Shown: positions 1 through 54,510 of the stretch, piece after piece
How positions within the stretch are numbered: position 1 is the stretch's first letter
How the letters are laid out: the number at the start of each line of letters is the position of its first letter
Source: a virus
Lineage: Duplodnaviria > Caudoviricetes
Reading direction: 5' to 3' (one strand)
DNA: 54,510 bases
Virus record (IMG/VR): IMGVR_UViG_3300036770_001615
Location: 1 to 54,510 of that record
Position numbers and translations under genes: made by a program
Notes under the pieces: generated by a model
The model's database searches: none
What the model saw: the letters and a program-made list of their open reading frames with translations, nothing else
Told to the model about the DNA's origin: nothing

Positions 1-2
1 AA

Positions 3-371
3 CTCAACGTAATTTTAGAAAATCATAAGTTATCAACTGTTTGGATATTAGATACTCCTGAAGTTAGAGTTATAAAAGAATTTATTTTGTCTAACTTTGT
101 TGATCCATTTGGATTAAGATTGCATGTCTTAGGTGCTAACCGATCTTTGACTGATGATAACCCTCATGCATGGCCTAGAGTATTCATTCCTGCATCAAAT
201 GATGATTGTGAATATACCATTGTAGACAAGCAGGGAGTGAAACATTCAATGTTTTACAAAGTAGGTAAATGTTATATGTGGGATGTTAGAAACCCGCATT
301 ATGTTAAGAATCATAATCTTACCGATGAAAGAGTTATCGCTACGTTTATGATTGACCCAAAAAATTTATAG
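3..371 (+). CDS. 5'-truncated Asp/Asn beta-hydroxylase-like (cupin/2OG) oxygenase
   Basis: Frame is open from the window edge. C-terminal 'WDVRNPHYVKN..ERV' is typical of phage cupin oxygenases. The stop overlaps the first 2 nt of tRNA-Arg. Confidence 0.6.
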   Translation, partial: LNVILENHKLSTVWILDTPEVRVIKEFILSNFVDPFGLRLHVLGANRSLTDDNPHAWPRVFIPASNDDCEYTIVDKQGVKHSMFYKVGKCYMWDVRNPHYVKNHNLTDERVIATFMIDPKNL

Positions 372-445
372 GTCGTTAACTCAGTGGACAGAGTGCTTGG
401 CTTCGAACCAAGCGGTCAGGGGTTCGAATCCTCTACGACCTGCCA
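370..445 (+). tRNA. tRNA-Arg(TCG)
   Basis: Acceptor AGGTCGT/ACGACCT, anticodon arm CTTGG-CTTCGAA-CCAAG, TTCGAAT T-loop, CCA. Confidence 0.93.
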
Positions 446-456
446 AGGAGTATATT

Positions 457-876
457 ATGCCTTTTATTGAGAACGTAGCAGCCGCAGACATTCCTACTCG
501 CTTCCATCACGATGCGGGTGAGAACAGTATGCTAATTCAGATTATGGATACTGGCACCGGTTGGTGGCCTACACCCATACACAAGTTTAAAGAAATTCAT
601 CGTTTTGAATTTTTAGATGTGGAAGAAAATGATCACGTTGATGATGAAGAAATGAAGATTAGCGATGACCAAGCAAAACAACTTGTTGCACTACTGCAAC
701 ATGCACTTGACAACAAAATGAATGTTGTAGTACACTGTTATGCTGGTATATGTCGTAGTGGAGCAGTTTGTGAAGTTGGTGTAATGATGGGCTTCAACGA
801 TTGCGAACGCTTTAGACAACCCAATTTGTTGGTCAAGCATAAGATGATGAAAGTCTTAGGCTGGACTTATGATTAA
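457..876 (+). CDS. Protein-tyrosine/dual-specificity phosphatase-like protein
   Basis: HCYAGICRS (CX5R) motif. AGGAG SD precedes ATG 457; the longer ORF start runs through a tRNA. Confidence 0.8.
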   Translation: MPFIENVAAADIPTRFHHDAGENSMLIQIMDTGTGWWPTPIHKFKEIHRFEFLDVEENDHVDDEEMKISDDQAKQLVALLQHALDNKMNVVVHCYAGICRSGAVCEVGVMMGFNDCERFRQPNLLVKHKMMKVLGWTYD

Positions 877-877
877 T

Positions 878-954
878 GCGCCCTTAGTTCAGTGGATTAG
901 AATGCAACGCTACGAACGTTGAGGTCGGAGGTTCGATTCCTTCAGGGCGTGCCA
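878..954 (+). tRNA. tRNA-Arg(ACG)
   Basis: Cloverleaf, CAACG-CTACGAA-CGTTG, CCA. Confidence 0.95.
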
Positions 955-956
955 AA

Positions 957-1118
957 GTTTTGAGACTGTAGATGATAACTGCAATTTGATTCTACTGGTT
1001 GCTAGGTGTAATGGCTGGCAAGGCAGAAGGTAGTACCCGAATAAAGGTTTGCAGACTGATTAAGCGGCGAACGCGGACGCAGGGGTAGGTTCGAATCCTA
1101 CAAGCATTTACTCAAATT
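957..1118 (+). ncRNA. tRNA-like structured RNA of unknown family
   Basis: Perfect T-arm GTAGG-TTCGAAT-CCTAC (1085-1101), D-loop-like GGTGTAATGG, GCAGA/TTTGC stem with a 20-nt loop, ends TTTGAG/CTCAAA; no CCA. Confidence 0.5.
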
Positions 1119-1127
1119 CATTTCTAT

Positions 1128-1203
1128 GGTGGGTATCGCCAAGTGGTAAGGCCTCGGGTTGTGATTCCGATATGCGTGAGTTCGATCCTCACTATCCACC
1201 CCA
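1128..1203 (+). tRNA. tRNA-His(GTG)
   Basis: Encoded G-1:C73, TTGTGAT loop, CCA. Confidence 0.95.
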
Positions 1204-1208
1204 AATAT

Positions 1209-1284
1209 GCCGATGTAGCTCAGTTGGTAGAGCAGCGGACTGAAAATCCGTGTGTCACTGGTTCGACCCCGGTCTTCGGTACCA
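1209..1284 (+). tRNA. tRNA-Phe(GAA)
   Basis: GCGGA-CTGAAAA-TCCGT, CCA. Confidence 0.95.
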
Positions 1285-1297
1285 AATACAATTTAAC

Positions 1298-1374
1298 GCC
1301 CCGGTGACGGAATTGGCATACGTGTCGGTCTTAGAAGCCGAATTTTAGGGGTTCGACTCCCCTCTGGGGCACCA
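1298..1374 (+). tRNA. tRNA-Leu(TAG), short variable loop
   Basis: TCGGT-CTTAGAA-GCCGA, 5-nt V loop, CCA. Confidence 0.9.
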
Positions 1375-1477
1375 TATTAAAACACATTCAAGGCTAAGTA
1401 CACGCCTTACTGTAGCAGTAGCCCTGCCTTGTGGCAGTGGTGGACGGTGCAACTCCGTTGAGTGTGTTTCAATATGG
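1372..1477 (+). ncRNA. Stem-closed RNA cassette A (cloverleaf-like cargo)
   Basis: CCATATTAAAACACATTCAA pairs with TTGAGTGTGTTTCAATATGG. Four internal hairpins, the last T-arm-like (ACGG-TGCAACT-CCGT). Confidence 0.65.
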
Positions 1478-1550
1478 GCTGTTAGTGATAATGGGAGCAC
1501 AGCGGGTTTGCACCTCGCAAGTAAGAGTTCGATTCTCTTACGGTCCACCA
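1476..1550 (+). tRNA. tRNA-Ala(TGC)
   Basis: G3:U70, TTTGCAC loop, CCA. Confidence 0.9.
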
Positions 1551-1556
1551 AAATTT

Positions 1557-1633
1557 GCCCTGGTGATGGAACAGGTATACGTGTCTGACTCAAAATCAGA
1601 ATTTTGTGGGTTCGAATCCCACCTAGGGCACCA
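1557..1633 (+). tRNA. tRNA-Leu(CAA), short variable loop
   Basis: TCTGA-CTCAAAA-TCAGA, 5-nt V loop, CCA. Confidence 0.9.
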
Positions 1634-1634
1634 C

Positions 1635-1663
1635 TTGACATTAATCACGATATCAAGTAGAAT
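1635..1663 (+). promoter_or_regulatory. sigma70 promoter
   Basis: TTGACA-17-TAGAAT. Confidence 0.85.
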
Positions 1664-1672
1664 ACATTTAAT

Positions 1673-1747
1673 TGGGGATTCGCCAAGCGGTAAGGCATCG
1701 GATTTTGATTCCGACATTCCCAGGTTCGATCCCTGGATCCCCAGCCA
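1673..1747 (+). tRNA. tRNA-Gln(TTG)
   Basis: T1:A72, TTTTGAT loop, CCA. Confidence 0.95.
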
Positions 1748-1760
1748 AAGGAGATATATC

Positions 1761-1940
1761 ATGAAAACAGTAACATTTGAAAGTGTATATAATAAAGAGA
1801 AGTTTACCTGTAACGGTAAGTCCTTGCAGGATGTTAGAGTTATTGATGGTATAGAATACCTACGTGTCTTTAAGTTCGGGACACACCGTGAGGTATTAGT
1901 TCGTAAAGATACTCTAAAAAGGGTATCTAACAAACGGTGA
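1761..1940 (+). CDS. Hypothetical protein (59 aa)
   Basis: AAGGAG SD before ATG 1761. Confidence 0.7.
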   Translation: MKTVTFESVYNKEKFTCNGKSLQDVRVIDGIEYLRVFKFGTHREVLVRKDTLKRVSNKR

Positions 1941-1966
1941 TTAAATAAAAGAAGATAGGAGTTATC

Positions 1967-2530
1967 ATGGCTGTTTTGGCATTGGACATCTCAGGAATTC
2001 CTAGGCAATGGATTTCCTTTGATGACGCTATTGTGTATCATGCAAAGGAACTTGTTGCATGGAGTCTTGGAGATGTAGTAGCAAGGTATCGTGGTGGAAT
2101 TCAAAACGACGGTACTGAAAGTTATTTAGAAACCCCAAGCATTATTGCAATTAGAGGTCATGGATTTGACCCTGCGCGGCACAATAGAGTTAGTCTAACC
2201 AATCGAACATTGTTCGGTCGAGACAGGCATGTTTGTGCATACTGCGGAGGTCACTTCCCTAACTATCATCACCTAAGTCGAGACCACATCATGCCTAAAA
2301 GCAAGGGTGGTACCGATACTTGGATGAACGTTGTGACCGCTTGTAAGGAATGCAACGGTAAAAAAGGTAATAAGACATTGAAGGAAGCACGTATGGAACT
2401 GATTTACGTACCCTACGTGCCCAATCATTATGAAAATATGATTCTACAAAACCGCACGATTCTTGCGGATCAAATGGAGTACTTGCTAGCAGGTGTTCCA
2501 AAACATAGTAGAATTTTAAAAATGTCTTGA
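1967..2530 (+). CDS. HNH endonuclease (McrA-like)
   Basis: RDRHVCAYCG..DHIMPKSKGG...NVVTACKECNGKK. Confidence 0.9.
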   Translation: MAVLALDISGIPRQWISFDDAIVYHAKELVAWSLGDVVARYRGGIQNDGTESYLETPSIIAIRGHGFDPARHNRVSLTNRTLFGRDRHVCAYCGGHFPNYHHLSRDHIMPKSKGGTDTWMNVVTACKECNGKKGNKTLKEARMELIYVPYVPNHYENMILQNRTILADQMEYLLAGVPKHSRILKMS

Positions 2531-2570
2531 CAATAAACTATTTATCCTGTATACTACGGGGTAAATAGTT
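2527..2570 (+). promoter_or_regulatory. sigma70 promoter with overlapping hairpin and TAAATA
   Basis: TTGACA-17-TATACT. Inverted repeat 2536-2550/2556-2570. Confidence 0.8.
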
Positions 2571-2579
2571 ATGAATTAT

Positions 2580-2655
<76 letters not shown>

Positions 2656-2666
2656 ATTTAAAATAT

Positions 2667-2742
2667 GCTGGCTTAGCTCAGTTGGTAGAGCATCTGCCTT
2701 GTAAGCAGGAGGTCGTCAGTTCGAATCCGACAGTCAGCACCA
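2667..2742 (+). tRNA. tRNA-Thr(TGT)
   Basis: CTTGTAA loop, CCA. Confidence 0.95.
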
Positions 2743-2766
2743 TACAACACACAGGAGTTACAGTGT

Positions 2767-3003
2767 ATGAAGAAGTTAGTTATTGTAGGATTGTTTGCCA
2801 TTTCTGCTAATGCAATGGCCGTTGATAGAGTTTTAAAGTTTGATACGGATTTAGATGGCAAAGTTTCATACAAGGAACTTACTTTATCATGCGATGTTTC
2901 AAAAAGTTTATTTGACCGAGCAGATAAAGATGGCGATGGGTATTTGACAAACGTAGAAATGCGTACTGCAAAGAATTACCTATTCGTTACTTGCAGTAAG
3001 TAA
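2767..3003 (+). CDS. Secreted EF-hand protein
   Basis: Signal peptide (..ANAMA); Ca-binding loops DTDLDGKVSYKE and DKDGDGYLTNVE. Confidence 0.8.
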   Translation: MKKLVIVGLFAISANAMAVDRVLKFDTDLDGKVSYKELTLSCDVSKSLFDRADKDGDGYLTNVEMRTAKNYLFVTCSK

Positions 3004-3010
3004 GAATTAT

Positions 3011-3087
3011 CTGCCCGTAGCTCAGTTGGATAGAGCAATGGCCTTCTAAGCCATCGGTCGGACGTTCGAATCGTCTCGGGCAGGCCA
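3011..3087 (+). tRNA. tRNA-Arg(TCT)
   Basis: ATGGC-CTTCTAA-GCCAT, CCA. Confidence 0.95.
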
Positions 3088-3097
3088 AATTGGAGAT

Positions 3098-3607
3098 ATG
3101 ATGGATATAACTGATTATGTAATTGAATTACCCTTCTTAAAATATGATAAGCAGGCATTAATTGATTACATGAAAGGTAAGGGTCCTTGGGTCAGTGAAG
3201 GATATGCTAATAAGTATCTACGACCTAAAGACAGTATAGACCTATTTTCAGATATCTATAAACAGATCCCTGAATTTGAAATTGACATTGGAAGAGTATT
3301 TTTTGCTGAATTAGAACCGTTTCAGTTTTTGCATCCACATAAGGATTTATATAGAAAAGCATCTATAAACATTCCTTTGATTGGGGATTTCACAAAAACG
3401 CCGGTTACCTTTTATAGTGAGAAATCTACCAAAAAAGAACACATTTTGTATAAACATTGCTATAATGATGTTGCAACAGTAATTAATACTGAAGTATATC
3501 ATGGAGTAGTAAATACAACGAATGAAATTAGATATATATTTTGTTTGAGTGTATATCCTGATTGGAATACAATTAAACAAGTATATGAAAAGTATAACGG
3601 GGTGTAG
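3098..3607 (+). CDS. Cupin/2OG-Fe(II) oxygenase-like protein
   Basis: HxD (HKD) ... H (YHGV) ... R. The stop lies inside tRNA-Pro. Confidence 0.7.
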   Translation: MMDITDYVIELPFLKYDKQALIDYMKGKGPWVSEGYANKYLRPKDSIDLFSDIYKQIPEFEIDIGRVFFAELEPFQFLHPHKDLYRKASINIPLIGDFTKTPVTFYSEKSTKKEHILYKHCYNDVATVINTEVYHGVVNTTNEIRYIFCLSVYPDWNTIKQVYEKYNGV

Positions 3608-3675
3608 CGCAGTCTGGTTAGCGCATCTGCTTTGGGAGCAGAGGGTCGTGAGTTCGAATCCCACCACCCCGACCA
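3598..3675 (+). tRNA. tRNA-Pro(TGG)
   Basis: TCTGC-TTTGGGA-GCAGA, CCA. Confidence 0.95.
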
Positions 3676-3680
3676 TTATT

Positions 3681-3755
3681 GGAAGTTTAGCTCAGCGGTA
3701 GAGCAACGCCCTTACAAGGCGAAGGTCATAGGTTCAATCCCTATAACTTCCACCA
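3681..3755 (+). tRNA. tRNA-Val(TAC)
   Basis: CTTACAA loop, CCA. Confidence 0.95.
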
Positions 3756-3839
3756 ATTCTTTGATTGTCACAAAAATTTAATACAATTTTTTACAGGTAA
3801 TAATAAATACGAATATTATAATACATAAAAGGTAGCGAC

Positions 3840-4274
3840 ATGTTAAACATTATCAATAGTATCAATGATCCGCTACTAAGTTACATCAAAGATGATCCAG
3901 TGAGACCCGAAATTCCTGTAGAGTTTCGGGTTTCTAATTTTAGATTTGTTGGCGCCTTAGTAGAGGATAAACCACAAGCAATAGTTTGCGTAAGCCTACA
4001 TGACTTTATACCCGAATCAGTAGAAGATTTATCTAGAGAATCAGTATCTCCTGATACAGCAATCTTCTATACGATTTGGAGTTATAAAGCAGGAGCGGCT
4101 AAAGATTTGCTATTCTCTACAGTTAAAGAGATCCAACGTATGTTTCCTAACATCACACGTTTTGTAACACTAAGTCCTAAGACTGAAATGGCAAAACGAT
4201 TCCATTTGCGTAATGGAGCGTCGGTGTTGAAGGAAAATCTCACAACGGTGAATTACGAATATAAAGTCAGTTGA
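3840..4274 (+). CDS. Hypothetical protein, possible GNAT-like fold
   Basis: AIFYTIWSYKAGA...FVTLSP..A..FHLRNGA. TAAATA at 3804. Confidence 0.6.
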   Translation: MLNIINSINDPLLSYIKDDPVRPEIPVEFRVSNFRFVGALVEDKPQAIVCVSLHDFIPESVEDLSRESVSPDTAIFYTIWSYKAGAAKDLLFSTVKEIQRMFPNITRFVTLSPKTEMAKRFHLRNGASVLKENLTTVNYEYKVS

Positions 4275-4299
4275 CAAATATTCCTAGTTCGTATATAAT
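4271..4299 (+). promoter_or_regulatory. Consensus sigma70 promoter
   Basis: TTGACA-17-TATAAT. Confidence 0.9.
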
Positions 4300-4316
4300 A
4301 CATTCTTTCTCGCAGT

Positions 4317-4391
4317 ATCTCGGTGGTGTCAACGGCAGCATGACGGTCTCCAAAACCGCTGGTGGGGGTTCGAATCCCTCCCGGGATGCCA
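4317..4391 (+). tRNA. tRNA-Trp(CCA)
   Basis: CTCCAAA loop, CCA. Confidence 0.93.
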
Positions 4392-4404
4392 AAAACTGAT
4401 TGTA

Positions 4405-4452
4405 AATCAAGTACTTACGAGGCTTGACAAATAATCAGAGTTGTAGTAGAAT
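4405..4452 (+). promoter_or_regulatory. IHF site plus sigma70 promoter
   Basis: AATCAAGTACTTA (WATCAANNNNTTR), then TTGACA-17-TAGAAT. Confidence 0.8.
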
Positions 4453-4461
4453 GCTTATATT

Positions 4462-4491
4462 CGCTGAGAAATCAGCAACGTTCTTTAAAAA
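4462..4491 (+). promoter_or_regulatory. rrn-type boxB-boxA antitermination signal, copy 1
   Basis: GCTGA-GAAA-TCAGC hairpin plus GTTCTTTAAAAA; identical 30 bp at 7654. Confidence 0.75.
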
Positions 4492-4509
4492 CTGAAGTGA
4501 AAATTTTTT

Positions 4510-4596
4510 GCCCGGGTGGTGAAATAGGTAGACACAAGAGACTTAAAATCTCTCGCCCGAAAGGGCGTGCCGGTTCGATTCCGGCCCCGGGCACCA
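4510..4596 (+). tRNA. tRNA-Leu(TAA)
   Basis: CTTAAAA loop, long V arm, CCA. Confidence 0.95.
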
Positions 4597-4743
4597 TATA
4601 AAAGTGTTATCAAGGTATCGTGTATGGACGCATACACTATTCGGGTCCAATCGGCCGGAGACGGATCCTGAGATAACTGCATCGGCTTTGTCAAGTTAGC
4701 TACTTTACGACTAAATTTGCACGATAGCACTTTTATATGGTGT
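4591..4743 (+). ncRNA. Stem-closed RNA cassette B
   Basis: GCACCATATAAAAGTGTTATC / GATAGCACTTTTATATGGTGT. Internal hairpins GTGTATG/CATACAC and GGGTCC/GGATCC. Confidence 0.65.
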
Positions 4744-4751
4744 TATAAAAA

Positions 4752-4845
4752 AAGGGGGAGTGGCGGCTATGTCTCAACGTCATGGTCATCGCCTTTGTGT
4801 TTACTCTTAAACAACAGCATATCCTCATTCGTAGGTGTGCCCCTT
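4752..4845 (+). ncRNA. Possible small structured RNA
   Basis: Two imperfect hairpins (GGCGGCTATG/CATGGTCATCGCC; GCATATCCT/AGGTGTGC) in a GC-richer spacer with no ORF. Confidence 0.35.
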
Positions 4846-4852
4846 ATCAATT

Positions 4853-4929
4853 GCCTCTGTAGCTCAATTGGTTAGAGCAGTGGACTCATAATCCATTGGT
4901 TACAGGTTCGAGTCCTGTCGGAGGCACCA
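4853..4929 (+). tRNA. tRNA(CAT), probably Ile2 (lysidine type)
   Basis: GTGGA-CTCATAA-TCCAT, Ile2-like body; separate Met and fMet genes are present. Confidence 0.85.
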
Positions 4930-4934
4930 TTTTT

Positions 4935-5025
4935 GGAAGTGTGGCAGAGTTGGTTTAATGCACTAGTCTTGAAAACTAGCGATTCAGCAATGGGTCCGTG
5001 AGTTCGAATCTCACCGCTTCCACCA
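4935..5025 (+). tRNA. tRNA-Ser(TGA)
   Basis: CTTGAAA loop, long V arm, CCA. Confidence 0.95.
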
Positions 5026-5031
5026 GTATTA

Positions 5032-5123
5032 GGAGAGGTGCCCGAGAGGCCGAAGGGAGCGGTTTGCTAAACCGTCGACTCACGAAAGTGGGTCCGTGGG
5101 TTCGAATCCCACTCTCTCCACCA
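5032..5123 (+). tRNA. tRNA-Ser(GCT)
   Basis: TTGCTAA loop, long V arm, CCA. Confidence 0.95.
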
Positions 5124-5138
5124 GTTTAAGGAAATGTA

Positions 5139-5507
5139 ATGTTAAAACAATTTTACATTGATGACAGTTATATCACTGATGTTACTGTAAGGACTGAACA
5201 TGATTTTATTAAAGATCGTAGTAATCCTACACACGATGACCTAATAAAAATCCTTAAAGGATATGACAGAGGTCTTAGTATTAGTAACAAAGACCATGAT
5301 GAGTTTACAAAATTGCGTAATCAACTTGAAGAATTGGGTTATATTGTAACTCAGCGTGGTTGGTGGAACGGTGATAGAGTATTGAAGTCATTCAAGTTAA
5401 ATGAGTGGACATTTAGAAAGAATCATAAGTTTCCTAGTGCGGCGGCAATGCGTACAAGTATTGACTGTGCTAGGAAGTTTGGATGGAAAAGTATTAGTAA
5501 TTTATAA
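5139..5507 (+). CDS. Hypothetical protein
   Basis: 122-aa ORF with AAGGA SD between tRNAs. Confidence 0.7.
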   Translation: MLKQFYIDDSYITDVTVRTEHDFIKDRSNPTHDDLIKILKGYDRGLSISNKDHDEFTKLRNQLEELGYIVTQRGWWNGDRVLKSFKLNEWTFRKNHKFPSAAAMRTSIDCARKFGWKSISNL

Positions 5508-5508
5508 T

Positions 5509-5586
5509 GTATCGGTGGCAGAGTGGTCAAATGCAACGGATTGCAAATCCGTAAAGTCGTCAGTTCGAATCTGACTCGGTACTCCA
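5509..5586 (+). tRNA. tRNA-Cys(GCA)
   Basis: TTGCAAA loop, U73, CCA. Confidence 0.95.
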
Positions 5587-5592
5587 AACATT

Positions 5593-5667
5593 GCCTGTTT
5601 AGCTCAGTGGTAGAGCAACGTCTTGATAAGGCGTAGGTCCGTGGATCGTTCCCACGAACAGGCACCA
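5593..5667 (+). tRNA. tRNA-Ile(GAT), atypical T-loop
   Basis: TTGATAA loop, T-loop ATCGTTC, CCA. Confidence 0.9.
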
Positions 5668-5675
5668 AATAAGGC

Positions 5676-5704
5676 TTGACAAATAAATCAAGTTAGTATA
5701 GAAT
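5676..5704 (+). promoter_or_regulatory. sigma70 promoter
   Basis: TTGACA-17-TAGAAT. Confidence 0.85.
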
Positions 5705-5717
5705 ACATGTATTGATT

Positions 5718-5813
5718 AGGAGATATGACATGAAACGAGGTAAACGCTAGTGTCATCTTAGTTCCAATGTACGAACTAAGGTGGCACGTTAAACAAACTT
5801 AGTACAAACATTG
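5718..5813 (+). other. SD + micro-ORF MKRGKR-amber followed by a 15-bp hairpin/pseudoknot
   Basis: AGGAG 5718, ATG 5730, TAG 5748-5750. Stem 5750-5764/5773-5787; loop CAATGT complements ACATTG at 5808-5813. Confidence 0.5.
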
Positions 5814-5888
5814 GGACGTTAGCTCAGTTGGTAGAGCAGTAGACTTTTAATCTATTGGTCGTGGGTTCGAACCCCGCACGTCCTACCA
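5813..5888 (+). tRNA. tRNA-Lys(TTT)
   Basis: GTAGA-CTTTTAA-TCTAT, CCA. Confidence 0.95.
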
Positions 5889-6127
5889 TATTAAAGTATA
5901 TTGAAGGTTACTCACACCGTTAGGGGTGAACGAAGGCTGATTACGAGCCGGATACCCATGAAGCAGGAGGGACTTAGAGTATGGCGAGACACCATTGAGC
6001 CAAAGGGTAAAGTCTAATTTAAACTCCAGGGATGCGACGGGTTAAACAGTGGGGAATAATGAGAAAGCAACACGATATGTGGTGTTGAGTGTTAGCGGTA
6101 CTTCCTTTAGTATATTTTAATATGGTA
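5884..6127 (+). ncRNA. Stem-closed RNA cassette C (~196-nt cargo)
   Basis: 24-bp stem 5884-5907/6104-6127 with 3 G-U pairs; several internal hairpins. Confidence 0.7.
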
Positions 6128-6131
6128 TAAT

Positions 6132-6206
6132 AGTAGAGTAGCATAACGGTAGTGCAACACCTTCATACGGTGCGCTGTGTGGGTTCGACTCCCTCCTCTA
6201 CTACCA
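6132..6206 (+). tRNA. tRNA-Met(CAT), elongator
   Basis: TTCATAC loop, paired 1:72, CCA. Confidence 0.88.
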
Positions 6207-6217
6207 AAAGATTTTTT

Positions 6218-6292
6218 GCTCGGTTCGTCTATTGGTTAGGACGCTGGCCTTTCACGCCGGAAAGAGGGGTTCAATTCCCCTACCGAGTACCA
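6218..6292 (+). tRNA. tRNA-Glu(TTC)
   Basis: CTTTCAC loop, CCA. Confidence 0.95.
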
Positions 6293-6298
6293 AACAAT

Positions 6299-6386
6299 GG
6301 GTGTTGCCCCTGCCGGCGGACTGTAAATCCGTTACTCTGAGAGGTAGGAAGTCGAGTTCGTGGAGCGTTACCATCAACACCCACCA
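6299..6386 (+). tRNA. Non-canonical tRNA-Tyr(GTA): 8-bp acceptor, 4-bp T stem, no D arm
   Basis: GGGTGTTG/CAACACCC plus A-CCA; GCGGA-CTGTAAA-TCCGT; GTGG-AGCGTTA-CCAT. Confidence 0.75.
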
Positions 6387-6438
6387 AACACACAAAAGAG
6401 ATAAATATATCTCTTTTGACACAGAGAGGAAACAGAGT

Positions 6439-6525
6439 ATGGAATTTGTAGGAATGAACATCCTAGCCGTATTAGTTATGTCACTAGTGATTATCATTAG
6501 TGATATAGTTAACTTGCTAGATTAA
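6439..6525 (+). CDS. Small hydrophobic peptide (28 aa)
   Basis: GAGGA SD, single TM segment, TAAATA hairpin upstream. Confidence 0.5.
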   Translation: MEFVGMNILAVLVMSLVIIISDIVNLLD

Positions 6526-6531
6526 GAATAA

Positions 6532-6608
6532 GGCCCGTTAGCGCAGTTGGTTAGCGCACATGCCTGTCACGCATGAGGTCACCGGTTCGAGCCCGGTACG
6601 GGTCGCCA
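6532..6608 (+). tRNA. tRNA-Asp(GTC)
   Basis: CATGC-CTGTCAC-GCATG, CCA. Confidence 0.95.
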
Positions 6609-6681
6609 ATAAAAACTAGTTCTTTACTGTCTATTAGACACTAAATATTAGTGTCTGAAATAAGGCATAAAGGAGAAAACA

Positions 6682-6840
6682 ATGGATATGGACGTTATAG
6701 TTCCCATAGTTATAGTTTTAGTAGTAGCCGGATTCTTCTTTTGGAAGAAAAAAGGCAATAGTGCTGATGCACCAGTTGATGGTGAAAATGTCGGTGGTGG
6801 TGGGAAACCCACTGATACTAAAAATCAGCAATTGAAATAA
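6682..6840 (+). CDS. Small membrane protein (52 aa)
   Basis: AAGGAG SD; MDMDVIVPIVIVLVVAGFFFWKKKG... (not in ORF track). Confidence 0.7.
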   Translation: MDMDVIVPIVIVLVVAGFFFWKKKGNSADAPVDGENVGGGGKPTDTKNQQLK

Positions 6841-6843
6841 GCA

Positions 6844-7048
6844 GACCCCGGTTTACACTTTTACGTTATATAAAGTGGGCAATTGTCGTAGCCATACGGA
6901 CACGGTAAGATTGTTATAGACCGCAAGGCTCACTATATGGGCGACTTGAGACACACAATCGGGCAGAAGCAAAACTGACCTAGATGCAAATGTTGACGGA
7001 CAGGGTAACAACTCAGTTCGGGGCTAAATGGGATTAGTGGCCGAACAT
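6844..7048 (+). ncRNA. Structured RNA (~200 nt), unknown family
   Basis: Non-coding, GC-richer. CCCCGG/TCGGGG ends, CACTTT/AAAGTG, GATTGT/ACAATC, TATAG-ACC-GCAA-GG..CTATA hairpins. Confidence 0.6.
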
Positions 7049-7061
7049 TTTAATATTACAC

Positions 7062-7601
7062 ATGAAACTTAACGACTACATTTTTGTTAGCAAACTTTTT
7101 GATTCACAAGAATGCGATGAAATAATAAACAAAACCAATCAGTATAAATGGCGCCAACATAAATGGAATGCCTCTAATACAAAGGTTAAGTCAGTAGAGG
7201 AAATCGATAACATTCTAGTATGTAATATTGATCCTTTACTTGAAAGTAAAATATCTCCTAAGTTATTGAACGTATTTGGAAAATATAGTATCCTATTTGG
7301 ACCACATAGTGTTCCAATTCAGTTGACTAATCAATGGGATAATATTAGAATAAACAAATATACAGAAGGTGTCGGTATGAGAAATCATATTGATCACGGT
7401 ATAGATAGGGAACATCCTGTACTTACAATCATTGCGTTATTGAATGACGAATTCACAGGTGGTAATACTTTTATCTTAAATGAGGAAGTATTGCTTAAGA
7501 AAGGTGACTGTGTTATCTTTCCTAGTAATTTTATGTATCCACATGAAATTAAACCTGTAGTGAATGGTACAAGATATTCACTAACTACTTGGGCTTATTA
7601 A
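7062..7601 (+). CDS. 2OG-Fe(II) oxygenase (prolyl-4-hydroxylase-like)
   Basis: HIDH...FTGG...FPSNFMYPHEIKPV..GTRYS. Confidence 0.9.
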   Translation: MKLNDYIFVSKLFDSQECDEIINKTNQYKWRQHKWNASNTKVKSVEEIDNILVCNIDPLLESKISPKLLNVFGKYSILFGPHSVPIQLTNQWDNIRINKYTEGVGMRNHIDHGIDREHPVLTIIALLNDEFTGGNTFILNEEVLLKKGDCVIFPSNFMYPHEIKPVVNGTRYSLTTWAY

Positions 7602-7612
7602 CCCAAAACTGT

Positions 7613-7641
7613 TTGACAAAAAATCAAAAGTAATATACAAT
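7613..7641 (+). promoter_or_regulatory. sigma70 promoter of the ncRNA operon
   Basis: TTGACA-17-TACAAT. Confidence 0.85.
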
Positions 7642-7653
7642 ACGTTGTATTGA

Positions 7654-7683
7654 CGCTGAGAAATCAGCAACGTTCTTTAAAAA
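7654..7683 (+). promoter_or_regulatory. rrn-type boxB-boxA signal, copy 2
   Basis: Identical to 4462-4491. Confidence 0.75.
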
Positions 7684-7698
7684 TTATTAGTATAAAGG

Positions 7699-7930
7699 GA
7701 AGTCTTTATACACATGACAATTAAATGTCAGCAAATGAAAGTCACTATTGTTAGTAGCCGGCCAGCCAAAGCAATAGTAAGCAGTGGGGGGCGCAAAACC
7801 CTAGCAAAACCTAGACACACTGGATGAGTAACTGAAGTGACGTACCGAGTCCTGCCCGGGTTTAATTACACAGGTGAATGGTGCTAATAACGATGGTAGC
7901 ACATTTTAGTTGTCAGTTGTATAAAGATTT
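7699..7930 (+). ncRNA. ~230-nt self-closed structured RNA or domain
   Basis: GAAGTCTTTATAC..TGACAATTAAA pairs with TTTAGTTGTCA..GTATAAAGATTTC; internal hairpins. Confidence 0.65.
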
Positions 7931-7934
7931 CAAA

Positions 7935-8805
7935 GATTGGGGGCATAGCCTCGTTAGAATAAGTGTAGCGATACACCCAAAGCAGAATCCGCCTACAGGA
8001 CTGCACCAGCAATGGTTCATCTATGCAAGCCTGCTCACACCCGTGAGGGTGCGATCACTGATAAGACCGGTGGTTGTAACAATGAAGCAAGTGTGTTGGA
8101 AAGAATGTCTGTTTAAGTCCCCGCAAGGGTAAGACAGGCAGACAGAGAGTAACAGGTGGTGCTGACCTCAACACAAAACCAACTTGTCAATTGGTATGAG
8201 AAAGGGTAGTATATATTGTCCGAAGGGTCGCTCCTAAGGGCGTGTATGCAGTATGAGTGGTTAATGGGTATTGATTACGGGTCAATATACATAAATCGCA
8301 AAATACGTCTGAGTAGTCCGCGAGACAAAAGGAACGTGGTGTGTTGTATTATGTAATCCAAAAGATTATGTAGCAACTGAGGCAGCACATCATAGTAGGT
8401 TCAGTTATAGCACAACGGTAGTGCAACTCCATTTATCCAGGAGTCGGCTGAAGGTTCAAATCCTTCTAACGATTATAAAAACGCAAAGTCTGCCTCGGTT
8501 GTATGTGAAAAGCATCTAACTCTCAGGCCGCAAGGTAACTGAGACTGACGTAACTCGCAAGGTGAAATCAGTTTATGCTAGAAGATTCGTAACGGTTTAG
8601 CGACTGTGAATGGCTCGCAAGGTCAACGGGTAATAAAGCGTAGAGTAGCATATAACGTCAAGTCTACTGCATGACTTTAAACTGCGATGCTGGTAATAGA
8701 CGTAGATACCGCAAGGGTTTACGTGGATATCGGAAGAAAGTATTCTCGCAAGGAATACAATAATGTCCGAGGTATTACTGGCTAACGTGTAATCTCAGCG
8801 TTAGC
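7935..8805 (+). ncRNA. Large ornate RNA, GOLLD-like (boundaries approximate)
   Basis: ~870 nt with no credible ORF; dense GNRA-capped hairpins (CGCAAGG x6); terminal GCTAACG-TGTAATCTCAG-CGTTAGC hairpin; phage tRNA-array context. Confidence 0.75.
8401..8473 (+). ncRNA. tRNA-like domain embedded in the GOLLD-like RNA
   Basis: D arm GCAC-AACGGTA-GTGC, ACTCC-(9-nt loop)-GGAGT, T arm GAAGG-TTCAAAT-CCTTC; no CCA. Confidence 0.75.
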
Positions 8806-8806
8806 A

Positions 8807-8872
8807 TTATTCTAAAACACATTCGCAACCACAAGGTAGTGAAATGTACGAGGGGAGTGTGTTTTAGAATAA
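8807..8872 (+). ncRNA. Stem-closed RNA cassette D
   Basis: TTATTCTAAAACACATTC / GAGTGTGTTTTAGAATAA; shares AAAACACATTC/GAGTGTGTTT with cassette A. Confidence 0.6.
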
Positions 8873-8880
8873 AAAGTTTT

Positions 8881-9140
8881 GGTAGTAGCCGTAAGGTGAA
8901 CTACCCGGAGACAAGAAAGAGATTAGGACTGACGAAACTTATTATTGGACTTTTTATCCAATAATGATCAATACGGCAATACGTCTTGAAAAACGTATCG
9001 TGCTTATGTGATCTAGTCTAAACGGTTTTATCTAACCTTCTTGTACTTTGCTGACTAGGAATATGTAGGCCTCTGTGCTTTGTTAAATGTCACTTGCAGG
9101 TTGCATATTGTAATGTTGGTTACTTACTTTTTTGGCTCCG
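8881..9140 (+). ncRNA. Structured RNA with 7-nt periodic repeats
   Basis: Several hairpins; CGGAG/CTCCG closing pair; TG at 9074, 9081, 9088, 9095, 9102, 9109. Confidence 0.6.
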
Positions 9141-9170
9141 TCACTATTCATTAACATAAAAGGTATTAAA

Positions 9171-9734
9171 ATGGAAATCACACTTCGTAAAGCAAATGCA
9201 CTTCAAAACAACATCAACGATATGTTGAAGTCAATTCAGGTTGCTGATTCAGTTAACCTTAACGAGTTCCAAGATGCAGAAGCCGTAATTGGAACTAAAG
9301 CAGTAGAGGCTACAAAACAATTTCAGCGCCAAGTGGCACTCACCAAAGCATTGTACGATATTCGTACAGAAGTGGCTAATGCTAACCACTTCTCACGTAT
9401 CACAACCATGTTGACTCAAGTTGCAGAACTTGAAAAGTTGATTGGTTTCAATCAAAAAATGGCAGAGCGTAAAGTTCGCCTAGAGGCTGGGGTCATTCGT
9501 GGCAAGTTGGACAAAATTCGCACTGAGGGTCGTTCATTGATCTATGATCGTTACAATGAAATAGAAACTGGACTAACCACTGAAGCAGAGGTTCAGTCAT
9601 ACAAGGATACTGTGGCAAAACTTAAGCGTGAGAAGCAGGCTTTGCAGGATCAAATCTTAGAAGCCAACGTTGGCACTAAGGTAAATCTTAGCGAAACTAC
9701 TGCAAATGTATTGCGTACTGAAGGTTTGCTATAA
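9171..9734 (+). CDS. Alpha-helical coiled-coil protein (DIP1984/DUF6847-like architecture)
   Basis: MEITLRKANALQ...IRTEVANAN...LQDQILEANVGTKV. AAGG SD. Family assignment is inference. Confidence 0.65.
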   Translation: MEITLRKANALQNNINDMLKSIQVADSVNLNEFQDAEAVIGTKAVEATKQFQRQVALTKALYDIRTEVANANHFSRITTMLTQVAELEKLIGFNQKMAERKVRLEAGVIRGKLDKIRTEGRSLIYDRYNEIETGLTTEAEVQSYKDTVAKLKREKQALQDQILEANVGTKVNLSETTANVLRTEGLL

Positions 9735-9741
9735 ATAATAT

Positions 9742-9816
9742 CGTGGGGTGGAGAAGAGGAAACTCACCAGTCTCATAAGCTGGAGATCGCAGGTTCGAGT
9801 CCTGCCCCCGCAACCA
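9742..9816 (+). tRNA. tRNA-fMet-like (CAT)
   Basis: C1xA72 mismatch, CTCATAA loop, CCA; lacks the 3 G-C anticodon-stem pairs. Confidence 0.85.
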
Positions 9817-9817
9817 G

Positions 9818-9892
9818 TCCCACGTAGTTCAAAGGATAGAATAAGACACTCCTAAGGTCAAGATATCAGTTCGATTCTGGTCGTGGGAGCCA
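9818..9892 (+). tRNA. tRNA-Arg(CCT), weak anticodon stem
   Basis: TCCCACG/CGTGGGA, CTCCTAA loop, A20; only 3 WC pairs in the anticodon stem. Confidence 0.75.
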
Positions 9893-9900
9893 AAGTATAT

Positions 9901-9978
9901 GCGGGTAGATTGTGGCAAGGGGCGCCCAGCAGTCTTCCAAACTGATAATGCGGAGTTCGACTCTCCCTACCCGCTCCA
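9901..9978 (+). tRNA. tRNA-Gly(TCC), atypical D region
   Basis: GCGGGTA/TACCCGC, U73, CTTCCAA loop; extra nt before the D stem. Confidence 0.8.
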
Positions 9979-9999
9979 TTTCATGTTGATAAATAAAAC

Positions 10000-10614
10000 A
10001 TGGTAAATTATTTTCATAAAATCAATAAGTTTTATATTGATCATAAAAAATTATATGATGAATGGTACAGTGTGGCTACTAAACATGATATGTTTGAGAG
10101 GACACACCACTTTGTATCCCGCAGAACGTTAGACTATTCACCTTCTATTCCCGTATATTATAAATTATTGATTAATTACCCTACATCAATGGATCAAAAC
10201 ATTGATCCAGTATGGTTAGATAGATCGGAAGATAACGACACTGGTAATGATACTACTTTTTCAATCGACAACATCAATATAAATTTTAAAAATTCATATA
10301 CTGAAACTGTAGTAAAACATATAGATAAGTTTATAACGTCGAAATACAAATCATATAAAACAACAGTAGTAAAATATGCGGTGTTAAGACCTAATTCACT
10401 TATTAATACTCATGTAGATAAAAGGTCTATACCTAGATTTTTCTTAACCGTAAACGCCCCTCAGGGATGTTTTATGGAAGTATGTGGTGATAGGCATTCA
10501 TTAAGTGATACGGGAGCATTATTTAAAATGATATGTAATGCACCGCATAGTCCTATTAACGAAAGTGATCAATTTCGTGTTATGATAATTTTTGATGTTG
10601 CTCCCGCAACATAA
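10000..10614 (+). CDS. Asp/Asn beta-hydroxylase-like oxygenase
   Basis: LRPNSLINTHVD...PHSPINESDQFRVMIIFD. Confidence 0.7.
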   Translation: MVNYFHKINKFYIDHKKLYDEWYSVATKHDMFERTHHFVSRRTLDYSPSIPVYYKLLINYPTSMDQNIDPVWLDRSEDNDTGNDTTFSIDNININFKNSYTETVVKHIDKFITSKYKSYKTTVVKYAVLRPNSLINTHVDKRSIPRFFLTVNAPQGCFMEVCGDRHSLSDTGALFKMICNAPHSPINESDQFRVMIIFDVAPAT

Positions 10615-10628
10615 ATATTACAGAATAC

Positions 10629-10704
10629 GGGCCTGTAGCTCAGTTGGGAGAGCGCCAGCTTTGCAAGCTGGATGTCGCAAGTTCGATCCTTGTCAGGTCC
10701 ACCA
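10629..10704 (+). tRNA. tRNA-Ala(TGC), second copy
   Basis: G3:U70, TTTGCAA loop, CCA. Confidence 0.95.
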
Positions 10705-10710
10705 ATTTTT

Positions 10711-11046
10711 ATGAATATTGAATACAGTATTTTAAATGCTTTGTCATTAGTAGAAATTTATAAACAATATTCTATTCCATGGCTTGATATAACGGATGAT
10801 CCATTATTAAACATAAAATCTTTTCCTAAAGATATAAAGTTTCTAGCAATAGAACAACTGGATAAAGTTCAAATGATATATCAGGATAGATTAGATAAAA
10901 CACAAGAGCAATTAATCACAAACATTAGAAAAGAGTTATGTGAACACATAGATTATTGTGATCCAAGAGCAATAAAGTTTGCGATGTTGTCACTGGATAA
11001 TGATTCCGAGTTATATAATATTTTAGAGCAATACAATACGCTATAA
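10711..11046 (+). CDS. Hypothetical protein
   Basis: ATG 10711 after the tRNA. Confidence 0.55.
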   Translation: MNIEYSILNALSLVEIYKQYSIPWLDITDDPLLNIKSFPKDIKFLAIEQLDKVQMIYQDRLDKTQEQLITNIRKELCEHIDYCDPRAIKFAMLSLDNDSELYNILEQYNTL

Positions 11047-11068
11047 ATATTTCTAAAGGAGTTCACAT

Positions 11069-11200
11069 ATGGCAAAAAGCGCAGGATCTAAGATCAATTC
11101 AGTTGTTAAAAGAACAAAGCAAGGCGGCAAAGTAAAGACTAGTAGCCTTAATAAAACTGAAAAACGTAACTTTAAAAAGTATCGAGGTCAAGGTAAGTGA
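11069..11200 (+). CDS. Small basic protein ending KKYRGQGK (43 aa)
   Basis: TATAAATA 11042, AAGGAG SD; motif common in T4-like phages. Confidence 0.7.
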   Translation: MAKSAGSKINSVVKRTKQGGKVKTSSLNKTEKRNFKKYRGQGK

Positions 11201-11397
11201 GCGACGGTGGTAAGGGTAGCAGTCCTCGCCCATTTAGTGTAGATAGAAAAACTTTTGAAAACAATTGGGATGCTATCTTTGCTAAGAAAAAAGAGGAATC
11301 AACAGAACAAAGCGGGTATAATTCAGGGGTAGAATGTTTGCTTGCCAAGCAAAATGTCGTCGGTTCGAATCCGACTACCCGCTCCAATGATAGATGA
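11197..11397 (+). CDS. Small protein (GKGSxPRP..NWDAIF) whose frame runs through tRNA-Gly
   Basis: GTGA overlap with the upstream stop, ATGA overlap with the downstream start. Confidence 0.6.
   Translation: MSDGGKGSSPRPFSVDRKTFENNWDAIFAKKKEESTEQSGYNSGVECLLAKQNVVGSNPTTRSNDR
11312..11386 (+). tRNA. tRNA-Gly(GCC)
   Basis: TTTGC-TTGCCAA-GCAAA, U73, CCA. Confidence 0.95.
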
Positions 11398-11975
11398 ACT
11401 ATCAATCTCTGATTGAAAGAAATGTATTTTCGCTAATGGATCCATTAGCAGTTCAATGGTTAAAGAATCATTGTTCTACACTTTCATCTGGAGATATAGT
11501 AGTTGAGTTAGGCACTTTTTTAGGTGGTACTATAAAAAGTTTAGCCGAATCTAATCCAAATATTATTTTTCATACTATAGACATTAATGATGCTGAATGG
11601 TGGCATGAAAGAAATTATATCTCAAACGTAAGAAAAGTATCTGGTAATAATTTAATAAATTTTAACAAAGAAGATTATTTGAAAATTCAAGATTTGCATC
11701 TTAATCATTTAATCAATGTTGTTAGACATACGGGTTCTAGTTTAACTTTAACTATACCAAACATATCATTATTAATCAGTGATAGTTCGCATAATGAAGA
11801 ACTAACATATCAGGAACTCAATCATTTTTGGCCTCTAATTAAAAAGGGTGGATCAATAATTGGAGATGATTTTAATAATATGCCGGAAGTTAAACGTGCA
11901 TTCATCAGATTTATAAGAGAAAACAATCTATCTTATTCAAGAATTTATAGTAATCAAATAAGAATTGTAAAGTAA
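11394..11975 (+). CDS. Class I SAM-dependent methyltransferase
   Basis: VVELGTFLGGT...DSSH...GGSIIGDD. Confidence 0.8.
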   Translation: MNYQSLIERNVFSLMDPLAVQWLKNHCSTLSSGDIVVELGTFLGGTIKSLAESNPNIIFHTIDINDAEWWHERNYISNVRKVSGNNLINFNKEDYLKIQDLHLNHLINVVRHTGSSLTLTIPNISLLISDSSHNEELTYQELNHFWPLIKKGGSIIGDDFNNMPEVKRAFIRFIRENNLSYSRIYSNQIRIVK

Positions 11976-11985
11976 TAAATACTAG

Positions 11986-12471
11986 ATGCTATTCATATCG
12001 TATCGTGGTATTTTTGACGGACAAAACTTCGAAAATGAAAATACAATAAACCAAATAGGCACAGCCTTTAATGCAGGTTATTCCTGCATGGTAGATGTTT
12101 GGCGTATTGACGATAAGATATATTTAGGTAGTCAACAACCTCTAGTAGAAGTTACTGCTAGATATATACAAGGCAATCGGTTTTGGCTTAATGCTAGAAA
12201 CAACGACATGCTAATTTGGTTGCAAGCACAGCCAATCAAACTTTATCCAAATTATTTTTCAGTACCTTATCCAACGCCCGATTATGTAACTACTAGCAGT
12301 GGTCATCAATGGGTGTTTGGTAATGTGCCTACAAACAATAACAGTATTATAGTATTACCTGAGATACCTGACAGAGGGTTATTCAGCACTGTTAAGTTGC
12401 GCAACTACGGTATATGTAGTTCTTATCTTTCTTTCATTAAACGCTGGCGCAACGAAGGCGTTTGGTATTAA
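11986..12471 (+). CDS. Hypothetical protein, degenerate GDPD-like
   Basis: ISYRG...EN....A...GY...VDVW pattern. Confidence 0.55.
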   Translation: MLFISYRGIFDGQNFENENTINQIGTAFNAGYSCMVDVWRIDDKIYLGSQQPLVEVTARYIQGNRFWLNARNNDMLIWLQAQPIKLYPNYFSVPYPTPDYVTTSSGHQWVFGNVPTNNNSIIVLPEIPDRGLFSTVKLRNYGICSSYLSFIKRWRNEGVWY

Positions 12472-12917
12472 TAATCAAATCGACAGTATGCATTACTGTC
12501 ACTAGTCTCACTTGCTTCCCAATCTGAGACTAAGGTAAATCCCGCACTACGATAAGTTTTCCAACTTGTTTGTCGTGGGTAACTCCAACATAGGCTAGCC
12601 CCTTCACTACGACCCTGTTCGATAGTCGCAAGTAGCAAATCTCTGCCTATAAACAATCCCCTAAAATTTTCTTTTACATATAATCCACGTGAGCGATAAT
12701 GGTTATCTTTACACATATGACCACTGTTCACTCCTACGATATCTCCATCTAATCTATAACCAAAGAATGTAGGTTCAGTGTTCATGTTGTACATATCATA
12801 ACCACCAAGTAAACACATTGCACTATTAGTTTCAATAGCACTTGTTCTATTTGGCCAAAGTAATGTATTCCATATAGGCAATATTTCGTCAAATCTAATC
12901 TTACATATTCGTGTCAT
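12468..12917 (-). CDS. GNAT acetyltransferase
   Basis: RGLYVKENFRGLFIG...Y.SAGF. Confidence 0.8.
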   Translation of the reverse strand: MTRICKIRFDEILPIWNTLLWPNRTSAIETNSAMCLLGGYDMYNMNTEPTFFGYRLDGDIVGVNSGHMCKDNHYRSRGLYVKENFRGLFIGRDLLLATIEQGRSEGASLCWSYPRQTSWKTYRSAGFTLVSDWEASETSDSNAYCRFDY

Positions 12918-13698
12918 TCAAGTCCTCTAGTTTATATAGAAGTTTGCTCGGGTGTCCTGGTAATAGTAAATCATCAATGTGTGCCCATCTAGTAGTAAAT
13001 GCCATTCTTGGTTCTTTCTTTGTGTCATCTAAATCCATATTACAATTTACACCATGATGCACTTCATTACCATTGACACATAACCCTGTGTTTGCTGTAG
13101 GTCTATATACAAATCCACTCTCAGACCAAAATTCGCCACCTGTGTTTTCTTTTTGATTGTCTAGATAAAATGTAACGCTAACCGCCCTAGCATGACATGC
13201 ACTCTTTGTATTAAAATATTGATCATTCATATCATAATGCACACTTAAAAATCTGTCATATGATAGTATATTTGCATGCCAACGAAATGGTATCCAGCAC
13301 TTAGGATTGTCAGCAAAGGGAGGTTGCTTCTCAAAAAATTTTAAATACCTATAAAATATTGGGTTAGTGTTATGTAACAACCAATTATTTGACCAATCAT
13401 AGACTGTATCTTTAGTTTGATAGAACCACTCTGGTTCAAACGTCAAGTCATAAACAACTTGCTGTTCTCTATTATTTTGACTATGAGACACAATGTGTTT
13501 GTTTTGACCTTCAAAAACAAACGTAGTTCTATGTGTCTTGTATGTGGTAGATTTGTTTGTTTTGAATAAAACTGCTATAGCGTTCTTTAATTTATGAAAA
13601 AAAGGTTCATCAAATACATCTTTGTAAATGTATGCATGAACCTTTTTTTCGAACCAATGAACCGATGCAGTATCTTCAATATACTCAGTGACTATCAT
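12901..13698 (-). CDS. 2OG-Fe(II) oxygenase
   Basis: HYD...GGEF...HHGV...R. Confidence 0.75.
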   Translation of the reverse strand: MIVTEYIEDTASVHWFEKKVHAYIYKDVFDEPFFHKLKNAIAVLFKTNKSTTYKTHRTTFVFEGQNKHIVSHSQNNREQQVVYDLTFEPEWFYQTKDTVYDWSNNWLLHNTNPIFYRYLKFFEKQPPFADNPKCWIPFRWHANILSYDRFLSVHYDMNDQYFNTKSACHARAVSVTFYLDNQKENTGGEFWSESGFVYRPTANTGLCVNGNEVHHGVNCNMDLDDTKKEPRMAFTTRWAHIDDLLLPGHPSKLLYKLEDLNDTNM

Positions 13699-15437
13699 TT
13701 AAGCGGATTGTTCCAAGTACCAAAGAAACTGATACTATTAACATCAGTCAATGCAAGAGTAACGTCTGATTGTAATGTATCTTGGTACATTGGGTTATTG
13801 TAGAAGAAAAATATTGTATTTGTTTTAACTTTAATTTTTGGTGTTGATGCAATACCAACAAAACTAATCATTACTAACTTTGTTTCCTCTGGTAAAGCAA
13901 CTGTTGGTTTATCAATAACAACAACACCTGTTACAGGATCTAAATTGACAAATGATCCATATATTTCTTCCTGTGCAGGGTCTGCCCATTCAATAGAATA
14001 TACGATTGGATCATCAGGATATATAGTTTTAAATAATTCAATGTCTAAAGCACTATTCAAGTCTGCAACGATTTTACTATCTGGTTCAGGATTATGAACT
14101 CCTAAATACGAAACCATGTTTGCGTTCTTGTATATTGATAATGGATCACTAGTATATAGGTAAACTAATCTATTTTGATTTTCGCTGAATTTATCATCTT
14201 CAAACAATAATGCATGCTCAGTTGCAGTATTAACTATAGTATTCTTAATAAAATCATAAAAGCAAGGTGTGCTGTTTAGCGCACATATTTCTAATGCAAC
14301 ACCTGCAACCAATGGGCTTGCAAAAGAAGTACCTGATACTACTACGTATTCATTAGTTGAAGAACCTTTGGCTGCTAATACTTCATCACCAGGTGCAAAA
14401 ATATCTAAACTTAAACCCGCTGATGTTACAAGACCTGAATCACTTGGACTAATGTTGTTATAACCTGCAGGAATATCATATTTGTCAATAGCGCCTACAG
14501 TAATAACATTATCCATACCTGCTGGGCTTATATCTTCAACACTAATGCCTTGATTACCGGCTGCACAAACAACAGTTACGCCGGCATCTAATAGACTTTG
14601 AACTTTAGCATCTAACCAACTTGATCTTGCGATACCCCAAGACATGTTAACAACTCTAGACAAGTTAGGATTGGTACTTACTTCTGCTAATATAGCATCA
14701 ATAGCCATACCCACTTCAATCAATGAAGCAGTATGTGCTGAACTACCAATCTTAACGTTCATTAATTTTGCATTACGTGCAACTCCAATGTTCTTACCTA
14801 CTGCCATACTTGCTACAGCAGTACCGTGACCTACGTCATCGGTGAAGTTACCGTTGAACACTGGCAATGAATAAAAGTCTACTTTAGTAAGACCGCTGTA
14901 ATCGAATTCAGCATGGTCAAAATTGATACCCGTATCCATTACATACAACTCTGGAGAACTACCGTGTGTTATTTCATGTACACTAAATGACGTTAATAAT
15001 GGACGATATCTTGAGGCTACACGAATTCTAGCCCATTGCCCTTCAGGAGCCATTGGGTCAAGAGTCTGTGCTCCTGGGTTCATTGCAGTAATCGAACTAA
15101 CTGCTAAAAAATTGATTGGTTGGCTATTGATATCAATAGTCTCTACGTGTTGGCTAAGATTTACACCATCAGTGGTAGCCACTAAAAAGAAACCCATACC
15201 CAAATCTTGTTTAATTGTGCCGTGCTGAGAAATAGTATCACGATCACCTTTAACAATAAATTCATGTTCAGTACTGTCCAATGATTCTACTGAAACCTTA
15301 TTAGTATGATTTTTAATATGGTTTAGTAAGTTCCATGGCACATCTAAATGGTCTACACCGCTAGGTATATCCAATTTGAATCTATCAGCAAAAGCATCCC
15401 TGTGTTCCACACTGCTGAAATTCACTCTAATAGTCAT
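13695..15437 (-). CDS. S8 (subtilisin-like) serine protease
   Basis: Catalytic motifs DTG, HGT, AAGN, GTSFASP; TAAATA upstream (15464-15469). Confidence 0.92.
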   Translation of the reverse strand: MTIRVNFSSVEHRDAFADRFKLDIPSGVDHLDVPWNLLNHIKNHTNKVSVESLDSTEHEFIVKGDRDTISQHGTIKQDLGMGFFLVATTDGVNLSQHVETIDINSQPINFLAVSSITAMNPGAQTLDPMAPEGQWARIRVASRYRPLLTSFSVHEITHGSSPELYVMDTGINFDHAEFDYSGLTKVDFYSLPVFNGNFTDDVGHGTAVASMAVGKNIGVARNAKLMNVKIGSSAHTASLIEVGMAIDAILAEVSTNPNLSRVVNMSWGIARSSWLDAKVQSLLDAGVTVVCAAGNQGISVEDISPAGMDNVITVGAIDKYDIPAGYNNISPSDSGLVTSAGLSLDIFAPGDEVLAAKGSSTNEYVVVSGTSFASPLVAGVALEICALNSTPCFYDFIKNTIVNTATEHALLFEDDKFSENQNRLVYLYTSDPLSIYKNANMVSYLGVHNPEPDSKIVADLNSALDIELFKTIYPDDPIVYSIEWADPAQEEIYGSFVNLDPVTGVVVIDKPTVALPEETKLVMISFVGIASTPKIKVKTNTIFFFYNNPMYQDTLQSDVTLALTDVNSISFFGTWNNPLK

Positions 15438-15525
15438 GTTTTAAACTCCAGTCGTCTATGATGTATTTATCTTTTCCCCTAAAATTGAAAAAAAACGCCA
15501 GTATCGACCTCAGTTAAATATTTGA

Positions 15526-16332
15526 ATGATAAAAGTACATATTGTTAGTGATCTAGACCTAGGATTTAACGAGTTTACAGATCCAATAGATGAGAATATT
15601 CCTGATGTAGATTTGGTTATAATCAATGGTAACATAGGAAATTTGAAAAGAAGTGCGTTATACGCTGAATCACTATGTCTAAAGTATCCTGATATTCAGT
15701 TTATATGGAATTTGGGAGAGTTAGAACGTTACTGGAGAGTGACAGGAAAATTTACAGGAGAAACTGAAGAAAATATTAGGATTAGGAAGTCTGCTAATCC
15801 CAAATGGCCAAAAAATCTAAATTGGTGCAATGATGAAAGCATGCTCATAAAACTTAGAACAGGTCAAACAGTAGATGTATTCTGTACATACGGGTTCCCC
15901 GAAATAGTTAGTTATCAGGGTGATTGGAAGAACACACACTGGTACAAACACTATGTGTCTCATATTACATATGATGTAAGAGAATACGTAGAAAAACCAA
16001 AAAACACATCATTTGTAAGTCATGGATCAATGCCCATATGGGCTACACAAGATTGGATAAATGAAAATCATTATAGGGTTTGGGATATACTACGTAAGTG
16101 GGAACGAGATATAAATCATTTTAAGATATTAGTCACACATATTAATCCCTACAATGATGATAGATTTGCGAATCAAAATGTAAGACCGTATAAAATACAT
16201 CTTCCTAATATGTTATGGGCTACTGCTAAAACTCCAGTAACTAACGTTAATTTTTTAGGGGCTAACTTAACATCAAATCCAGGCCGAGGCTCAGTGGCTA
16301 GATCCAAAATTATTGAAGTAGATACTGTTTAA
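15526..16332 (+). CDS. Metallophosphoesterase-like protein (degenerate)
   Basis: VSDL.L...DLVIINGNI...NPGRG; paralogous pattern to 44377-45225. Confidence 0.6.
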   Translation: MIKVHIVSDLDLGFNEFTDPIDENIPDVDLVIINGNIGNLKRSALYAESLCLKYPDIQFIWNLGELERYWRVTGKFTGETEENIRIRKSANPKWPKNLNWCNDESMLIKLRTGQTVDVFCTYGFPEIVSYQGDWKNTHWYKHYVSHITYDVREYVEKPKNTSFVSHGSMPIWATQDWINENHYRVWDILRKWERDINHFKILVTHINPYNDDRFANQNVRPYKIHLPNMLWATAKTPVTNVNFLGANLTSNPGRGSVARSKIIEVDTV

Positions 16333-17319
16333 TATAGCATCTTGCTCAGGTGTTAAGTTAAATTTATATGTGTGAAAATCAGTATTAAACAATTTAGATA
16401 ATGGGTGTCTAAATCGTTTCTCAAACGACCAACCATCACCCGTAATGTTCTCAAAATATTTCTTTACTAATTCGAACCCAGTGTATTTTGTTTTCTGCGC
16501 CATAACATTAAACCCCACGTTTTTATAGCCCTGTACTTTTAAAGGGTAACGTTTATCTATCAATGACAAAAACTCTTGTGCAGTTCTAGAGTTATCTAAC
16601 TCATGTACTTCATCAAAAGACGGTGTTAACAAAGTTGTTGCCCAACTCAATTGTGGGTAAAAACTTAAAAAACTGCCTTGTACGGGTATATCAAATATGT
16701 CTTGTATAGCAGTATAATGAAATGCATTTTTATCGAAGTTCTTGCCCCACTCATTAAAATTTTTTGTAGGAGTTAGTCCACCAAAGCAAACTCCAGTGTG
16801 CCCTTTATATTTTAGAATTTCTACTAGTTTGTAATGTACATTGAAGTGTGGACTACCCGATCTATACTTAATACCTAAATCATAATTGTCCCTAGATAAA
16901 AATGTAACTACATCAAAGTCTATTGTATAATAAGGAACGCTATTTACTTTACAAAAATGAATAGCATGGTCTGTATCTTGCGAATTCAAATCGTTTTTGA
17001 ATTGTAAAATATATGTGTCAAAGTTTAATCCTGCTTCTTTCCAAGCAAGAATCATAGCCTGACTATCTACGCCGCCGCTTAAGCATAATGCAGGTTTTGA
17101 ACCTAGCATCTGACTACATAATTTGGCAGCATCTATTCTATATGACTTTAATGAATCATTGTCAAATTTTAAAGATTCGAAAAAACTAACGTCTAGATTT
17201 ACTTTATGATCTACACCGGACGCATTGACCATACCTGAAATGTCTAGCCAATCGTTGTAAAAAGATTTAAAGGGCAACAATTTTTTTAACCATTTTGGAT
17301 AAGATTTTTTCGTCAACAC
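16291..17319 (-). CDS. PP-loop (asparagine-synthase-like) ATP pyrophosphatase
   Basis: LCLSGGVDSQ motif. Confidence 0.7.
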   Translation of the reverse strand: MLTKKSYPKWLKKLLPFKSFYNDWLDISGMVNASGVDHKVNLDVSFFESLKFDNDSLKSYRIDAAKLCSQMLGSKPALCLSGGVDSQAMILAWKEAGLNFDTYILQFKNDLNSQDTDHAIHFCKVNSVPYYTIDFDVVTFLSRDNYDLGIKYRSGSPHFNVHYKLVEILKYKGHTGVCFGGLTPTKNFNEWGKNFDKNAFHYTAIQDIFDIPVQGSFLSFYPQLSWATTLLTPSFDEVHELDNSRTAQEFLSLIDKRYPLKVQGYKNVGFNVMAQKTKYTGFELVKKYFENITGDGWSFEKRFRHPLSKLFNTDFHTYKFNLTPEQDAILNSIYFNNFGSSH

Positions 17320-17902
17320 CTATGTTTAAGACTAACATCACACAATTGTCTACAAAACTGAATAGACTATGTAACCTACTGGTATTGATAAAGTATACTT
17401 GGCCTAATGTTAAATTGAGTATGCGTTCTTCTTGTATCCATTTCATATCATTAATACCAAAATTGTGTATGGGTACTAATATTCTAAACGTTGGCACAGA
17501 TACTAAGGCGCCGTTATCTCTATGAGGTGGAAAGAAGCCTCCTTTATCTAATCTTAAAAAGTGACTACGACCTAAGTTAGGTTCCCAAAAATCTAAGAAT
17601 TCATTTAACTCAGGCAAAAATTGAACGACATTTGTTCGTTTATTAAAACACATTTCGTTATATGATTCATTATACATATTTTGATATTCACGTAAACTAT
17701 ATAGATCGGGCTTACCGCTAAACCCGCCGTCAAGACTAGTCACACTAAGACCATATCTATTGTAGCCTGGCTTATGGGGTTGATATTCTTTCCAACCTGG
17801 ATGCTTATTCAATACGTTCATTACCTTACTTAAATCCCATTTAGGAAAATCAAGTTCGATAACCTCACCCCAGTTAATTATAAAATCAGTAAGAGTATTC
17901 AT
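17267..17902 (-). CDS. Asp/Asn beta-hydroxylase-like oxygenase
   Basis: GGFFPPHRD...FINTSRLHSL. Confidence 0.7.
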   Translation of the reverse strand: MNTLTDFIINWGEVIELDFPKWDLSKVMNVLNKHPGWKEYQPHKPGYNRYGLSVTSLDGGFSGKPDLYSLREYQNMYNESYNEMCFNKRTNVVQFLPELNEFLDFWEPNLGRSHFLRLDKGGFFPPHRDNGALVSVPTFRILVPIHNFGINDMKWIQEERILNLTLGQVYFINTSRLHSLFSFVDNCVMLVLNIGVDEKILSKMVKKIVAL

Positions 17903-18498
17903 AGTTCATGAAAAACAAAGTTGTGTGTACATCTAGCAGTTATTATATCTGTCCCAAACAATTCACCATATGAATGAAACAATGATCCATCAAACAATAT
18001 CATTCTATTCCATTTAAGTGATACTGTAAAATCTAATGTCCAAGCATCAGCATTATAAAAGTCATTCTGAACATTAGCATAATTTTCAAATCCTTTTATC
18101 CTGTTAGAATTAGTTCTCTTATGTATATAGAAACTTGTACCGGCTTTTGATTCTATATCATTAAGATAAACGATTCCTTGATATTGCTTCTTGTTAGTTA
18201 ATATTGGCTCACTGTCAGTATGACAAAATTGGTCAATTGTATCTTCTATAGTGGATATTCTAAAGTATCCTCCTACAATTTTGTCACTCAGAAACGGTTT
18301 ACCTAAAACTTTGCTAATTATGCCATCTATTCCTTTTGGTATATGTCTATCTTTACTGACACACCCTGGCCATGGCCCTGTACCATTTGGGTAACTTTCT
18401 GAATGTTTAGGTAGATGATAATTTGAATTCAGTGCTAAATTTCTGATACCATATGGGTCAGCATAAAAGTCATCAATGATTAAAAAAGAAGGGAGCAT
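17899..18498 (-). CDS. 2OG-Fe(II) oxygenase-like protein (DUF6445-like)
   Basis: IIDDFYADP...HTD...YLN..GTSFY...WNRMILFDG..FHS. Confidence 0.75.
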   Translation of the reverse strand: MLPSFLIIDDFYADPYGIRNLALNSNYHLPKHSESYPNGTGPWPGCVSKDRHIPKGIDGIISKVLGKPFLSDKIVGGYFRISTIEDTIDQFCHTDSEPILTNKKQYQGIVYLNDIESKAGTSFYIHKRTNSNRIKGFENYANVQNDFYNADAWTLDFTVSLKWNRMILFDGSLFHSYGELFGTDIITARCTHNFVFHEL

Positions 18499-18514
18499 AA
18501 TGATATTTAATCAC

Positions 18515-18543
18515 TTGACAGTTAATGGATATTTTGTTATACT
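18515..18543 (+). promoter_or_regulatory. sigma70 promoter
   Basis: TTGACA-17-TATACT. Confidence 0.8.
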
Positions 18544-18565
18544 TGTATATTCTAAGGAGAATTAT

Positions 18566-19147
18566 ATGCCTAGTGTTTTCTTAACTAGCGACACGCACTT
18601 TGGACATTTAGGGGTGTGTAAATTTACAAAGTCCGATGGGGTGACTAAGTTGCGCCCATGGGACACTCCGGAAGAAATGGATGAAGAAATGGTCAAGCGT
18701 TGGAACGAAGTTGTTAAGCCCAACGATAAGGTGTATCATTTGGGTGACGTTGTTATCAACCGCCGAGCATTAAAGACATTGCACCGTCTTAACGGGGACA
18801 AGGTCTTAATTAAAGGTAACCACGATATCTTTAAGTTAACTGATTACACGGAGCACTTTAGAGATATTAGAGGATATCATGTTATGAATGGAATGATTCT
18901 TAGTCATATTCCAATGCATGAAGAATCATTAGGTCGCTTTGGTGTCAACATTCACGGGCATTTACATGCTAACAGGGTTATGCGTGTAAAGCACAAGGGT
19001 GCAACACCTGAGATTGATGTTAGGTACCATTGCGTTTGTGTAGAGCAGACTGATTTTAGACCTATCTTGTTTGAGGATGTGATCAAACGAATTAAAGAAG
19101 AAGGTGGGTTTGTTGGTATGCGAAACGGAAACGGACCTATGATGTAA
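18566..19147 (+). CDS. Calcineurin-like phosphoesterase
   Basis: SDTHFGH, LGDV, GNHD, HGHLH; AAGGAG SD. Confidence 0.9.
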   Translation: MPSVFLTSDTHFGHLGVCKFTKSDGVTKLRPWDTPEEMDEEMVKRWNEVVKPNDKVYHLGDVVINRRALKTLHRLNGDKVLIKGNHDIFKLTDYTEHFRDIRGYHVMNGMILSHIPMHEESLGRFGVNIHGHLHANRVMRVKHKGATPEIDVRYHCVCVEQTDFRPILFEDVIKRIKEEGGFVGMRNGNGPMM

Positions 19148-19155
19148 TAAATATT

Positions 19156-19569
19156 TTGATGCAAGTCAAAGTATTTTTTGCAGATAGTAAAAGGCAGAGG
19201 CTAGTCTGTAAGATTGTCGAACAGGCTAGTCTCTATCTTACACTACCTGACATAGTTGAAGTGGAATTTCAAAAACTAGGTCCTAGTGCATACGGAGAAA
19301 CGGATATAGTACGTAAACGCATCACAATCAATCAGGATTTAGAACTGAATGATATAGTATTACCCTTAGTGCATGAGTTGATTCACCTAGAGCAGATAGA
19401 AACCGGTAGACTTGCAAAAAGTAGACAGGGTCAATATGTATGGGATAATGCATCTTATCGTGCTGACCCTAGAACTATGTTGCATAAAGACTACAGTAAA
19501 CTTCCGTGGGAACTAGATGTTGCTAAAAAACAACAGAAAATATTGGATAATATCATTAAAAATCAATGA
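19156..19569 (+). CDS. Zincin-like metallopeptidase
   Basis: HELIH..Q ... PWE. Confidence 0.7.
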   Translation: MMQVKVFFADSKRQRLVCKIVEQASLYLTLPDIVEVEFQKLGPSAYGETDIVRKRITINQDLELNDIVLPLVHELIHLEQIETGRLAKSRQGQYVWDNASYRADPRTMLHKDYSKLPWELDVAKKQQKILDNIIKNQ

Positions 19570-19608
19570 CTTATAAGGCTTGACAAATAATCAATTTGGG
19601 CATATAAT
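19561..19608 (+). promoter_or_regulatory. IHF site plus early promoter cassette
   Basis: AATCAATGACTTA; GGCTTGACA..TTTGGG..TATAAT. Confidence 0.85.
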
Positions 19609-19614
19609 ACACAT

Positions 19615-19947
19615 ATGCTGAAAACACGTAAACGCAGGTCCGATCGTAATCAGGTCATCTACTACATTGAACATGTAGCGACCGGTAATTACTATATTGG
19701 TCTTACTGCATTGAGTTTTAAAGGTAACGTCAAGCGCACTCTGCATCGCCGTATGCAAAAGCATTTGCAACGGGCTATGGCTGAGAACAAGGATTGGGGC
19801 CTGTCACGTGCATTACGCAAGTTTGGCCCTGAGGCTTTTGTCTATGGTGTTGTTGAGGTTGTGCGTGGCAAGAAGGCTGCTCATGCACGTGAGACTGAAT
19901 TGATTAACACTATGCAACCTGCTCTTAACACTTTTGGAGTCAAGTGA
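19615..19947 (+). CDS. GIY-YIG-like nuclease-domain protein (leaderless)
   Basis: VIYYI...YYIGLT..R..H...E...N. Confidence 0.75.
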   Translation: MLKTRKRRSDRNQVIYYIEHVATGNYYIGLTALSFKGNVKRTLHRRMQKHLQRAMAENKDWGLSRALRKFGPEAFVYGVVEVVRGKKAAHARETELINTMQPALNTFGVK

Positions 19948-20135
19948 TGAAAAACAAAACTAAATGGTCACCGACTGATCCTAAGCATTTTGAGGGCAAG
20001 ACCCTAAGTGAACTTAAGGATCAGTTAGTCAAAGCAGAAAAATTTGCCCAAGGTCATCCAGAATTTGAACTTGGTTGGCATAATGAATACAGGCAAGAAT
20101 TGCGTAGGCGTATTGCTGAAAGGATTGGACGATGA
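19944..20135 (+). CDS. Hypothetical protein
   Basis: Coupled ORF in the early operon. Confidence 0.6.
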   Translation: MMKNKTKWSPTDPKHFEGKTLSELKDQLVKAEKFAQGHPEFELGWHNEYRQELRRRIAERIGR

Positions 20136-20344
20136 ACGAACGAATTAAAGAACTTGCTGATGAGGCTGCAAAATACAGTGCCGTAATGGCATTACCGACT
20201 GGGCAATCAGGTAATGAATTATTTGTTGAAAAGTTCGCCGAGTTGATTATTCGGGAATGTCAGGATAATTTGGCATGGCATGGACATGATGAAGCGGTTA
20301 GTCAATTAGACTGGCTCAAAGTTAATCGTTTTGGACTCAAGTGA
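20132..20344 (+). CDS. Hypothetical protein (MNERIKELA..EKFAELIIREC family)
   Basis: ATGA overlap; paralog of 46560-46877. Confidence 0.7.
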   Translation: MNERIKELADEAAKYSAVMALPTGQSGNELFVEKFAELIIRECQDNLAWHGHDEAVSQLDWLKVNRFGLK

Positions 20345-20475
20345 TGAAAACTGTATTAGCATGGTTTGGGGGTTTTGTGCTTGTACTTACCCTTTTAGGT
20401 ATCTTAGGCATAGGCAATTTTGTTATGATGTACAGTCCACATAAGATTACTTGTACAAAGGAGATTGAACAATGA
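20344..20475 (+). CDS. Small membrane protein (43 aa)
   Basis: MKTVLAWFGGFVLVLTLLGILGIG..., coupled at both ends. Confidence 0.6.
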   Translation: MKTVLAWFGGFVLVLTLLGILGIGNFVMMYSPHKITCTKEIEQ

Positions 20476-20693
20476 AGGATCGTTTTGATTTGGAACAGCA
20501 AATTTTGGAATGCTGGAATGTCACCACTGATATTAAACATGTGACAGAATATGTATTGGATGCTCCATTAGAGCCCAATCGTGAGGACAAGATTAGCAAT
20601 ATGCTAATTGGAATGGAAGAATTGTACAATCTTAAGTTCCAAAAACTGTTTGAAACTTTTGAAAAATTGATACATGATAAAAAAATTATATGA
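20472..20693 (+). CDS. Hypothetical protein
   Basis: AAGGAG SD; DRFDLEQQILECW. Confidence 0.7.
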   Translation: MKDRFDLEQQILECWNVTTDIKHVTEYVLDAPLEPNREDKISNMLIGMEELYNLKFQKLFETFEKLIHDKKII

Positions 20694-21478
20694 CTAAAAC
20701 ATTAGGTGTGTGCGGAGGCAGTTATTGGACTGCTGTGATTGAAGATGAAAAGATCCCAGACACTATAGGTGCCGAAGGTACACACTTTACAGAAATATTG
20801 GCTAAACGTTTGGGGTACGAATACTATACGTTAGCAAGACCTGGAATGAGTAACTATGGCATTAGATTACAAGTTGACGAAATGATAAAGAAAAGGGTTG
20901 ACTTTGTTATATTTGGTAATGCCACTGCAGGTAGAATTGAAGTTCCTTTTAAAAAATTTAATAGGGAATATGGCATACATAATATTTCTTATATCAATTA
21001 TTGTTCTCTTAGTAGAAATAATGTAGATAATTCTAAAGCCTCAATTGTCAGTGAAACATTAGTTAACCTATCATCATATCATGATCAAAAATCTGATAAT
21101 CGAAATGCCTTTATAAAACCAGAACAGGCTACGACTATCAAAAGTTATCTACTAGATTTACATGATAATGAATATAAAAAGCAATTAGATATTTGGGTTT
21201 TATCTAGTGCAATACAAGCACTTGAGGATGCTAAAATTCCCTATTTGTTTATGCCTAATGATGATTGGGTTTATCAGGATCAATATTTTAAATTAAGGGA
21301 TAATAACAAAAGGCTAGTCAATGACGTTAGAATGCGTCCTTGCTATTATGATGAAAAACATCCTTCACGGGTCCATCATACTTCGGATGAATCTCAAATG
21401 GTATTATCTAGGAAAACATATGGTTACATCATAGAAAACCGTTTGCTAGATTTTAATGACCAAAACAATTGCACTTAA
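20690..21478 (+). CDS. SGNH-hydrolase-like hypothetical protein
   Basis: GGSY...LARPGMSN...HH. Confidence 0.6.
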   Translation: MTKTLGVCGGSYWTAVIEDEKIPDTIGAEGTHFTEILAKRLGYEYYTLARPGMSNYGIRLQVDEMIKKRVDFVIFGNATAGRIEVPFKKFNREYGIHNISYINYCSLSRNNVDNSKASIVSETLVNLSSYHDQKSDNRNAFIKPEQATTIKSYLLDLHDNEYKKQLDIWVLSSAIQALEDAKIPYLFMPNDDWVYQDQYFKLRDNNKRLVNDVRMRPCYYDEKHPSRVHHTSDESQMVLSRKTYGYIIENRLLDFNDQNNCT

Positions 21479-21521
21479 AAAGGTAATGCAATATACTAAC
21501 AGTATAGATAGGAATATTATT

Positions 21522-22037
21522 ATGCACATGAAAGATATTTGCGAAAGTTTTGAATTTAAAATTGTTGGTGGTAGTGAATATCAGTGGCAATGTTACGGGC
21601 CCGATGCCAGATATTTAGATTTTGAATCTGACTATGCGCATGGATCATGTATCTTTGATACAGTGACACAGGAAATTTTTGAGGCTCAGGTACACAGTAA
21701 AGATGAGGGTGTAAGACCTTATCGATGGTTGAATCCTGATTTTAAAGATGATTATCTTGCAGAGTGTGAGGAAAGGTCTATAGATCATACTCAAGCTTGG
21801 GATAGCGTTAAATGGACTGATTTGGAAGTTGTAGAAGATTTCCTAGAAAAGGCTAATGCTATCTTGAAAGGTGATAGTTTTGATGATCGTGTGCAAGTGC
21901 CGCTTGACTTTAATGATGAGGAAATGTTACAATTAGCATTAGAGGCACATAAGCGAGATATGACCATTAACCAGTTTGTAGAAATGGCATTGCAACAGGC
22001 TATTGATAACGCTAAGGAAAAAAATGGAACGGCTTGA
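21522..22037 (+). CDS. Hypothetical protein with C-terminal RHH/HicB-like region
   Basis: ALEAHKRDMTINQFVEMALQQAI. Confidence 0.65.
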   Translation: MHMKDICESFEFKIVGGSEYQWQCYGPDARYLDFESDYAHGSCIFDTVTQEIFEAQVHSKDEGVRPYRWLNPDFKDDYLAECEERSIDHTQAWDSVKWTDLEVVEDFLEKANAILKGDSFDDRVQVPLDFNDEEMLQLALEAHKRDMTINQFVEMALQQAIDNAKEKNGTA

Positions 22038-22353
22038 CATTTTAGCAGAGAATTATAAACCAACTGAAAATTGGACAGATAAAGAATGGAATACCTTTAC
22101 CACTTGGCTTAAGGGTATGCTACAAGTCAACGATGAGGTTAAGGTCACATTCAATAAAAAAGATGGATCGGAACGTGTTATGCGTTGCACACTAAATCCC
22201 AAACTTCTGCCAAAGGTAGAAGTAAAGGAAGGTACCGAAAAGCCTGAGCGAAAAAAGTCAGAGGCTGTAATTGCAGTTTATGATCTGGACGCACAGGGTT
22301 GGCGTAGTTTCACAATTAAATCTGTTACAAGAGTTAATTTTACAATTCAATAA
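22024..22353 (+). CDS. WYL-like SH3 beta-barrel protein
   Basis: VTFNKKDGSERVMRCTL...VYDLDAQGWRSF. Confidence 0.8.
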   Translation: MERLDILAENYKPTENWTDKEWNTFTTWLKGMLQVNDEVKVTFNKKDGSERVMRCTLNPKLLPKVEVKEGTEKPERKKSEAVIAVYDLDAQGWRSFTIKSVTRVNFTIQ

Positions 22354-22366
22354 ATACATACAGTAT

Positions 22367-22582
22367 ATGAGCAAGTTGCAACTTTATTGTAGGCCCTATG
22401 TAGTTTTCGACCCTACTAATAAGGATCATAGAAAATGGTTTTCATACTTCAATGAACGTAGAAGTTGGGGACATTGCCCGGTTCGGTTCATCATCGAAGA
22501 TGACCATGGTGATTTGATTACAATGATCCAGCGTAAGTTAATCCAATATTACGTGGATAAAGAGTTTAAGAAAAAGGCTTGA
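22367..22582 (+). CDS. Hypothetical protein
   Basis: TAAATA 22351; ATG 22367. Confidence 0.65.
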   Translation: MSKLQLYCRPYVVFDPTNKDHRKWFSYFNERRSWGHCPVRFIIEDDHGDLITMIQRKLIQYYVDKEFKKKA

Positions 22583-22607
22583 CAATAAATCGGTTTGGGT
22601 ATATACT
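22579..22607 (+). promoter_or_regulatory. Early promoter cassette
   Basis: TTGACA-ATAAATCGGTTTGGGTA-TATACT. Confidence 0.9.
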
Positions 22608-22616
22608 ACTCACATC

Positions 22617-22778
22617 ATGAAAAAAGAAATTCTCTCATTCAAAGTTCCGCGTCCCAAAACACGTGCCCACAAGGCTTTGTTTGACCGCGATCTTCCGTTC
22701 CAGCCCAAGGTTGTGAATCCTAAGAATCAGTATAAGCGCCGGCCCAAGCACCGTAACGGTGACTGGGAGGATGCGTAA
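22617..22778 (+). CDS. ArfA-like small basic protein (53 aa, near-leaderless)
   Basis: HKALFDRDLPFQPKVV..KNQYKRRPKHRNGDWE resembles the ArfA core; not in ORF track. Confidence 0.6.
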   Translation: MKKEILSFKVPRPKTRAHKALFDRDLPFQPKVVNPKNQYKRRPKHRNGDWEDA

Positions 22779-22846
22779 GTTATTGATTTGTTTAGGCTTT
22801 TTTCTTACGAAAAAGGCTTGACAATAAATGGATTTGGGTCTATAAT
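22776..22846 (+). promoter_or_regulatory. IHF site (reverse) plus early promoter cassette
   Basis: TAAGTTATTGATT; TTGACA(22818)-17-TATAAT. Confidence 0.9.
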
Positions 22847-22880
22847 ACATAGTATTGAAACTGATAAACAGGACTGACAA

Positions 22881-23333
22881 ATGAATTGCAACCCTACTCT
22901 GACCGCTGACGAATTCAAGACCCTTCACAATGCCCTGTATGCTTTGGATTGCTTGAATAACGACAAGGTTACCGAGCAAGTTGAAATCATCCGTAATGCC
23001 CTTAAGGGTGCATACGATCAGGAAAACGATGCCTTTGACCAAAAGTACTCACACTACAGTAAGGTCCAAAAGGAATTGGGTCTTGATGCAATTTGGTCAA
23101 TCTATGAGGTTGACAATCTTAGTGACCGTCATACGTTTGAAAACGTGACCCGTGTGGTTTATAAGGATCATTTTGGTGACAGCCCAGTATCGTGCGAAAT
23201 CAACGGTTCTACTTGGGCGGCACTGTTTGTTGCGGCTAATGCTTGCATCCGTGACAGCGGTGATGGTCATCATGTGTTTATTGAGAATTTTAGACAATTT
23301 GGTGACACCCTCATTTTGACTACCGGATCCTAA
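22881..23333 (+). CDS. Hypothetical early protein
   Basis: AGGA SD; ...IRDSGDGHHVFIE. Confidence 0.75.
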   Translation: MNCNPTLTADEFKTLHNALYALDCLNNDKVTEQVEIIRNALKGAYDQENDAFDQKYSHYSKVQKELGLDAIWSIYEVDNLSDRHTFENVTRVVYKDHFGDSPVSCEINGSTWAALFVAANACIRDSGDGHHVFIENFRQFGDTLILTTGS

Positions 23334-23336
23334 GGC

Positions 23337-23365
23337 TTGACAATAAATCGGTTTGGGACTATAAT
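23337..23365 (+). promoter_or_regulatory. Early promoter cassette
   Basis: TTGACA-17-TATAAT with TTTGGG. Confidence 0.9.
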
Positions 23366-23398
23366 AGCATTATTGACAGTTGATTGACGGAGAACGAA

Positions 23399-23689
23399 AT
23401 GGCTACGATTCAGGAAATTAATTCAGAAATCATGTTTGGTGACTTTACCAATGACCAACTCAATGCGATTATCTCGGCGGTTAAGTTTCGCCGTAGTCAG
23501 TTGACCAAACAAAATGTCCGTTCACTGCGTCTCGGTGAGCAGGTCAAGTTTGTCAATAGCCGCACCGGCGGTGTCGTGATTGGTAATGTGGAAAAGATCA
23601 ACCGCAAGTTTGTGATCGTCCGTGAGGACCGCGGCAGTTATCTGCCCCGTTCATGGCGTGTTCCGGCTGTGATGTTGGAGGCAGTTTAA
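23399..23689 (+). CDS. Hypothetical early protein (SH3-like C-terminus)
   Basis: GGAG SD; G..EKINRKFVIV..WRVPA. Confidence 0.7.
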   Translation: MATIQEINSEIMFGDFTNDQLNAIISAVKFRRSQLTKQNVRSLRLGEQVKFVNSRTGGVVIGNVEKINRKFVIVREDRGSYLPRSWRVPAVMLEAV

Positions 23690-23859
23690 TGTCTAAAATG
23701 AGCGACCTTAGTGTTCAAATCCAAGACTATCTGACCGAGGGTGTACACCCAACTAAGATCGCTAAGATATTGAATATTCCGTTGGCCTGGGTCTATGACA
23801 CCCTAGAGGCTATGGAAGAATCGGATGAGCCGGATTTGACTTACGGCGAGGAACTGTAA
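23689..23859 (+). CDS. Hypothetical HTH-like small protein
   Basis: PTKIAKILNIPLAWV. Confidence 0.6.
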   Translation: MSKMSDLSVQIQDYLTEGVHPTKIAKILNIPLAWVYDTLEAMEESDEPDLTYGEEL

Positions 23860-23927
23860 GTTGTTGATTTGCAACGGTAAAAAAGTTGCAAAAAAGGCTT
23901 GACAAATAATCGGTTTGGCTGTATAAT
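23857..23927 (+). promoter_or_regulatory. IHF site (reverse) plus early promoter cassette
   Basis: TAAGTTGTTGATT; TTGACA(23899)-17-TATAAT. Confidence 0.9.
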
Positions 23928-23961
23928 ACATAGTATTGAAACTGAGAAAACGGAGTAACAA

Positions 23962-24378
23962 ATGGCTTACATGAATCAGGAACGCAAAGCAAAGATCGCT
24001 CAAGCACTCAAGCCCGTACTCGCTAAATATGGCGTCAAGGGTAGTCTGCGTGTCCGTAATCACATGGCTATCAGCCTGACCCTCAAGAGCGGTCCTATCG
24101 ACTTCATCGCCAACTGTAATGAGGTCTGCGGTCGTGATCACTATCAAGTGTCCCGCGGCTTTCGCCCGATCAAGGAAAGTTACACCGATGTAAACCCCTA
24201 CTGGTTCCAGGATCACTTTGACGGTGTCGCTAAGGAGTTCTTGACCGAGGCTTTCAAGGCCCTAAAGAGTGCCGACTACTACGACAATTCGGATGCGATG
24301 ACCGATTATTTCGACACTGCATATTACTACGACCTAAGCATTGGTCGTTGGGATAAGCCTTACACGGTGACTGCTTAA
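23962..24378 (+). CDS. Hypothetical early protein (DNSDAMTDYFD motif)
   Basis: GGAG SD; common phage early-gene motif. Confidence 0.75.
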   Translation: MAYMNQERKAKIAQALKPVLAKYGVKGSLRVRNHMAISLTLKSGPIDFIANCNEVCGRDHYQVSRGFRPIKESYTDVNPYWFQDHFDGVAKEFLTEAFKALKSADYYDNSDAMTDYFDTAYYYDLSIGRWDKPYTVTA

Positions 24379-24384
24379 TCATGC

Positions 24385-24413
24385 TTGACAGAATTAAGGA
24401 AATCTTGTATACT
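24385..24413 (+). promoter_or_regulatory. sigma70 promoter
   Basis: TTGACA-17-TATACT. Confidence 0.8.
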
Positions 24414-24487
24414 TATATTTGGTGGCTAGAGTCTGCTTTTTGGTTGGCTGTGGTTATCATGTGTGTTGTGTTTCTTTGGAGAGCATA

Positions 24488-24643
24488 ATGAATCAGTATT
24501 GGGTAATGGTAAAATATAAAGATGAGCCGGGAGCAGGTTTTGGCCGTGTAGTTCTAAACGCTGATAATCCGTTTCAGGCAATTCAAATGGCAAAGGCGAT
24601 GTACGGGCGTCTGCTCATTTCTGAATCCGCTAACCCCGTATAA
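24488..24643 (+). CDS. Hypothetical protein (51 aa)
   Basis: GGAG SD before ATG 24488. Confidence 0.65.
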   Translation: MNQYWVMVKYKDEPGAGFGRVVLNADNPFQAIQMAKAMYGRLLISESANPV

Positions 24644-24658
24644 TTAAGAGGAAATAAA

Positions 24659-24928
24659 ATGTCTAAGGCAAAATATCAACGTAAGTTGGAAACTGCAATT
24701 GTAGAAAATGGTCTGCTATTGATTCAATCTAAATTGGATACAGGCGTCACCAAAACTGTAACCCGTCCGTTCATTGGTAAGTTCCTTGAACCGGCATCTA
24801 ACCGCGATGGTGTTGGACATGATGTGTCTACCATTATCAAGGATGCGATTGCAGGGCATCAGGGTATGAAGTTTGTCCAAAGCAAAGATGGCCGTAAGGA
24901 AGTGTCCGTAGAAGTTACGGGACTGTAA
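24659..24928 (+). CDS. Hypothetical protein
   Basis: GAGG SD. Confidence 0.65.
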   Translation: MSKAKYQRKLETAIVENGLLLIQSKLDTGVTKTVTRPFIGKFLEPASNRDGVGHDVSTIIKDAIAGHQGMKFVQSKDGRKEVSVEVTGL

Positions 24929-24945
24929 TTCGGGCAAAATAATGG

Positions 24946-24974
24946 TTGACACAAACCGCGACATGTGTTATCAT
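24946..24974 (+). promoter_or_regulatory. sigma70 promoter
   Basis: TTGACA-17-TATCAT. Confidence 0.7.
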
Positions 24975-25021
24975 TATATCTGTGCAATGTCGCACTTTGT
25001 TAATTAAATGAGGTAATGTAT

Positions 25022-25396
25022 ATGTCTAATCAGACTTTTAAGGTTGTTGGTATCACTGTTCACAATGGCAACGCTAAGGTGCGTTTTACTGATGACATGG
25101 TCCGTCGTGTCAAGCAGTTCACTAAGGGTGGAGCCACTCGTTGTGAGTTCATTGAGTTGCCTAGTGAGATGACTAAGATCGAGGCACTTAAGTATATGCT
25201 TACTCGCCCTGAGTATGCTAATGCAAGTGATCAGGCAACTATCAATGATAGTCTTGCTGATCGTGAGAAGGAAGCCCGTAAGGGTGAAGTTAAGGTCAAG
25301 GCTACTAAGGCCAAGCCTAGCATCGATGCTATCAAGAGCCGTGCTAAGAAGTCAGAAGTGTCCGCGGAGGACGTACTGAAGGCAGTTGCTGAGTAA
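25022..25396 (+). CDS. Hypothetical basic protein
   Basis: GAGGT SD; KVRFTDD..R...IELPSEMTKIEA. Confidence 0.75.
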   Translation: MSNQTFKVVGITVHNGNAKVRFTDDMVRRVKQFTKGGATRCEFIELPSEMTKIEALKYMLTRPEYANASDQATINDSLADREKEARKGEVKVKATKAKPSIDAIKSRAKKSEVSAEDVLKAVAE

Positions 25397-25411
25397 TTCG
25401 GTCAAGTGTCC

Positions 25412-25446
25412 AAAAAGATAGGCCCCGCAAGGGGCCTATCCTTTTG
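25412..25446. terminator. Bidirectional intrinsic terminator
   Basis: AAAAA-GATAGGCCCC-GCAA-GGGGCCTATC-CTTTT between convergent genes. Confidence 0.9.
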
Positions 25447-25453
25447 TGTTTAA

Positions 25454-27562
25454 TTATGCTACAGGTGCTTTGATCACAATAAACTTAATGACCGGGGCCT
25501 CAGAACTTGTAGTAGATGAATCAAGATTCCTGATAACAAAAGCAACTTGTGTATCAGTTATTGTATAAGCCAAGGGCAAGTATGTGCCAAAACTTCCACC
25601 GCGTGTAGTACACACAATTATATCGTCAGCACTAACCTTGTTGTTTGTCATAGTAAAAGTGTCAACCTGCCCGGCAGTCATTGTTGCTGAAACTAGTGTT
25701 ATTTCTCCGGACAATGCATTTAATGTTACTCCTGTACCTCTTGATGTAGTTTGAGTGACATTTGCACCTGCACTATATCCAATCTTATCTGCCGCTGTAA
25801 CAGCACCCGTTGCAACATTGCCTGTAGTACTGATTGTGTTGCTACCGAAACTACCTAGTAATGTGACAACATTACTATCACCGTAAGTGCTAGATGGTGC
25901 TGCCGCAAATGCGCCGTTACCGTATAATACATTGCTTGAACTACCGTCTAGATTGATACTTGCAATGTTTCCTAATCCGGGAACAGTACCAAATGCACCG
26001 TTGCCTAGTAGAACATTAGAGGCATTACCGTCTAGGTTGATAGTAGCGATGTTGCCCACAGTCGGTACTGTTGGAATAGCAACAAATGTACCATTACCAG
26101 TTAATAAATTACTTACGTTGCCGTCAAGGTTTACTGATGCGATGTTACCTAGTGACGGTGTACCCGTGATGTTAGCATATGGTACATTTGATAAACCGTA
26201 ACCATCACCGGTAATTACACCAGTAGTTGTGATTGTATTAGAACCAAATGCTCCTAAAAGAGAAGTAACATTACTATCTCCATATGAACTATTAGCATCA
26301 GCACCAAATGTACCATCACCTCTAAGTACATTACTTGCGTTACCGTCTAGATTTACAGAAACAATGTTACCAAATGCAGACGAACCATTTAGAAACTTGA
26401 TTGCTACTGCATTGCCTGGAAGCATTAGGTTACCGTCATCATAGAAACGCCAAGTTGCGCTATTTGCAGTAACAACAAGATTGCCTGCAGGGTTTTGAAT
26501 CGTACCGTTTCCGATAAGTTGTAGGGCTGATGATGAACCTAGTTCAATCACTCCACCGTCTACACCATTAGTGAATGTGAAATTGCCGGTTGCAGCGAAT
26601 GCTCCACCGGAGTTGAATTGAACTTCGGCAGTATTGCCAGCAGGCGTGCTACCATCCACTGCCCAAGTACCATCGCCTCTAAGTACATTACTTGAATTGC
26701 CATCTAAGTTGATAGATGCAATATTACCAACTGCTAAATTACTAATGTTACTACCATCACCATACAAGAAGGCAGCGTCTACAATGTTTGCAGTTACATC
26801 ATGTGTAAAGTTTGCATAATCACCTGTTATGTTGCCTGTGTATGTTGGAAGATAGGCTGCAACATTGCTGTTTCCATAATCTGTAACGTCTGCACTCCAA
26901 CTACCGTCGCCATGCAATACGTTACTTGCATTACCGTCATAGTTTGTACCTACAATGTTGCCTAAATTGGTAGCACTAATATTACCTACGCTAACGTTTC
27001 CAGTAGTAGTGATAGTGTTAGATCCAAATGATCCTAATAATGATACTACGTTGCTGTCACCATAACTACTGTTAGCATCTGCTCCCCATGTACCGTCACC
27101 TCTTAGTACACTACTAGAGTTGCCGTTTAGATTAATACTAGAAATGTTACCTAAGTTAGCAACGCTAGCATTAATAGTTACCACACCTGATCCATCACCA
27201 TTTGTTGAAGTGATTGAAACATTGTTACCTGCAATAATTTGAGTTACACCAGCAGCCGGAGCAGTATATGTATATTGATTAACAGTCTCATTGACTGCTG
27301 TAACTGCAATGCCACCTGTAGTTTGATATACAGTGACTACATCACCCGAACTATTTGAAGGAGAAGATGTAACTGTTAATGTACTGTTTTCTCCTACAGT
27401 TGATGTAGTGGCAGTTGCTTGATTGAATAATGTTTCAGAATTGGTTACTACAACAGGAGCACTACTCCCTGATGCTTGTTCTTGTGCTACTGCTCTAGCA
27501 AGTTGTCTTGCTACTGTAGGATCTGCTACAGATACAAGTTGCGGGGTTGAACGTGTTGCCAT
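25454..27562 (-). CDS. Repetitive G/N/S/T-rich virion (tail-fibre-like) protein
   Basis: Repeats GNIASINLDGN(A/S)SNVLRGDG and YGDSNV..LLGSFGSNTI.TTG. Confidence 0.75.
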   Translation of the reverse strand: MATRSTPQLVSVADPTVARQLARAVAQEQASGSSAPVVVTNSETLFNQATATTSTVGENSTLTVTSSPSNSSGDVVTVYQTTGGIAVTAVNETVNQYTYTAPAAGVTQIIAGNNVSITSTNGDGSGVVTINASVANLGNISSINLNGNSSSVLRGDGTWGADANSSYGDSNVVSLLGSFGSNTITTTGNVSVGNISATNLGNIVGTNYDGNASNVLHGDGSWSADVTDYGNSNVAAYLPTYTGNITGDYANFTHDVTANIVDAAFLYGDGSNISNLAVGNIASINLDGNSSNVLRGDGTWAVDGSTPAGNTAEVQFNSGGAFAATGNFTFTNGVDGGVIELGSSSALQLIGNGTIQNPAGNLVVTANSATWRFYDDGNLMLPGNAVAIKFLNGSSAFGNIVSVNLDGNASNVLRGDGTFGADANSSYGDSNVTSLLGAFGSNTITTTGVITGDGYGLSNVPYANITGTPSLGNIASVNLDGNVSNLLTGNGTFVAIPTVPTVGNIATINLDGNASNVLLGNGAFGTVPGLGNIASINLDGSSSNVLYGNGAFAAAPSSTYGDSNVVTLLGSFGSNTISTTGNVATGAVTAADKIGYSAGANVTQTTSRGTGVTLNALSGEITLVSATMTAGQVDTFTMTNNKVSADDIIVCTTRGGSFGTYLPLAYTITDTQVAFVIRNLDSSTTSSEAPVIKFIVIKAPVA

Positions 27563-27591
27563 TTTATTATTTCCTTATTATTATTTTTATA

Positions 27592-29010
27592 TTAACCTAT
27601 AAACCATCCAGTTCCATCACTGAACACTGGCATAGAGTTTGCGGCGCCACCTACTGCAGGTGCACCAAATGTTGCTGAATCAGCATCAGTAACAAATGCT
27701 CTTGCACCTGCACCTACTGTTGCAGCTAAGGGCAATGCACTCACTGTTACTGGAGTAGTTTTAACAATAGTTGCAACTACGGCTGCATTTGCTCTTGCCA
27801 ATTCAAATGCGTTGTTTGCATCTGACATCCTAGCGAATTCTGCATTAGCAGTAAATCCACCTGTACCAAAAATAATATCTTTGGTAGTTCCATTATCACC
27901 GGTTGCAAATACTAGATTACCACCTGTCGTGTTAGCATATGTTTGAACGAAAACATATCCATCTCCTGCTCCAGTTAGTGAATAATTTGCGTCACTGAAA
28001 TTGTCACCATTGAAGCCAAAGTCTGTATATCCCTCATCATTGGTACCGTTAGCACCTTGTGCGATCCAATCAACTGAACCATCACCGTTCTCATTGAACA
28101 TTACTGCTTGTACATAAGTGTTACTATTGCCACCTACAATGATTGTCGGATCAGTTAGATAAGTTGCTGACTCTGCATTTGGACCAATGAATAAGGTTGT
28201 ACCTGATAATACTACATTACTAGGTGCTCTAAAAATACCACTAGTGTCAAATGTAAAATGTGAATTAGCGTTACTAGTATCCGTAGATATGATTACATTA
28301 CTTTCGCTATGAATTTCAAATTCATTGCTTGGATTAGGTTCAATGGCCCATTGATAAGGGCCTGGCCAATACAATGCACCACCTGCACCAAATACCCAAG
28401 TTGCATTTATGTTGCCGGCATCAGCAACGACACTAACATTAGACACGCTACTTATTGTATTAGTTCTTAAGTTTCCTACAAAGTAATCACTAGTAGGTAC
28501 AGAAACGTTTCCTCCTGCGCCAATGTAACCAGTGTTAACTGGCCCTAAGGTTGTTGTACCAGATACGTTTAAATCATTTGTTACAGAGATATTGTTTGCA
28601 CCTACGTTACCAGCATAAGTGGGAAGATAGTTAGCAACATTAGCATTGCTAAATGTTCCTGTAATATTAGATAAGAATCCACCATCACCACTGAAGAAAT
28701 TTGCAACTACTAAGTTACCTAAGTTAGCATTTGCACCTGTTATATTTCCCGATACATCTAAACTTGTTAGTGTACCTACACTTGTTATATTTGGTTGAGC
28801 GGCATTACTTACAGTAGCAGACAACACTGCTTGAGCCGCAGCAGGGAAATAACTTCCACCTGCACCGTTAAGAATTAGATTACCTACAATTTGTAGATTA
28901 GCCTTTTGAGTCTCTGGTGTACCAGACATGTTTACGACTGGTACTAATGAAGTGTACGCAATGTTAGCACCTATATTTGTCAGAGCCGTAATTTTTATAC
29001 TTTGTGTCAT
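27592..29010 (-). CDS. Tail-fibre-like structural protein
   Basis: AAQPNITSVGTLTSL, NANVANYLPTY motifs; C-terminal GARAFVTD...SDGTGWFIG. Confidence 0.75.
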   Translation of the reverse strand: MTQSIKITALTNIGANIAYTSLVPVVNMSGTPETQKANLQIVGNLILNGAGGSYFPAAAQAVLSATVSNAAQPNITSVGTLTSLDVSGNITGANANLGNLVVANFFSGDGGFLSNITGTFSNANVANYLPTYAGNVGANNISVTNDLNVSGTTTLGPVNTGYIGAGGNVSVPTSDYFVGNLRTNTISSVSNVSVVADAGNINATWVFGAGGALYWPGPYQWAIEPNPSNEFEIHSESNVIISTDTSNANSHFTFDTSGIFRAPSNVVLSGTTLFIGPNAESATYLTDPTIIVGGNSNTYVQAVMFNENGDGSVDWIAQGANGTNDEGYTDFGFNGDNFSDANYSLTGAGDGYVFVQTYANTTGGNLVFATGDNGTTKDIIFGTGGFTANAEFARMSDANNAFELARANAAVVATIVKTTPVTVSALPLAATVGAGARAFVTDADSATFGAPAVGGAANSMPVFSDGTGWFIG

Positions 29011-29024
29011 CTTTGTTTCCCTTG

Positions 29025-30149
29025 TTATGCGAATGTCACGCCATTGTTACCAATACAGAACCATTTATTAGAAATATATTGTAGTGTGCATCCCTGACCA
29101 GCGGCTGTGAAACTCATAGTACCACCTCCACCCCATCCTGCGTTAGTAACAGTTATTACCATTGCACCTGTATATGCCTTCATCATGAATGTTTTAATCT
29201 GCCCATCAGTACCGGCTGCTAATGTTGCAGTTTCAGATAATGATGTTGAAAAATATGTTGCCGTAACGGCTAAGTTTACACTATTACCAGATGCTAAATC
29301 TTCGCTACCATTAAAATAAACGCTACCATTGGCAGTGACATTACTTGTTGTTATGCTATTGGTAATGGTTATACTGCTGGGTAAGTTTATGTTTATCGTG
29401 CCGGCACCAACAATAGGGCTTCCAGTGACCACTAACTGACTACTTGCAACTCCAACGCTAGTAACGGTACCACCCAATGTGGTTGTAGAAATAGTTACGT
29501 TTCCGTTACCACTACTAACACTTATTCCTGATCCTGCGTTAATTCTTGTAACACCTGTATTAGTCACAGTAATGTTACCACTAGATGTAATTGGTCCACC
29601 GTTGATTTGTATTCCGGCGCCAGGGGTTATACCTACGCTAGTTACTGTACCAGATGTTGCCCCATTACTAGCAGAAATAATTCTGCCATAGGCATCAATA
29701 CTTACGTTTGGATTAGTATATGTGCCCGCAGTTACACCTGATATTGCTAAGTCTATACTCATGTTGCCATCAGCAACTAGAGGGGAGCCTGTAACAGTTA
29801 GTCTAGCGTTACTTGCTGGGAGCAGTCCAACGCTAGTTAATGTGCCGCCACCGTTACCATTGCCACCTGTACTTGATATAGTAACATTACCGTTAGATTG
29901 ATTAATAACAATTCCTGTACCGGCTGTAATACTAGTAACACCTGTATTCGTTATACCAATTGTTCCAGTATTAGCATCAGATGTTACCGCAATACCGTTA
30001 CCTGCATTAAATGTATTGTAAGGGCTTGCATTACCAAATAAGGTAGCAAAATTGACGTTTGTTTTTGTAAATGCGGTGTATAGGCTATCGCTACCCGTGC
30101 TTTCGTTGGGCAAGCCTATACTTATGACCTGAATATTTCCAATTGCCAT
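29025..30149 (-). CDS. Tail-fibre/baseplate-like structural protein
   Basis: N-terminal PN..TGSDSLYTAFTKTN.NF; GVTSITAG / GTVTSVG repeats; TAAATA 30168. Confidence 0.75.
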   Translation of the reverse strand: MAIGNIQVISIGLPNESTGSDSLYTAFTKTNVNFATLFGNASPYNTFNAGNGIAVTSDANTGTIGITNTGVTSITAGTGIVINQSNGNVTISSTGGNGNGGGTLTSVGLLPASNARLTVTGSPLVADGNMSIDLAISGVTAGTYTNPNVSIDAYGRIISASNGATSGTVTSVGITPGAGIQINGGPITSSGNITVTNTGVTRINAGSGISVSSGNGNVTISTTTLGGTVTSVGVASSQLVVTGSPIVGAGTININLPSSITITNSITTSNVTANGSVYFNGSEDLASGNSVNLAVTATYFSTSLSETATLAAGTDGQIKTFMMKAYTGAMVITVTNAGWGGGGTMSFTAAGQGCTLQYISNKWFCIGNNGVTFA

Positions 30150-30173
30150 CGATTAGTCCTTATCTTGTATTTA

Positions 30174-30500
30174 TCAATAAGGACTAAAAGAACTCCCACA
30201 TCCGCATGTACTTTGTGCTTGAGGGTTAATAATAGCGAATCTTGCGCCCTCTAAATCGTCTTTGAAGTCTACTGTAGCGCCCATTAGGTATTGTGCTGAA
30301 ATAGGGTCTACCAGGACACTTGACGAACCTGCAGGGATTTCAAAATCATCCTCTGCTTGGTCTTCATCGATAGTAAAACCATACTGAAATCCGCTACAAC
30401 CGCCACCTTGAACAAACATTCTTAGTTTAGTTTTAGGATTATTTTCTTCTGCTAAGACTTCAGATATTTTACTTTTTGCTGATTCTGTAATTGTGATCAT
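30174..30500 (-). CDS. erpA: A-type Fe-S cluster carrier (ErpA/IscA)
   Basis: GGGCSGFQYGF...CGCGSSF. Confidence 0.9.
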   Translation of the reverse strand: MITITESAKSKISEVLAEENNPKTKLRMFVQGGGCSGFQYGFTIDEDQAEDDFEIPAGSSSVLVDPISAQYLMGATVDFKDDLEGARFAIINPQAQSTCGCGSSFSPY

Positions 30501-30501
30501 G

Positions 30502-31056
30502 TTATAAACTCTTTCCCCATCGTGTTGACATTTTATTCCAGTCTATTATTTTCCATAACTGTTTTAGATATTCTTTTTTATTGCTACCATAATCCAATAT
30601 CCAAGCATGTTCCCACCAGTCTACTAGTAATAGTATGTCATCACGAACCTCGTGGTTGACTATCGTTTTTATCAACCCTGAGGTACTAAGGTATATCCAA
30701 CCACTGCCCTGTATAGACATTGCTTCTTCTTGAAATTTATCTTGGAATTCTCCGTAAGTTCCATGATGAGTTTCTATGAAACTGAGTATTGGACCGTTTG
30801 GTTTATTGATAGTTCTAACAGCCCTAAACTGATCGAACCAAATATTATGCAGAAATACCCCTGCATAATTGAATGACCTGTCGCCCTCACGATCATTATA
30901 TCGTTTAGCGTAGCCTTTCGCTAATTTATTGTAGTGTAATTCAAGGGTGTCATCACTCATCACAGGACTTACGTCCTTTCTAGTGAAGTCTAAGGGATTA
31001 ATTTCTATATCATCCCAGTGGGTCTTACCCTCAAGTAATTGAATAAACGGGAGCAT
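30502..31056 (-). CDS. sod: Fe/Mn superoxide dismutase
   Basis: LHY...LHNIWF...GSGW...DWWEHAW. Confidence 0.88.
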   Translation of the reverse strand: MLPFIQLLEGKTHWDDIEINPLDFTRKDVSPVMSDDTLELHYNKLAKGYAKRYNDREGDRSFNYAGVFLHNIWFDQFRAVRTINKPNGPILSFIETHHGTYGEFQDKFQEEAMSIQGSGWIYLSTSGLIKTIVNHEVRDDILLLVDWWEHAWILDYGSNKKEYLKQLWKIIDWNKMSTRWGKSL

Positions 31057-31064
31057 GCATATAT

Positions 31065-31799
31065 TTATCGCATGCTAATTGACTGGATAATTTGGTCCGT
31101 TATAATTTGATTTGTTTTTATGCCTGAATGTGCCAAATCTCTGGCTAAATCAATTTTCTTAATTATAAAGTCATATGTTTGAAAAGAACTTAATGCCGAG
31201 TATTGTATATGAAATAAAGGAACATCAATGATGTTTGATAACAAGTTATATGCAATATATTTTCTAGCGTGGAAAAAACCTGTGATTTCCCCAGCAGCCA
31301 TAAAATTTTTGTACTCATGTTCTTTATGCCAAGTTCCCATTAGTATAATGTTTTCATAGTTTGGAAAAACACCGGCATATCTACTATGGTCAGGCCATTG
31401 AATAAAAACATATTTTGGTTTCTTTTTAAACTTCAAAAACCAAGAGATTAAATTATGTTCTAATACATCTAGTCCTGCTCCACCAACGGCTAGATTGTAG
31501 TAGTCTATATTAAAATGTTGCGATACCTTATAAGGATATGTATCTTCTAGTGCAAGTCCTACGCCTTCGGTATGACTACAACCAGTAAAAAGTATATAGT
31601 TGTCAAAATTTAAGTCTTTTATATCTTTGCATCGAAATCCATGCGAGTTATGCTTATAGGTGAATTGTTTAGTCCTATATAACCAATCTTCGGGTTGATT
31701 TAATAAATTGGTTTTGTATAGTTCGATAGAATCCCCGCCGGTAAAGGGGGATTCTATGTTTATAGATTCTGTGCAAATAAAATCATCAAGAAATTTCAT
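31065..31799 (-). CDS. SGNH-like hypothetical protein
   Basis: NSHGFR...GCSHTEGVG...NLAVGG...D..H. Confidence 0.65.
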   Translation of the reverse strand: MKFLDDFICTESINIESPFTGGDSIELYKTNLLNQPEDWLYRTKQFTYKHNSHGFRCKDIKDLNFDNYILFTGCSHTEGVGLALEDTYPYKVSQHFNIDYYNLAVGGAGLDVLEHNLISWFLKFKKKPKYVFIQWPDHSRYAGVFPNYENIILMGTWHKEHEYKNFMAAGEITGFFHARKYIAYNLLSNIIDVPLFHIQYSALSSFQTYDFIIKKIDLARDLAHSGIKTNQIITDQIIQSISMR

Positions 31800-32416
31800 G
31801 GTCTAATCTTATTGGATACACTCTTTAGTGTGTTTACAATTAAATCTGCTATACCAATTTGATCATATGCATCACCATTAAATTTTAAATCAATAACATT
31901 GTCTGTTTCTATTGTCTTTTCTTTTTCAGAAAATACAATTTGATACATAGGATAGTTTAATTGTTTAACTTGTGTGGATAAAAATGCTCGTCTACTAGAA
32001 TGAAATCCGGCAGTATTTCCAATGGTCATTACTGTCATTACATCCTCATCATTATAATTTGCCGGCTTAACATATGTAAGTGTAGAGTCTGCGACTAGTA
32101 TTGCATTAGCAAACTCTGAAGCAAAAATGATTGCTTTAGGAGGTTGTTTTATTAAGGCGATCCAACTAAATAGATTAAATTTTATAGAGTCAATGCCACC
32201 GTTAAAGATAGATAGGTTGTAGTAATCTAGATTTAGTTTTTTAGAAACTATATAGGGAAAAGTTTCTTCGATAGGCAAATGATAAGATAAGCAAATATTA
32301 TCCCCTACAAATAAAATATAATTGTGTAGGTTTATATCAGATAGTTCTTTGCACCGATGTCCATATGAATTTAAATTAACATTTGATTCCCAATTCTTTA
32401 AGAATTTGCTCATCAA
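31796..32416 (-). CDS. Hypothetical protein, degenerate paralog of 31065-31799
   Basis: NSYGHRCKE...NYILF.G...DYYNL. Confidence 0.6.
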
Positions 32417-32628
32417 CGACGCCTTACAATTCTTCCTTTTGTTAGGTCGTAAGGACTTAATTCAACCTCGACATTATCACCTAATAAGATTCTAATTTCA
32501 TGTTGACGCATCTTACCTGACACGTAACTTAAAATAGTTGTACCGGTTTCCAACTTTACTTTAAACGTAGCGTTGGGCATAACGTCAACAACTTCACCTT
32601 CAAACTTAATCGTACCTTCTTTAGCCAT
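32413..32628 (-). CDS. infA: Translation initiation factor IF-1
   Basis: MAKE..I..EG.V...PNATF.V.L...[25 protein letters not shown]; own promoter TTGACT-17-TATAAT (32667-32695). Confidence 0.95.
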
Positions 32629-32698
32629 TGTGTTTACTCAAATCTCCTTAGTTAAAACACATAGACATTATAACAGAAGGTAATACTAAAGTCAACAT

Positions 32699-33286
32699 TC
32701 ATTTCTTTAAGATTGCCCAAACTTTTTCCTTCTCTATAATCTCTTTTTCTAGTTCTTTATAACGTTTACCCAATTCTTTAAGTTCATCCCATTTATCTTC
32801 TAGTTCAGGATTGGGATGTAATATGGCTAAACGTTCTTCTATCTTTTCAAACATTTCATTAATGCTTTTACCCTTGATCTTTACATCACCTTCAAACTCA
32901 GCATCACCGTTTACCTTTAGTCCTGGGTTAGTATTAACACTACCCCACATTATAGTATCACTCATACCTGTAGTCAATACTGTTCCGGCGCCACCGCTAC
33001 CACCAATACCAATAATTGGATTATTATAAACTGGGTTTACAAACGGATTAGTATTACCTGTCGTGTATGTATATTGACCACTACCCATAGCACCTATACT
33101 ATACGAACCCATTCCAGTACTAGATGTACTTGCTGTAATATTACTTTGATACGTTAAATCAGATAAGTTGATACTCATATTATCATCTAGATCAGATATC
33201 TTAAACAAATCTTGTTGTAGATTATCATCACCCAATGATGTAATGGTAATAGTATCGTATGAATAATTTGGATTAGATTGTGACAT
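32699..33286 (-). CDS. Hypothetical protein
   Basis: S/T/G-rich N-terminus, coiled C-terminus. Confidence 0.7.
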   Translation of the reverse strand: MSQSNPNYSYDTITITSLGDDNLQQDLFKISDLDDNMSINLSDLTYQSNITASTSSTGMGSYSIGAMGSGQYTYTTGNTNPFVNPVYNNPIIGIGGSGGAGTVLTTGMSDTIMWGSVNTNPGLKVNGDAEFEGDVKIKGKSINEMFEKIEERLAILHPNPELEDKWDELKELGKRYKELEKEIIEKEKVWAILKK

Positions 33287-33465
33287 TATTTGTTAGCCTT
33301 TTTAAGAATTAGTCGGCCTTTGTCATCAACATCAATTTCTACATCATCCCCTTCTTTTAATTTCAATGCTTCTAGTAATGGAGGGGGTAACGGGATAATC
33401 AAATCCCCATTTTCATCTTCCTGTGTGATGACTTCATATCTGCGTTTATCGATTGTTTTGGCCAT
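33286..33465 (-). CDS. AbrB/MazE/SpoVT-like DNA-binding protein (59 aa)
   Basis: EDENGDLIIPLPPPLLEALKLKEGDDVEI; not in ORF track. Confidence 0.75.
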   Translation of the reverse strand: MAKTIDKRRYEVITQEDENGDLIIPLPPPLLEALKLKEGDDVEIDVDDKGRLILKKANK

Positions 33466-33499
33466 GTTATATTATACTGTTGTTAATGTGCTACGTCAA

Positions 33500-34090
33500 C
33501 TATTTAGTTACCCAATGTGATAAGAATAAATCTCTGTCACCTTCGTACCCTAATTTAAGATTGTCTACCCCGTGACCATAATATCCATTGTGACATATGA
33601 TAGAGTTAGATGTTGTTTCAAACTTATACATTGGTTCATTTTCTACTAATGATACATTTAATTGTCCACCATAACTAATGTCCCAATTAGGATGCATATA
33701 GTATATTACTACCCAATGGTTTTTTGGTAATATCCCGGGCAACATCCCATGTTTATGCCAATACGTAACTTGGTTATTTCTATAGCATCGTACCATGTAG
33801 GGTTTTGGATCTGCTAAGTTATTAGATTCTAACCATTGTTTAATATGATACATCAAATTAGTAAATGTATTGCCTATGTATTTCTCGTATGTGTCTATGT
33901 CAAATTTATAATTGACAATGGAACCCATAAACACTTTGTGGTCTGTATTTTCTTGTACTGTTCCATCTTGATTTATTACGATTGATTTATCACGTTTGTT
34001 AACCAAATCATCTTTATAACCAAGTAAATTTTGAAAATCATTTTGGTTTAATAATGATGTATTATGAAATATACCGTTCATAGTGCCCAT
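33500..34090 (-). CDS. 2OG-Fe(II) oxygenase
   Basis: YYMHPNWDISYGGQL...HGV...R. Confidence 0.7.
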   Translation of the reverse strand: MGTMNGIFHNTSLLNQNDFQNLLGYKDDLVNKRDKSIVINQDGTVQENTDHKVFMGSIVNYKFDIDTYEKYIGNTFTNLMYHIKQWLESNNLADPKPYMVRCYRNNQVTYWHKHGMLPGILPKNHWVVIYYMHPNWDISYGGQLNVSLVENEPMYKFETTSNSIICHNGYYGHGVDNLKLGYEGDRDLFLSHWVTK

Positions 34091-34917
34091 GGCATTTTTT
34101 CTTCTAATAGTTTTCTTTGACTATTTAAATAACTTTCATATAAGTTAACAGTTCCTTCGTTTATGTCTTTACCGGTAATAACACTTAAATCATTTAATGT
34201 TTTATCTTTGTTATTCATTATATCGTAGAATTTAAATTCATATATATCCGAATGATAATCGTAGAATTTACCTAAATCTACATATTGAAAGTTTTCTTCA
34301 AAAGAGGATAGGTACTTATCTACTTCTTCAGTAGTAGCATCCATTGGGTGTTTTGATTCAATGTTATGTCGCAAACAAATTTTATTCCATTGATTTAAAT
34401 ATGAAACGCTATTAATGCTAGTTTCGCTTGCAACATGTCTTATAGATTTGTAAAAAAAATTTCCTCTTATTAATTTTTCTTCTTTAGGGGTATGACTAAT
34501 AATTAATATCTTTCCTAAAGGAAATCTAATCTTGTATCTATTAAAACTAATAGGAACATGATTAGTAAAAACTAAAGGTCTAGATTCGTCTAAGGGTTCT
34601 GCTAATTCAAACTCTACTGCACTATGACGTTTATAAAATAAATGATGTTGATATCTAAATCTATAAACAAAATTAGGATCCTCTAATTTCTTTTTATCTA
34701 ATATCTTTTTTGGTATAGACTCTGATACATAATTCCTATCATTTTTTATTTTTAGAGGAACATCGTAATGAGCATTGGCTTTTGAAAAGGAATAATTTAA
34801 TTCATTAGGATAATATAGACTATAAACCAATAATCTTAAAAAACTACCACCTGCTCCGGGAGCATATATGACATAGTATGCAGGCGTCTTGTCAAATGAT
34901 CTTACCAAGCCCTGCAT
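34078..34917 (-). CDS. Sulfotransferase-like P-loop protein (start uncertain)
   Basis: YAPGAGGSFL motif. Confidence 0.5.
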   Translation of the reverse strand: MQGLVRSFDKTPAYYVIYAPGAGGSFLRLLVYSLYYPNELNYSFSKANAHYDVPLKIKNDRNYVSESIPKKILDKKKLEDPNFVYRFRYQHHLFYKRHSAVEFELAEPLDESRPLVFTNHVPISFNRYKIRFPLGKILIISHTPKEEKLIRGNFFYKSIRHVASETSINSVSYLNQWNKICLRHNIESKHPMDATTEEVDKYLSSFEENFQYVDLGKFYDYHSDIYEFKFYDIMNNKDKTLNDLSVITGKDINEGTVNLYESYLNSQRKLLEEKMPWAL

Positions 34918-35366
34918 GACCAATAACGTGCTTTCCAACGTGGTCCCGGATTCTTGCAATTATGTCTAGCACGGAAACTCTTGCGGCGTTTTGGATTTGA
35001 CTTTTTAATCTTCATTTTTTTATCGCCGAAGTTGACCTTGACAACTTTGCCATTGGGTTTACGAACATAGACCTTAGATTTCTTAACGTCCCCTGCCATT
35101 GGTTTACCCAATTGGACCTTGCGTCCTTGATACTCTGCTTCACTTATTACTAGTTCTTCAGATTCACATATTATTTGATTAATATCTAGGAAGTCCAAAG
35201 TAGCGTCATCTGCTTCTAATATGATACCATCTTCCATAAATCCTACGATTCCAGTTTCAATAACGAAATCATCACTTAATTCAAAATCGACACTATCATA
35301 TAGTTCAATAACTTCGGTTTCTTGAATATCATCTAAAACTTGTAATAAATTTCTAAAGTCTGACAT
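34902..35366 (-). CDS. Late protein: acidic N-terminus, basic C-terminal domain (FG..RRKSFRARH.C..A.YWSC..W)
   Basis: AGGAG SD, TAAATA 35384. Confidence 0.75.
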   Translation of the reverse strand: MSDFRNLLQVLDDIQETEVIELYDSVDFELSDDFVIETGIVGFMEDGIILEADDATLDFLDINQIICESEELVISEAEYQGRKVQLGKPMAGDVKKSKVYVRKPNGKVVKVNFGDKKMKIKKSNPKRRKSFRARHNCKNPGPRWKARYWSCRAW

Positions 35367-35389
35367 AGTTGTTCTCCTACTTGTATTTA

Positions 35390-35941
35390 TCAGAATATAT
35401 TCCAAATATTTGGATTTTTATTAACAATCTCATCAAACTCGTAGTCATAACTGATTTGTAGTAGAATCCTAGAAAAACTGTCCTGAAGTACCCGAACATT
35501 ATGTAGATTGTTCACGTTAACTAATGTTGGATAATTACTACTATATACGCTAGTTTGAATAGGTTTATATGGATTGGGTTTACCTCTAGGGGGGATAGTA
35601 ATAGAGTTATCATAAAAGTTGATAGGTTCCTGTAGATTATAGACTATAGGGATAGTCATACAGGTTAGTCTATCATCGTCCCTATGGGTAGTAGTTAAGT
35701 ACCATTTACCGTCTTTTAATGATTTGTCATGACATTGTATAACAATGTTTTTATAGGGTAATCCTATACCGTCTATTATACCAGTTAGTAAATTTTTATA
35801 GTACGGATTGAAAAACTCTAGACCTACATAATTCCTACTGTCCCAAATATGATGTGCATTTGAAACTAAATCATCCCAGTGGTTCTTGATTACGCTAGGG
35901 TCATCTAGTCTGACAGTAAGAAGTTCAGCAAGATTATTCAT
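35390..35941 (-). CDS. Cupin/2OG oxygenase-like protein
   Basis: HRD...LHNV...RILLQIS. Confidence 0.65.
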   Translation of the reverse strand: MNNLAELLTVRLDDPSVIKNHWDDLVSNAHHIWDSRNYVGLEFFNPYYKNLLTGIIDGIGLPYKNIVIQCHDKSLKDGKWYLTTTHRDDDRLTCMTIPIVYNLQEPINFYDNSITIPPRGKPNPYKPIQTSVYSSNYPTLVNVNNLHNVRVLQDSFSRILLQISYDYEFDEIVNKNPNIWNIF

Positions 35942-36539
35942 ACCAACTCATACCTAAAAACATTCTAAGAGGGCATGCTTGATTTATAGGTGTCATCCAA
36001 TGTGGATGATCTCTAGTCCACATGACCATAGTATTTGGTTTAGGACTAAAGGGTATTTTATCTAACTCTGCTAGTGAAGATAGGTGTAATATACCTCCCC
36101 AACTATCATCCCAGTGTTCGTGACAAAATAGCAGTGAGGTAAAACATTTATCTATAGGTGCTCCCTTTACTGCACCATCGCTATGTCTATGCATCTTTGT
36201 ATCCATATCACCGTATTGCAACCAAATGTTACTAAGTTTTATGTTTGGATAACCCTTGTCAATAATATATTGTCGTAACTTTTGTACTGGTTCTCTAATA
36301 TCATTCCCAAAAAAACCCAATGACTCTTTTTCAACGTCATCAGAGTTACACCAAAATCTAACACGTTTTGCCTCTTGTTCAGATTTGATGGGGTTGTATC
36401 TACCGTATTCTATAGATATGTTGTCATCAACATCAAATGCACCGTATTCTAACTTTGATAACTTGTAAAATTTGCTTACTCTTTTATTAAGTTTGTCAAA
36501 TGAATCAGTATCAATAAAGTTTGATTCAGTGAAGTACAT
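35934..36539 (-). CDS. 2OG-Fe(II) oxygenase
   Basis: HSD...WGGIL...PKPN...PHW...R. Confidence 0.75.
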   Translation of the reverse strand: MYFTESNFIDTDSFDKLNKRVSKFYKLSKLEYGAFDVDDNISIEYGRYNPIKSEQEAKRVRFWCNSDDVEKESLGFFGNDIREPVQKLRQYIIDKGYPNIKLSNIWLQYGDMDTKMHRHSDGAVKGAPIDKCFTSLLFCHEHWDDSWGGILHLSSLAELDKIPFSPKPNTMVMWTRDHPHWMTPINQACPLRMFLGMSWYE

Positions 36540-37168
36540 TAGTGTGCATTCCTATATATGTTAGTGTCATTACTAGTACTCCAACCAGTACCTAAAAATG
36601 CTCTCATATAATTTGAGTCATTTACTGTAACAGTGTTCACTTTGTGCCAAACATCTCGACTCCAAATCAACATTCGATTTGGTATTGGTTGTATTATTTG
36701 TCTTTCTACCAACTCGTTGACACGAACTAATTTACCTTCGCTGTCTTTAGGAGCAATAGGATCACCAACGACAAATTCACCACCATAATGCGGTTCCCAA
36801 TCACTTACATATATTAGTGCGGTATAAGTATTTTCTTGCTTACTATTTCTTAATGCTTGATCTTGGTGTACAGGAATAGACATAGTATCAATAATATACT
36901 GGTACCAAACAGAATAATTATGTATCTCGTCTATTCCTAAAGATTGCATAGTGGATATAATCTTTTCAATAGCAGGAATACACTCTTTACCTAATAAGTT
37001 GCATCCCTCACGCCAATTTCCAGTGGGATCATGATAGGTCAATCGCACCGGCTCATCTGAGTTTTTATCAAATTTTTTCTTGTCGGTAGCAACGAATCGT
37101 TTGGTGATTCGATTTTTTAATGCTTGAAATTGATCTTGTGGTAAAAAGTTGTCTACGTAATGTATCAT
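36539..37168 (-). CDS. 2OG-Fe(II) oxygenase
   Basis: HQD...YGGEF...PNR...WHKV...R. Confidence 0.75.
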   Translation of the reverse strand: MIHYVDNFLPQDQFQALKNRITKRFVATDKKKFDKNSDEPVRLTYHDPTGNWREGCNLLGKECIPAIEKIISTMQSLGIDEIHNYSVWYQYIIDTMSIPVHQDQALRNSKQENTYTALIYVSDWEPHYGGEFVVGDPIAPKDSEGKLVRVNELVERQIIQPIPNRMLIWSRDVWHKVNTVTVNDSNYMRAFLGTGWSTSNDTNIYRNAH

Positions 37169-37731
37169 TTATCAAAGTAAATTTTTTCTAGTTGCCTAAT
37201 AGTATCTTCAGCAGAATTAGGAACTTCAAATTCATCTTCGTGTTTGACGGCTATACCACCTGCATCACGCCATTTTTGCAGATATGGACCAAAGTCATCT
37301 ACTAATACATTTACTTTGTCACCATCTTTAGCATACTTGTATTTGGCTGATGTAAAGATAGCATTGCCGCTAGTACCGGGATTGTATTGATCTAACCAAT
37401 CTTTCTTAGCCTGTATGCTTGCTTTACTATATGGTCCTCTAAGAGGTGCAGATAATACTGTAAAAGGTATATTATGTTTCTTTAGCCAGGCTATAATCTG
37501 CATTCCGCCTTTTAGTGGTTTTAAGTCTCTAAAGAAATCATAAACTTGTTTTTCAGAACTATTAGCCAATTGATTAATCTCATCTTCTTTATTCTGAATA
37601 GCCTTCCAATGGTTTACATTGTGTCGTTTAGCCCATGCTCCAAAAAAGTCAGCCTGTACCCCGTCCATATCTAGGTATAGATGTGGCTTTTCTGATCCAA
37701 TATTTTCAGTTAATAACTCTACTATTTTCAT
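37165..37731 (-). CDS. HAD-family 5'(3')-deoxyribonucleotidase
   Basis: LDMDGV.ADF...LSAP...K..W...LVDD; TAAATA 37737. Confidence 0.85.
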   Translation of the reverse strand: MKIVELLTENIGSEKPHLYLDMDGVQADFFGAWAKRHNVNHWKAIQNKEDEINQLANSSEKQVYDFFRDLKPLKGGMQIIAWLKKHNIPFTVLSAPLRGPYSKASIQAKKDWLDQYNPGTSGNAIFTSAKYKYAKDGDKVNVLVDDFGPYLQKWRDAGGIAVKHEDEFEVPNSAEDTIRQLEKIYFDK

Positions 37732-37787
37732 TGTAGTATTTATCGCTAAATATTTATGTTCCATAATAACAATAATAGGAGAACTAT

Positions 37788-38333
37788 ATGGCAGAAGAAA
37801 AGAAACCTATGTCTCGTAGTGAGCGTGAGGCACAAATTAAAGACAAAGCAGGTTGGGTAGTAGCATTATTTGCGGCTGTATTGGCTATTAGCACACTAGT
37901 TGGTGGTAGTAACAGTAGTAAAATTCTTACTAACACTATAACTGCTAATAATTTATGGGCTTGGTACCAAGCAAAAAATACACGTTTAACTTTAGTCGAA
38001 TTCGAAATTCCACGTGCTATGCGTGATAAAGATGAGGCTAGAGTTGCACAACTAAAAGATTGGGCTGCAAAACTTGAATCTGATCCTGAAAAGGGTGAGG
38101 GTAAAAAAGAGATAGCAGAAAAAGCACGTAAACTTGAAGCAGAACGTGAAGAAGCACGTAAGCGTAGCCCATGGTTTACATATGGCGGAAGTGGATTACA
38201 GATCGCCATTGTGTTATTAACTGCTAGTATATTGGCTGTAAGTATGAACCTATTTTGGGCTAGCCTTGTAGTAGGTGCAATAAGTTCAGTAGCAGTTAGC
38301 CAAGCAATATGGATGTGGATTCCATTTATTTAA
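37788..38333 (+). CDS. DUF4337-like membrane protein
   Basis: A.LAI...WAWYQAK...QIAIVL..ASIL. Confidence 0.75.
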   Translation: MAEEKKPMSRSEREAQIKDKAGWVVALFAAVLAISTLVGGSNSSKILTNTITANNLWAWYQAKNTRLTLVEFEIPRAMRDKDEARVAQLKDWAAKLESDPEKGEGKKEIAEKARKLEAEREEARKRSPWFTYGGSGLQIAIVLLTASILAVSMNLFWASLVVGAISSVAVSQAIWMWIPFI

Positions 38334-38658
38334 AAGTATCTGGCCAATCACGATATAGGGCATGTTGTATATTGCCCTGTACAAACTGATTGAAACTTTG
38401 ATGCTTACTTTCTAATTCGCCTTCTTTAGGGGCAACTCTATTGAAGGCGTCATCCATCTGAGCCATGTTTTTGAATTCCATCATGATATGCCATTCAGGT
38501 ATATCTAAACTACGAAATCCCATCTTACATCTTGTAATACGAAAACTCTCCATCTTACCTTCACTGACAAGATGTTCTAAAAACTTTCGCATGTTTGCTA
38601 CCCAATCAACATCAGATATGCCTTCTGACTTGTCACACCATATATGATAAATGTCCAT
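38326..38658 (-). CDS. DUF6614-like protein
   Basis: YHIWCD...RITRCKMGF...EWHIMMEF...LYRDWPD. Confidence 0.65.
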   Translation of the reverse strand: MDIYHIWCDKSEGISDVDWVANMRKFLEHLVSEGKMESFRITRCKMGFRSLDIPEWHIMMEFKNMAQMDDAFNRVAPKEGELESKHQSFNQFVQGNIQHALYRDWPDTFK

Positions 38659-38659
38659 A

Positions 38660-39838
38660 TTATCCTAAATCTTTAGTTTTCTTCCACTGATTAAATTCTT
38701 CTAAGAATAACTTAGTATTGTTTCCAAACACATTACAAGAAATATTCGTAAGACCTGGCTCACCTCTGTCAGGGAAATAATCTTGTATTCCTCCTTGTCT
38801 ACGAACGTCTAATGTTATACAGTGAATACCACCGTCCCAAAAACCTCTAGTACGCCATGGAACAATATGTACCTTTACTCCGTTTCTTTCTAGTTCTTCA
38901 TACAAAGGATCATATGCAGAAACCGTATCAGTACACATTATATTATTTTCATCAAGCATTAATGTATTAACTTCAAAGAATGTTTCTTTATAATTTCCTA
39001 CCCATTCTTTGCAATACTTTTTAACGTATGCATTGAAATGTCTGGGCAAACTATTAATATATCCTACCCAATCATTGCTGCCGTTACGTTGAATACTTGA
39101 TTTTGCCTGCGCTGCTTGTATTTTTTCTGCCACAACCCATGTAGGGTCTTGTATATTGATATGTCTCCAACCTGGTAATATTCTCTCATAGTCTACCCAA
39201 TATCTAGTAGTTAATACTAACCCCGGCTTAACTGGCATAAAGCATGCATCTACATGCCCACCATTGGTACTGTAATGCAGTCTATATTCACTAAAGAATG
39301 GCTGATATACTGTAGAAAACCTATAAAAATCTTTAAAGGCTGCTTCTTTCTTTTGCTGATTAAGAAGATGACTGCGCTCGTTAAAAAGTACTCTATCAAA
39401 AATTAAATCTTTACCAATTTTTACTAATGAGGATCCTTGAACGTCAGGTATAATGTTTTCTCTCCAAACAGGGACAAACACATTTTCTTTAGGATATAAT
39501 TCTTTCAACGGCTCGTATGAGGGATTTGGCGTACCTTGTACAAATAACTTATTACCTACAACTGCATTCTCATCACGTGGACATATAGGAGGTTTTAATA
39601 GAAACTTATTTTTAAAAAGATATTGAGATTTATCTCCGTCAATTTTAGGGCGTCTTACTGTAACACCAAATTCTTCTAATTTCTTTTGTATTGCAGATAA
39701 ATCTTGTTTAGTCCATTCGGTAAGTTCGTAAAAACTATCACGTATATCTGGTTCTAAGTCATCATAGAAATCTTTTGGATATACATCTCCTAACCATACT
39801 TCTTCAAGTTTATCCCAATTGTTGTTTACATTAATCAT
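38660..39838 (-). CDS. Amidinotransferase (glycine/inosamine type)
   Basis: CPRD, GHVD, WDGGIHCITLD catalytic motifs. Confidence 0.85.
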   Translation of the reverse strand: MINVNNNWDKLEEVWLGDVYPKDFYDDLEPDIRDSFYELTEWTKQDLSAIQKKLEEFGVTVRRPKIDGDKSQYLFKNKFLLKPPICPRDENAVVGNKLFVQGTPNPSYEPLKELYPKENVFVPVWRENIIPDVQGSSLVKIGKDLIFDRVLFNERSHLLNQQKKEAAFKDFYRFSTVYQPFFSEYRLHYSTNGGHVDACFMPVKPGLVLTTRYWVDYERILPGWRHINIQDPTWVVAEKIQAAQAKSSIQRNGSNDWVGYINSLPRHFNAYVKKYCKEWVGNYKETFFEVNTLMLDENNIMCTDTVSAYDPLYEELERNGVKVHIVPWRTRGFWDGGIHCITLDVRRQGGIQDYFPDRGEPGLTNISCNVFGNNTKLFLEEFNQWKKTKDLG

Positions 39839-40260
39839 AGTGGTCCTACTATTTCATATCCATTTATTTCGCTTTTATAATCATCGGCTAACCCTAAGTA
39901 CATATACTTGTAACCATATTTCTTATAATAGGCGCATTCATTCTTTAAACTTTCAATACCTAATCGTAATTTTGGATTTTCATAATCCCATGCAAACTGA
40001 CAGTTTTCAACATTATGATTGTCTAGTCTACGTACTAGTGTAAAGGCTATTAAGTTTTCTCTATCATAATATCCAAAGATATCGGTGTTTACATCCCTAT
40101 ATTGATTTTCAAATATAGGTACTACGCTTTCAAACTTTTTATAATCACAATACTTTTTAAAAATATCATCAAGTAATACTATGTTAGGATACTTGATTAA
40201 ACGATATATAGGTGATAGTACATAATCAGTTTTAGCGAGGTTAACTCTAGCATATTTCAT
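39835..40260 (-). CDS. Arg/Leu-tRNA-protein transferase C-domain-like protein (GNAT fold)
   Basis: WDY..PKLRLG..SL..E......GYKYMYLG....YK. Confidence 0.6.
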   Translation of the reverse strand: MKYARVNLAKTDYVLSPIYRLIKYPNIVLLDDIFKKYCDYKKFESVVPIFENQYRDVNTDIFGYYDRENLIAFTLVRRLDNHNVENCQFAWDYENPKLRLGIESLKNECAYYKKYGYKYMYLGLADDYKSEINGYEIVGPL

Positions 40261-40264
40261 GCAG

Positions 40265-40762
40265 TTATTTATTTCGCCAATTTACTACGTAATCTAAATT
40301 TTCTTTAGGCCAATGCTTGTAGTATCCATTATCTTCTAACTGCTTACTAGCATCAGTTAATTTAGAAAGTTTCTGAGCAAGAACTAGTGAGCATTCACCA
40401 AAGTTCATTGACACACCGTTTAGTATTTCAGGATTATCTGGATGATCCTCTAACAAAACATAGTCATACTTCTTTAATAATTGATTTAAAATATCAACCT
40501 TTTCGGCAAGCATTGTGGCAGATATTTCTTTTGGATCAATACAAAATATTAATACATCTAATGTACTGAGTCTATATAGATTGGACGTAATAAGACTATC
40601 TAAATCTCTACTAGAATCTTTAAATATTATTTCAACTAAATTGGAAAATAAGGCCTGCCTTGCATAGGGGCAAGGAGGCCAGTTATTCAATAACTTATTT
40701 GGTTTGCCTACAAAGTTATTAATCCAATCGATTAGTTTTTGACGTATTTCCCGTTCTTCCAT
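40265..40762 (-). CDS. DUF1415-like protein
   Basis: WI..FV......PCPYAR...DHP. Confidence 0.55.
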   Translation of the reverse strand: MEEREIRQKLIDWINNFVGKPNKLLNNWPPCPYARQALFSNLVEIIFKDSSRDLDSLITSNLYRLSTLDVLIFCIDPKEISATMLAEKVDILNQLLKKYDYVLLEDHPDNPEILNGVSMNFGECSLVLAQKLSKLTDASKQLEDNGYYKHWPKENLDYVVNWRNK

Positions 40763-41019
40763 ATTTTATCTGGCCTATAGTCTACATTCATAATGGGTTT
40801 TCTACTTTTTATTAACGAACTAGGTTGCTTAATATCGTCACCGTATTTCAATACAAAGTAAGAAATAGTACCCTCATCAATATCATCTGGTACACCAATA
40901 ATCATATGCTGATCCCATATGATTTTAGTATAGATAACCTTCTTCATAATGGGATCTTTTAATATCTCATCGAATTGATTATCTTCTTTGTAAATATAAT
41001 AATGTTTCATTTTTTCCAA
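40732..41019 (-). CDS. Hypothetical protein
   Basis: ORF in operon. Confidence 0.55.
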   Translation of the reverse strand: MEKMKHYYIYKEDNQFDEILKDPIMKKVIYTKIIWDQHMIIGVPDDIDEGTISYFVLKYGDDIKQPSSLIKSRKPIMNVDYRPDKIWKNGKYVKN

Positions 41020-41210
41020 ATAAGAAAGGCTATATAATCTCGCTCAAGTTCAAAGAAGAATACCCAACTGTTATACATTTCTCCATTAGGATCTTCTGTA
41101 TAACGATAGTCACCTTGACAGTTTCTATCACACCATTCAACTATTTCCTTTAATTGCCCATAAGGCATTGAAAGTTTAATCTTGTGTGCTGTCGGTATAC
41201 TGATGGACAT
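41007..41210 (-). CDS. Hypothetical protein
   Basis: EWC...W.F.FE.ERD..AF. Confidence 0.65.
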   Translation of the reverse strand: MSISIPTAHKIKLSMPYGQLKEIVEWCDRNCQGDYRYTEDPNGEMYNSWVFFFELERDYIAFLIWKK

Positions 41211-41706
41211 TGACCCCGCCTTGTTTTAAAAACTCCAATCCCGAATCATCGCGGTACTGATTACGGTAGTATAGTGTATTGATACCTGATTGATATATCA
41301 ATTTAGCACATTCAATGCATGGCGCATGTGTACAAAACATTGTAGCATTCTCGCTAGATTCTGTAGACCTGGACACTTTAGCGATTGCGTTGCTTTCAGC
41401 ATGTAGTACCTCTGATTTAGTTTTTAGTCGGTATCTCCCAGTCATCTCATTGCCATCGGCATCTAAGTATGTACCTTCATATGGCCAACGTTCTACAATT
41501 TCTTCAGCGTCAAGCCAACCGCCGGCGCTACACCATTCTTTATCCTCGCAGTTATTTTCCCAACCAGTGGGCATACCATTGTAACCGGTACCAATAATCT
41601 GATTTCCCTTAACAATTACAGCGCCAACTTGTAATCGTTTAGCATAACTTAACGTGCTAGTTAAGTTTGCAATATTCATAAAGTAGTCAATGAATTTCTT
41701 TTTCAT
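41176..41706 (-). CDS. dCMP deaminase
   Basis: VGAVIV..GYNG...HAESNAI...PCIEC. Confidence 0.92.
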
Positions 41707-42029
41707 TCTTCCAGTAGATCAATTTTGTTTGGTTTATCTTTCCACTCTTCAGCATCAGGCAATGCATCCTTTTTCTTTGTGATGTTAGGCCACTTCTTTG
41801 CTAGTCTACCGTTTAGGTCAATCCAAAATTGCATATTACTAATCGACTTATCACCATCTTCTACAATAGCATTAACAGGGCATTCGGGAATGCATACGCC
41901 GCAGTCAATACATTCATCAGGATTAATAGCAAGAAAGTTTGGTCCTTCATAAAAGCAATCTACAGGACAAACTGTAACGCAATCTGTGTGTTTACATTTA
42001 ATACAATTATCAGTTACTACGTGAGTCAT
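41703..42029 (-). CDS. fdxA: 7Fe ferredoxin
   Basis: [18 protein letters not shown]...[16 protein letters not shown]. Confidence 0.92.
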
Positions 42030-42268
42030 TTTTTAATATACCCTAATTTTTGAATATGATCTTTGGCTGTTTCGTCTGATAATCCTTTAAGGAAAATACT
42101 ATTAAAACCAAACTTTTCACAAAAGGATTCTCCGAACTTTTTACCTTTTAATTTGTCGAATACGAATTCTTTACAAAAAATATCGTATTCTGTTTTACTT
42201 ATCTGCTTGTCTTTATTGCCTGTTAATTCTTCAAGTTGTGATAATGCAATTATAAACGATGGTTTCAT
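42026..42268 (-). CDS. Hypothetical protein
   Basis: ATG just after the upstream stop. Confidence 0.6.
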
Positions 42269-42269
42269 C

Positions 42270-42806
42270 TTAGTCCCAAAGAGCCCTGTAATATTTACCA
42301 AACAACTCAAGACCCTCTTGAATTCGATCTTCATGCATTTGATGACCTATATGATCATACCAACGTTGATCAGGATGTTTATCTACCATTTGATATGTGG
42401 CTTCCATCTTACCTGAAATAGGATTAGGATATTGCTTGTCTGTCTTAACCCAATCATACTCCTGTTTACCGTGATGATATTCAGTATCGTATTCTTCAAT
42501 GGCTAGTTGTTGGAAACTCCAAATCATTTTGTCTAAGACCTCATCCCAACGTTTACATCCTTCTTCAAAAGATTCGTTATGTGTCTCTTTATAGAAATCA
42601 AAACTATCTTGTGAATCGTGATTGGCTCCTCCTACATCAGCAAACTCATTGGGTATACCATGTTTAGTTGCTTTAAGTTGCAATAAAGCAGGCAATATAA
42701 TTAATGCGAGGGTATGATCCAAATTCCATGTATCATACCCATCTATCTTAACTGAAATTCTTCTGTTCCCACTACCTTTGGGAAACTTTTTAATATCAAT
42801 TTTCAT
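42270..42806 (-). CDS. Hypothetical phage protein
   Basis: DTWNLDHTLA...LDKMIWSF...GLELFGKYY..LWD. Confidence 0.75.
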   Translation of the reverse strand: MKIDIKKFPKGSGNRRISVKIDGYDTWNLDHTLALIILPALLQLKATKHGIPNEFADVGGANHDSQDSFDFYKETHNESFEEGCKRWDEVLDKMIWSFQQLAIEEYDTEYHHGKQEYDWVKTDKQYPNPISGKMEATYQMVDKHPDQRWYDHIGHQMHEDRIQEGLELFGKYYRALWD

Positions 42807-43147
42807 TGAGGAACTGTCTTTACTTTTCCATTAACAAATACTAACATATTTTTGTCATGCAAAACTTTTGCCACTTTGACACTACATCTGGATGCAACTT
42901 CATCTAATGTAGAACCTTGACATATAAATGCATTATTCTTTTTATTATACACGTAAATAACACCATTGTCAAGTTCTGTGAAGAAAGTGGGTACCTCTTC
43001 TTCCTCATCATCTTCTTCTAAAGATTTTAAATCAATTCCTCTACGTTCGGCTTCTGCAAGAAAGGCTCTACGTAGTTTAATCAACAAGAATTGGTTACCA
43101 ATCATCCAACCTAAAGCAAATACTGAGATATAAATTATAATGTCCAT
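42803..43147 (-). CDS. Membrane-anchored hypothetical protein
   Basis: N-terminal TM; FICQG. Confidence 0.7.
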   Translation of the reverse strand: MDIIIYISVFALGWMIGNQFLLIKLRRAFLAEAERRGIDLKSLEEDDEEEEVPTFFTELDNGVIYVYNKKNNAFICQGSTLDEVASRCSVKVAKVLHDKNMLVFVNGKVKTVPQ

Positions 43148-43151
43148 AACC

Positions 43152-43433
43152 TTATTTATTAATGGTAATATTACTCCAGGTCTTCAATTTTTCAAACTTT
43201 TTACGTTTGGCTTTACTGATACCCTTATTACTGACACCAACATTGTGTCCAACAAGTAGTTCAATCATTGCTTGAAGATCGCCCAACTCTTTTTCTAGTT
43301 TTTGAATATTAGTTTCATTTGTACCCTGCATCATTTGATCGGGTCCAAATCGCATACATTTAGATATTTCTACAATGACTTCTGCACATTCTTCCTGTAG
43401 AATAACTAGAGTTTCCCAAACCTCGTCGTTCAT
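43152..43433 (-). CDS. MazG-like NTP pyrophosphohydrolase
   Basis: QEECAEVI..ISK..RFG...ELGDL. Confidence 0.8.
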   Translation of the reverse strand: MNDEVWETLVILQEECAEVIVEISKCMRFGPDQMMQGTNETNIQKLEKELGDLQAMIELLVGHNVGVSNKGISKAKRKKFEKLKTWSNITINK

Positions 43434-43951
43434 GCTTTTTTTCTGCTAGCCATTTTAGGCGCAACTTTCTTTTCGTGATAAGACTTCCAATCAGTAAGAT
43501 AATGATCGTTCCTTATCCAACGAAATATATTCTTTTTTGGTTCTACTAAAAATCCCCATTCACGTTGCTGTGGGCCCATAAAAAATAGCGTGGTTGCTGG
43601 ACTCTCATTATCTAATTCTAGCCAATGATATTCCTTAGCACCACGCTTTATAATACTTCCTGGTCCACGCCATTCTCTAAATGATGCAATCATTTTACCG
43701 TCTTTGTCGAACACAGGGGTGTGTTCATAGTAACCACCTTTAAGAACAATGGTCATATAAGGCCATGGGTGGTCATGCATGATAGGATCATCACTACGTA
43801 CAATCTTATGTAGAGTGACATTAAATGGGAACCATTTACGATCCTTGAATAATAGATAATAACGATGCATATAATCTGCACCCGTTCTGCGGTCTGGGAT
43901 CAAACGATATCGTCCCAACTTATCCATTAGTTTATGAAAAATATTTGTCAT
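43430..43951 (-). CDS. Cupin-like hypothetical protein
   Basis: LH..RSD..HDHPW...GGY.E...H...REWGF. Confidence 0.7.
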   Translation of the reverse strand: MTNIFHKLMDKLGRYRLIPDRRTGADYMHRYYLLFKDRKWFPFNVTLHKIVRSDDPIMHDHPWPYMTIVLKGGYYEHTPVFDKDGKMIASFREWRGPGSIIKRGAKEYHWLELDNESPATTLFFMGPQQREWGFLVEPKKNIFRWIRNDHYLTDWKSYHEKKVAPKMASRKKA

Positions 43952-44013
43952 TATATTTCCGCAGTTTAGAGAAAGGGGATTTTAAGGATTATCCCGAACC
44001 CTCTAATCAATGA

Positions 44014-44277
44014 TTAGACTGACATACCCTGTGTTGAAAGGGCACGATAACCAGCGGCAACAACCTGACGGCTGGGACGACCAAGACGATACTTGGTATA
44101 AGTCTCTCCGCGGCTATTAGTACGCTTGTTAGCGTAAACTGCAAAACCAGCAAAGCGAAGGCTGCTTACGGTTGCAGTAGGATTGGCAATCTCAAAGCGA
44201 GATGCAATCTGCTTGGCGGTCAATTCTTCACCGCGCTGAAGTGCCTCAAGAAGGCGTGTAGTCTTACTAACTGTCAT
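44014..44277 (-). CDS. Winged-HTH DNA-binding protein
   Basis: LTAKQIASRF.IANP.ATVS.LR...YRLG; GAGGA SD. Confidence 0.75.
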   Translation of the reverse strand: MTVSKTTRLLEALQRGEELTAKQIASRFEIANPTATVSSLRFAGFAVYANKRTNSRGETYTKYRLGRPSRQVVAAGYRALSTQGMSV

Positions 44278-44376
44278 AACATTTTTCCTCTTAGTTAAAT
44301 CGTCATTCTCATGACGTACACACATTCTAATACAATGTTTAGAAACTATCAATACTGTTTGGTTACCTTGCATTGA

Positions 44377-45225
44377 TTAGATGTCCAAATATTGTAATTC
44401 GAATTTATCTGCACTTTCCTCGTATCCCACATAACCGCGTGGATTACATACGATTCTAGTGTCACCGATCATATAATCAAACTTATCATGGGTATGACCA
44501 TGCGTCCAAAGTTTGATTTGTGGACGATCCAAAATGAATTCGCTAAGGTCACTACTATAAGCCCCATTAGTAAGATGATCATCCTTATATCTTGGATGAG
44601 TACTTTGCTTAGATGGGGCCATATGACCTACCACAACAAACTTTTCATCATGCTTTTCAGCCACGATAGTTTTGATATATTGAACACTAAGGCGATGCTG
44701 GTCAGCAGTATGTGCTGGACGCAATTTAGTATACCCATGTCCACTGTGTCTAATGATTTGGTAATCGTTCATCATAGACTGCACGGCATGAAGAGTTAAT
44801 GGATCACCCTTGTTCATGTCGGTCCACAATGTACAACCAATAAAGGTATAATCGCCGATTCTTTTGCAGTCGTTTTCCATAAAATAAACATTTGGAAACT
44901 TACCGCACTCATTACGCAGGTCATTAATGTTAGCAGGAAACTTACCATGATAGAATTCATGGTTACCTGCAACATAAACAACATGCGGAAACTGGAAACT
45001 GCAACGCTTCAAAAAATTTCTATAGTCAAGGGCTTTGGCTTGCCGATGACCTAGATTCTTGTAGATTTGCTCAGTTATTTGCGACCTGTCCATTTCAGGA
45101 TGATCATGTAAATCCTGAGCAGTCATAATGTCGCCAGAAAGGATGAGGACCTCTGCACCTTGTTCATTAACAAGGTTAATATCCCCGAACTCTAAATGCA
45201 AATCACTGGCTAGTGCAACTTTCAT
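44377..45225 (-). CDS. Metallophosphoesterase
   Basis: SDLHLE, GD, GNHE, HGHTH, NPRGY. Confidence 0.9.
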   Translation of the reverse strand: MKVALASDLHLEFGDINLVNEQGAEVLILSGDIMTAQDLHDHPEMDRSQITEQIYKNLGHRQAKALDYRNFLKRCSFQFPHVVYVAGNHEFYHGKFPANINDLRNECGKFPNVYFMENDCKRIGDYTFIGCTLWTDMNKGDPLTLHAVQSMMNDYQIIRHSGHGYTKLRPAHTADQHRLSVQYIKTIVAEKHDEKFVVVGHMAPSKQSTHPRYKDDHLTNGAYSSDLSEFILDRPQIKLWTHGHTHDKFDYMIGDTRIVCNPRGYVGYEESADKFELQYLDI

Positions 45226-45275
45226 ATATTCCTCACAAAGATATATTATATCTCATTTTGTAATTTAATGCAAGT

Positions 45276-45692
45276 TTATGACATATCTTCGGACTTGTCG
45301 CTAGGGAATTTTGTGCTTGCCATACGCACAACCAGGACACTCAACGCAAGTACCAATGTTGTAGCACCTATACCCACGATATCCCAAATATTACTGGGAT
45401 GTGTTACCATATCAACAAGATGCCTAGTCAATGCTGTGATAGCGATATAGATTAGAAATCTAACGGGCATGTGATTGGTCTTAAAGTAGATACCAACCAT
45501 TGCACCAATTTCTAGATAGATAAACAATAGCAACAAGTCTTGTATTGTTGCATGATGTTTTTGAAACAATTCGAAAAAGGTATAACCGGCTGCATACACA
45601 GTAGCCGCCCCAATACCAAACAATGCTAGTCTATGGAATAATCCTACTAGAAAATTACCTACATTATCTAAATCATTAAGTTGTTTGTTCAT
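45276..45692 (-). CDS. psiE: Phosphate-starvation-inducible PsiE-like membrane protein
   Basis: DLLLLFIYLEI..MV..YFK..H.PVRFLIYIAITAL.R. Confidence 0.8.
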   Translation of the reverse strand: MNKQLNDLDNVGNFLVGLFHRLALFGIGAATVYAAGYTFFELFQKHHATIQDLLLLFIYLEIGAMVGIYFKTNHMPVRFLIYIAITALTRHLVDMVTHPSNIWDIVGIGATTLVLALSVLVVRMASTKFPSDKSEDMS

Positions 45693-46242
45693 TACGTTTT
45701 TCTCTGTGTTTGTCACACAATGTACTTAACCACCCATCTCCGTTGGTCTTACCAATATCACCACAGACCTCGCATGTAACGGCCGACATTGCTTCAGCCA
45801 TACGCACAATACCATCAACAATATCGTCTCCGCCGCTATAATAAAAACGTAGCGTACCAAACTTTTCTTTGATTTGAGTGGCTACAACTTGGGGAACTAC
45901 ATCACGTACTTCTCTATAAGTTTCTTTAGCGATTGATTCTTCAACAGACTTTAATGTCCATTCAGTAATCTTGCCTCTATACGAATGATATTTGATTAGT
46001 GGCTCTTTGTTTCCTTCTAATGCCTTTTTAAGGGCACGATTAAATTTAAGATCGTTAGCACGTTGTTTTCTAGCCCAGTCAATGTGTGATTGAATCAATG
46101 CACATGCATTGTCAATGATATGATACCAACCATCACCACATTCAAATCCCCAGCACATACAGGTTTCCGTCATTGACTTGTTGCGATCTACAAAAATCTT
46201 AGGATACTTCCTACATAGTTCATCATCAAATTGAGTATTCAT
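45676..46242 (-). CDS. Hypothetical phage protein
   Basis: GDGW...QIKEKFGTLRFY...CEVCG. Confidence 0.75.
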   Translation of the reverse strand: MNTQFDDELCRKYPKIFVDRNKSMTETCMCWGFECGDGWYHIIDNACALIQSHIDWARKQRANDLKFNRALKKALEGNKEPLIKYHSYRGKITEWTLKSVEESIAKETYREVRDVVPQVVATQIKEKFGTLRFYYSGGDDIVDGIVRMAEAMSAVTCEVCGDIGKTNGDGWLSTLCDKHREKRNEQTT

Positions 46243-46243
46243 A

Positions 46244-46651
46244 TTACATCTCCTGCAACCACTCTACACGAAAATCATCTGGGTTATCTACCAACATGTG
46301 TGGCTTAACTTCAGTCCATTTTCCATCAACACGTATTTCTAGTTTCGTATTGTAAATCATTTCATGGTCAATTCTACGTTCAATCTCATCCAGTATGCCT
46401 AGTCGTTTCATTGCTTCACGGCGATTCCAGCTTTGGAATTCTTTGCTCTCTGCCATTTTAACAAATGCATCACGTTTGTTATCATGTTGACTACGGCTTG
46501 CTTCACTGTAACCATGTGCACCACTTGGACGATGACTACAATGAACAGCACTAGAGGTCTTATTTCTTTTCTGACCTCCGGCTCCAGTTCCCTTTGTGTA
46601 ACTCCACTCGCAGTCCTTTGCGGTCACGCTGAATAGCAGTTTCTTCTCCAT
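46244..46651 (-). CDS. GGQ peptidyl-tRNA hydrolase / release-factor-domain protein (ArfB/PrfH-like)
   Basis: GTGAGGQKRNKTSSAV...H.PSG...SRSQHDNK..A. Confidence 0.85.
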   Translation of the reverse strand: MEKKLLFSVTAKDCEWSYTKGTGAGGQKRNKTSSAVHCSHRPSGAHGYSEASRSQHDNKRDAFVKMAESKEFQSWNRREAMKRLGILDEIERRIDHEMIYNTKLEIRVDGKWTEVKPHMLVDNPDDFRVEWLQEM

Positions 46652-46877
46652 TTTTAAATTTCCTTAATTCATCAGTACATTGCCTAATTGCGCATTCCAC
46701 TAATCCTAACTGAAAAGTGGTAGATGCACAATGCGTAGGAGAATGTGCTACAATCTCGATACACTCATCAATAAGCATATCAACAAATTTTTCAAAACTA
46801 TCTGCGGGTAACCATCTCCCGCTAATATCAGGCTTAAATCCTGCTAACTCTGCAAGTTCCCTTGTACGCTCATTCAT
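46560..46877 (-). CDS. Hypothetical protein (MNER..ELA family)
   Basis: Paralog of 20132-20344; tail overlaps the next gene. Confidence 0.6.
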   Translation of the reverse strand: MNERTRELAELAGFKPDISGRWLPADSFEKFVDMLIDECIEIVAHSPTHCASTTFQLGLVECAIRQCTDELRKFKNGEETAIQRDRKGLRVELHKGNWSRRSEKK

Positions 46878-46885
46878 CGTGTTCC

Positions 46886-47194
46886 TTAAAGTTTCAACGT
46901 TTCCCAGATAGCAGTCTTTTCTAAATCACTTTGGAAGTCGGGGTAGACACTATCTAATTTATTTTTGTCTACTCTATCATAACCCCTTTTGATCTTTTTG
47001 TTAAACATTTCGGACGCATCATAACTAGAACAAGTTACCAATTTAGTCTGAAGTTTTGCGCCACGCCTGCCCCAAAATGTAAGATACTTGTTATTACGAA
47101 TAGGCCAACCTATATCATATTCTTCTAGTAGAATGATGCCCCAAACCTTGTCATGGATACCTTCTTTGCACCAACCAATGTGTTCAAATTTCAT
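46886..47194 (-). CDS. WGR-like domain protein
   Basis: DKVW...FWGRRG...KKIKRGY. Confidence 0.65.
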   Translation of the reverse strand: MKFEHIGWCKEGIHDKVWGIILLEEYDIGWPIRNNKYLTFWGRRGAKLQTKLVTCSSYDASEMFNKKIKRGYDRVDKNKLDSVYPDFQSDLEKTAIWETLKL

Positions 47195-47583
47195 ACATTA
47201 AATCCTGCACTACGCAATTCGTTTAATGCCGCATTACGATTTTTTGCATCGATATTGATTTTAATTGACTTGTTATTAGCAATCAAATTGTCCAACAAAT
47301 CTTTTGCTTCTTTGAGCGAAAGGTTGGGTGTGCTGACACTTCGCAATGCCTTGATCTGCCATACTTTGTTGCCATTGGGATTTAGGCTGTGAATATGTAT
47401 GATACCGTTGTATTCACCGGTCAACAATGAAAAGAAAATTTGACCCTTAATATCCTTGTCAAGAGTATTTGCGATTGTATCCCATAATTTCATGCCTTCA
47501 TCAGTGCCATAGGCATCTGTAATACTACGCATGAAATTGATACCACTCTGAATGATATCTTGTTTATATTTGGCAGGAATCAT
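47191..47583 (-). CDS. Protein with ribosomal L7/L12 C-terminal-like domain
   Basis: KVWQIKALRSV..LSLKEAKDLLD...L.SAG. Confidence 0.6.
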   Translation of the reverse strand: MIPAKYKQDIIQSGINFMRSITDAYGTDEGMKLWDTIANTLDKDIKGQIFFSLLTGEYNGIIHIHSLNPNGNKVWQIKALRSVSTPNLSLKEAKDLLDNLIANNKSIKINIDAKNRNAALNELRSAGFNV

Positions 47584-47647
47584 TTTAGCCTCAGCGCACT
47601 GCGAGAGATTTCCGTAGCATGTTCAGCAAATTCACTGATTCTATCGC

Positions 47648-47872
47648 TCATTTGATATCTATCCTCTCACCAAGTTGACTGACCATTTCATCAAAAGTAC
47701 CTTCTACCTCAATGCCATTGACCATGAGATAGGTTTGTTCACTGCCTACTTGTGTATAAATTTCTTTGATATCAGTTTCACGAATAGCATACTTGCGTGG
47801 ACGAGTAGCACCGCGAAATGAGTTTCCCGCACTTCGTTGGCTTTCAGTGAACACAAATACTCGTTCGGTCAT
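47648..47872 (-). CDS. Hypothetical protein
   Basis: Coupled ORF. Confidence 0.6.
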   Translation of the reverse strand: MTERVFVFTESQRSAGNSFRGATRPRKYAIRETDIKEIYTQVGSEQTYLMVNGIEVEGTFDEMVSQLGERIDIK

Positions 47873-48297
47873 TATCCACGCCTCATGCGACTAATATCCT
47901 GCATCTGCTCCTCGTTGATGACAGGAACAGCATTGCTCTTGTGCATAGTAGCAATACCCTTGATAAGAGTACCGGTGTACTTGACACTTTCCTTCTTAGC
48001 ACAACTGGTCGGGTCGCCAAAGGTCATGAGACTAGGAATCTTTTGTGTGTCACGGCGATATGGGACATTGTTGTCCGTAGGCAACTTGACACTGGCAGAC
48101 TTAGTGACCTTGGGACCACGACCATGTACATAATCCACAAACTCATCGAACGACACAGGACGCATGCCAATACTTTTGAGGAACTTATTGTGCTTGACAT
48201 GACGTTCCTGTAGGTCAGCAACTTTAGCCTTAGTCATTTTGACAACAGGCTTGCGAGTATTAAGTGTGGAGATACCACGTATAAGATGCATTGTCAT
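47872..48297 (-). CDS. Hypothetical T4-like protein
   Basis: YTGT.IKGIATMHKSNAVPV. Confidence 0.75.
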   Translation of the reverse strand: MTMHLIRGISTLNTRKPVVKMTKAKVADLQERHVKHNKFLKSIGMRPVSFDEFVDYVHGRGPKVTKSASVKLPTDNNVPYRRDTQKIPSLMTFGDPTSCAKKESVKYTGTLIKGIATMHKSNAVPVINEEQMQDISRMRRG

Positions 48298-48304
48298 AAT
48301 CGTA

Positions 48305-48634
48305 TTATAACACAGATTTTAAATGTTTGCAAGTACCGCGAAACTGAAAGCCTGAACACGTGCAAGTTTGGGCATCCTTATCAACAAAATACTTGTCGCC
48401 CTTGCTACCAATAACCTCGATAAGGCTACTCTTAACTTCAGTCTTGAACGGGTTGACCTTCAAGACCTCGAACTTGCGACCACGCTTGTCAATACGCAGG
48501 GGATTCTTAAAGTATTCGGGTTCGCCCTTGCCCCACTTGATATAGGCAAGAGCCTTGTCGCCATCCATGAGATAGACATGGTTAGGCTGCTTGTACTCAA
48601 CATCCCAAACTGTAACCTCACGAACGGCTAACAT
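48305..48634 (-). CDS. SWIM zinc-finger protein
   Basis: GSKG..Y.V...CTC.GF.FRG.CKH. Confidence 0.8.
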
Positions 48635-49059
48635 TATACAGTCACCTCTTCCCAAAGTGCAACACTAAGTTCCTTAAAGTCGCTACCATGATCAGACACG
48701 AACCAAATAGCAACACCATCAACATTGCGCAAAATGTAATCATACTCTTCACGCTGGGCATTGTCAAGATAGTCCTGATAATTCTTGAAGTATCGGGCAC
48801 TAACACCATCCTCACCACGATCACGACCATAGAAGGTACAGATACCTTCAACTCGGGTATCAAAATCATGCTTGGTGCCAATCATAGGAGCCAAACTAGA
48901 CAGGTCACCGAGGTCAATCAAGTCACGCAGGATGAAAGGGTTGCTATAACTCTCCTGAAGAATCTTACCGTTGTGCTCCAAGTAGCCATCCCAATGACAA
49001 TAAACTTGACCAACAGTACCGTCAGCAAATTCGAGGGCGATAGTAGAACGTGTTGCCAT
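48634..49059 (-). CDS. Hypothetical early protein
   Basis: MATRS.I...YCHWDGY...YGRDRGE. Confidence 0.8.
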
Positions 49060-49092
49060 ATATGAATCCTTTAATTAACTGTCAATAATGCT

Positions 49093-49121
49093 ATTATATA
49101 CCCAAACTGATTATTTGTCAA
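49093..49121 (-). promoter_or_regulatory. Early promoter cassette
   Basis: Reverse TTGACA-17-TATAAT with TTTGGG. Confidence 0.9.
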
Positions 49122-49459
49122 GCCTTGAGAGCCTGAAAAGATTGGATAAATTTATAGCCAACATCAAGGCTGACATAGTTATCACCTTGCATACCCTGCT
49201 CGCTATAGCCAACATCATCACCTGCGAGGCGAAGGCTAACCAAAAAGTGCTTGAGTTCATGCAAGAACAATTTGTCGGTGTAAATTAATCCGTCGTGATT
49301 AACATCCCAAACTTTGGTGTCAAAGTAAACACGCAATTCACCAAAGGTGCCGTCCTCATTAACATATCCAAGATCAAGACCAGTAATTGGGACATTTTCA
49401 CGCACATTTGACCAGTAACCCGAACCATCTGTATTAAGAATTTTTGAAACTAGCAACAT
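49118..49459 (-). CDS. Hypothetical early protein
   Basis: GLIYTD..F...YSEQGMQGDNYVS.D. Confidence 0.75.
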   Translation of the reverse strand: MLLVSKILNTDGSGYWSNVRENVPITGLDLGYVNEDGTFGELRVYFDTKVWDVNHDGLIYTDKLFLHELKHFLVSLRLAGDDVGYSEQGMQGDNYVSLDVGYKFIQSFQALKA

Positions 49460-49492
49460 TTTTTGCTCCGTTATCTAACTGTCAATAATGCT

Positions 49493-49521
49493 ATTATATA
49501 CCCAAATCCATTTATTGTCAA
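49493..49521 (-). promoter_or_regulatory. Early promoter cassette
   Basis: Near-identical to the 49093 and 23337 copies. Confidence 0.9.
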
Positions 49522-49552
49522 GCCTTTAAAAATGTTGTTTAAAAACAACAAC

Positions 49553-49951
49553 TTAGTAGAGTATAGGCTCGTTGGTTTCGACACCCTGTAGGGTCATCCA
49601 AATCTCTTTTTCTTCGCTATAGATAAGCCCTATATGTTCTAAATGAGCCCTACGTATACGTTCATCCATAGTTGTCCACTTTCCTACAATTTCATAATCA
49701 CCCCAAAGTATACCGCGGGTGTTAGTATTAACTAACCAAAGTGCAAGATTTTTTAATCCTGCAACCGTATTAGACGGATGACTACGACCCAACGCTCCTA
49801 TAGCATCGTTAGCCAATAATGATGTAAAAAACCCGCCGGGTTGAAATCCATGTACACAATAGTTATAGATCGGACTTGCAAATTCTCTTGGAACTTCGTA
49901 TTCCGCAAAACTATGCATTAAACGGTTTACACTATATTGTGTAAGTTTCAT
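49553..49951 (-). CDS. Hypothetical protein
   Basis: HGFQPGGFFTSLLAND. Confidence 0.7.
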   Translation of the reverse strand: MKLTQYSVNRLMHSFAEYEVPREFASPIYNYCVHGFQPGGFFTSLLANDAIGALGRSHPSNTVAGLKNLALWLVNTNTRGILWGDYEIVGKWTTMDERIRRAHLEHIGLIYSEEKEIWMTLQGVETNEPILY

Positions 49952-50247
49952 TAGTCACCTGAATCGATTTCGTAGGAACTGTCACAATGCTTACAAGTAT
50001 AACGGGTCAGACACCGACCAACATTGGCACTTGTGTACTCATGCTTGCAAGGAGTACCATCCTTACGCAACCTTGCTTCACCTGTAGCACGACCATACAT
50101 ATACTGGCCACCGCAGTTATTACATGCGAGGGTATCAGATTCCTTATCATATCCTGCTAGTACATGTTTGTACTTTTGATTATATTCGGGTACAGGCATA
50201 CGACAAGTACCATTGCAAACGGGACACACCCCATAACCTTCACGCAT
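49951..50247 (-). CDS. Cys-rich zinc-finger protein
   Basis: CPVCNG, CNNCGG, CKH, CKHC; GGAG SD. Confidence 0.7.
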   Translation of the reverse strand: MREGYGVCPVCNGTCRMPVPEYNQKYKHVLAGYDKESDTLACNNCGGQYMYGRATGEARLRKDGTPCKHEYTSANVGRCLTRYTCKHCDSSYEIDSGD

Positions 50248-50277
50248 ATTAAACTCCAAATCTTCTAGTGTATGTGT

Positions 50278-50306
50278 ATTATACACCCAAATTATGATAT
50301 TGTCAA
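50278..50306 (-). promoter_or_regulatory. Early promoter cassette
   Basis: Reverse TTGACA-17-TATAAT with TTTGGG. Confidence 0.85.
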
Positions 50307-51737
50307 CCGTTTTCTTTTTATATAGTTTTGCTTTAGTTGCGTAGAAACAACAATAGATTGATTCTTTATGGGTTCATATGATAGATTTTTTCTATAGATT
50401 CCTAAAGATTGATAGCCTGCATATTCTAAATGGCCTAACATGTCAATTCTACCCTCATACTCCTTGACTAGTGATTCTACCAATTGACTTGCGCCAATTG
50501 AATCAGTCCAATCACTCTGCCAATGGTATAAGGGTACGTATTTGTTTTCATGGTGAAAGGAATTAATGTTAATAATTTTATAGTTAAACTTTTGAGGTGT
50601 CTTATCTAAATCACTAAGGTAATCTGTTGATGTAATTGTGTTTGCTTTAGATATTAACAATGGATATAATTGAATACTATTCAATAATTTTTCATTTACA
50701 ATTTTCTGAATAGATTCACGTATTGATAATTCTGTATCCTTGTTTAACCCTACAATGATACCACCTACTGTATATGTGTTTGGTGATATTGTTTTAATCT
50801 TTAACAACGTATCATAGTTATTATCTAATCCACTTTTCTTTCTGACTAACTTACTAGCCTCATTATTGAAACTTTCTATTCCAAAAAATAAACTACGAAA
50901 TTGTATTTGTTCTAATAATTTTAACTGTGTTGGTTTTGCATTAATAATATCCAAACGTGCGTATGCTGTTATGTTAGGATGATAATCTAGTTTAGACATT
51001 GCCTCTGCAACAATTTCTAACTTCTCGTCAGATTCATTTAACGTATCATCACTGGCAAAGTAATTTGTTATTCCATATTTCTTATATGCTAAATCAAAAT
51101 ATTGATATAGTTCATATGAATCAATAAGTTTAGTTACCTTAGCATTGCGTAATTCATAATTGCAAAACGTACAATTAAATTTACAACCAACACCTACTTC
51201 AAATCCCAATATATCTTTTGATGTGAGTAAGTCTGTATCTTTTAGTATAGGTAGTACAGGGTTATCAATCTTTTCATCAAAGTTATTATTGACTAGAACT
51301 AGTGGATTAGTTTTTCTTATGTATTGCGTTATATCTTTATTATCTAGCCAAGCATCAAACATTTGCATGCTACGACCTAAAAAGATTACATCAATGATGT
51401 CATCCAATGATTCATCATATGTGCGAGAACCACCGTGTATAATTTTTAAGTTAGGAAACTTTTGTTTTGCCCATGCAAGTACTGACTTTATTTTGTGTAC
51501 ATCAGTAGTGTTAAAGGGTGTAGATATTGCAATTACTGGATTGGACTCATGATTGAAGTACGTTGAGATAACTTCTTTTAAATCATCATGAGTCCAATAT
51601 GTGAACCAGTCTAATATTTCAGCAGTATGACCCTTAAGTTCTATTCTACGGCGTAACTCAAACGCACCCATACTTCTAAAGTAAAGATGGGGCCATCCTC
51701 CGTTACTGTTTTCCGATAGAATTAAAAACTTCATCAA
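50292..51737 (-). CDS. Radical SAM enzyme (B12-binding-like N-terminus)
   Basis: GCKFNCTFC (CX3CX2C), DDT, FGIESF. Confidence 0.85.
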
Positions 51738-52324
51738 TCACGTTTATCGATTACCTTGTCCGCAAGGCCATAGTCTACTGCTTCTTGCGCACTCATAAAG
51801 AAATCACGTTCCATATCAGCCTGTAACTGCGAATAGTTCTTGCCAGTAGTATTGTGCTTGACATAGATTTCTGTCAATGATTTCTTCATAGCAAGAATCT
51901 CACGTACTTGAATTTCCATGTCAGTGGCCTGTCCACGGGCACCACCACTTGGCTGATGAATCATATGTCGTGCATGTGGAAGAATCAATCGCTTACCCTT
52001 AGCACCTGCTTGAGCAAGCAAACTACCCATACTACAAGCCTGACCCATAACAATGGTGCTTACATCGGGCTTGATAAACTGCATGGTATCATAGATTGCC
52101 ATGCCAGCAGTTACACTACCACCTGGGCTATTGATATAGAGACTAATGTCCTTATCTGGGTTTTCACTTTCGAGGAACAATAATTGGGCAACAATTAGAT
52201 TTGCCATTTGGTCATGAACTTCGCCCTCAAGCAAAATCACACGGTCACGCAATAGTCGGCTGTAGATATCATAACTACGCTCACCGCGTGATGTTTGTTC
52301 CAAAACGATAGGTACTAAACTCAT
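51734..52324 (-). CDS. clpP: ATP-dependent Clp protease proteolytic subunit
   Basis: [23 protein letters not shown]. Confidence 0.95.
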
Positions 52325-52377
52325 AAAAATCCTCTATTGGTAAAAACTTATTATATCATTTAAAATCAACAATGTCA

Positions 52378-53268
52378 CTAGATAAGGGTAACTTTTGAAA
52401 CAAATTGTCGTTTTCTTATTTCGGTAACTGGATCAAATGGTCTGGGTATAAGATCGGCTAATGGTATATTACCTGGTCTATTATAGGGGTGAGATAATGG
52501 TAATCCTCTTGAATCAAAAAACTCTTTGTTTGATTCATAATAAGATTTGATTTTCATTCTGTTATTTTTCCAAGTATCTCTATGTGTTTCAAAGAATCTT
52601 ATTACAAAGTCAGCGGTATAATGTCTAAAGGGTTTATATGCATCATCACCTATATATTGATCATTGTCAGTTGCTAAATCTTCAATAGTTTTACCAATCT
52701 CTACGTAGAGTAAGTAAATTGTTCCATATTCGTAGTAATCGCTGAAATGGTTATAATCTTCAGGTTCTAATGTATCATTACGATTCATGCCAAACCATGT
52801 TACAATATGTCTAGGCATTATCTTTCTACCTGATCCTTCTACGAAAGATTCACAACGATGAACTTCTATGTTTAATTGTGCTAATGCTTTTTGAACATAT
52901 TCAGGAGCACCAATATAAAAATCATGAGGTTGATCAATTAAACCATGATATACTTCAAATATATGATGTAGATAGTTTAACGTATCCTGATCAATAGGAT
53001 CACTAACCCTTCTTTTGACTATATGTTGATAATCATCAATTATTTCACAACATCTATTGATTGCTTGTATAGCCTTTTTCTTTTCACTCTCATAATCATT
53101 AAACCCATAGAATCTATCAGGCTGATCTATGTTATATTTCTCTATGCACGTGGCAACTTTATTAGCCCATTTTTGTGCTATGTTAGTAGTTCTAATTTTA
53201 TATTTTAGAACTAGAGGTTCTATATTGGTATGGGGGTTGGTATATTCTATGTGTATTTCTTTATACAT
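52378..53268 (-). CDS. Hypothetical protein
   Basis: LNYLHHIFE...LN..VHRCE...Y.EIGK. Confidence 0.7.
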   Translation of the reverse strand: MYKEIHIEYTNPHTNIEPLVLKYKIRTTNIAQKWANKVATCIEKYNIDQPDRFYGFNDYESEKKKAIQAINRCCEIIDDYQHIVKRRVSDPIDQDTLNYLHHIFEVYHGLIDQPHDFYIGAPEYVQKALAQLNIEVHRCESFVEGSGRKIMPRHIVTWFGMNRNDTLEPEDYNHFSDYYEYGTIYLLYVEIGKTIEDLATDNDQYIGDDAYKPFRHYTADFVIRFFETHRDTWKNNRMKIKSYYESNKEFFDSRGLPLSHPYNRPGNIPLADLIPRPFDPVTEIRKRQFVSKVTLI

Positions 53269-53290
53269 AGAAATATATAGTGCCTAATTG

Positions 53291-54510
53291 TTATTTGCGC
53301 TTTTTTCTACCAACCTTTAGGTGATCGGTACCTAAATGTTTATTAAAGAAATCCATCGTAGAAGATTTAGGTTCAGTGATTGCCTTAGCAGCCTTCTCTA
53401 AACCTTTTCTATCTGATATAGGACCTAAACTTGGCTTCTCTGCGCCGCCCAATGACTCGTCTGGTTTTGGTAATTCAGTCTTTGGATTCTCATTAGATAG
53501 TTTGAAACTGAAGCCACCCTTAGTTGGGTCTGTTGCGCCACTCTTACTTTCAAGTGTGATCTTACCTTCAAGTTTTGCAGGCCATTGTGTAGCAAAACTC
53601 ATAACACCTGTTTTCTTATCTAAGTCAGCATATTGCTGTACAAAGTTCATATCAAGTATGTTCAATACAACTTTTTGGAAGCCCGGTATAGCCTGCTTTT
53701 CGTTAACGGCTAACATAACTGCTTCTTTAACAACATATACTAACTTACCACCGTCGCTTGCACCCTTGCGTGATTTGACTTTGTTAGTCAACGAATCGTA
53801 TTGTGGTAATGGAATTGGTTTACCCTTTTTATATGCATCAATACTATCAGTAACTTCACGCACTACACTAGCAGGCCATGGTAAAAACTCTTTAAATTCA
53901 TCTGGTATTGCATCAGGTACATATTGATTAATCAAGTTCATCGCTTGAAATACCTGACTAACTGTGCGTGGGCTTGGCAACGGATACTTAGGTGGTATAC
54001 CCTTTTTCTTATCACCCGGATCCGCTAAGTCGATGAATGCTACTGCTACTTTATAATCTGGATTATTTCTAATCTCTTCAGGAATCTTTAATCCACTAAC
54101 GCTTGGTGGAGCACCTCCACCACTGCCTTTACTTGATATGTTTACTTTGTGGTTTGTTTTATCGTTACTAATATTAGCAAAACTATCTGCTAGTTGACTG
54201 TTACTTTCTGCTGGAAAGTATAGTGTTAAATCCATTGGATCAGCACCTAACCACTCAGTAAAACCTTGCTTACGTGGGAAACGTGAACGCCCCATGACCA
54301 TGGCCAATACGCCTAAGTATTCACCTGCATAGTCTAATATACTCTTACCTATACTAGTCTTAACATACTGTTTAGGTATAACTGCAGGTTGCCCTGCCAT
54401 TATCTGCTGAGCCATTTGTATGACAACCTGACCATACTCTGTAGATTGTAGTGTAGGGTTATTGATGATTTCATCACCGAGTTCACTAGCAGGTATATCT
54501 TTATCAGTGA
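53291..54510 (-). CDS. Hypothetical protein, 5'-truncated by the window
   Basis: Frame stays open from 54415 to the window end. Confidence 0.7.
   Translation of the reverse strand, partial: TDKDIPASELGDEIINNPTLQSTEYGQVVIQMAQQIMAGQPAVIPKQYVKTSIGKSILDYAGEYLGVLAMVMGRSRFPRKQGFTEWLGADPMDLTLYFPAESNSQLADSFANISNDKTNHKVNISSKGSGGGAPPSVSGLKIPEEIRNNPDYKVAVAFIDLADPGDKKKGIPPKYPLPSPRTVSQVFQAMNLINQYVPDAIPDEFKEFLPWPASVVREVTDSIDAYKKGKPIPLPQYDSLTNKVKSRKGASDGGKLVYVVKEAVMLAVNEKQAIPGFQKVVLNILDMNFVQQYADLDKKTGVMSFATQWPAKLEGKITLESKSGATDPTKGGFSFKLSNENPKTELPKPDESLGGAEKPSLGPISDRKGLEKAAKAITEPKSSTMDFFNKHLGTDHLKVGRKKRK

What the first reader, a model, noticed from the sequence alone, without database searches (positions are those of the whole stretch)
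6299..6386. The only tRNA-Tyr has a re-wired architecture: no D arm, 8/4 acceptor-T branch, extra helix
Seen: a perfect 8-bp acceptor with A73-CCA, a canonical Tyr anticodon arm and a 4-bp T stem with loop AGCGTTA. Only 9 nt replace the D arm, and CCTGCC (6309-6314) can pair with GGTAGG (6343-6348) 3' of the anticodon arm. An 11-nt linker follows. It fills the Tyr slot of an otherwise complete set, which argues for function. Established: 8/4 allo-tRNAs and D-armless mitochondrial tRNA-Ser exist, but I do not know this combination in phages.
Basis: partly seen in the sequence, partly recalled or inferred. Interest (0 to 1): 0.85.

Follow-up and report, generated by a model that had tools for sequence, protein, structure and literature searches.

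The report
D-armless tyrosine tRNA of lake phages
A group of uncultured freshwater phages carries, where a tyrosine tRNA should be, a conserved 88-base tRNA-like gene with no D arm and a lengthened anticodon stem, a design so far described only for a mitochondrial serine tRNA.

Summary
Window 6299-6386 (+) has an 8-bp acceptor stem, A73-CCA, a tRNA-Tyr anticodon arm (loop CUGUAAA), no D arm, a 6-bp helix (6309-6314 with 6343-6348), an 11-nt linker and a 4-bp hairpin with loop AGCGUUA.

- **Not called as a tRNA.** ARAGORN and Rfam do not report it.
- **Widespread.** I found it in 62 fetched loci: 44 different flanking contexts and 24 distinct sequences. Conservation starts at G1 and ends at CCA.
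- **Covariation.** On 22 distinct sequences, 99.6% of cells pair. 14 of 24 pairs show compensatory changes: 6 in the acceptor stem, 4 in the new helix, 4 in the anticodon stem. The T stem never varies.
- **Fills the Tyr slot.** ARAGORN tRNAs in those 44 loci and none is Tyr. This includes a 169-kb record rated 100% complete.
- **Relatives.** Two related arrays without the element carry an 8/4 tRNA-Tyr with a normal D arm.

Best reading: a working, non-canonical tRNA-Tyr in which the new helix extends the anticodon stem, as in the D-armless mitochondrial tRNA-Ser(GCU). Expression, charging and decoding are untested. The window is only about 14% of its genome.

The parts
6299..6306 (+). acceptor stem, 5' strand (8 nt, GGGTGTTG)
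   Evidence: Pairs with 6375-6382. 6 of its 8 pairs show compensatory changes in 22 distinct sequences.
6307..6308 (+). 2-nt connector CC, invariant in all copies
   Evidence: By position it corresponds to nucleotides 8-9 of a canonical tRNA (inference).
6309..6314 (+). 5' strand of the new helix (CCTGCC), which takes the place of the D arm
   Evidence: Pairs with 6343-6348. 4 of 6 pairs are compensatory: pair 13:48 occurs as C-G, U-A, G-C, A-U and U.G. The two most diverged copies have entirely different complementary strands.
6315..6315 (+). G17, opposite U35 (6333); a 26:44-like junction pair
   Evidence: G.U in 20 of 22 distinct sequences and A/C in 2.
6316..6332 (+). anticodon arm: stem 6316-6320/6328-6332, loop CTGTAAA 6321-6327, anticodon GTA 6323-6325
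   Evidence: The loop is invariant in all copies. 4 stem pairs are compensatory. Element positions 16-37 are 100% identical to an annotated tRNA-Tyr of Burkholderia phage BcepNY3.
6334..6342 (+). variable bulge (9 nt here, 9-11 in relatives), between the anticodon stem and the 3' strand of the new helix
   Evidence: It varies in sequence and length. The small hairpin drawn on the window copy is not conserved (pair 39:43 is broken in 2 of 12).
6343..6348 (+). 3' strand of the new helix (GGTAGG)
   Evidence: Covaries with 6309-6314.
6349..6359 (+). 11-nt linker AAGTCGAGTTC, nearly invariant (consensus W-A-G-U-Y-R-R-G-U-U-C)
   Evidence: Its proposed role as a stand-in for the D loop is inference only.
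6360..6374 (+). T-like hairpin: stem GTGG/CCAT (4 bp, one G.U), loop AGCGTTA
   Evidence: The stem is invariant in all 22 distinct sequences. One copy (L074) has loop UGCGUUA. RNAalifold predicts the hairpin. There is no covariation.
6375..6382 (+). acceptor stem, 3' strand (CAACACCC)
6383..6386 (+). discriminator A followed by encoded CCA; conservation ends here
   Evidence: Invariant in all copies, while the 3' flanks differ.

Best explanation
Window 6299-6386 encodes a functional but non-canonical tRNA-Tyr (anticodon GUA) of a group of uncultured freshwater phages.

Shown by comparative analysis:
- an 8-bp acceptor stem with A73-CCA;
- a standard anticodon arm;
- a 6-bp helix between the 5' connector (positions 11-16) and a strand that follows the variable region (positions 45-50).

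This helix continues the anticodon stem. The 5' strand 11-22 forms one 12-bp helix, interrupted on the 3' side by a 9-11-nt bulge. There is no D stem-loop.

Inferred, not shown:
- The invariant GUGG/CCAU hairpin stacks on the acceptor stem, giving the usual 12-bp acceptor branch (8+4) that EF-Tu, RNase P and the CCA enzyme read.
- The long anticodon helix stands in for the D stem plus anticodon stem, so the anticodon-to-CCA distance is kept.
- The near-invariant 11-nt linker together with loop AGCGUUA forms the elbow in place of the D-loop/T-loop contact.
- Host TyrRS charges the RNA through A73, G1-C72 and G34/U35.
- It reads UAY codons as the Tyr member of a phage tRNA set that is otherwise complete.

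Why the phages keep this odd form is open. One guess is that it escapes a host or rival nuclease that recognises normal tRNA-Tyr.
For: 1. **Recurrence.** The element is in 62 fetched loci: 44 distinct flank contexts and 24 distinct sequences. Conservation starts at G1 and stops at CCA.
2. **Covariation.** On 52 copies (22 distinct), 99.6% of 528 cells pair and 14 of 24 pairs change on both sides. 0 of 500 shuffles reach any of the five measures. Partners slid by 1-3 columns give 1-5 such pairs. On the 12-variant set, RNAalifold finds the same fold on its own.
3. **The competing MFE fold fails.** Its inner helices have no compensatory changes, and pairs 22:59 and 30:51 are broken in 5 of 12.
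4. **Always in tRNA arrays, one copy per record.**
   - The covariance model scores 71-117 bits on full-length copies.
   - Ordinary tRNAs score at most about 23 bits.
5. **Tyr slot.**
   - 0 Tyr among 656 ARAGORN tRNAs in 44 element-bearing loci.
   - The window and L008 each have 19 amino acids, lacking only Tyr.
   - In record G001 (169,497 nt, rated 100% complete), all 26 Rfam tRNA hits are non-Tyr.
   - PF00579 is absent in 6 of 6 records and found in 14 of 14 control genomes.
6. **Either/or pattern.** Two related arrays, L053 and L059, have an ARAGORN-called tRNA-Tyr. It has an 8-bp acceptor stem, a 4-bp T stem GUGG/CCAC and a normal D arm. Their whole records hold no copy of the element (positive control 5 of 5).
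7. **Tyr features invariant.** The anticodon loop CUGUAAA, A73, G1-C72 and CCA never change. The anticodon arm is identical to that of an annotated phage tRNA-Tyr.
Against: - No tRNA finder calls it. ARAGORN fails in 6 modes, including the mitochondrial ones. Rfam RF00005 gives nothing even at E <= 10.
- The hairpin loop AGCGUUA lacks the T-Psi-C pattern, and there is no D loop. How an elbow forms is unknown.
- The T stem and linker are invariant, so their structure has no covariation support.
- For the window copy alone, the thermodynamic optimum is another fold, 7 kcal/mol better.
- There is no evidence of transcription, processing, charging or decoding.
- The window is rated 14% complete, so its own phage could carry another tRNA-Tyr elsewhere.
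- The host is unknown. No D-armless tRNA is known to me to work on bacterial ribosomes (recalled).
Confidence: 0.68

Rival explanations
1. It is a tRNA-Tyr mimic with a job outside translation. It could be a decoy that soaks up or blocks a host factor that attacks or senses tRNA-Tyr, such as an anticodon nuclease or a retron-type effector. It could also be a regulatory tRNA-like RNA. It keeps the acceptor end and anticodon arm as bait but need not be charged or enter the ribosome.
For: - It is not recognised by tRNA models.
- It has a non-T-Psi-C loop and no D loop.
- Phage tRNAs, including tRNA-Tyr, are known to counter tRNA-targeting defences (PMC11555353 and PMC10264068; passages or abstract seen).
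- Some irregular tRNAs with 8/4 branches were charged but not used in translation, or were inactive (PMC5389517, passages).
Against: - A decoy would not explain why no normal tRNA-Tyr accompanies it in arrays that cover the other 19 amino acids.
- It would not explain why related arrays carry either a D-armed tRNA-Tyr or the element.
- The 12-bp acceptor branch, A73, G1-C72 and the encoded CCA are all kept, which is more than an anticodon-loop bait needs.
Confidence: 0.2
2. It is a decaying tRNA-Tyr pseudogene: a relic that lost its D arm and no longer functions.
For: Standard finders miss it. The single-sequence fold z-score is only -1.9.
Against: - There are 24 distinct sequences in 44 contexts with sharp borders.
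- 14 of 24 pairs have compensatory changes and 99.6% of cells pair.
- The unpaired linker and loop are near-invariant.

A relic would accumulate stem-breaking changes.
Confidence: 0.03
3. It is a structured RNA unrelated to tRNA. It would adopt the thermodynamic optimum predicted for the window copy, in which positions 13-24 pair with 57-69, so the anticodon-like hairpin does not form.
For: The MFE of the window copy is -31.6 kcal/mol, against -24.6 for the tRNA-like fold.
Against: - The inner helices of that fold have no compensatory change and are broken at two pairs in 5 of 12 variants.
- In variants L004 and L030 the MFE is itself the tRNA-like fold.
- RNAalifold chooses the tRNA-like fold.
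- No Rfam family matches.
Confidence: 0.03

Closest known systems
D-armless mitochondrial tRNA-Ser(AGY/GCU) of animals (structure in PMC9427863; passages read)
   Same: It has no D stem-loop. The nucleotides that replace the D arm pair with the strand 3' of the anticodon stem, giving an extended anticodon stem. Its T loop is non-canonical.
   Different: - That tRNA is organellar, shorter, of serine identity, and read by co-evolved mitochondrial factors. It is reported to lack a tertiary core.
- This one is in phages of bacteria and of tyrosine type.
- It has an 8/4 acceptor branch, a 9-11-nt bulge inside the long helix, and a near-invariant 11-nt linker before the T hairpin. The linker suggests a tertiary module is kept.
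8/4 tRNAs: allo-tRNAs, and the 8/4 tRNA-Ser and tRNA-His of phages (Mukai et al., PMC5389517; abstract and passages read)
   Same: A 12-bp acceptor branch built from an 8-bp acceptor stem and a 4-bp T stem. They occur in phage tRNA clusters found in metagenomes.
   Different: - Those tRNAs keep a D arm (long stem with a tetraloop) and a long variable arm.
- Tyrosine is not mentioned in the main text that I searched. The supplements were closed.
- Here the D arm is absent.
8/4 tRNA-Tyr with a D arm in related phage arrays (L053:1931-2014 +, L059:681-764 -)
   Same: - An 8-bp acceptor stem, A73-CCA and a T stem with 5' strand GUGG.
- A 6-bp anticodon stem starting with G.U and the same anticodon loop.
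- A CUC-loop-GRG start of the variable region.
- The same kind of array: a 27-nt stretch of the neighbouring tRNA-Glu is identical.
   Different: - It has a normal D arm (4-bp stem, 8-nt loop) and T loop UUCGAGU. ARAGORN calls it as tRNA-Tyr.
- It is 84 nt long.
- It has no counterpart of the 3' strand of the new helix or of the 11-nt linker.
Canonical bacterial or phage class II tRNA-Tyr (for example the annotated tRNA-Tyr of Burkholderia phage BcepNY3, L051)
   Same: The anticodon arm is identical over 22 nt. G1-C72, A73 and CCA are present.
   Different: The canonical form has a 7/5 branch, a D arm, a T-Psi-C loop and a variable arm directly before the T stem.

Membership tests
tRNA (Rfam RF00005 / canonical cloverleaf) | Reaches the family's gathering score, or is called by a tRNA finder | tested here: not met
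   There is no RF00005 match on 6299-6386 at gathering score or at E <= 10. ARAGORN in 6 modes finds only the neighbouring tRNA-Glu.
tRNA (Rfam RF00005 / canonical cloverleaf) | Acceptor stem closing both ends, then a discriminator base and CCA | tested here: met
   The stem is 8 bp rather than 7, and 6 of its 8 pairs are compensatory. A73 and CCA are invariant.
tRNA (Rfam RF00005 / canonical cloverleaf) | Anticodon arm: 5-bp stem and 7-nt loop with U33 and a purine at 37 | tested here: met
   Stem 18-22/30-34 has 4 compensatory pairs when the 17:35 column is counted within the helix. The loop CUGUAAA is invariant.
tRNA (Rfam RF00005 / canonical cloverleaf) | D stem-loop between the acceptor and anticodon stems | tested here: not met
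   Only 9 nt lie there. Six of them pair with positions 45-50 instead.
tRNA (Rfam RF00005 / canonical cloverleaf) | 5-bp T stem with a T-Psi-C-R-A loop (motif recalled) | tested here: not met
   The stem is 4 bp (GUGG/CCAU). The loop is AGCGUUA, or UGCGUUA in L074.
tRNA (Rfam RF00005 / canonical cloverleaf) | Aminoacylated and used by the ribosome | not testable with these tools
   No wet-lab data are available. The RNA-run look-up gave no usable cover.
8/4 tRNAs (allo-tRNA group, PMC5389517) | 12-bp acceptor branch made of an 8-bp acceptor stem and a 4-bp T stem | tested here: inconclusive
   The 8-bp acceptor stem is well supported. The 4-bp T stem fits the sequence and RNAalifold, but it never varies, so it is unproven.
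8/4 tRNAs (allo-tRNA group, PMC5389517) | tRNA-Sec-like D arm (long stem, tetraloop) and a long variable arm | tested here: not met
   There is no D stem-loop. The variable region is a 9-11-nt bulge without a conserved stem.
D-armless mitochondrial tRNA-Ser(AGY/GCU) | D arm replaced by a short connector that pairs into an extended anticodon stem | tested here: met
   Helix 11-16/45-50 has 4 of 6 pairs compensatory and is continuous with the anticodon stem on the 5' strand. The feature of the mitochondrial tRNA is as described in PMC9427863.
D-armless mitochondrial tRNA-Ser(AGY/GCU) | Encoded in animal mitochondria, with serine identity (anticodon GCU/UCU) | tested here: not met
   The element is in virus records within arrays of bacterial-type tRNAs, and its anticodon is GUA.
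Bacterial tRNA-Tyr identity set (recalled: A73, G34/U35 of the anticodon, G1-C72, long variable arm) | A73, G1-C72 and a GUA anticodon | tested here: met
   All three are invariant in 22 distinct sequences.
Bacterial tRNA-Tyr identity set (recalled: A73, G34/U35 of the anticodon, G1-C72, long variable arm) | Long variable arm (stem-loop) that contacts TyrRS | tested here: inconclusive
   A 9-11-nt variable bulge is present, but the hairpin seen in the window copy is not conserved.

The most novel reading that the evidence does not exclude
This would be the first D-armless elongator tRNA that works on bacterial ribosomes.

Its D domain is re-wired rather than simply lost:
- The strand that leads into the anticodon stem is fed directly from the acceptor stem.
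- Its pairing partner comes from behind the variable region.
- A near-invariant 11-nt linker takes over the D loop's contact with the T-like loop.

Phages keep this form because it still serves TyrRS, EF-Tu and the ribosome while being invisible to a nuclease or other factor that recognises ordinary tRNA-Tyr.
Probability: 0.2. Interest if true: 0.92.

Novelty: new variant of a known kind. Interest (0 to 1): 0.8.

Why it matters
- **A textbook rule.** tRNAs outside organelles are held to keep the four-armed cloverleaf, because they share RNase P, modification enzymes, EF-Tu and the ribosome. A conserved, covarying D-armless tRNA-Tyr would show that bacterial translation tolerates a much larger change in tRNA architecture than assumed. 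Here it appears as the only Tyr candidate in otherwise complete phage tRNA sets.
- **Annotation.** 0 of 656 tRNA calls in these arrays are Tyr, so standard tRNA finders leave a systematic hole in phage annotation.
- **Engineering.** It offers a natural scaffold for orthogonal tRNA design.
- **Phage-host conflict.** It gives a concrete case for testing whether phages reshape whole tRNA bodies, not only anticodon loops, in conflicts over tRNA-targeting defences.

Tried and rejected
- **Rfam.** No family matches 6299-6386 at gathering score or at E <= 10. The only overlap is a chance snoR442 match at 6322-6342 (E = 1.3).
- **ARAGORN.** Lowered thresholds, mitochondrial modes and intron mode all gave nothing at the element.
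- **GenBank phages (INPHARED).** With blastn, 0 of 50,697 records cover 80% or more of the element. Matches were limited to short stretches of at most 36% of the element, mostly the anticodon-arm region. The wider 1.1-kb query hit only ordinary tRNAs.
- **Prokaryote genomes.** Two pattern scans of 185,579 species genomes gave 0 hits and 1 chance hit. The chance hit, L052, has no model match. Host and prophage links therefore stay unknown.
- **Chance pattern hits dropped.** L013, L024 and L027 and L052 show no acceptor pairing or no model hit.
- **RNA evidence.** One look-up gave only small shares. Contigs of 4 runs were laid. The three runs on record as RNA had no cover on 6299-6386. Only the run marked 'probably DNA' covered it, with a variant lacking one base at 6334 and one at 6341 and carrying C6353T. 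This says nothing either way about expression.
- **Small hairpin in the variable region.** Drawn from the window copy (38-39/43-44 or 37-39/43-45), it was rejected as a conserved feature.
- **Two-base-pair linker/T-loop contact (55-56 with 68-69).** I first favoured this because C55 alternates with U. It is not supported, because positions 56-57 occur as GA, GG or AG.
- **Sequence echoes of the linker.** AAGUCG also starts the D region of the L053 tRNA-Tyr, and UCGAGU lies in its T loop. These are post hoc, mutually inconsistent hints of origin. I draw nothing from them.
- **Literature.** Searches for a D-armless tRNA in phages found none. Supplements were closed, so supplementary figures of PMC5389517 may hold related irregular phage tRNAs that I could not see.
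- **Not done.** No 3D RNA modelling tool was available. Complex prediction, the protein fold tools and the large protein searches were not used.

Full report
**1. What is in the window**

- an 8-bp perfect acceptor stem (6299-6306 with 6375-6382), then A6383 and CCA;
- 9 nt where the D arm should be;
- an anticodon arm with loop CTGTAAA (anticodon GTA, 6323-6325);
- CCTGCC (6309-6314), complementary to GGTAGG (6343-6348);
- an 11-nt linker (6349-6359);
- a GTGG/CCAT hairpin with loop AGCGTTA (6360-6374).

ARAGORN finds 29 tRNAs at 370-11386, all on the + strand. They cover 19 amino acids and only Tyr is missing. Rfam finds the same 29 plus a GOLLD RNA at 8336-8801.

Neither tool reports the element. 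It is missed by Rfam at E <= 10 and by ARAGORN in six modes, including the mitochondrial ones.

Folded alone, the window copy prefers a different structure: -31.6 kcal/mol with z = -1.9, against -24.6 for the tRNA-like fold. The single sequence therefore proves little.

**2. Relatives**

The window is the whole record held for this virus. It is rated 14% complete.

Pattern scans of the virus contigs and one metagenome scan brought in copies.
- After I dropped four chance hits (L013, L024, L027, L052), 62 fetched loci hold the element.
- These represent 44 distinct element-plus-flank contexts and 24 distinct element sequences, one of them cut by a contig end.
- Several loci are the same record fetched twice.

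In alignments with flanks, identity begins exactly at G1 and ends at the CCA, while the flanks are unrelated.

A covariance model built from 12 variants gave the following.
- It scores 71-117 bits on every full-length copy.
- It scores at most about 23 bits on ordinary tRNAs.
- Each of the five whole records searched holds one strong match.

The element is absent from 50,697 GenBank phage records. It is also absent from one genome each of 185,579 prokaryote species.

All copies have anticodon GTA. Apart from the anticodon-free patterns, the patterns fixed the anticodon loop. Nearly all of them also fixed the T region or the linker. Versions that differ in those parts could therefore have been missed.

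**3. Structure from comparison**

*First set (12 variants).*
- RNAalifold, given no structure, returns an 8-bp acceptor stem.
- It returns a helix 11-22 with 30-35 and 45-50, that is, the new helix continuous with a 6-bp anticodon stem and a 9-nt bulge.
- It also returns the 4-bp hairpin 62-65/73-76.

*Full set.* I gave 52 sources to this analysis. Left out were re-fetched duplicates, the truncated L041, the later-found L074 and the chance hits. The set has 22 distinct sequences.
- 99.6% of 528 cells form standard pairs.
- 14 of 24 pairs change on both sides: 6 of 8 in the acceptor stem, 4 of 6 in the new helix and 4 of 6 in the anticodon stem.
- None of 500 shuffles reaches the observed values.
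- Sliding the partners by 1-3 columns gives 1-5 such pairs.
- This alignment was fitted to the model. It is almost gapless, so that bias should be small.

*The new helix.* The two most diverged copies (L063 and L073, 90 nt) have entirely different complementary strands, CCAACU/AGUUGG and CCGUCC/GGACGG.

*The rival fold.* The MFE fold of the window copy gains no compensatory change in its inner helices, and two of its pairs are broken in 5 of 12 variants.

*Variable bulge.* It changes in sequence and length (9-11 nt). The small hairpin seen in the window copy is not conserved.

*T region and linker.*
- The T stem never varies.
- The loop is AGCGUUA, except UGCGUUA in L074.
- The linker follows W-A-G-U-Y-R-R-G-U-U-C, and connector C9 C10 is invariant.
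- These parts are strongly constrained, but their structure is inferred, not shown.

**4. Is it the tyrosine tRNA?**

- In the 44 non-redundant element-bearing loci, ARAGORN tRNAs and none is Tyr.
- The window and L008 each cover 19 amino acids and lack only Tyr.
- Record G001 (169,497 nt, rated 100% complete) has 26 Rfam tRNA hits. All are identified by ARAGORN, cover 19 amino acids, and none is Tyr.
- Records G002-G004 hold 23, 26 and 17 tRNAs by ARAGORN, none Tyr.
- No TyrRS/TrpRS-type domain (PF00579) is found in the window or in five related records. The control rings in 14 of 14 genomes.
- Arrays that share an identical 27-nt piece of the neighbouring tRNA-Glu include L053 and L059.
  - ARAGORN calls an 84-nt tRNA-Tyr in both, with an 8-bp acceptor stem, a 4-bp T stem GUGG/CCAC, T loop UUCGAGU and a normal D arm.
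  - Their whole records (25% and 14% complete) have no copy of the element (positive control 5 of 5).
- The anticodon arm of the window copy is identical over 22 nt to that of an annotated phage tRNA-Tyr.
- A73, G1-C72, the loop CUGUAAA and CCA are invariant.

Within the sampled records, an array has either a D-armed 8/4 tRNA-Tyr or the element. This fits a working tRNA-Tyr better than a decoy, but nothing here shows transcription, charging or decoding. The one RNA-run look-up gave no usable cover.

**5. How it probably works**

Shown: the helices listed above. The rest is inferred.
- The 8-bp acceptor stem plus the 4-bp hairpin gives the usual 12-bp acceptor branch.
- Strand 11-16 runs straight into the anticodon stem through G17, which lies opposite U35 like the 26:44 pair. 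Topologically it therefore sits where the 3' strand of a D stem sits.
- Its partner 45-50 comes from behind the variable region and runs in the direction of a D stem's 5' strand.
- The stack of 6 + 1 + 5 layers could replace the D stem plus anticodon stem and keep the L dimensions.
- The 11-nt linker leaves the top of this helix where a D loop would lie. With the AGCGUUA loop it is the natural candidate for the elbow.
- I could not test this. A first idea of a two-base-pair contact was dropped because positions 56-57 vary as GA, GG or AG.

**6. What is known**

[quoted passage not shown] This is the closest architecture.
- 8/4 tRNAs, including tRNA-Ser and tRNA-His of phages, are described, all with D arms (PMC5389517, abstract and passages).
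- A 2020 review of non-canonical tRNAs mentions D-armless forms only for mitochondria in the passages I saw. The word 'phage' does not occur in it (PMC7609411).
- Searches for D-armless tRNAs in phages found nothing. Supplements were closed.
- Phage tRNAs, tRNA-Tyr among them, can counter tRNA-targeting defences (PMC11555353, passages; PMC10264068, abstract in the listing). This makes an escape role plausible but untested.

**7. Verdict**

The interpretation as a re-wired tRNA-Tyr is supported. Function is inferred at about 0.68, with a non-translational mimic as the main rival at about 0.2. It is a new variant of a known kind: a tRNA whose nearest analogue is the mitochondrial D-armless tRNA-Ser. 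It is of high interest to tRNA and phage biologists.

Noticed in passing
window 8336-8801 (+): A GOLLD RNA (Rfam RF02032, 213.6 bits, full length) sits in the tRNA array. It contains a weak tRNA-like stretch that ARAGORN calls tRNA-Ile(tat) at 8401-8474, with a mismatched acceptor stem.
   Followed up: partly
window 1298-1374 and 1557-1633 (+): tRNA-Leu(tag) and tRNA-Leu(caa) are only 77 nt long. They have a short variable loop in place of the long arm expected of bacterial tRNA-Leu. tRNA-Leu(taa) at 4510-4596 has the long arm. The same 77-nt forms recur in many related loci. A second class II tRNA type therefore looks remodelled in these phages.
   Followed up: partly
L004:6402-6496 (-), also L005-L009, L011, L012, L017, L020, L064: A 95-nt tRNA-Ile(tat) has a variable region of about 26 nt, which ARAGORN draws unpaired. 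92-nt versions occur in L060, L062, L069 and L071. UAU is a predominant anticodon among the reported allo-tRNAs (PMC5389517). I did not test whether these belong to that group.
   Followed up: no
L053:1931-2014 (+), L059:681-764 (-): An 84-nt tRNA-Tyr has an 8-bp acceptor stem, a 4-bp T stem, a 6-bp anticodon stem and a normal D arm. The searched main text of PMC5389517 does not mention an 8/4 tRNA-Tyr. It may be close to the ancestor of the D-armless form.
   Followed up: partly
window 1967-2530, 7062-7601, 10000-10614, 11394-11975 (+): ORFs lie between the tRNAs. They are an HNH endonuclease, two 2OG-Fe(II)/Asp-Arg-hydroxylase-type oxygenases and a methyltransferase-domain protein. Several other ORFs in the array have no family.
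   Followed up: no
window 6393-6418: An 11-bp palindromic hairpin lies 7 nt after the element's CCA. The scan lists it as terminator-like on the - strand only. A 28-codon ORF follows at 6440-6526, before tRNA-Asp.
   Followed up: no
L057:6609-6947 (+): ARAGORN calls a permuted tmRNA gene with tag peptide ANDSIFGEERLAA on a virus contig that shares the tRNA-Glu stretch.
   Followed up: no
L014:1962-2047 (-), same record L048: A tRNA-Cys(gca) of 86 nt is about 10 nt longer than usual. L073:13483-13555 is called as a tRNA with a two-base anticodon at the end of the fetched stretch.
   Followed up: no
window 6293-6386, as seen in run X1: Contigs of one aquatic run, probably DNA, hold further variants. 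One lacks a base at 6334 and a base at 6341 in the variable bulge. A loose end begins another copy with different letters in the acceptor stem and the new helix. The family is therefore more diverse than the 24 sequences collected.
   Followed up: no
records G000-G004: CheckV completeness ratings suggest two size classes among the carriers. One is about 170 kb: G001 is rated 100% at 169,497 nt. The other is about 350 kb: 130,630 nt is rated 37%, 68,336 nt 20%, 62,574 nt 17%, and the window's 54,510 nt 14%. L062 lies on a 364,554-nt contig.
   Followed up: no

What the first reader, a model, noticed from the sequence alone, without database searches (positions are those of the whole stretch)
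7613..9734. An rRNA-style operon of ncRNAs ending in a single protein gene: candidate new RNP system
Seen, in order: promoter, boxB-boxA, 230-nt closed RNA, ~870-nt GOLLD-like RNA, stem cassette D, heptad-repeat RNA, coiled-coil protein, tRNA-fMet. About 1.5 kb has no credible ORF. Inference: these are co-transcribed parts of one ribonucleoprotein machine, such as an RNA cage with cargo and a coat protein.
Basis: inference. Interest (0 to 1): 0.8.

Follow-up and report, generated by a model that had tools for sequence, protein, structure and literature searches.

The report
GOLLD operon plus new RNA–protein pair
In a giant phage's cluster of RNA genes, a known cage-forming GOLLD RNA sits beside two undescribed structured RNAs, and one of these always travels with a small unknown protein, so the whole stretch is not one machine but it does hold a new candidate RNA–protein partnership.

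Summary
Every listed part is real. Window 7613-9816 lies in a jumbo-phage tRNA array. It holds, in order:
- a sigma-70 promoter
- an rrn-like boxB-boxA leader
- a ~215-nt structured RNA with no Rfam family
- a complete ~870-nt GOLLD RNA (Rfam 213.6 bits against a cut-off of 150) with a tRNA-like insert
- a 3' hairpin
- a ~237-nt structured RNA with six UG spaced 7 nt apart, also with no Rfam family
- a 187-aa helical protein
- an initiator-type tRNA-Met

The claim that all parts form one RNP machine fails. GOLLD occurs without the protein in two complete or 99% complete genomes. The protein occurs without GOLLD in a 92% complete genome. The ~215-nt RNA sits at varying places in other arrays.

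One sub-pair does hold. The 237-nt RNA lies next to the protein gene, on the same strand and on either side of it, for 56 of 59 distinct proteins. In whole-genome scans it was present in 2 of 2 genomes with the protein and absent from 3 of 3 without it. Its fold has strong covariation: 97% of cells pair, against 32-44% in slid controls. The initiator-type tRNA-Met usually accompanies the pair.

The boxA leader recurs upstream of GOLLD in related phages, which I found in no paper. Function is unknown, and actual RNA-protein binding is inferred only.

The parts
7613..7641 (+). sigma-70-type promoter (TTGACA-17-TACAAT)
   Evidence: 11 of 12 consensus positions. It sits directly after the stop of the 2OG-Fe(II) oxygenase ORF 7062-7601. 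L003 has a promoter at the same place.
7655..7683 (+). rrn/nut-like leader: boxB-like hairpin (7655-7668) followed by a boxA-like element (CGTTCTTTA + AAAA, 7670-7683)
   Evidence: The same block occurs at 4463-4488 and in L003. The boxA 12-mer is invariant behind variable hairpins at 13 sites in 10 of 30 records. The rrn boxA UGCUCUUUA and the nutL boxA-spacer are printed in PMC2724277.
7690..7711 (+). small hairpin just after boxA (GTATAAAG..CTTTATAC); overlaps the 5' arm of the next RNA's closing helix
   Evidence: Read directly. Similar hairpins follow boxA in L098/L107 and L102. Function not tested.
7699..7931 (+). ~215-230-nt structured RNA of an undescribed family ('sRNA-215'; core about 7712-7925)
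   Evidence: Closing inverted repeat; fold z = -4.0; no Rfam hit at E <= 1. Relatives in L088/L093, L090, L091 and L098-L104 are flanked directly by tRNAs. 92.8% of cells pair against 26-42% when slid, and 12 pairs show compensatory changes.
7956..8823 (+). complete GOLLD RNA: variable 5' domain about 7963-8335, conserved 3' domain 8336-8801
   Evidence: Rfam RF02032 at 213.6 bits against a gathering score of 150, model positions 1-416 of 416. Homology block of 868 nt at 73-78% identity in 8 full-length phage loci. The 5' domain has 110 predicted pairs, 55 with compensatory changes, in 11 sequences.
8401..8474 (+). tRNA-like insert in the GOLLD linker, called tRNA-Ile(tat)
   Evidence: ARAGORN. 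The Rfam tRNA match is 42.3 bits and covers model positions 4-67 only. Read directly, the anticodon loop has 9 nt and the first acceptor pairs are weak. Most relatives carry tRNA-Asn(gtt) at this place.
8807..8872 (+). hairpin directly 3' of GOLLD ('stem cassette')
   Evidence: 18-nt arms, 94% complementary. The 5' arm lies inside the GOLLD homology block. Similar hairpins flank GOLLD on both sides in L090, and the hairpin is shared with L087.
8879..8907 (+). small hairpin that precedes the next RNA
   Evidence: Read directly. An equivalent hairpin precedes the RNA in L003 and in L004, where the RNA lies downstream of the protein gene.
8906..9142 (+). ~237-nt structured RNA of an undescribed family ('heptad RNA'). 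Closing helix 8912-8933 with 9115-9134; six UG at an exact 7-nt period, G at 9075-9110.
   Evidence: Covariance model R1 scores 165.5 bits and finds a single copy in the window. 31 pairs, 23 with compensatory changes. 97.1% of cells pair against 32-44% when slid, with 0 of 500 shuffles as high. No Rfam hit. A contig from an RNA library equals 8909-9134 with 0 differences.
9171..9734 (+). 187-aa helical protein of an unnamed viral family; gene partner of the heptad RNA
   Evidence: No Pfam, PHROG, NCBIfam or PADLOC family. 1606 cluster representatives at E <= 0.001. AlphaFold2 pLDDT 84.8. Best solved match is 3kdq, E 0.011. Homodimer model ipSAE 0.71 against a best control of 0.01.
9742..9816 (+). 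initiator-type tRNA-Met(CAT), 8 nt after the stop codon
   Evidence: The C1.A72 mismatch and A11:U24 were read directly. 30 of 31 distinct tRNA-Met found within 700 nt downstream of the protein in related loci have a 1:72 mismatch.
9818..9892 (+). tRNA-Arg(cct), where the tRNA array continues
4424..4491 (+). second copy of the promoter + boxB + boxA module, upstream of tRNA-Leu(taa). Outside the finding, but it shows that the module is generic.
   Evidence: L003 has the same module upstream of its tRNA-Leu(taa).

Best explanation
The stretch is part of a jumbo-phage stable-RNA operon, that is, a tRNA array. It is built from separable modules and is not one machine.

Transcription. A host-type promoter is followed by an rrn-like boxB hairpin and a boxA. 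Inference: this leader recruits the host NusB/NusE-type antitermination complex. That would let RNA polymerase run through about 1.5 kb of untranslated, tightly folded RNA without Rho-dependent or structure-induced termination.

The transcript carries four modules:
1. A ~215-nt structured RNA of an undescribed family.
2. A genuine, complete GOLLD RNA with a tRNA-like insert in its linker and a 3' hairpin. GOLLD is known to form a protein-free 14-mer nanocage.
3. A ~237-nt structured RNA of a second undescribed family, closed by a 22-bp helix and carrying six UG at 7-nt spacing.
4. A 187-aa helical protein, probably a dimer, followed at once by an initiator-type tRNA-Met.

Linkage. Only modules 3 and 4, usually with the initiator tRNA, are genetically coupled. 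They stay adjacent on one strand in either order across proteins down to about 38% identity. They are present or absent together in whole genomes.

Most likely reading (inferred, not shown): the RNA is cut out of the array transcript and kept stable by its closing helix. It then works together with the protein as a specific RNP or a tight regulatory pair, possibly in connection with initiator tRNA. GOLLD and the ~215-nt RNA are frequent but dispensable neighbours.
For: Identity of the parts.
- GOLLD: Rfam RF02032, 213.6 bits against 150, full model; 868-nt homology block; 5' domain with 55 of 110 pairs compensatory.
- Context: 29 tRNAs in the window. The record is a virus fragment, 14% complete by CheckV.
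- Published: GOLLD forms a 14-mer cage with a variable 5' and a conserved 3' domain and sometimes holds tRNAs in its linker (PMC12286853, passages read).

Leader.
- The promoter + hairpin + boxA module occurs twice in the window and once in L003.
- The 12-mer G[CT]TCTTTAA[AC]AA stands at 13 sites in 10 of 30 records. It lies behind hairpins of differing sequence and, by eye, behind TTGAC-17-TAnAAT promoters in 12 of the 13.
- It lies within 700 nt upstream of GOLLD in 12 of 27 GOLLD-positive loci, and in 10 of the 17 that have at least 700 nt of sequence there.
- PMC2724277 prints rrn boxA as UGCUCUUUA and the nutL boxA-spacer as cgcucuuaaaaauuaa.

RNA-protein pair.
- nhmmer over all 191 held records (1.77 Mb) gave both in 89, RNA only in 1 (a locus cut off at the RNA), protein only in 7, neither in 94.
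- Of the 7 protein-only records, 5 have weaker hits (L157, L161, L162 and L172 next to the gene; L169 a partial hit at its cut 5' end) and 2 lack upstream sequence.
- Per distinct protein, 56 of 59 have the RNA on the same strand. It is upstream in 41. It is downstream in 15: within 600 nt of the gene in 14, and 1523 nt away with GOLLD between in L138.
- Model R1 over whole records hit once, next to the gene, in both protein-positive genomes (G012 100% complete, G013 92%). It gave no hit in the three protein-negative ones (G005 99%, G011 61%, Phosso complete).
- Structure: 97.1% of cells pair against 32-44% when slid; 23 of 31 pairs are compensatory; covariation score 0.713 against 0.05-0.12.
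- A 226-nt contig from a metatranscriptome library equals 8909-9134 exactly, within 3 nt of the ends of the closing helix.

Independence of GOLLD.
- GOLLD present, protein absent: Phosso and G005.
- Protein present, GOLLD absent: G013 and G003/G004.
- GOLLD lies 354-6944 nt upstream of the protein gene in 24 loci (0-13 tRNAs called between; in the window itself 347 nt and none). It lies 488-558 nt downstream in 3.

Dimer. ipSAE 0.71 against a best control of 0.01. That mark was reached by 20 of 30 solved homo-pairs and by 1 of 23 single chains. The three runs agree in at least 95% of contacts, and partner pLDDT is at least 89.

Initiator tRNA. tRNA-Met(cat) is the next same-strand tRNA within 600 nt in 51 of 80 loci. 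30 of 31 distinct ones have a 1:72 mismatch.
Against: - No direct evidence shows that the RNA and the protein touch. The protein is near-neutral (pI 7.87; family 5.6-9.0) and has no recognisable RNA-binding domain.
- In 41 of 59 cases the RNA lies just upstream of the start codon, which a plain 5' leader would also explain.
- Contigs cannot prove RNA ends, and DNA can be present in RNA libraries.
- Many loci are related phages, so the counts are not independent events. Several of the 191 records are the same contig fetched twice.
- GOLLD lies within about 0.8 kb of the protein gene in 14 of the 27 GOLLD-positive loci, so some functional tie to GOLLD cannot be excluded.
- No boxC was identified. 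Nus-factor dependence is inferred from sequence likeness alone. In the window itself the 12-mer is not above chance on its own: 3 matches against 1.24 +/- 1.19 expected.
- The host is unknown.
Confidence: 0.7

Rival explanations
1. Promoter, leader, the 215-nt RNA, GOLLD, hairpin, heptad RNA, protein and tRNA-fMet are parts of one RNP machine, such as a GOLLD cage with RNA cargo and a coat or cap protein.
For: - All parts lie on one strand behind one promoter, with no terminator-like site between.
- GOLLD, where present in the protein loci, is always on the protein's strand: 27 of 27.
- GOLLD is within about 0.8 kb of the protein gene in 14 of those 27.
- The published cage is empty and its authors suggest cargo (PMC12286853).
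Against: - GOLLD without the protein or the heptad RNA: Phosso (complete) and G005 (99%).
- The protein and heptad RNA without GOLLD: G013 (92%).
- Only 11 of 27 loci with at least 7 kb on both sides hold GOLLD.
- In G014 and G015, GOLLD lies 8.7 and 10.5 kb away.
- The 215-nt RNA is found in only 10 of 80 protein loci, at varying places relative to GOLLD.
- A close relative, L003 (protein 73% identical), has oxygenase, promoter, heptad RNA and protein with no GOLLD and no 215-nt RNA.
- GOLLD assembles without protein in vitro (PMC12286853).
Confidence: 0.07
2. The 237-nt RNA is a cis-acting element of the protein's mRNA: a regulatory leader, or a structure that protects the mRNA end after the flanking tRNAs are processed. 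It is not a separate RNA that works with the protein.
For: - It ends 15-70 nt before the ATG in most upstream cases.
- 41 of 59 distinct loci have it within 300 nt upstream.
- It is more conserved than the coding sequence between the window and L003: 82% against 74% nucleotide identity. This is typical of regulatory leaders.
Against: - In 15 of 59 distinct loci it lies downstream of the gene. In some, tRNA-Met or GOLLD stands between.
- A leader cannot act from there, though a 3' protective structure could.
- Invariant single-stranded UG repeats and loop motifs suggest recognition by a partner.
Confidence: 0.2
3. The 237-nt RNA acts on its own as an RNA-only structure, like GOLLD, ROOL and short cage-forming RNAs. 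Its nearness to the protein gene reflects only shared regulation or inherited gene order.
For: - Phage tRNA arrays carry several protein-free structured RNAs (PMC12286853).
- Short RNAs such as manA can form cages (bioRxiv 10.64898/2026.07.01.735769, passages read).
- The protein has no RNA-binding signature.
Against: - Adjacency survives changes of order and the insertion of other genes, across proteins down to about 38% identity.
- The two are present or absent together in 5 of 5 whole records tested.
- tRNAs, GOLLD and the 215-nt RNA around them reshuffle freely.
Confidence: 0.1

Closest known systems
GOLLD RNA (Rfam RF02032)
   Same: Window 7956-8823 is a member. It matches the full model above the gathering score. 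It has a variable ~380-nt 5' domain and a conserved 3' domain. It lies in a phage tRNA array and carries a tRNA-like insert in its linker (PMC12286853).
   Different: Nothing essential differs. Here it has its own promoter with an rrn-like boxB-boxA leader, a link I found in no paper. The search for GOLLD + boxA gave 4 papers, all plant papers by title and abstract. The insert is tRNA-Ile(UAU)-like with a 9-nt anticodon loop, whereas most relatives have tRNA-Asn.
rrn operon antitermination leader (boxB-boxA-boxC) and phage lambda nut sites
   Same: The order is promoter, hairpin, boxA, as in rrn. The boxA CGUUCUUUA matches 7 of 9 positions of the rrn boxA UGCUCUUUA; in L003 CGCUCUUUA matches 8 of 9. 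The A-rich spacer resembles that of nutL (PMC2724277). It precedes long untranslated structured RNA.
   Different: It drives phage tRNA, GOLLD and small-RNA genes, not rRNA. No boxC was identified and no N-like protein was looked for. Binding of Nus factors is untested.
OLE RNA with its Oap proteins, and Y RNA with Ro/Rsr: structured non-coding RNAs encoded next to their protein partners
   Same: A conserved structured RNA gene is kept beside one particular protein gene across wide divergence. That pattern is how such RNPs were first suspected (my recollection of the field). The OLE-OapA link is mentioned in PMC12286853 and in the PMC3413148 abstract (listing).
   Different: Neither the RNA nor the protein resembles those families. 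There is no Rfam hit and no Pfam hit. No TROVE/Ro gene occurs in 5 of 5 phage records searched. Binding is not shown.
Stable RNAs of unknown function inside the phage T4 tRNA gene cluster
   Same: Small stable RNAs are co-encoded and co-processed with phage tRNAs, as the ~215-nt RNA here is flanked directly by tRNAs in other phages.
   Different: The families found here are metagenomic and much larger arrays are involved.
PDB 3kdq, a Corynebacterium diphtheriae protein of unknown function, and Pfam DUF6847
   Same: 3kdq is the best fold match of the protein model: Foldseek E 0.011, TM 0.44-0.55. The ESM Atlas puts it near a viral cluster in which 19% of members carry DUF6847.
   Different: There is no Pfam hit at E <= 0.1 for the window's protein, and DUF6847 is not among the 25 families most often hit by 56 family members. 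No PDB sequence hit. The function of these relatives is unknown as well.

Membership tests
GOLLD RNA (RF02032) | Covariance-model score at or above Rfam's gathering score over the conserved 3' domain | tested here: met
   213.6 bits against 150, model positions 1-416 of 416, E 4.3e-59
GOLLD RNA (RF02032) | Total length of about 800 nt or more, with a less conserved structured 5' domain ahead of the linker | tested here: met
   868-nt homology block at 7956-8823. The 5' domain has 110 predicted pairs, 55 with compensatory changes, in 11 sequences. Domain layout as described in PMC12286853.
GOLLD RNA (RF02032) | Phage or prophage context near tRNA genes; a tRNA is sometimes present in the linker | tested here: met
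   29 tRNAs in the window and a tRNA-like insert at 8401-8474; virus record
GOLLD RNA (RF02032) | Assembly into a D7 14-mer nanocage | not testable with these tools
   Needs cryo-EM or mass photometry of this sequence
rrn-type antitermination leader | boxA sequence close to UGCUCUUUA | tested here: met
   CGUUCUUUA matches 7 of 9; in L003 8 of 9. Reference sequence from PMC2724277. The 12-mer is invariant at 13 sites in 10 of 30 records.
rrn-type antitermination leader | boxB hairpin upstream of boxA and downstream of a promoter | tested here: met
   Hairpin 7655-7668 lies 14 nt after the -10 hexamer. The hairpins differ in sequence between loci but keep their place.
rrn-type antitermination leader | boxC element; NusB/NusE binding; resistance to Rho | not tested
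   No boxC consensus was at hand. Binding and termination assays are needed.
Bacterial initiator tRNA (tRNA-fMet) | Mismatch at 1:72 (criterion recalled) | tested here: met
   C1.A72 read directly at 9742/9812. 30 of 31 distinct neighbouring tRNA-Met in relatives have a 1:72 mismatch.
Bacterial initiator tRNA (tRNA-fMet) | Three consecutive G-C pairs at the bottom of the anticodon stem (criterion recalled) | tested here: not met
   The anticodon stem is CCAGU/GCUGG, so the tRNA is initiator-like at the acceptor end only
DUF6847 / 3kdq-like proteins | Significant match to the Pfam model, or a clear fold match | tested here: inconclusive
   No Pfam hit. Foldseek E 0.011, TM 0.44-0.55. The Atlas neighbour cluster carries DUF6847 on 19% of members.
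Type III toxin-antitoxin (RNA repeats + toxin) | Tandem direct repeats of about 34-45 nt upstream of the protein gene (recalled) | tested here: not met
   Tandem Repeats Finder gives 0 rows in 7600-9200. The only periodicity is 7 nt.
Y RNA / Ro RNP | A Ro (TROVE) protein encoded with the RNA | tested here: not met
   PF05731 was found in 0 of 5 phage records, two of them at least 99% complete. The control genomes gave hits.

The most novel reading that the evidence does not exclude
The ~237-nt heptad RNA and the dimeric 187-aa protein form a new kind of phage RNP that works on or with the phage's own initiator tRNA. It might capture, shield or deliver the tRNA, or re-programme translation initiation during infection. 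Where a GOLLD gene lies beside the pair, the GOLLD cage would be its optional container or scaffold. That would give GOLLD its first protein and RNA partners.
Probability: 0.12. Interest if true: 0.85.

Novelty: new variant of a known kind. Interest (0 to 1): 0.6.

Why it matters
GOLLD is one of the largest bacterial and phage non-coding RNAs. Its cage structure is solved, but its function, its partners and the way it is transcribed are unknown. This locus and its relatives contribute three things.

1. A concrete and testable transcription signal. An rrn-like boxB-boxA leader directly upstream of GOLLD, and of phage tRNA blocks, suggests that these phages borrow the host's rRNA antitermination system to make long structured RNAs.

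2. Two structured RNA families with covariation support that match nothing in Rfam 15.

3. A near-obligate gene pair. The pair joins one of these RNAs to a widespread protein family of unknown function, found almost only in viruses (1606 cluster representatives). It usually has an initiator-type tRNA beside it and often lies next to GOLLD.

The pair can be tested at the bench directly, and it may be a way into what the RNA content of jumbo-phage tRNA arrays does. The result also shows that GOLLD does not need this protein, which narrows the search for its partners.

Tried and rejected
Known RNA classes for the two new RNAs. An Rfam scan of 7550-9250 at E <= 1 gave only GOLLD and tRNA. ARAGORN found no tmRNA. 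By eye I considered RNase P RNA (a P4-like GAAAGUC), the tmRNA T-arm, 6S RNA and SRP RNA for the 215-nt RNA. None fitted the covarying helices, so I dropped them. The Y-RNA idea was dropped because no TROVE gene was found.

Heptad repeat. Tandem Repeats Finder at minimum score 30 found nothing. The period-7 UG is seen only by direct reading and by its conservation.

Protein annotation. All of these were negative or only noise:
- Pfam, PHROG, NCBIfam and PADLOC
- PDB by sequence, both single sequence and profile
- tblastn against 50,697 phage records
The 3kdq / DUF6847 link is weak. The paper search for DIP1984, DUF6847 and septicolysin listed nothing useful.

Synteny through the neighbouring oxygenase. 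It gave only 30-52% identical relatives, so I did not use it for synteny. Those 80 loci served only as background sequence.

blastn of 7600-9740 against phage isolates found only Phosso's GOLLD.

RNA libraries. All runs held small shares of the words and are contigs. No contig covers 7600-7969, and the cover of 9154-9800 is almost nil. Nothing is inferred from those gaps. The contigs cannot show co-transcription.

Genome-contig scan. It found only two short MAG contigs, labelled Glaciecola sp. and uncultured Alteromonadales. This is too weak to name a host.

Papers.
- boxA sequences were not found in PMC3177189 or PMC2800207. They were found in PMC2724277.
- PMC7549688, on Mycobacterium GOLLD, is not held.
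- Supplements of papers were not consulted. The supplementary alignments and context tables of PMC12286853 and PMC5737381 may bear on whether the neighbours described here were already noticed.

Script error. My first script for the tRNA 1:72 pair mis-read ARAGORN's output. I discard its counts. One search replaces it.

Full report
SETTING. The window is a 54.5-kb fragment of a virus record. CheckV puts it at 14% complete, which implies a jumbo phage. It carries 29 tRNA genes, all on the + strand, in its first 11.4 kb. Small ORFs lie among them: a 2OG-Fe(II) oxygenase at 7062-7601 and an Asp/Asn-hydroxylase-like ORF at 10000-10614. The finding covers the largest stretch without tRNAs or ORFs in this array.

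- A near-consensus promoter lies at 7613-7641.
- A hairpin at 7655-7668 is followed by GTTCTTTAAAAA at 7672-7683.
- A long inverted repeat, 7699-7725 with 7905-7931, closes a fold with z = -4.0.
- Rfam's GOLLD model matches 8336-8801 from end to end at 213.6 bits against a gathering score of 150. A tRNA-like element sits at 8401-8474 in the linker.
- An 18-bp hairpin lies at 8807-8872.
- A 187-aa ORF lies at 9171-9734.
- tRNA-Met(CAT) starts 8 nt after the stop codon.
- Nothing else in 7550-9250 matches any Rfam family at E <= 1.
- The longest ORF inside the RNA region has 84 aa and spans two separate RNA modules.
- The heptad repeat escaped Tandem Repeats Finder but is plain on reading. G stands at 9075 + 7k for k = 0-5, each preceded by T.

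GOLLD IS GENUINE AND COMPLETE. A 19-mer from its 3' end recovered 12 viral loci. Ten of them pass Rfam's GOLLD threshold, and all lie in tRNA arrays. blastn shows that the block shared with them is window 7956-8823, which is 868 nt at 73-78% identity. The 5' part, 7963-8335, aligned with ten relatives, gives 110 predicted pairs, 55 of them with compensatory changes. This is the published layout: a variable 5' domain, a conserved 3' domain, a disordered linker that sometimes holds a tRNA, and a protein-free 14-mer cage (PMC12286853, passages read; review PMC12990946, passages). Contigs from freshwater and riverine metatranscriptome libraries (4 runs, 3 studies) cover 7976-8823 at 90% identity or more. 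GOLLDs of this type are therefore present in RNA libraries.

THE LEADER IS A GENERIC MODULE.
- The same 26-nt hairpin+boxA block, behind TTGACA-17-TAGAAT, stands at 4424-4491 upstream of tRNA-Leu(taa). It stands at the equivalent place in the close relative L003.
- Across 30 records, the 12-mer G[CT]TCTTTAA[AC]AA occurs at 13 sites in 10 records. One pair of those records is the same contig.
- It always lies behind a hairpin whose sequence differs from locus to locus. By eye it lies behind a TTGAC-17-TAnAAT promoter in 12 of the 13 sites.
- A variable stem followed by an invariant single-stranded box is what boxB-boxA predicts.
- PMC2724277 prints the rrn boxA as UGCUCUUUA and the lambda nutL boxA-spacer as cgcucuuaaaaauuaa. 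The window has CGUUCUUUAAAAAUU and L003 has CGCUCUUUAAAAAUU.
- In the survey below, the motif lies within 700 nt upstream of GOLLD in 12 of 27 GOLLD-positive loci, and in 10 of the 17 with enough sequence.
- Nus-factor/boxA complexes are proposed to prevent Rho-dependent termination in rRNA operons (PMC4807359, abstract seen in the listing).
- I infer that the phage uses the same device to carry polymerase through long untranslated RNA. This step is inferred, not shown.
- No paper in the library links GOLLD RNA with boxA. One search gave 4 papers holding both words, all plant papers by their titles and abstracts.

THE ~215-NT RNA IS A SEPARATE, MOVABLE GENE. A 19-mer from it recovered seven further viral loci plus L090. 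In these it is flanked directly by tRNAs. Its place relative to GOLLD varies:
- immediately upstream, with a 24-nt gap, in the window
- upstream with 2 tRNAs between in L099 and L104
- upstream with 9-11 tRNAs between in L088/L093 and L091
- downstream with 3 tRNAs between in L090
In G005 a promoter-boxA module separates it from GOLLD. Its consensus fold is supported: 92.8% of cells pair against 26-42% when slid, and 12 pairs have compensatory changes in 8 sequences. It has no Rfam family.

THE PROTEIN. It has no Pfam, PHROG, NCBIfam or PADLOC family. Its family is nevertheless large and uniform in length, about 188 aa. There are 521 clusters at 90% identity and 1606 representatives at 50% identity with E <= 0.001. 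The ESM Atlas gives its nearest clusters as 91-100% viral. None was found in 50,697 phage isolate records. The AlphaFold2 model is mainly helical (pLDDT 84.8). The best solved match is 3kdq, a protein of unknown function (E 0.011). A homodimer model scores ipSAE 0.71 against a best control of 0.01. That mark was reached by 20 of 30 solved homo-pairs and by 1 of 23 single chains. The runs agree in at least 95% of contacts, and pLDDT is at least 89. The model supports a dimer but does not show one.

TESTING 'ONE MACHINE'.
- Close relatives of the protein, L003 (73% identical) and L004/L005 (47%), have no GOLLD in their loci or in their whole records.
- In L003 the order is oxygenase, promoter, about 440 nt, protein. 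Those 440 nt correspond to window 8875-9170. So about 1.2 kb (leader, 215-nt RNA, GOLLD) is an insertion or deletion between the two phages.
- A profile search fetched the 80 best protein loci out of 287 stretches in IMG/VR that encode a relative. They hold 59 distinct proteins.
- An nhmmer GOLLD profile finds GOLLD in 27 of the 80, always on the protein's strand. It is upstream in 24 (354-6944 nt, 0-13 tRNAs between) and downstream in 3 (488-558 nt).
- Among the 27 loci with at least 7 kb on both sides, 11 hold GOLLD, which is 9 of 22 distinct proteins.
- Whole-record scans give three of the four combinations in genomes at least 92% complete: G012 (100%) has both; G005 (99%) and Phosso (complete isolate) have GOLLD but no protein; G013 (92%) has the protein but no GOLLD.

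WHAT DOES TRAVEL TOGETHER.
- The region upstream of the protein gene is better conserved than the gene itself: 82% against 74% nucleotide identity with L003.
- Iterated nhmmer found it in 36 of 52 distinct upstream regions.
- Over all 191 records then held (1.77 Mb), the element and the protein occur together in 89. The element occurs alone in 1, a locus cut off at that point. The protein occurs alone in 7. Neither occurs in 94.
- Of the 7 protein-only records, 5 show weaker hits: L157, L161, L162 and L172 next to the gene, and L169 a partial hit at its cut 5' end. The other 2 begin at the protein, so the upstream side is missing.
- Per distinct protein, 56 of 59 have the element on the same strand. 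It is upstream within 300 nt in 41 and downstream in 15. tRNA-Met stands between in one group, and GOLLD stands between in L138.
- An element that keeps its partner while changing sides is not simply a leader.
- Its fold is very well supported. There are 31 pairs, 23 with compensatory changes. 97.1% of cells pair against 32-44% in slid controls. The covariation score is 0.713 against 0.05-0.12, and 0 of 500 shuffles reach it.
- A covariance model (R1) finds one copy in the window, at 8906-9142.
- In whole records R1 finds exactly one copy beside the protein gene in G012 and in G013. It finds none in G005, G011 or Phosso, which lack the protein.
- The closing helix pairs 8912-8933 with 9115-9134. 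A 226-nt contig from one metatranscriptome library equals 8909-9134 without a difference. This is suggestive of a discrete stable RNA, but contigs do not prove ends.
- Five of the six 7-nt-spaced UG are invariant in 26 sequences.

THE tRNA. The tRNA-Met after the gene has a C1.A72 mismatch and A11:U24 (read directly; criteria recalled). It lacks the three G-C pairs in the anticodon stem. In 51 of 80 loci the next same-strand tRNA within 600 nt is tRNA-Met(cat). Of 31 distinct such tRNAs, 30 have a 1:72 mismatch. The recurring unit is therefore RNA + protein + initiator-type tRNA, seen in the orders R-P-M, P-R-M and P-M-R.

MECHANISM AND ODDS.
- Shown: what the parts are, that they are modular, the covariation, and the linkage.
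- Inferred: the boxA leader gives antitermination. The RNAs are released by the processing that frees the tRNAs. The heptad RNA and the probably dimeric protein act together. I put an RNP at about 0.45, a purely cis-acting element at about 0.2, an RNA-only role at about 0.1, and give the remainder to something not considered here.
- A link to initiator tRNA or to GOLLD is possible but speculative.
- Against binding: the protein is near-neutral (pI 7.87) and has no known RNA-binding domain.

LIMITS.
- Many loci come from related phages, and some were fetched twice, so counts of loci overstate independent events.
- Most records are fragments.
- The host is unknown.
- No raw-read expression data were available.

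Noticed in passing
window 4424-4491: A second copy of the promoter + boxB hairpin + boxA module lies directly upstream of tRNA-Leu(taa). The same arrangement occurs in L003 at 375-447. The tRNA array therefore seems to be cut into several antiterminated transcription units.
   Followed up: partly
window 7699-7931; L090 5676-5900; L098 2264-2488: The ~215-nt RNA is an undescribed family with covariation support. In most members it contains a T-arm-like hairpin (GGGTTCGA..CCC). In the window and in L104 that hairpin is replaced by a different one. It co-occurs with GOLLD in most records where both could be checked, but not in G008 (70% complete).
   Followed up: partly
window 8401-8474: The tRNA embedded in the GOLLD linker is called tRNA-Ile(tat). 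It has a 9-nt anticodon loop and weak first acceptor pairs, and Rfam aligns only tRNA model positions 4-67. It may be a tRNA mimic and not a working tRNA. Most relatives carry tRNA-Asn(gtt) at this place.
   Followed up: no
L090 4357-4440 and 5330-5440; window 8807-8872: Hairpins with similar arms (..AAAACACA.. / ..TGTGTTT..) flank GOLLD on both sides in L090 and follow it in the window and in L087. They could be processing sites, or recombination joints that move the GOLLD module.
   Followed up: no
window 7690-7711; L098 2745-2765; L102 (- strand, about 230-255): A short hairpin of the form GTATA..TATAC followed by ACATG comes right after boxA in three loci. It might be a boxC-like or processing element.
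   Followed up: no
window 7062-7601 and 10000-10614: A 2OG-Fe(II) oxygenase and an Asp/Asn beta-hydroxylase-like ORF are interspersed among the tRNA genes. Enzymes of this superfamily inside a tRNA array may point to RNA or translation-factor modification.
   Followed up: no
window 4853, 6132, 9742: The array holds three tRNA genes with a CAT anticodon. Only the one beside the protein (9742) was checked for initiator features.
   Followed up: partly
L191, L192 (genome contigs): Across 185,579 species genomes, the pattern scan found the protein only on two short MAG contigs, labelled Glaciecola sp. and uncultured Alteromonadales. Both have the heptad RNA just downstream of the gene. They are probably phage contigs binned into MAGs, which gives a weak host hint for that branch.
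   Followed up: partly
L138 3141-5473; L132 8001-9915: In some phages the order is protein, GOLLD, heptad RNA, or protein, heptad RNA, GOLLD. GOLLD can therefore sit inside or just after the RNA-protein pair.
   Followed up: no

What the first reader, a model, noticed from the sequence alone, without database searches (positions are those of the whole stretch)
7935..8805. GOLLD-like giant RNA carrying an internal CCA-less tRNA domain with a 9-nt anticodon loop
Seen: six CGCAAGG tetraloop hairpins (8122, 8529, 8556, 8616, 8710, 8747) and many other stems. A cloverleaf at 8401-8473 has a D arm nearly identical to that of tRNA-Met 6132, but a loop ATTTATCCA and no CCA. Established: GOLLD RNAs (~800 nt) sit beside phage tRNAs, can include tRNAs in a variable linker, form RNA-only cages, and have no known function. 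Inference: here the tRNA shape rather than decoding is retained, suggesting a decoy, RNase P site or ribosome/synthetase docking element. The family call rests on size, context and recalled motif resemblance.
Basis: partly seen in the sequence, partly recalled or inferred. Interest (0 to 1): 0.75.

Follow-up and report, generated by a model that had tools for sequence, protein, structure and literature searches.

The report
GOLLD RNA with built-in tRNA-shaped domain
This stretch of a giant-phage genome encodes a GOLLD RNA, a known cage-forming giant RNA of unknown function, and the linker between its two halves holds a conserved tRNA-shaped domain that looks unable to act as a normal tRNA.

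Summary
Window 8336-8801 (+) matches Rfam GOLLD (RF02032) end to end: 213.6 bits against a cut-off of 150, E 4e-59. All six CGCAAGG sites are there. The cloverleaf is there, with the 9-nt loop ATTTATCCA and no CCA.

The embedded element belongs to a lineage of tRNA-like domains. I aligned 57 related GOLLDs, mostly from large phage contigs plus Sinorhizobium phage Phosso. The D, anticodon and T stems and a 4-bp acceptor stub form standard pairs in 98.9% of cells, and 17 of 18 pairs show compensatory changes. None of the 57 encodes CCA, and acceptor pairs 1:72 and 2:71 form no more often than the slid-partner controls. Of 800 free tRNAs in the same contigs, 779 encode CCA. The anticodon varies; 52 of 57 loops have 7 nt, and the window's 9-nt loop is unique.

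Published work already reports tRNAs and one "pseudo tRNA" inside GOLLD linkers. This is a new member of a known kind, with new family-wide detail. The function remains unknown.

The parts
7613..7641 (+). Sigma-70-like promoter candidate (TTGACA, 17 nt, TACAAT; 11 of 12). It lies upstream of element E2 and the GOLLD.
   Evidence: This is a consensus match only: the region had 11 sites against 10.3 expected. Its use is inferred.
7931..8335 (+). GOLLD 5' domain, which the Rfam model does not cover.
   Evidence: 69 nhmmer hits in other loci. In the 45 distinct full-length hits, 5'-domain hit and 3'-domain hit abut in every locus I compared. RNAalifold on 24 sequences predicts 99 pairs, 67 with compensatory changes. 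The conservation profile rises at about 7925.
7992..7996 (+). Hairpin-loop bases CCUAC, complementary to GUAGG at 8395-8399. This is a candidate long-range pairing.
   Evidence: 49 rows: 44 CCUAC/GUAGG, 2 UCUAC/GUAGA, 1 UCUAU/GUAGA, 1 CCUAC/GUGGG (G-U), and Phosso CCCAG/AUGGG.
8336..8400 (+). First hairpin of the GOLLD 3' domain (Rfam model positions 1-63) plus the 5' flank of the linker, which includes the invariant GUAGGUU.
8401..8474 (+). tRNA-like domain in the interdomain linker. The firm core is 8404-8470.
8431..8439 (+). 9-nt anticodon-type loop ATTTATCCA.
   Evidence: It is the only 9-nt loop among 57. The nearest relative, L150, has the 8-nt loop ATTTATGA.
8475..8801 (+). Rest of the GOLLD 3' domain, starting with the conserved AAAAACGCAAAG. 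It includes the 10-bp pseudoknot annotated in the Rfam consensus.
   Evidence: alignment.
8807..8872 (+). Long hairpin (18-bp outer stem) followed by AAAAAGUUUU. It may be the 3' end or a terminator.
   Evidence: z-score -4.19, 0 of 200 shuffles fold as well. It is less conserved than the GOLLD. Its role is inferred.

Best explanation
Window ~7931-8805 (+) encodes a full-length GOLLD RNA in the tRNA island of a jumbo phage. The record is 54.5 kb and is estimated to be 14% complete. By homology with the GOLLDs solved by cryo-EM, it should assemble into an RNA-only cage of 10-14 copies, with the interdomain linker (J13/15) pointing into the lumen. This step is inferred from the literature and was not tested here.

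In this subfamily the linker is a conserved tRNA-shaped domain rather than a variable spacer. It has canonical D, anticodon and T arms and the usual elbow nucleotides. It joins the scaffold through a shortened acceptor stem. Its 5' flank, GUAGG, appears to pair with a loop of the 5' domain, so acceptor positions 1-3 are taken up by scaffold sequence.

It lacks a full 7-bp acceptor stem and an encoded CCA, which nearly all free tRNAs of the same phages have. Where the phage's tRNA set is well sampled, its anticodon is redundant with a free tRNA. Most likely it therefore stays covalently inside the GOLLD as a tethered tRNA mimic or structural domain, and is not released as a decoding tRNA.

In the window's copy the loop has grown to 9 nt, so codon reading is even less likely. 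What the tethered domain binds is unknown. My best guess is a tRNA-binding protein or the ribosome, held inside the cage.
For: Family membership
- GOLLD scores 213.6 bits against 150, over model 1-416.
- The 5' domain is conserved and structured.
- The conserved block is 7925-8810.
- The record is viral and 14% complete.

The domain is under selection
- Across 57 aligned homologues (54 distinct rows), 98.9% of cells form a standard pair, against 36-51% when partners are slid.
- 17 of 18 pairs have compensatory changes.
- The covariation score is 0.730 against 0.215 in shuffles, and 0 of 500 shuffles reach it.
- The D-loop GG and the T-loop G-TTC-A-CC are invariant or nearly so.

It is not built like a tRNA gene
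- Acceptor positions 7 to 1 pair in 1.00, 0.98, 1.00, 0.93, 0.67, 0.35 and 0.46 of the 57.
- Only 2 of 57 have 7 contiguous pairs, and 0 of 57 have CCA.
- Control: of 800 distinct free tRNAs in the same loci, 779 end in CCA, 676 have 7 of 7 acceptor pairs and 95 have 6 of 7.

The anticodon is redundant and unstable
- A free tRNA with the same anticodon lies in the held part of 22 of 57 sources. This holds for all 9 loci with at least 24 free tRNAs.
- The anticodon label changes at least 22 times on a backbone tree with 42 labelled rows and 13 states.
- One scaffold (D arm GGCTAA[T/C]GGTAGGCC, stem ATTTC/GAAAT) carries TTT, TCT or GTT.

It is its own lineage
- Median identity is 0.92 to the nearest other embedded domain and 0.66 to the best free tRNA of the same locus.
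- That best free tRNA shares the anticodon in 4 of 54 cases.

Anchoring
- The loop-linker complementarity has compensated variants.

The domain stays in the RNA
- Contigs from RNA libraries bridge the whole domain with both flanks. These are X16 record 7 (8372-8526, 1 difference) and X15 record 2 (8024-8652, 41 differences).

Literature
- The linker faces the cage interior and sometimes holds tRNAs (Kretsch et al., passages).
- In a Mycobacterium GOLLD, a northern blot did not detect expression of the internal 'pseudo tRNA' (Behra et al. 2019, passages).
Against: - There are no end-mapping data. Contigs cannot show RNA ends, and an RNA library can hold DNA.
- ARAGORN calls the embedded element a tRNA in 56 of 73 related loci.
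- 52 of 57 loops keep 7 nt, with T33 in 51 of 52, T36 in 50 of 52 and A37 in 50 of 52 (my tally of the output). A mere spacer would not need this.
- 12 of 57 have 6-7 contiguous acceptor pairs.
- CCA can in principle be added after transcription.
- A published review proposes 'inhibited storage' of a releasable tRNA.
- Cage assembly and the inward position of the linker are carried over from other GOLLDs. They were not shown for this subfamily.
Confidence: 0.8

Rival explanations
1. The embedded element is a working tRNA gene stored inside the GOLLD. When the cage opens, RNase P and 3' processing release it, CCA is added, and it decodes. This is the 'inhibited storage' idea.
For: - The idea is proposed in a review for a Mycolicibacterium GOLLD with tRNA-Phe in J13/15 (passages).
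- 52 of 57 loops are canonical 7-nt loops with U33 and A37.
- ARAGORN of 73.
- Rfam tRNA scores reach 60.6 bits (L149), 54.1 (Phosso) and 51.2 (L162), each over the full model 1-71.
Against: - 0 of 57 have CCA, against 779 of 800 free tRNAs.
- Acceptor pairs 1:72 and 2:71 form in 46% and 35%, in the range of the slid-partner controls, 36-51%.
- The anticodon is duplicated by a free tRNA in all 9 well-sampled loci.
- The anticodon switches on an otherwise unchanged scaffold.
- The window's own loop has 9 nt.
- The 5' strand of the would-be acceptor stem is the invariant scaffold motif GGUU.
- In Mycobacterium a northern blot found no product.
Confidence: 0.08
2. The element is a decaying relic of a tRNA gene that once landed in the variable linker. 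It has no role of its own, and the 9-nt loop is one more step of decay.
For: - The window's loop (9 nt) and that of its sister L150 (8 nt) have left the canonical form.
- One clade (L007, L089, L009, with the similar L090) has replaced the domain with a short hairpin, so the GOLLD can do without it.
- Thirty more distant GOLLDs show no tRNA call.
Against: - A relic would not keep 98.9% pairing with compensatory changes in 17 of 18 pairs across 54 distinct sequences.
- A relic would not keep invariant elbow nucleotides.
- The domain sits at one fixed site with conserved flanks in all 57.
Confidence: 0.07
3. The region is not a GOLLD but another large structured RNA, such as a group I or II intron, ROOL, or a new class.
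For: None found.
Against: GOLLD was the only family other than tRNA to reach its gathering score in the window. No intron or ROOL hit appeared at E<=1 in 5500-12000.
Confidence: 0.01

Closest known systems
GOLLD RNA (Rfam RF02032), including env-38 GOLLD (14-mer cage) and Streptococcus agalactiae GOLLD (10-12-mers) solved by cryo-EM
   Same: Full match to the 3'-domain model. It has a separate structured 5' domain, a total of about 870 nt, a phage origin and a position inside a tRNA island. The linker lies between the two domains.
   Different: In the solved env-38 RNA the linker is described as variable and unresolved. Here it is a conserved, covarying tRNA-shaped domain. Assembly of this subfamily has not been tested.
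Mycobacterial GOLLDs with an internal tRNA. These are the 'pseudo tRNA gene' of M. aubagnense (Behra 2019) and the tRNA-Phe in J13/15 of a Mycolicibacterium GOLLD (Morgado 2020, as cited by a 2026 review).
   Same: A tRNA-like gene sits inside the GOLLD linker, within a horizontally moving tRNA array that also holds an HNH endonuclease. The window has one at 1967-2530. No separate product was seen on a northern blot.
   Different: I could not read Morgado 2020 or the supplements, so I cannot compare acceptor stems or CCA. The anticodons here are mostly GTT, TTT, CTT and TCT, not Phe. The carriers are uncultured jumbo-phage contigs.
Sinorhizobium phage Phosso (PV764938), unannotated GOLLD at 33533-34001
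   Same: It belongs to the same subfamily: 186.6 bits, a tRNA-like domain at the same site with loop CUUCUAA, no CCA and a poorly paired acceptor top. It is the only cultured phage in the collection with a match.
   Different: About 70% identity over 234 bases. It has a 7-nt loop. A clear intrinsic terminator follows its GOLLD.
tRNA-like domains built into larger RNAs, such as the tmRNA tRNA-like domain and the 3' tRNA-like structures of plant RNA viruses (recalled, not tested here)
   Same: A tRNA shape is used as a module of a larger RNA.
   Different: Those elements sit at an RNA end, carry or gain CCA and are aminoacylated. This one is internal, has no CCA, and has a scaffold motif in place of the acceptor top.

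Membership tests
GOLLD RNA (RF02032) | Covariance-model score at or above the curated gathering score (150 bits) over the conserved 3' domain | tested here: met
   213.6 bits, E 4.3e-59, model 1-416 of 416, window 8336-8801 +. The own-genome search gave the same score.
GOLLD RNA (RF02032) | A second, less conserved but structured 5' domain, giving a total of about 800 nt or more | tested here: met
   Conserved block about 7925-8810. The 5' domain has 99 predicted pairs, 67 with compensatory changes, in 24 sequences.
GOLLD RNA (RF02032) | Carried by a phage or prophage, often in or beside tRNA clusters | tested here: met
   The record is viral. There are 28 other tRNA genes at 370-11386 on the same strand.
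GOLLD RNA (RF02032) | Self-assembly into a closed multimeric RNA cage | not testable with these tools
   Known for env-38 and S. agalactiae GOLLDs. Inferred here by homology only.
GOLLD RNA (RF02032) | It is made as RNA | tested here: inconclusive
   Contigs from 4 RNA-library runs of 3 studies lie on 7976-8823 at 90% likeness or more. Contigs cannot prove transcription or show ends.
tRNA (RF00005), for the embedded element | Cloverleaf with D, anticodon and T arms and the elbow nucleotides (G18 G19, T54 T55 C56, A58) | tested here: met
   for the window. for conservation and covariation in 57 homologues.
tRNA (RF00005), for the embedded element | Seven-base-pair acceptor stem | tested here: not met
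   The window has 4 contiguous pairs, and Rfam aligns model positions 4-67 only. In the family, positions 1 and 2 pair in 46% and 35%, and 2 of 57 have 7 pairs. Among free tRNAs, 771 of 800 have at least 6 of 7.
tRNA (RF00005), for the embedded element | Seven-nucleotide anticodon loop | tested here: not met
   The window has 9 nt, ATTTATCCA. In the family, 52 of 57 have 7 nt, 4 have 8 and 1 has 9.
tRNA (RF00005), for the embedded element | 3' CCA, which is encoded in the tRNA genes of these phages | tested here: not met
   0 of 57 embedded domains against 779 of 800 free tRNAs.
tRNA (RF00005), for the embedded element | Processing to about 75 nt, aminoacylation and decoding | not testable with these tools
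   No raw-read RNA runs were offered. Only contigs were available.

The most novel reading that the evidence does not exclude
In this jumbo-phage subfamily the GOLLD cage may be a display case for up to 14 tethered, non-releasable tRNA mimics. These would bind or trap a tRNA-directed factor inside the lumen. The boldest version is a decoy or sponge for host anticodon-loop nucleases.

The wobble base is the most variable loop position, while C32, U33, U36, A37 and A38 are held. Of the 52 seven-nt loops, 34 carry GUU, UUU or UGU. These are the anticodons of the three E. coli tRNAs reported as targets of the PARIS nuclease AriB (abstract and two sections read).

Against this reading, the embedded loops are followed by A or G at position 39, not the U of the reported UAAU motif. 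I have no host or defence data.
Probability: 0.1. Interest if true: 0.85.

Novelty: new member of a known kind. Interest (0 to 1): 0.4.

Why it matters
GOLLD is one of the largest bacterial and phage non-coding RNAs. Its cage structure was solved in 2025, but its function is still unknown.

In a large environmental subfamily, the lumen-facing linker turns out to be a selected tRNA-shaped domain, stripped of the features needed for release. That narrows the hypotheses to a tethered tRNA mimic rather than tRNA storage.

It also points to a tractable system. Sinorhizobium phage Phosso carries the same architecture and has a cultured host.

The window's own copy, with its 9-nt loop, is a natural variant. 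It suggests that codon reading is not what selection maintains.

Tried and rejected
1. Partner for the anticodon inside the GOLLD. I computed mutual information and Watson-Crick complementarity between N34 or N35 and every column of a 49-row full-length alignment, using the 37 rows with 7-nt loops. The best Watson-Crick fraction for N34 was 0.59, and the best MI was 0.51 of 1.48 bits. No specifier-like partner was found.

2. Recent copying from the phage's own tRNA genes. Rejected: median identity to the best free tRNA is 0.66, and that tRNA shares the anticodon in 4 of 54 cases.

3. Host hints from genomes. The 21-nt pattern hit 6 MAG contigs, three of them labelled Polaromonas. Only L162, a contig of a Pyrinomonadaceae MAG, is a GOLLD by Rfam. 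No host can be named.

4. RNA cover. The laid RNA-library contigs left 7600-7963 and most of 8848-9130 uncovered, and they stop near 7976 and 8823 with loose ends. I draw no ends from this.

5. Joints. The joints 8401>8477 and 8401>8479 (X17, X19) skip exactly the tRNA-like domain, but 'between' is not known. A loose end in X16 at 8478 reads like another T arm. I therefore read the joints as relatives with a diverged domain, not as excision.

6. Single-sequence folding of 8396-8480. It gives the D, anticodon and T hairpins, but z is only -1.67. The support comes from covariation, not from energy.

7. Rows dropped before counts.
- 34 of 156 held records had no nhmmer profile hit and were dropped.
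- Partial hits were dropped.
- Four hairpin-type GOLLDs and the weak L117 were left out of alignment A1.
- 30 distant 'group B' GOLLDs were only scanned with ARAGORN, with 0 of 30 calls.

8. Papers. Weinberg 2009 and Morgado 2020 are not held. Supplements were closed. Either may already describe the acceptor stem or the loop-linker pairing. The searches 'GOLLD' + 'acceptor stem' (0 papers), 'GOLLD' with 'pseudo tRNA', 'embedded tRNA' or 'tRNA mimic', and 'GOLLD' + 'jumbo phage' found no such description in the held library.

9. Tools not used. I did not use complex prediction, structure prediction, fold search or the protein homology searches, because the question concerns an RNA.

Full report
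WHAT IS THERE

The window is a 54.5-kb viral record that CheckV rates 14% complete, so it is a fragment of a jumbo phage. It carries 28 ordinary tRNA genes on the + strand between 370 and 11386.

Rfam's GOLLD model (RF02032) matches 8336-8801 (+) over its full length, 1-416. The score is 213.6 bits against a gathering score of 150, with E 4.3e-59. No family other than tRNA reached its gathering score. A permissive scan of 5500-12000 added nothing relevant.

The window has 11 in total against 2.45 expected, and 0 of 100 shuffles reached 11.

The cloverleaf is also present. It has a D arm, an anticodon stem closing the 9-nt loop ATTTATCCA (8431-8439) and a T arm. Only four acceptor pairs form, and no CCA follows. 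Rfam's tRNA model aligns only its positions 4-67, at 42.3 bits.

EXTENT

The Rfam model covers only the 3' domain. I collected relatives with two pattern scans of IMG/VR:
- One search gave 43 stretches.

A profile search in the script box followed. Of 156 held records, 122 had a hit and 34 had none.

An alignment of 49 distinct full-length relatives shows high conservation from about 7925 to 8810 and a sharp fall on both sides.

The 5' part (7931-8335) has 69 nhmmer hits. It folds into 99 consensus pairs, 67 of them with compensatory changes, in 24 sequences. It is the GOLLD 5' domain.

Contigs from four RNA-library runs of three studies lie on 7976-8823 at 90% likeness or more. Two of them bridge the tRNA-like domain together with both flanks. 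This is compatible with an RNA that keeps the domain. Contigs show neither ends nor transcription as such.

THE EMBEDDED DOMAIN IN THE FAMILY

Of 60 distinct full-span relatives from the first search:
- 55 carry a tRNA-like element at the same linker site, between the invariant GUAGGUU and AAAAACGCAAAG.
- Four carry a short hairpin instead.
- One was too weak to use.

With the window and phage Phosso this gives alignment A1, which has 57 rows, 54 of them distinct.

For 18 pairs (a 4-bp acceptor stub, the D, anticodon and T stems):
- 98.9% of cells form standard pairs, against 36-51% when partners are slid.
- 17 pairs show changes on both sides.
- The covariation score is 0.730, against 0.215 in shuffles. 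None of 500 shuffles reaches it.
- The elbow nucleotides are invariant or nearly so.

The tRNA shape is therefore under selection.

WHY IT DOES NOT LOOK LIKE A tRNA GENE

- Acceptor positions 7 to 1 pair in 100, 98, 100, 93, 67, 35 and 46% of the 57.
- Contiguous stem lengths are 1 bp (1 sequence), 3 (4), 4 (15), 5 (25), 6 (10) and 7 (2).
- None of the 57 encodes CCA.
- The 5' strand of the would-be stem is mostly GUU from the invariant scaffold motif GGUU.

As a control I took the 800 distinct free tRNAs that ARAGORN finds in the same loci. Of these, 779 end in CCA, 676 have 7 of 7 acceptor pairs and 95 have 6 of 7.

Loop lengths are 7 nt in 52, 8 nt in 4 and 9 nt in 1, the last being the window. 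The window's sister L150 (89% identical backbone) has 8 nt.

Among the 7-nt loops the anticodons are GTT 18, TTT 14, CTT 7, TCT 6 and TGT 2, plus five singletons. By position (my tally of the output):
- Position 34 is the most variable: T 24, G 19, C 8, A 1.
- Position 35 is T in 41.
- Positions 32, 33, 36, 37 and 38 are C 43, T 51, T 50, A 50 and A 51 of 52.

Other points:
- The anticodon label changes at least 22 times on a backbone tree built without the domain's columns (42 labelled rows, 13 states).
- One scaffold carries TTT, TCT or GTT.
- A free tRNA with the same anticodon lies in the held part of 22 of 57 sources. This holds for all nine loci with 24 or more free tRNAs.
- The domains are not recent copies of free tRNAs. 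Median identity is 0.66 to the best free tRNA of the same locus and 0.92 to the nearest other embedded domain.
- No GOLLD column covaries with the anticodon.

ANCHORING

The bases GUAGG lie just 5' of the domain (8395-8399). They are complementary to the hairpin-loop bases CCUAC of the 5' domain (7992-7996). Of 49 rows:
- 44 have CCUAC/GUAGG.
- Three rows of the hairpin-type clade have UCUAC or UCUAU with GUAGA.
- One has a G-U variant.
- Phosso has CCCA/UGGG.

This suggests a long-range or inter-chain pairing that ties the linker's 5' flank to the 5' domain. It would explain why acceptor positions 1-3 are not free to pair. I could not check whether the published GOLLD models already contain this pairing.

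WHAT IS ALREADY KNOWN

Kretsch et al. (bioRxiv and Nature versions, passages read):
- GOLLD env-38 forms a 14-mer cage.
- The variable linker is unresolved and points to the interior.

A 2026 review (passages) cites a Mycolicibacterium GOLLD with tRNA-Phe in J13/15 and proposes 'inhibited storage'.

Behra et al. 2019 (passages) report a 'pseudo tRNA gene' inside the M. aubagnense GOLLD, with no product detected on a northern blot.

An internal tRNA, and even a pseudo-tRNA, is therefore in print. The following details were not found in the held library:
- family-wide covariation;
- the short acceptor stem;
- the lack of CCA compared with CCA-encoding neighbours;
- the drifting wobble base;
- the expanded loops of the window and its sister.

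Weinberg 2009, Morgado 2020 and all supplements could not be read.

MECHANISM

The shown steps are GOLLD membership, the domain's conservation, and its lack of the usual processing and acceptor features.

The inferred steps are cage assembly with the domain in the lumen (by homology), retention of the domain in the mature RNA, and a role as a tethered tRNA mimic or structural module.

Which partner it binds is open. Release as a working tRNA (0.08) and neutral decay (0.07) are the main rivals.

A decoy for anticodon-loop nucleases is the boldest reading that is not excluded. Of 52 loops, 34 carry the anticodons of the three reported AriB targets. However, the base after A38 differs from the reported recognition motif, and nothing links these phages to such a defence.

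VERDICT

The object is a new member of a known family, with a previously noted kind of insert that is here characterised across the family. Interest is moderate.

Noticed in passing
window 6845-7056 (+): Conserved non-coding element E1, about 210 nt, with a CGCAAGG loop at 6922. It has 17 nhmmer hits in other GOLLD-bearing phage contigs, at varying distances from the GOLLD. RNAalifold on 12 sequences gives 33 pairs, 19 with compensatory change, with 93.3% paired against 31-44% when slid. No Rfam hit at E<=1. The structure was derived from the same alignment, so the control is lenient.
   Followed up: partly
window 7722-7907 (+): Conserved non-coding element E2, about 185 nt, just upstream of the GOLLD. 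In other contigs it lies elsewhere, so it is a separate module. It has 18 nhmmer hits. On 13 sequences it gives 32 pairs, 19 with compensatory change, with 96.9% paired against 34-49% when slid. Most homologues carry a T-arm-like hairpin (GGGTTCGAnnCCC) that the window's copy lacks. No Rfam hit.
   Followed up: partly
window ~8870-9100 (+): Third conserved non-coding element, E3, with 11 nhmmer hits in other loci. One contig from an RNA library (X19 record 26) lies on 8899-9093 with 1 difference. Its structure was not analysed.
   Followed up: partly
window 6296-6388 (+): tRNA-Tyr(GUA)-like sequence. It has a 7-bp acceptor stem, an ACCA end and an anticodon arm with loop CUGUAAA, but aberrant D and T arms. 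Neither ARAGORN nor Rfam calls it, and the window has no other tRNA-Tyr. There are nhmmer hits in L136, L031 and L111.
   Followed up: partly
window 5889-6131 (+): Non-coding gap of 243 nt between tRNA-Lys and tRNA-Met, with a strong match in L142 (93 bits) and a weak one in L150. Not analysed further.
   Followed up: no
loci L068, L147; L135/L155, L016/L093, L037: Among the free tRNAs of related contigs, ARAGORN reports anticodon cta (amber-suppressor type) and 4-base anticodons (ttac, tacc, caca). These hint at stop-codon recoding or frameshift-suppressor tRNAs in these phages.
   Followed up: no
window 1967-2530 (+); 7062-7601, 10000-10614, 12901-13698: An HNH endonuclease gene lies inside the tRNA array, as reported for mycobacterial GOLLD-bearing tRNA clusters. 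Three 2OG-Fe(II) oxygenase or Asp/Asn hydroxylase-like genes lie around the GOLLD.
   Followed up: no
L003 (PV764938 33533-34001): The GOLLD of Sinorhizobium phage Phosso, with its embedded tRNA-like domain, has no annotated feature in the GenBank record.
   Followed up: yes

What the first reader, a model, noticed from the sequence alone, without database searches (positions are those of the whole stretch)
8881..9734. RNA with exact 7-nt periodicity paired with a coiled-coil protein gene
Seen: CTGTGCT-TTGTTAA-ATGTCAC-TTGCAGG-TTGCATA-TTGTAAT gives TGY every 7 nt six times (9074-9109), plus two more 7-spaced TGY at 9042 and 9049. Intervening bases vary, so this is not slippage. The tract lies in a ~260-nt folded RNA (CGGAG..AAGAAAG pairs with CTTTTTT..CTCCG) that ends 30 nt before an all-helical protein resembling the DIP1984/DUF6847 layout. 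Established analogies: TRAP binds periodic NAG repeats, and RSV nucleoprotein binds 7 nt per subunit. Inference: the protein oligomerises as a ring or filament on the heptads. This would be an undescribed RNA-templated assembly, an autoregulatory element or a toxin-antitoxin-like pair.
Basis: partly seen in the sequence, partly recalled or inferred. Interest (0 to 1): 0.85.

Follow-up and report, generated by a model that had tools for sequence, protein, structure and literature searches.

The report
New phage RNA with 7-nt UG ruler
Large phages carry an undescribed, folded RNA of about 260 bases in which eight UG pairs sit exactly seven bases apart, always beside the gene of one small helical protein, which suggests an RNA-protein machine of unknown job that can now be tested in Caulobacter phages.

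Summary
Window 8881-9141 (+) is a structured RNA. On 28 homologs 92.8% of cells pair, against 37-52% when the partners are slid, and 28 of 34 pairs show compensatory change. No Rfam 15 family matches at E<=10.

Eight UG dinucleotides are unchanged in 80-81 of 81 distinct homologs that are 48-83% identical to the window. They start at 9042, 9049, 9074, 9081, 9088, 9095, 9102 and 9109. The bases between them drift about as fast as 4-fold sites of the neighbouring gene, and no indel occurs inside a tract.

The RNA and the 187-aa helical protein (9171-9734; no Pfam, PHROG, NCBIfam or PADLOC family) are linked both ways. 76 of 80 protein loci hold the RNA. 77 of 82 RNA copies hold the protein on the same strand. 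All misses lie at contig or stretch ends. Order varies: RNA upstream 66, downstream 18.

Caulobacter and Brevundimonas jumbo phages have the same pair with the same UG spacing.

Best reading (0.45): a ribonucleoprotein in which an ordered protein oligomer reads the UG ruler. Binding is inferred, not shown. GOLLD RNA, an initiator-like tRNA and an RpoZ-like gene are frequent neighbours.

The parts
8881..9141 (+). Whole structured RNA, about 260 nt: a 5' hairpin P0 and a P1-closed multi-helix core
   Evidence: An nhmmer profile hits 8905-9140 (E 2e-41). 34 pairs are 92.8% paired in 28 homologs, and 0 of 500 shuffles reach this. No Rfam family matches at E<=10.
8881..8905 (+). P0, a 5' hairpin (GGTAGT...ACTACC, inner GUAA loop) directly before P1
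   Evidence: The 38 nt before P1 fold to -6 kcal/mol or lower in 77 of 80 homologs with different sequences. Mean is -9.6 against -4.5 for shuffles.
8906..8919 (+). P1, 5' strand; pairs with 9127-9140
   Evidence: 10 of the 10 tested pairs change on both sides. Top covarying pairs are 8919:9127 and 8917:9129.
9127..9140 (+). P1, 3' strand
8925..8933 (+). P2, 5' strand (within the conserved GAUGAGGAUAGAC-type motif); pairs with 9115-9123
   Evidence: 8 pairs, 99.1% paired, 4 with changes on both sides.
9115..9123 (+). P2, 3' strand
8941..8965 (+). P3 hairpin
   Evidence: Covarying pairs 8944:8962 and 8946:8960. The window's minimum-energy fold shows it too. Weaker support: 79.6% paired for the two pairs tested.
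8980..8997 (+). P4 hairpin (ACGU...ACGU around a CUUGAAAA loop)
   Evidence: 4 pairs, all with changes on both sides, 79.2% paired. Covariation.
9002..9070 (+). P5 arm: P5a 9002-9007 with 9065-9070, P5b 9013-9016 with 9055-9058. Its loop carries heptads Ha and Hb.
   Evidence: 98-99% paired, 8 of 10 pairs with changes on both sides. Helical runs.
9041..9054 (+). Heptads Ha and Hb (UG at 9042-43 and 9049-50)
   Evidence: T and G are unchanged in 81 of 81 homologs.
9073..9114 (+). Heptads H1-H6 (UG at 9074, 9081, 9088, 9095, 9102, 9109). Consensus unit (Y)UG(Y)NNN. No covariation-supported pairing partner was found.
   Evidence: UG is unchanged in 80-81 of 81, and the spacers carry 0-0.7 bits. 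There are no gaps inside a tract. 67 of 81 homologs have a 13-29 nt insert between H4 and H5, which the window lacks. No pairing partner was found.
9171..9734 (+). Partner protein gene: 187 aa, helical, no known family
   Evidence: 521 relatives among 643 candidates. 1548 representatives at E<=1e-3. AlphaFold2 pLDDT 86.5. No Pfam, PHROG, NCBIfam or PADLOC family. Linked to the RNA.
9742..9816 (+). tRNA(CAU) with an unpaired C1:A72, initiator-like, 8 nt after the protein's stop; a frequent neighbour
   Evidence: Aragorn. 26 of the 32 tRNAs that lie within 60 nt after the gene are tRNA(CAU), and all 26 have an unpaired 1:72.
8336..8801 (+). GOLLD RNA (Rfam RF02032) with tRNA-Ile(UAU) embedded at 8401-8474. 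A neighbour, not part of the element.
   Evidence: 213.6 bits, E 4e-59. Relatives such as L002 have the RNA and protein without GOLLD.
7613..7641 (+). Promoter-like site TTGACA-17-TACAAT upstream of GOLLD. It could drive GOLLD, the RNA, the protein and the tRNAs.
   Evidence: 11 of 12 matches. This is a consensus match only.

Best explanation
Window 8881-9141 encodes a stand-alone structured RNA of a family not in Rfam. Window 9171-9734 encodes its dedicated partner protein. Together they form a two-gene module of large (jumbo) phages.

The RNA scaffold (P0-P5) presents three unpaired tracts holding 2 + 4 + 2 units of (Y)UG(Y)NNN. Only the UG and the exact 7-nt spacing are under selection.

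Most likely mechanism: copies of the helical protein bind side by side, one per heptad or one dimer per two. Each reads a UG, so the RNA acts as a ruler that sets the size and shape of a ribonucleoprotein.

What that particle does is unknown. Its neighbours (tRNA arrays, an initiator-like tRNA, GOLLD RNA, an RpoZ-like gene) point to host translation or transcription take-over.

Shown: the RNA structure, the invariant UG ruler, and the two-way genetic linkage across deep divergence.
Inferred: direct binding, the oligomer, and the function.
For: (1) Structure. 34 pairs are 92.8% paired, against 37-52% when slid. 28 pairs show compensatory change. The covariation score is 0.60 against at most 0.14 when slid, and 0 of 500 shuffles reach the observed values. 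RNAalifold independently gave 30 pairs, 24 of them compensatory.

(2) Ruler. The eight UG are unchanged in 80-81 of 81 distinct RNAs that are 48-83% identical to the window. No gaps occur inside a tract. Information autocorrelation at lag 7 is 0.71. Spacer divergence tracks 4-fold sites of the adjacent gene: 0.38 vs 0.41, 0.57 vs 0.54, 0.62 vs 0.68. Spacing, not spacer sequence, is therefore what is constrained. No covarying partner was found for the tracts.

(3) Linkage.
- 76 of 80 protein-found loci have the RNA on the same strand. The 4 misses are cut by contig ends.
- A protein-blind RNA pattern found 81 loci, and all 81 are hit by the RNA profile. 77 of the 82 RNA copies have the protein on the same strand. 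The other 5 have under 715 nt of upstream flank.
- Order varies: RNA upstream 66, downstream 18. tRNAs lie between the two in 7 pairs.
- One contig has two whole RNA-protein-tRNA(CAU) modules that have diverged (proteins 67% identical, RNAs 79%).

(4) Deep conservation. Profile A1 finds CcrColossus gp272 (E 4.6e-18). The unannotated 284-313 nt after the gene in CcrColossus, CcrPW, Kikimora and Domovoi keeps UG at 7-nt spacing. Five TG pairs are invariant alignment columns. Six stand in a row in CcrColossus, against 0 of 200 shuffles. That gap also folds strongly (z -4.97).

(5) Own transcript.
- 34 of 78 RNAs have a -10-like box just upstream, and 13 of 78 abut a tRNA 3' end.
- One 206-nt contig of an RNA run (X19) covers 8899-9093 with 1 mismatch. 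This is weak support.

(6) Precedent. HutP reads XAG triplets separated by 4-nt spacers, three on each face of a hexamer (passages of PMC2425495).

(7) The protein has 11 conserved Arg/Lys (R6 K7 R53 R65 K89 R103 K112 K115 R121 K152 K155), each in at least 90% of 37 sequences.
Against: - No binding data exist, and no RNA-protein fold could be run.
- The protein is not basic: median pI 6.7, net charge -3 to +3 in 37 members.
- It has no recognisable RNA-binding domain. Its fold matches are generic helical bundles.
- Genomic linkage can reflect shared regulation or a shared pathway rather than contact.
- The tracts are split 2 + 4 + 2. In 67 of 81 RNAs a 13-29 nt insert breaks the linear register between H4 and H5, and the H4-H5 distance modulo 7 is scattered. 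A single continuous filament therefore does not fit all members.
- The invariant UG could instead serve the RNA's tertiary or quaternary structure.
- All loci are related phages, so counts of loci are not independent events.
Confidence: 0.45

Rival explanations
1. RNA-only role. The invariant UG and fixed spacing build the RNA's own tertiary fold or a homo-oligomer, as in GOLLD, ROOL and manA RNA cages. The neighbouring protein works in the same pathway without reading the heptads.
For: - The element often sits beside GOLLD: on the same strand upstream in 18 of 82 RNA copies.
- GOLLD and ROOL form protein-free cages and have no known protein partner (passages of 10.1101/2024.12.08.627333).
- RNAs under 200 nt can also form cages (passages of 10.64898/2026.07.01.735769).
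- Many heptads contain self-complementary UGCA or UGUACA.
- The protein is neutral and has no RNA-binding domain.
Against: - No covariation-supported partner for the tracts was found in 81 sequences.
- Neutral spacers of fixed length are unusual for RNA-RNA contacts.
- The near-obligate two-way linkage to one protein, and duplication of the whole module, are left unexplained.
Confidence: 0.2
2. The UG ruler binds something other than the neighbour protein. Candidates are a host RNA-binding protein (a sponge), the ribosome or RNA polymerase, or the anticodon CAU of the adjacent initiator-like tRNA, since NUG are start-codon-like triplets.
For: - 26 of the 32 tRNAs that lie within 60 nt after the protein gene are tRNA(CAU) with an unpaired 1:72, and 31 more loci have such a tRNA within 3 kb.
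- 8 RNAs begin right after a tRNA(CAU) 3' end.
- The base before UG can be U, C, A or G, all of which give NUG.
- An RpoZ/Rpb6 homolog lies between the RNA and the protein in 13 of 81 RNAs.
Against: - AUG, the best partner for CAU, is rare. U or C precedes UG in most units.
- CcrColossus has no tRNA within the 9 kb examined, yet keeps the RNA and the protein.
- 32 of 96 loci have no tRNA(CAU) in the fetched flank.
- The tRNA and RpoZ links may be synteny within clades.
Confidence: 0.13
3. Cis-acting leader. The RNA is a 5' UTR that the protein binds to repress its own translation, and it has no further function.
For: - The RNA is directly upstream in most pairs, with a gap of 100 nt or less in 52 of 84.
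- In the window P1 ends 30 nt before the ATG, with no terminator-like site between.
Against: - The RNA is downstream of the gene in 18 of 84 pairs and in all four cultured phages examined. In 7 pairs tRNAs lie between the two.
- In 13 RNAs an RpoZ-like gene lies between the RNA and the protein.
- A scaffold of about 260 nt with six helices and eight sites is elaborate for autoregulation.
Confidence: 0.1
4. Noncontiguous guide, like VIPR. The protein holds the conserved UG anchors, and the 3-4 variable bases of each unit together read a target nucleic acid.
For: - VIPR vrRNAs alternate a conserved GGY with a variable NN. A phage-encoded protein binds them, and a conserved structured tail follows the repeats (Results section of 10.64898/2026.04.26.720920).
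- Here too conserved anchors alternate with low-information positions inside a conserved scaffold.
Against: - The spacers are shared across whole clades. For example, CUGUCUA at H2 recurs in about 20 distinct RNAs.
- The spacers diverge at about the neutral rate, not faster. There are few close pairs to judge from: 3, 3 and 8 in the three lowest divergence bins.
- The protein model is helical, not a RAMP/RRM fold.
- There is one RNA per protein, not an array.
- No target search was made.
Confidence: 0.05
5. Type III toxin-antitoxin-like pair: an RNA antitoxin that neutralises a toxic protein.
For: An RNA gene next to a small protein gene, mostly RNA first.
Against: - No tandem repeat array was found.
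- No PADLOC family matches 4 members.
- The module is found in lytic-type jumbo phage contigs. Only 2 of 185,579 species genomes hold it, both on MAG contigs.
- The order is variable.
Confidence: 0.02

Closest known systems
HutP with the hut terminator RNA (Bacillus subtilis)
   Same: A short motif is repeated with 4-nt spacers, which gives a 7-nt register. The spacers are free to vary. The sites come in separate clusters joined by a linker, and an oligomer reads them (passages of PMC2425495).
   Different: - The motif is XAG, not UG, and there are 3 + 3 sites, not 2 + 4 + 2.
- The HutP sites lie in a cis-acting terminator leader, not in a 260-nt trans scaffold.
- The protein here has no Pfam match of any kind and its model is helical.
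- The hosts here are phages.
TRAP with the trp leader; CsrA with the CsrB/RsmZ sponges (recalled knowledge)
   Same: Many copies of a 2-3 nt motif on one RNA are bound by a multimeric protein.
   Different: - TRAP spacing is 2-3 nt around a ring of 11 subunits.
- CsrB sites sit in hairpin loops at irregular spacing.
- Neither RNA nor protein is related to these by any search made here.
VIPR (Vipr RAMP protein with vrRNA), preprint 10.64898/2026.04.26.720920
   Same: It is phage-encoded. Conserved triplets alternate with variable bases in a strict period. A conserved structured part flanks the repeats. RNA and protein are encoded side by side.
   Different: - The period is 5 (YNNGG), not 7.
- There are 9-16 contiguous repeats.
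- The protein is a RAMP/RRM fold, whereas this one is helical.
- vrRNAs come in arrays with hypervariable NN, whereas here there is one RNA with clade-conserved spacers.
- The preprint's supplementary figures on 'related consensus' repeats could not be seen.
GOLLD RNA (Rfam RF02032)
   Same: A large ornate phage RNA of tRNA islands. It is the immediate upstream neighbour in the window (8336-8801) and in 18 of 82 related RNA copies.
   Different: A separate element. The GOLLD model ends at 8801. The new RNA occurs without GOLLD: in L002 and in at least 19 RNA copies with 3 kb or more of upstream flank. It has its own promoter-like start in many loci. No protein partner is known for GOLLD.
3kdq (Corynebacterium diphtheriae protein of unknown function) and DUF6847 (PF20935)
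   Same: 3kdq is the best solved-fold match over nearly the whole protein (VIA Z 11.1, 142 aligned; Foldseek E 9e-3). A 149-aa viral cluster with PF20935 on 19% of its members is an ESM Atlas neighbour (score 0.91, TM 0.64/0.77).
   Different: There is no sequence-level match. The Z score is below the tool's caution level for helical bundles. The functions of both are unknown, so the match explains nothing.

Membership tests
GOLLD RNA (RF02032): is the finding a part of it? | Match to the Rfam covariance model | tested here: not met
   The GOLLD match covers 8336-8801 only. At E<=10 nothing but two chance miRNA rows matches within 8780-9200, and both lie at 8802-8878.
GOLLD RNA (RF02032): is the finding a part of it? 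| Always contiguous with GOLLD | tested here: not met
   L001-L004 show only tRNAs at Rfam gathering score, yet L002 keeps the RNA and the protein. GOLLD was found upstream in 18 of 82 RNA copies, and 19 copies with 3 kb or more of upstream flank lack it (single-sequence nhmmer, which may under-detect).
Any Rfam 15 family | Covariance-model match at E<=10 | tested here: not met
   Window 8780-9200, L002 (E<=1) and CcrColossus L170 4700-5150 gave no relevant match.
DUF6847 (PF20935) / DIP1984-like proteins | Match to the Pfam model | tested here: not met
   No PF20935 row came back for the window's protein at E<=0.1. It is not among the 25 most-matched families for 37 members at E<=1. There were 0 matches at E<=1 in five phage records that carry the protein.
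DUF6847 (PF20935) / DIP1984-like proteins | Same fold | tested here: inconclusive
   3kdq gave Foldseek E 9e-3 and VIA Z 11.1 at rmsd 6.9. The Atlas cluster with 19% PF20935 gave TM 0.64/0.77. That 3kdq is DIP1984 is recalled, not checked.
HutP/TRAP-type periodic-triplet RNA binding | RNA with three or more short invariant motifs at fixed spacing and free spacers | tested here: met
   Eight UG at 7-nt spacing, with spacers of 0-0.7 bits, no gaps inside a tract, and a neutral-like spacer rate.
HutP/TRAP-type periodic-triplet RNA binding | Protein homologous to HutP or TRAP | tested here: not met
   No Pfam family at all matched. No such chain appears among the fold matches listed.
HutP/TRAP-type periodic-triplet RNA binding | Protein forms a defined oligomer that contacts each motif | not testable with these tools
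   No RNA-protein co-folding is offered here. The self-association job is reported under Tried and rejected.
VIPR | RAMP (RRM core, G-loop, thumb) protein | tested here: not met
   The AlphaFold2 model is helices with three short strands, and no RRM appears. No RAMP is among the listed fold matches.
VIPR | YNNGG 5-nt tandem repeats | tested here: not met
   The unit is (Y)UG(Y)NNN with period 7.
VIPR | Hypervariable spacer bases that specify targets | tested here: inconclusive
   The spacers diverge at about the 4-fold-site rate and are shared within clades. No target search was made.
Type III toxin-antitoxin (ToxIN-like) | Tandem array of RNA repeats of about 36 nt upstream of the toxin | tested here: not met
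   Tandem Repeats Finder found nothing at 8700-9300 with minimum score 30.
Type III toxin-antitoxin (ToxIN-like) | Toxin of a known defence family | tested here: inconclusive
   0 PADLOC families for 4 members at E<=0.1. The library dates from 2023.

The most novel reading that the evidence does not exclude
The module is a new kind of phage ribonucleoprotein that uses a 7-nt register as a code. A helical protein oligomer, unrelated to RAMPs, clamps the invariant UG anchors. It thereby displays the 3-4 intervening bases of eight units as a gapped reading head for another nucleic acid: a VIPR-like noncontiguous guide that arose independently, or a multi-site platform for tRNAs.
Probability: 0.07. 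Interest if true: 0.95.

Novelty: new variant of a known kind. Interest (0 to 1): 0.8.

Why it matters
- It adds a widespread, strongly supported structured RNA family to the few large phage RNAs known, namely GOLLD and ROOL. The partner protein family has 1548 cluster representatives.
- Unlike GOLLD and ROOL, it comes with an obvious candidate protein partner and a simple mutable feature: eight UG at a fixed 7-nt pitch.
- It sits in the same tRNA-island neighbourhood as GOLLD, whose function is still unknown, so solving one may shed light on the other.
- The pair also exists in cultured Caulobacter phages (CcrColossus, CcrPW) and seven Brevundimonas jumbo phages. The question 'what does a phage do with a ruler-like RNA?' can therefore be tested directly with ordinary genetics, pull-downs and cryo-EM.
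- If the protein does polymerise on the ruler, this would be a new fold and a new motif for periodic RNA recognition.

Tried and rejected
- Self-association of the protein (complex prediction, 4 copies with alignment A1): no verdict. The score was 0.61, but one control scored 0.51. It counts neither for nor against.

- Pairing partners for the heptads: mutual information and a scan for helical runs on 81 sequences recovered only P1-P5 and the variable hairpin. Apparent pairings of UUG with CYRG columns repeat for every heptad, and I read them as artefacts of the repeat. A possible 8976:9078 contact is only 59% canonical. My hand-read H1:H5 pairing was not supported.

- The single-sequence fold of the window's RNA (z -3.1) pairs the heptad tract with itself. 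Covariation does not support that.

- Family searches for the protein:
  - Pfam, PHROGs, NCBIfam and PADLOC gave nothing.
  - A profile search of PDB sequences gave nothing below E 0.05.
  - PF20935 gave no hit in five records.

- GenBank phages:
  - tblastn with the window's own protein found no match. Homologs were reached only through the fold search and profile A1.
  - blastn of window 7600-9800 found only a GOLLD-like piece in Sinorhizobium phage Phosso and a tRNA.

- RNA runs: the contigs laid cover the GOLLD part in 4 of 4 RNA runs. Only one low-depth contig (X19) covers 8899-9093. No contig covers 9116-9307 or 9500-9800. Contigs cannot show absence, ends or strand, so this is at most a weak hint of transcription.

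- Guide hypothesis: I made no database scan for gapped targets. The skip rule is unknown, and clade-shared spacers lower the prior.

- The second 187-aa ORF at 1967-2530 is an HNH endonuclease, not a paralog.

- Literature: eight full-text searches found no description of this RNA or protein.
  - Searches used GOLLD, ROOL, tRNA array and jumbo phage terms.
  - One search used DIP1984, one search used 3KDQ and one search used CcrColossus.
  -, on HutP, was for the precedent.
  - The phiCbK genomics paper does not mention gp272 or this gap (find mode).
The VIPR preprint's supplementary figures on repeat variants and types could bear on the VIPR comparison.

No earlier findings were used.
Full report
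**What is at the coordinates.** The window is a 54.5-kb phage contig and is the whole assembly held. Its first 11.4 kb carry 29 tRNA genes. Rfam places a GOLLD RNA at 8336-8801 (213.6 bits, E 4e-59), with tRNA-Ile(UAU) embedded at 8401-8474.

The finding lies just 3' of that. TGY starts at 9074, 9081, 9088, 9095, 9102 and 9109, and also at 9042 and 9049. The latter two are in a different register. The protein gene starts at ATG 9171 and ends at 9734. A tRNA(CAU) follows at 9742-9816.

**Is the period more than chance?** Within the window alone the answer is modest.
- Among 160 motifs and nine periods, 11.5% of 200 dinucleotide-preserving shuffles hold some run of six. For period 7 alone the figure is 0.5%.
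- TG-N5 six times occurs once, and in 0 of 100 shuffles.

Conservation settles it. I collected relatives in two independent ways.

*From the protein.* 253 of 264 candidate stretches in viral contigs encode a relative, and 80 were kept.

*From the RNA.* A protein-blind pattern taken from two conserved RNA segments found 81 stretches, and the RNA profile hits all 81.

81 distinct full-length RNAs, 48-83% identical to the window's, were aligned. The eight TG columns are unchanged in 80-81 of 81, and 79 of 81 RNAs keep all eight. The three or four bases between them carry 0-0.7 bits, and no sequence has a gap inside a tract. The per-column information has an autocorrelation of 0.71 at lag 7 inside 9071-9114, against 0.09 in the rest of the RNA.

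The spacer bases diverge about as fast as 4-fold degenerate sites of the adjacent protein gene: 0.38 vs 0.41, 0.57 vs 0.54 and 0.62 vs 0.68. Only 3, 3 and 8 pairs fall in the three closest bins. Selection therefore acts on UG and on the spacing, not on the spacer sequence. Tandem Repeats Finder sees no repeat.

**The RNA.** RNAalifold on 28 sequences gave 30 pairs, 24 of them with compensatory change. I added the P4 hairpin to that structure and counted again.
- 34 pairs are 92.8% paired, against 37-52% when the 3' partners are slid.
- 28 pairs have changes on both sides.
- The covariation score is 0.60, against at most 0.14 when slid.
- 0 of 500 shuffles reach any observed measure.

Mutual information on 81 sequences recovers the same helices:

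| Helix | 5' side | 3' side |
|---|---|---|
| P1 | 8906-8919 | 9127-9140 |
| P2 | 8925-8933 | 9115-9123 |
| P3 | hairpin 8941-8965 | |
| P4 | hairpin 8980-8997 | |
| P5a | 9002-9007 | 9065-9070 |
| P5b | 9013-9016 | 9055-9058 |

A 5' hairpin P0 (8881-8905) precedes P1 in 77 of 80 homologs.

Heptads Ha and Hb lie in the P5 loop. H1-H4 follow P5, and H5-H6 precede the 3' strand of P2. 67 of 81 RNAs have a 13-29 nt insert between H4 and H5, which the window lacks. Covariation in the insert columns suggests a hairpin. This is why all six are in phase in the window. No pairing partner for the tracts was found.

No Rfam 15 family matches the RNA in the window at E<=10, in L002 at E<=1, or in CcrColossus at E<=10.

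Many copies have a -10 or TTGACA-type promoter just upstream: 34 of 78 by my regular expression, and several of the 31 'neither' rows show one by eye. 13 of 78 start right after a tRNA 3' end, 8 of them tRNA(CAU). The RNA therefore looks like its own gene. One 206-nt contig of an RNA run (X19) matches 8899-9093 with one mismatch. This is weak evidence only.

**The protein.** It has 187 aa. There are 521 relatives among 643 candidates in one search and 1548 cluster representatives at E<=1e-3 in the exhaustive one, nearly all 184-191 aa long. No Pfam, PHROG, NCBIfam or PADLOC family matches.

The AlphaFold2 model is mostly helical, with pLDDT 86.5. The best solved match is 3kdq, a C. diphtheriae protein of unknown function. 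It is weak: Foldseek E 9e-3, and VIA Z 11.1 over 142 residues at rmsd 6.9. An ESM Atlas neighbour cluster carries PF20935 on 19% of its members, but the PF20935 model itself finds nothing.

The family is near neutral, with median pI 6.7. It has 11 conserved Arg/Lys.

**Linkage.**
- 76 of 80 protein loci hold the RNA on the same strand. The four misses (L024, L043, L059, L067) are cut by contig ends.
- 77 of 82 RNA copies hold the protein on the same strand. The five others have under 715 nt of upstream flank.
- Among 91 distinct RNA sequences, the RNA is upstream of the gene in 66 (52 with a gap of 100 nt or less) and downstream in 18. In 7 of those 18, one or two tRNAs lie between. For 7 RNA sequences my strict start motif found no gene.
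- Five large records (259-374 kb, two at least 90% complete) each have one copy.
- One contig has two diverged RNA-protein-tRNA(CAU) modules.
- Only 2 of 185,579 species genomes hold the protein, both on short MAG contigs.

**Cultured phages.** Fold search in BFVD found Caulobacter phage CcrColossus (E 3.6e-10, TM 0.83/0.79) among others. Profile A1 then hit its gp272 (E 4.6e-18). tblastn with gp272 found 11 records: CcrColossus, CcrPW and seven Brevundimonas jumbo phages.

In the four I examined, an unannotated gap of 284-313 nt follows the gene.
- The gap holds UG at exact 7-nt spacing. Five TG pairs are invariant alignment columns.
- Six stand in a row in CcrColossus, against 0 of 200 shuffles.
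- There is a long closing helix in which I read compensatory changes from the alignment.
- The gap folds strongly (z -4.97).
- No tRNA lies within that 9 kb, so the tRNA-island setting is common but not required.

**Neighbours.**
- GOLLD lies upstream on the same strand in 18 of 82 RNA copies and is absent in at least 19 with ample flank.
- Of the 32 tRNAs within 60 nt after the protein gene, 26 are tRNA(CAU), all with an unpaired 1:72. By established knowledge that is the mark of bacterial initiator tRNA.
- In 13 of 81 RNAs an RpoZ/Rpb6 homolog sits between the RNA and the protein. 5 of 5 tested pass Pfam's cut-off.

**Interpretation.** Invariant dinucleotides, fixed spacing, neutral spacers, no RNA pairing partner and a dedicated neighbour protein make up the signature of an array of sites read by a multimeric binder.

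HutP is the nearest precedent: XAG triplets with 4-nt spacers, three on each face of a hexamer. VIPR shows that phages use strictly periodic RNAs with a partner protein.

I therefore favour a ribonucleoprotein in which the protein reads the UG ruler (0.45). The steps from linkage to contact, and from contact to an ordered oligomer, are inference. The self-association job gave no verdict, and the protein is not basic.

The rivals are an RNA-only structural role (0.2), another binder such as initiator tRNA or a host factor (0.13), a pure cis leader (0.1), a VIPR-like guide (0.05) and a toxin-antitoxin pair (0.02).

**Novelty.** I found no description in Rfam, in the protein libraries, or in eight literature searches. 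The GOLLD cryo-EM paper names no protein partner for GOLLD and says that none has been identified for ROOL (passages). I rate it a new variant of a known kind, namely periodic-motif RNA with a protein partner. Both the RNA family and the protein family are new.

Noticed in passing
window 8336-8801 (perhaps from about 7976): A GOLLD RNA (Rfam, 213.6 bits) with tRNA-Ile(UAU) embedded at 8401-8474. Contigs of three RNA runs begin at 7976, and one ends at 8823, which suggests the full RNA is about 850 nt.
   Followed up: partly
window 9742-9816; 96 related loci: The tRNA right after the partner protein gene is tRNA(CAU) with an unpaired 1:72 (initiator-like) in 26 of the 32 cases where a tRNA lies within 60 nt. 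31 more loci have such a tRNA within 3 kb.
   Followed up: partly
L033 2274-2501, L143 1613-1855, L065 2256-2471, L112 260-496 (-), L136 5252-5467 (-): A 70-82 aa homolog of the RNA polymerase omega subunit (PF01192, 5 of 5 above the cut-off) lies between the new RNA and the partner protein in 13 of 81 RNAs. This is a phage-encoded RpoZ.
   Followed up: partly
L122 (reverse strand): 605-1526 and 3135-4058 in reoriented coordinates: Two complete diverged modules, RNA then protein then tRNA-Met, on one contig. The proteins are 67% identical and the RNAs 79%.
   Followed up: yes
window 8805-8874: A long hairpin (TTCTAAAACACA...TGTGTTTTAGAA) lies between GOLLD and the new RNA. A similar stretch follows GOLLD directly in L075 and L083 and matches in L029 (nhmmer E 0.02-0.03), so it may belong to GOLLD's 3' end.
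   Followed up: no
window 7613-7641: A near-consensus promoter-like site, TTGACA-17-TACAAT (11 of 12), upstream of GOLLD. L002 has TTGACA-17-TATACT at 2579-2607, upstream of its copy of the new RNA.
   Followed up: no
window 1-11400: 29 tRNA genes, with an HNH endonuclease gene (1967-2530) inside the array. 2OG-Fe(II) oxygenase (7062-7601) and Asp/Arg hydroxylase-like (10000-10614) genes flank the module.
   Followed up: partly
PV764938.1 33507-33735 (Sinorhizobium phage Phosso, 469 kb): An unannotated stretch 70% identical to part of the window's GOLLD region (query 711-944 of window 7600-9800). It is probably a GOLLD RNA in a cultured jumbo phage.
   Followed up: no
BFVD matches to the protein model: Weaker fold matches to proteins of giant viruses (Catovirus E 7e-6, Yasminevirus E 3.5e-5), and matches to Vibrio phage Vp_R1 and Erwinia phage pEa_SNUABM_47. 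I did not check whether these have a UG ruler nearby.
   Followed up: no
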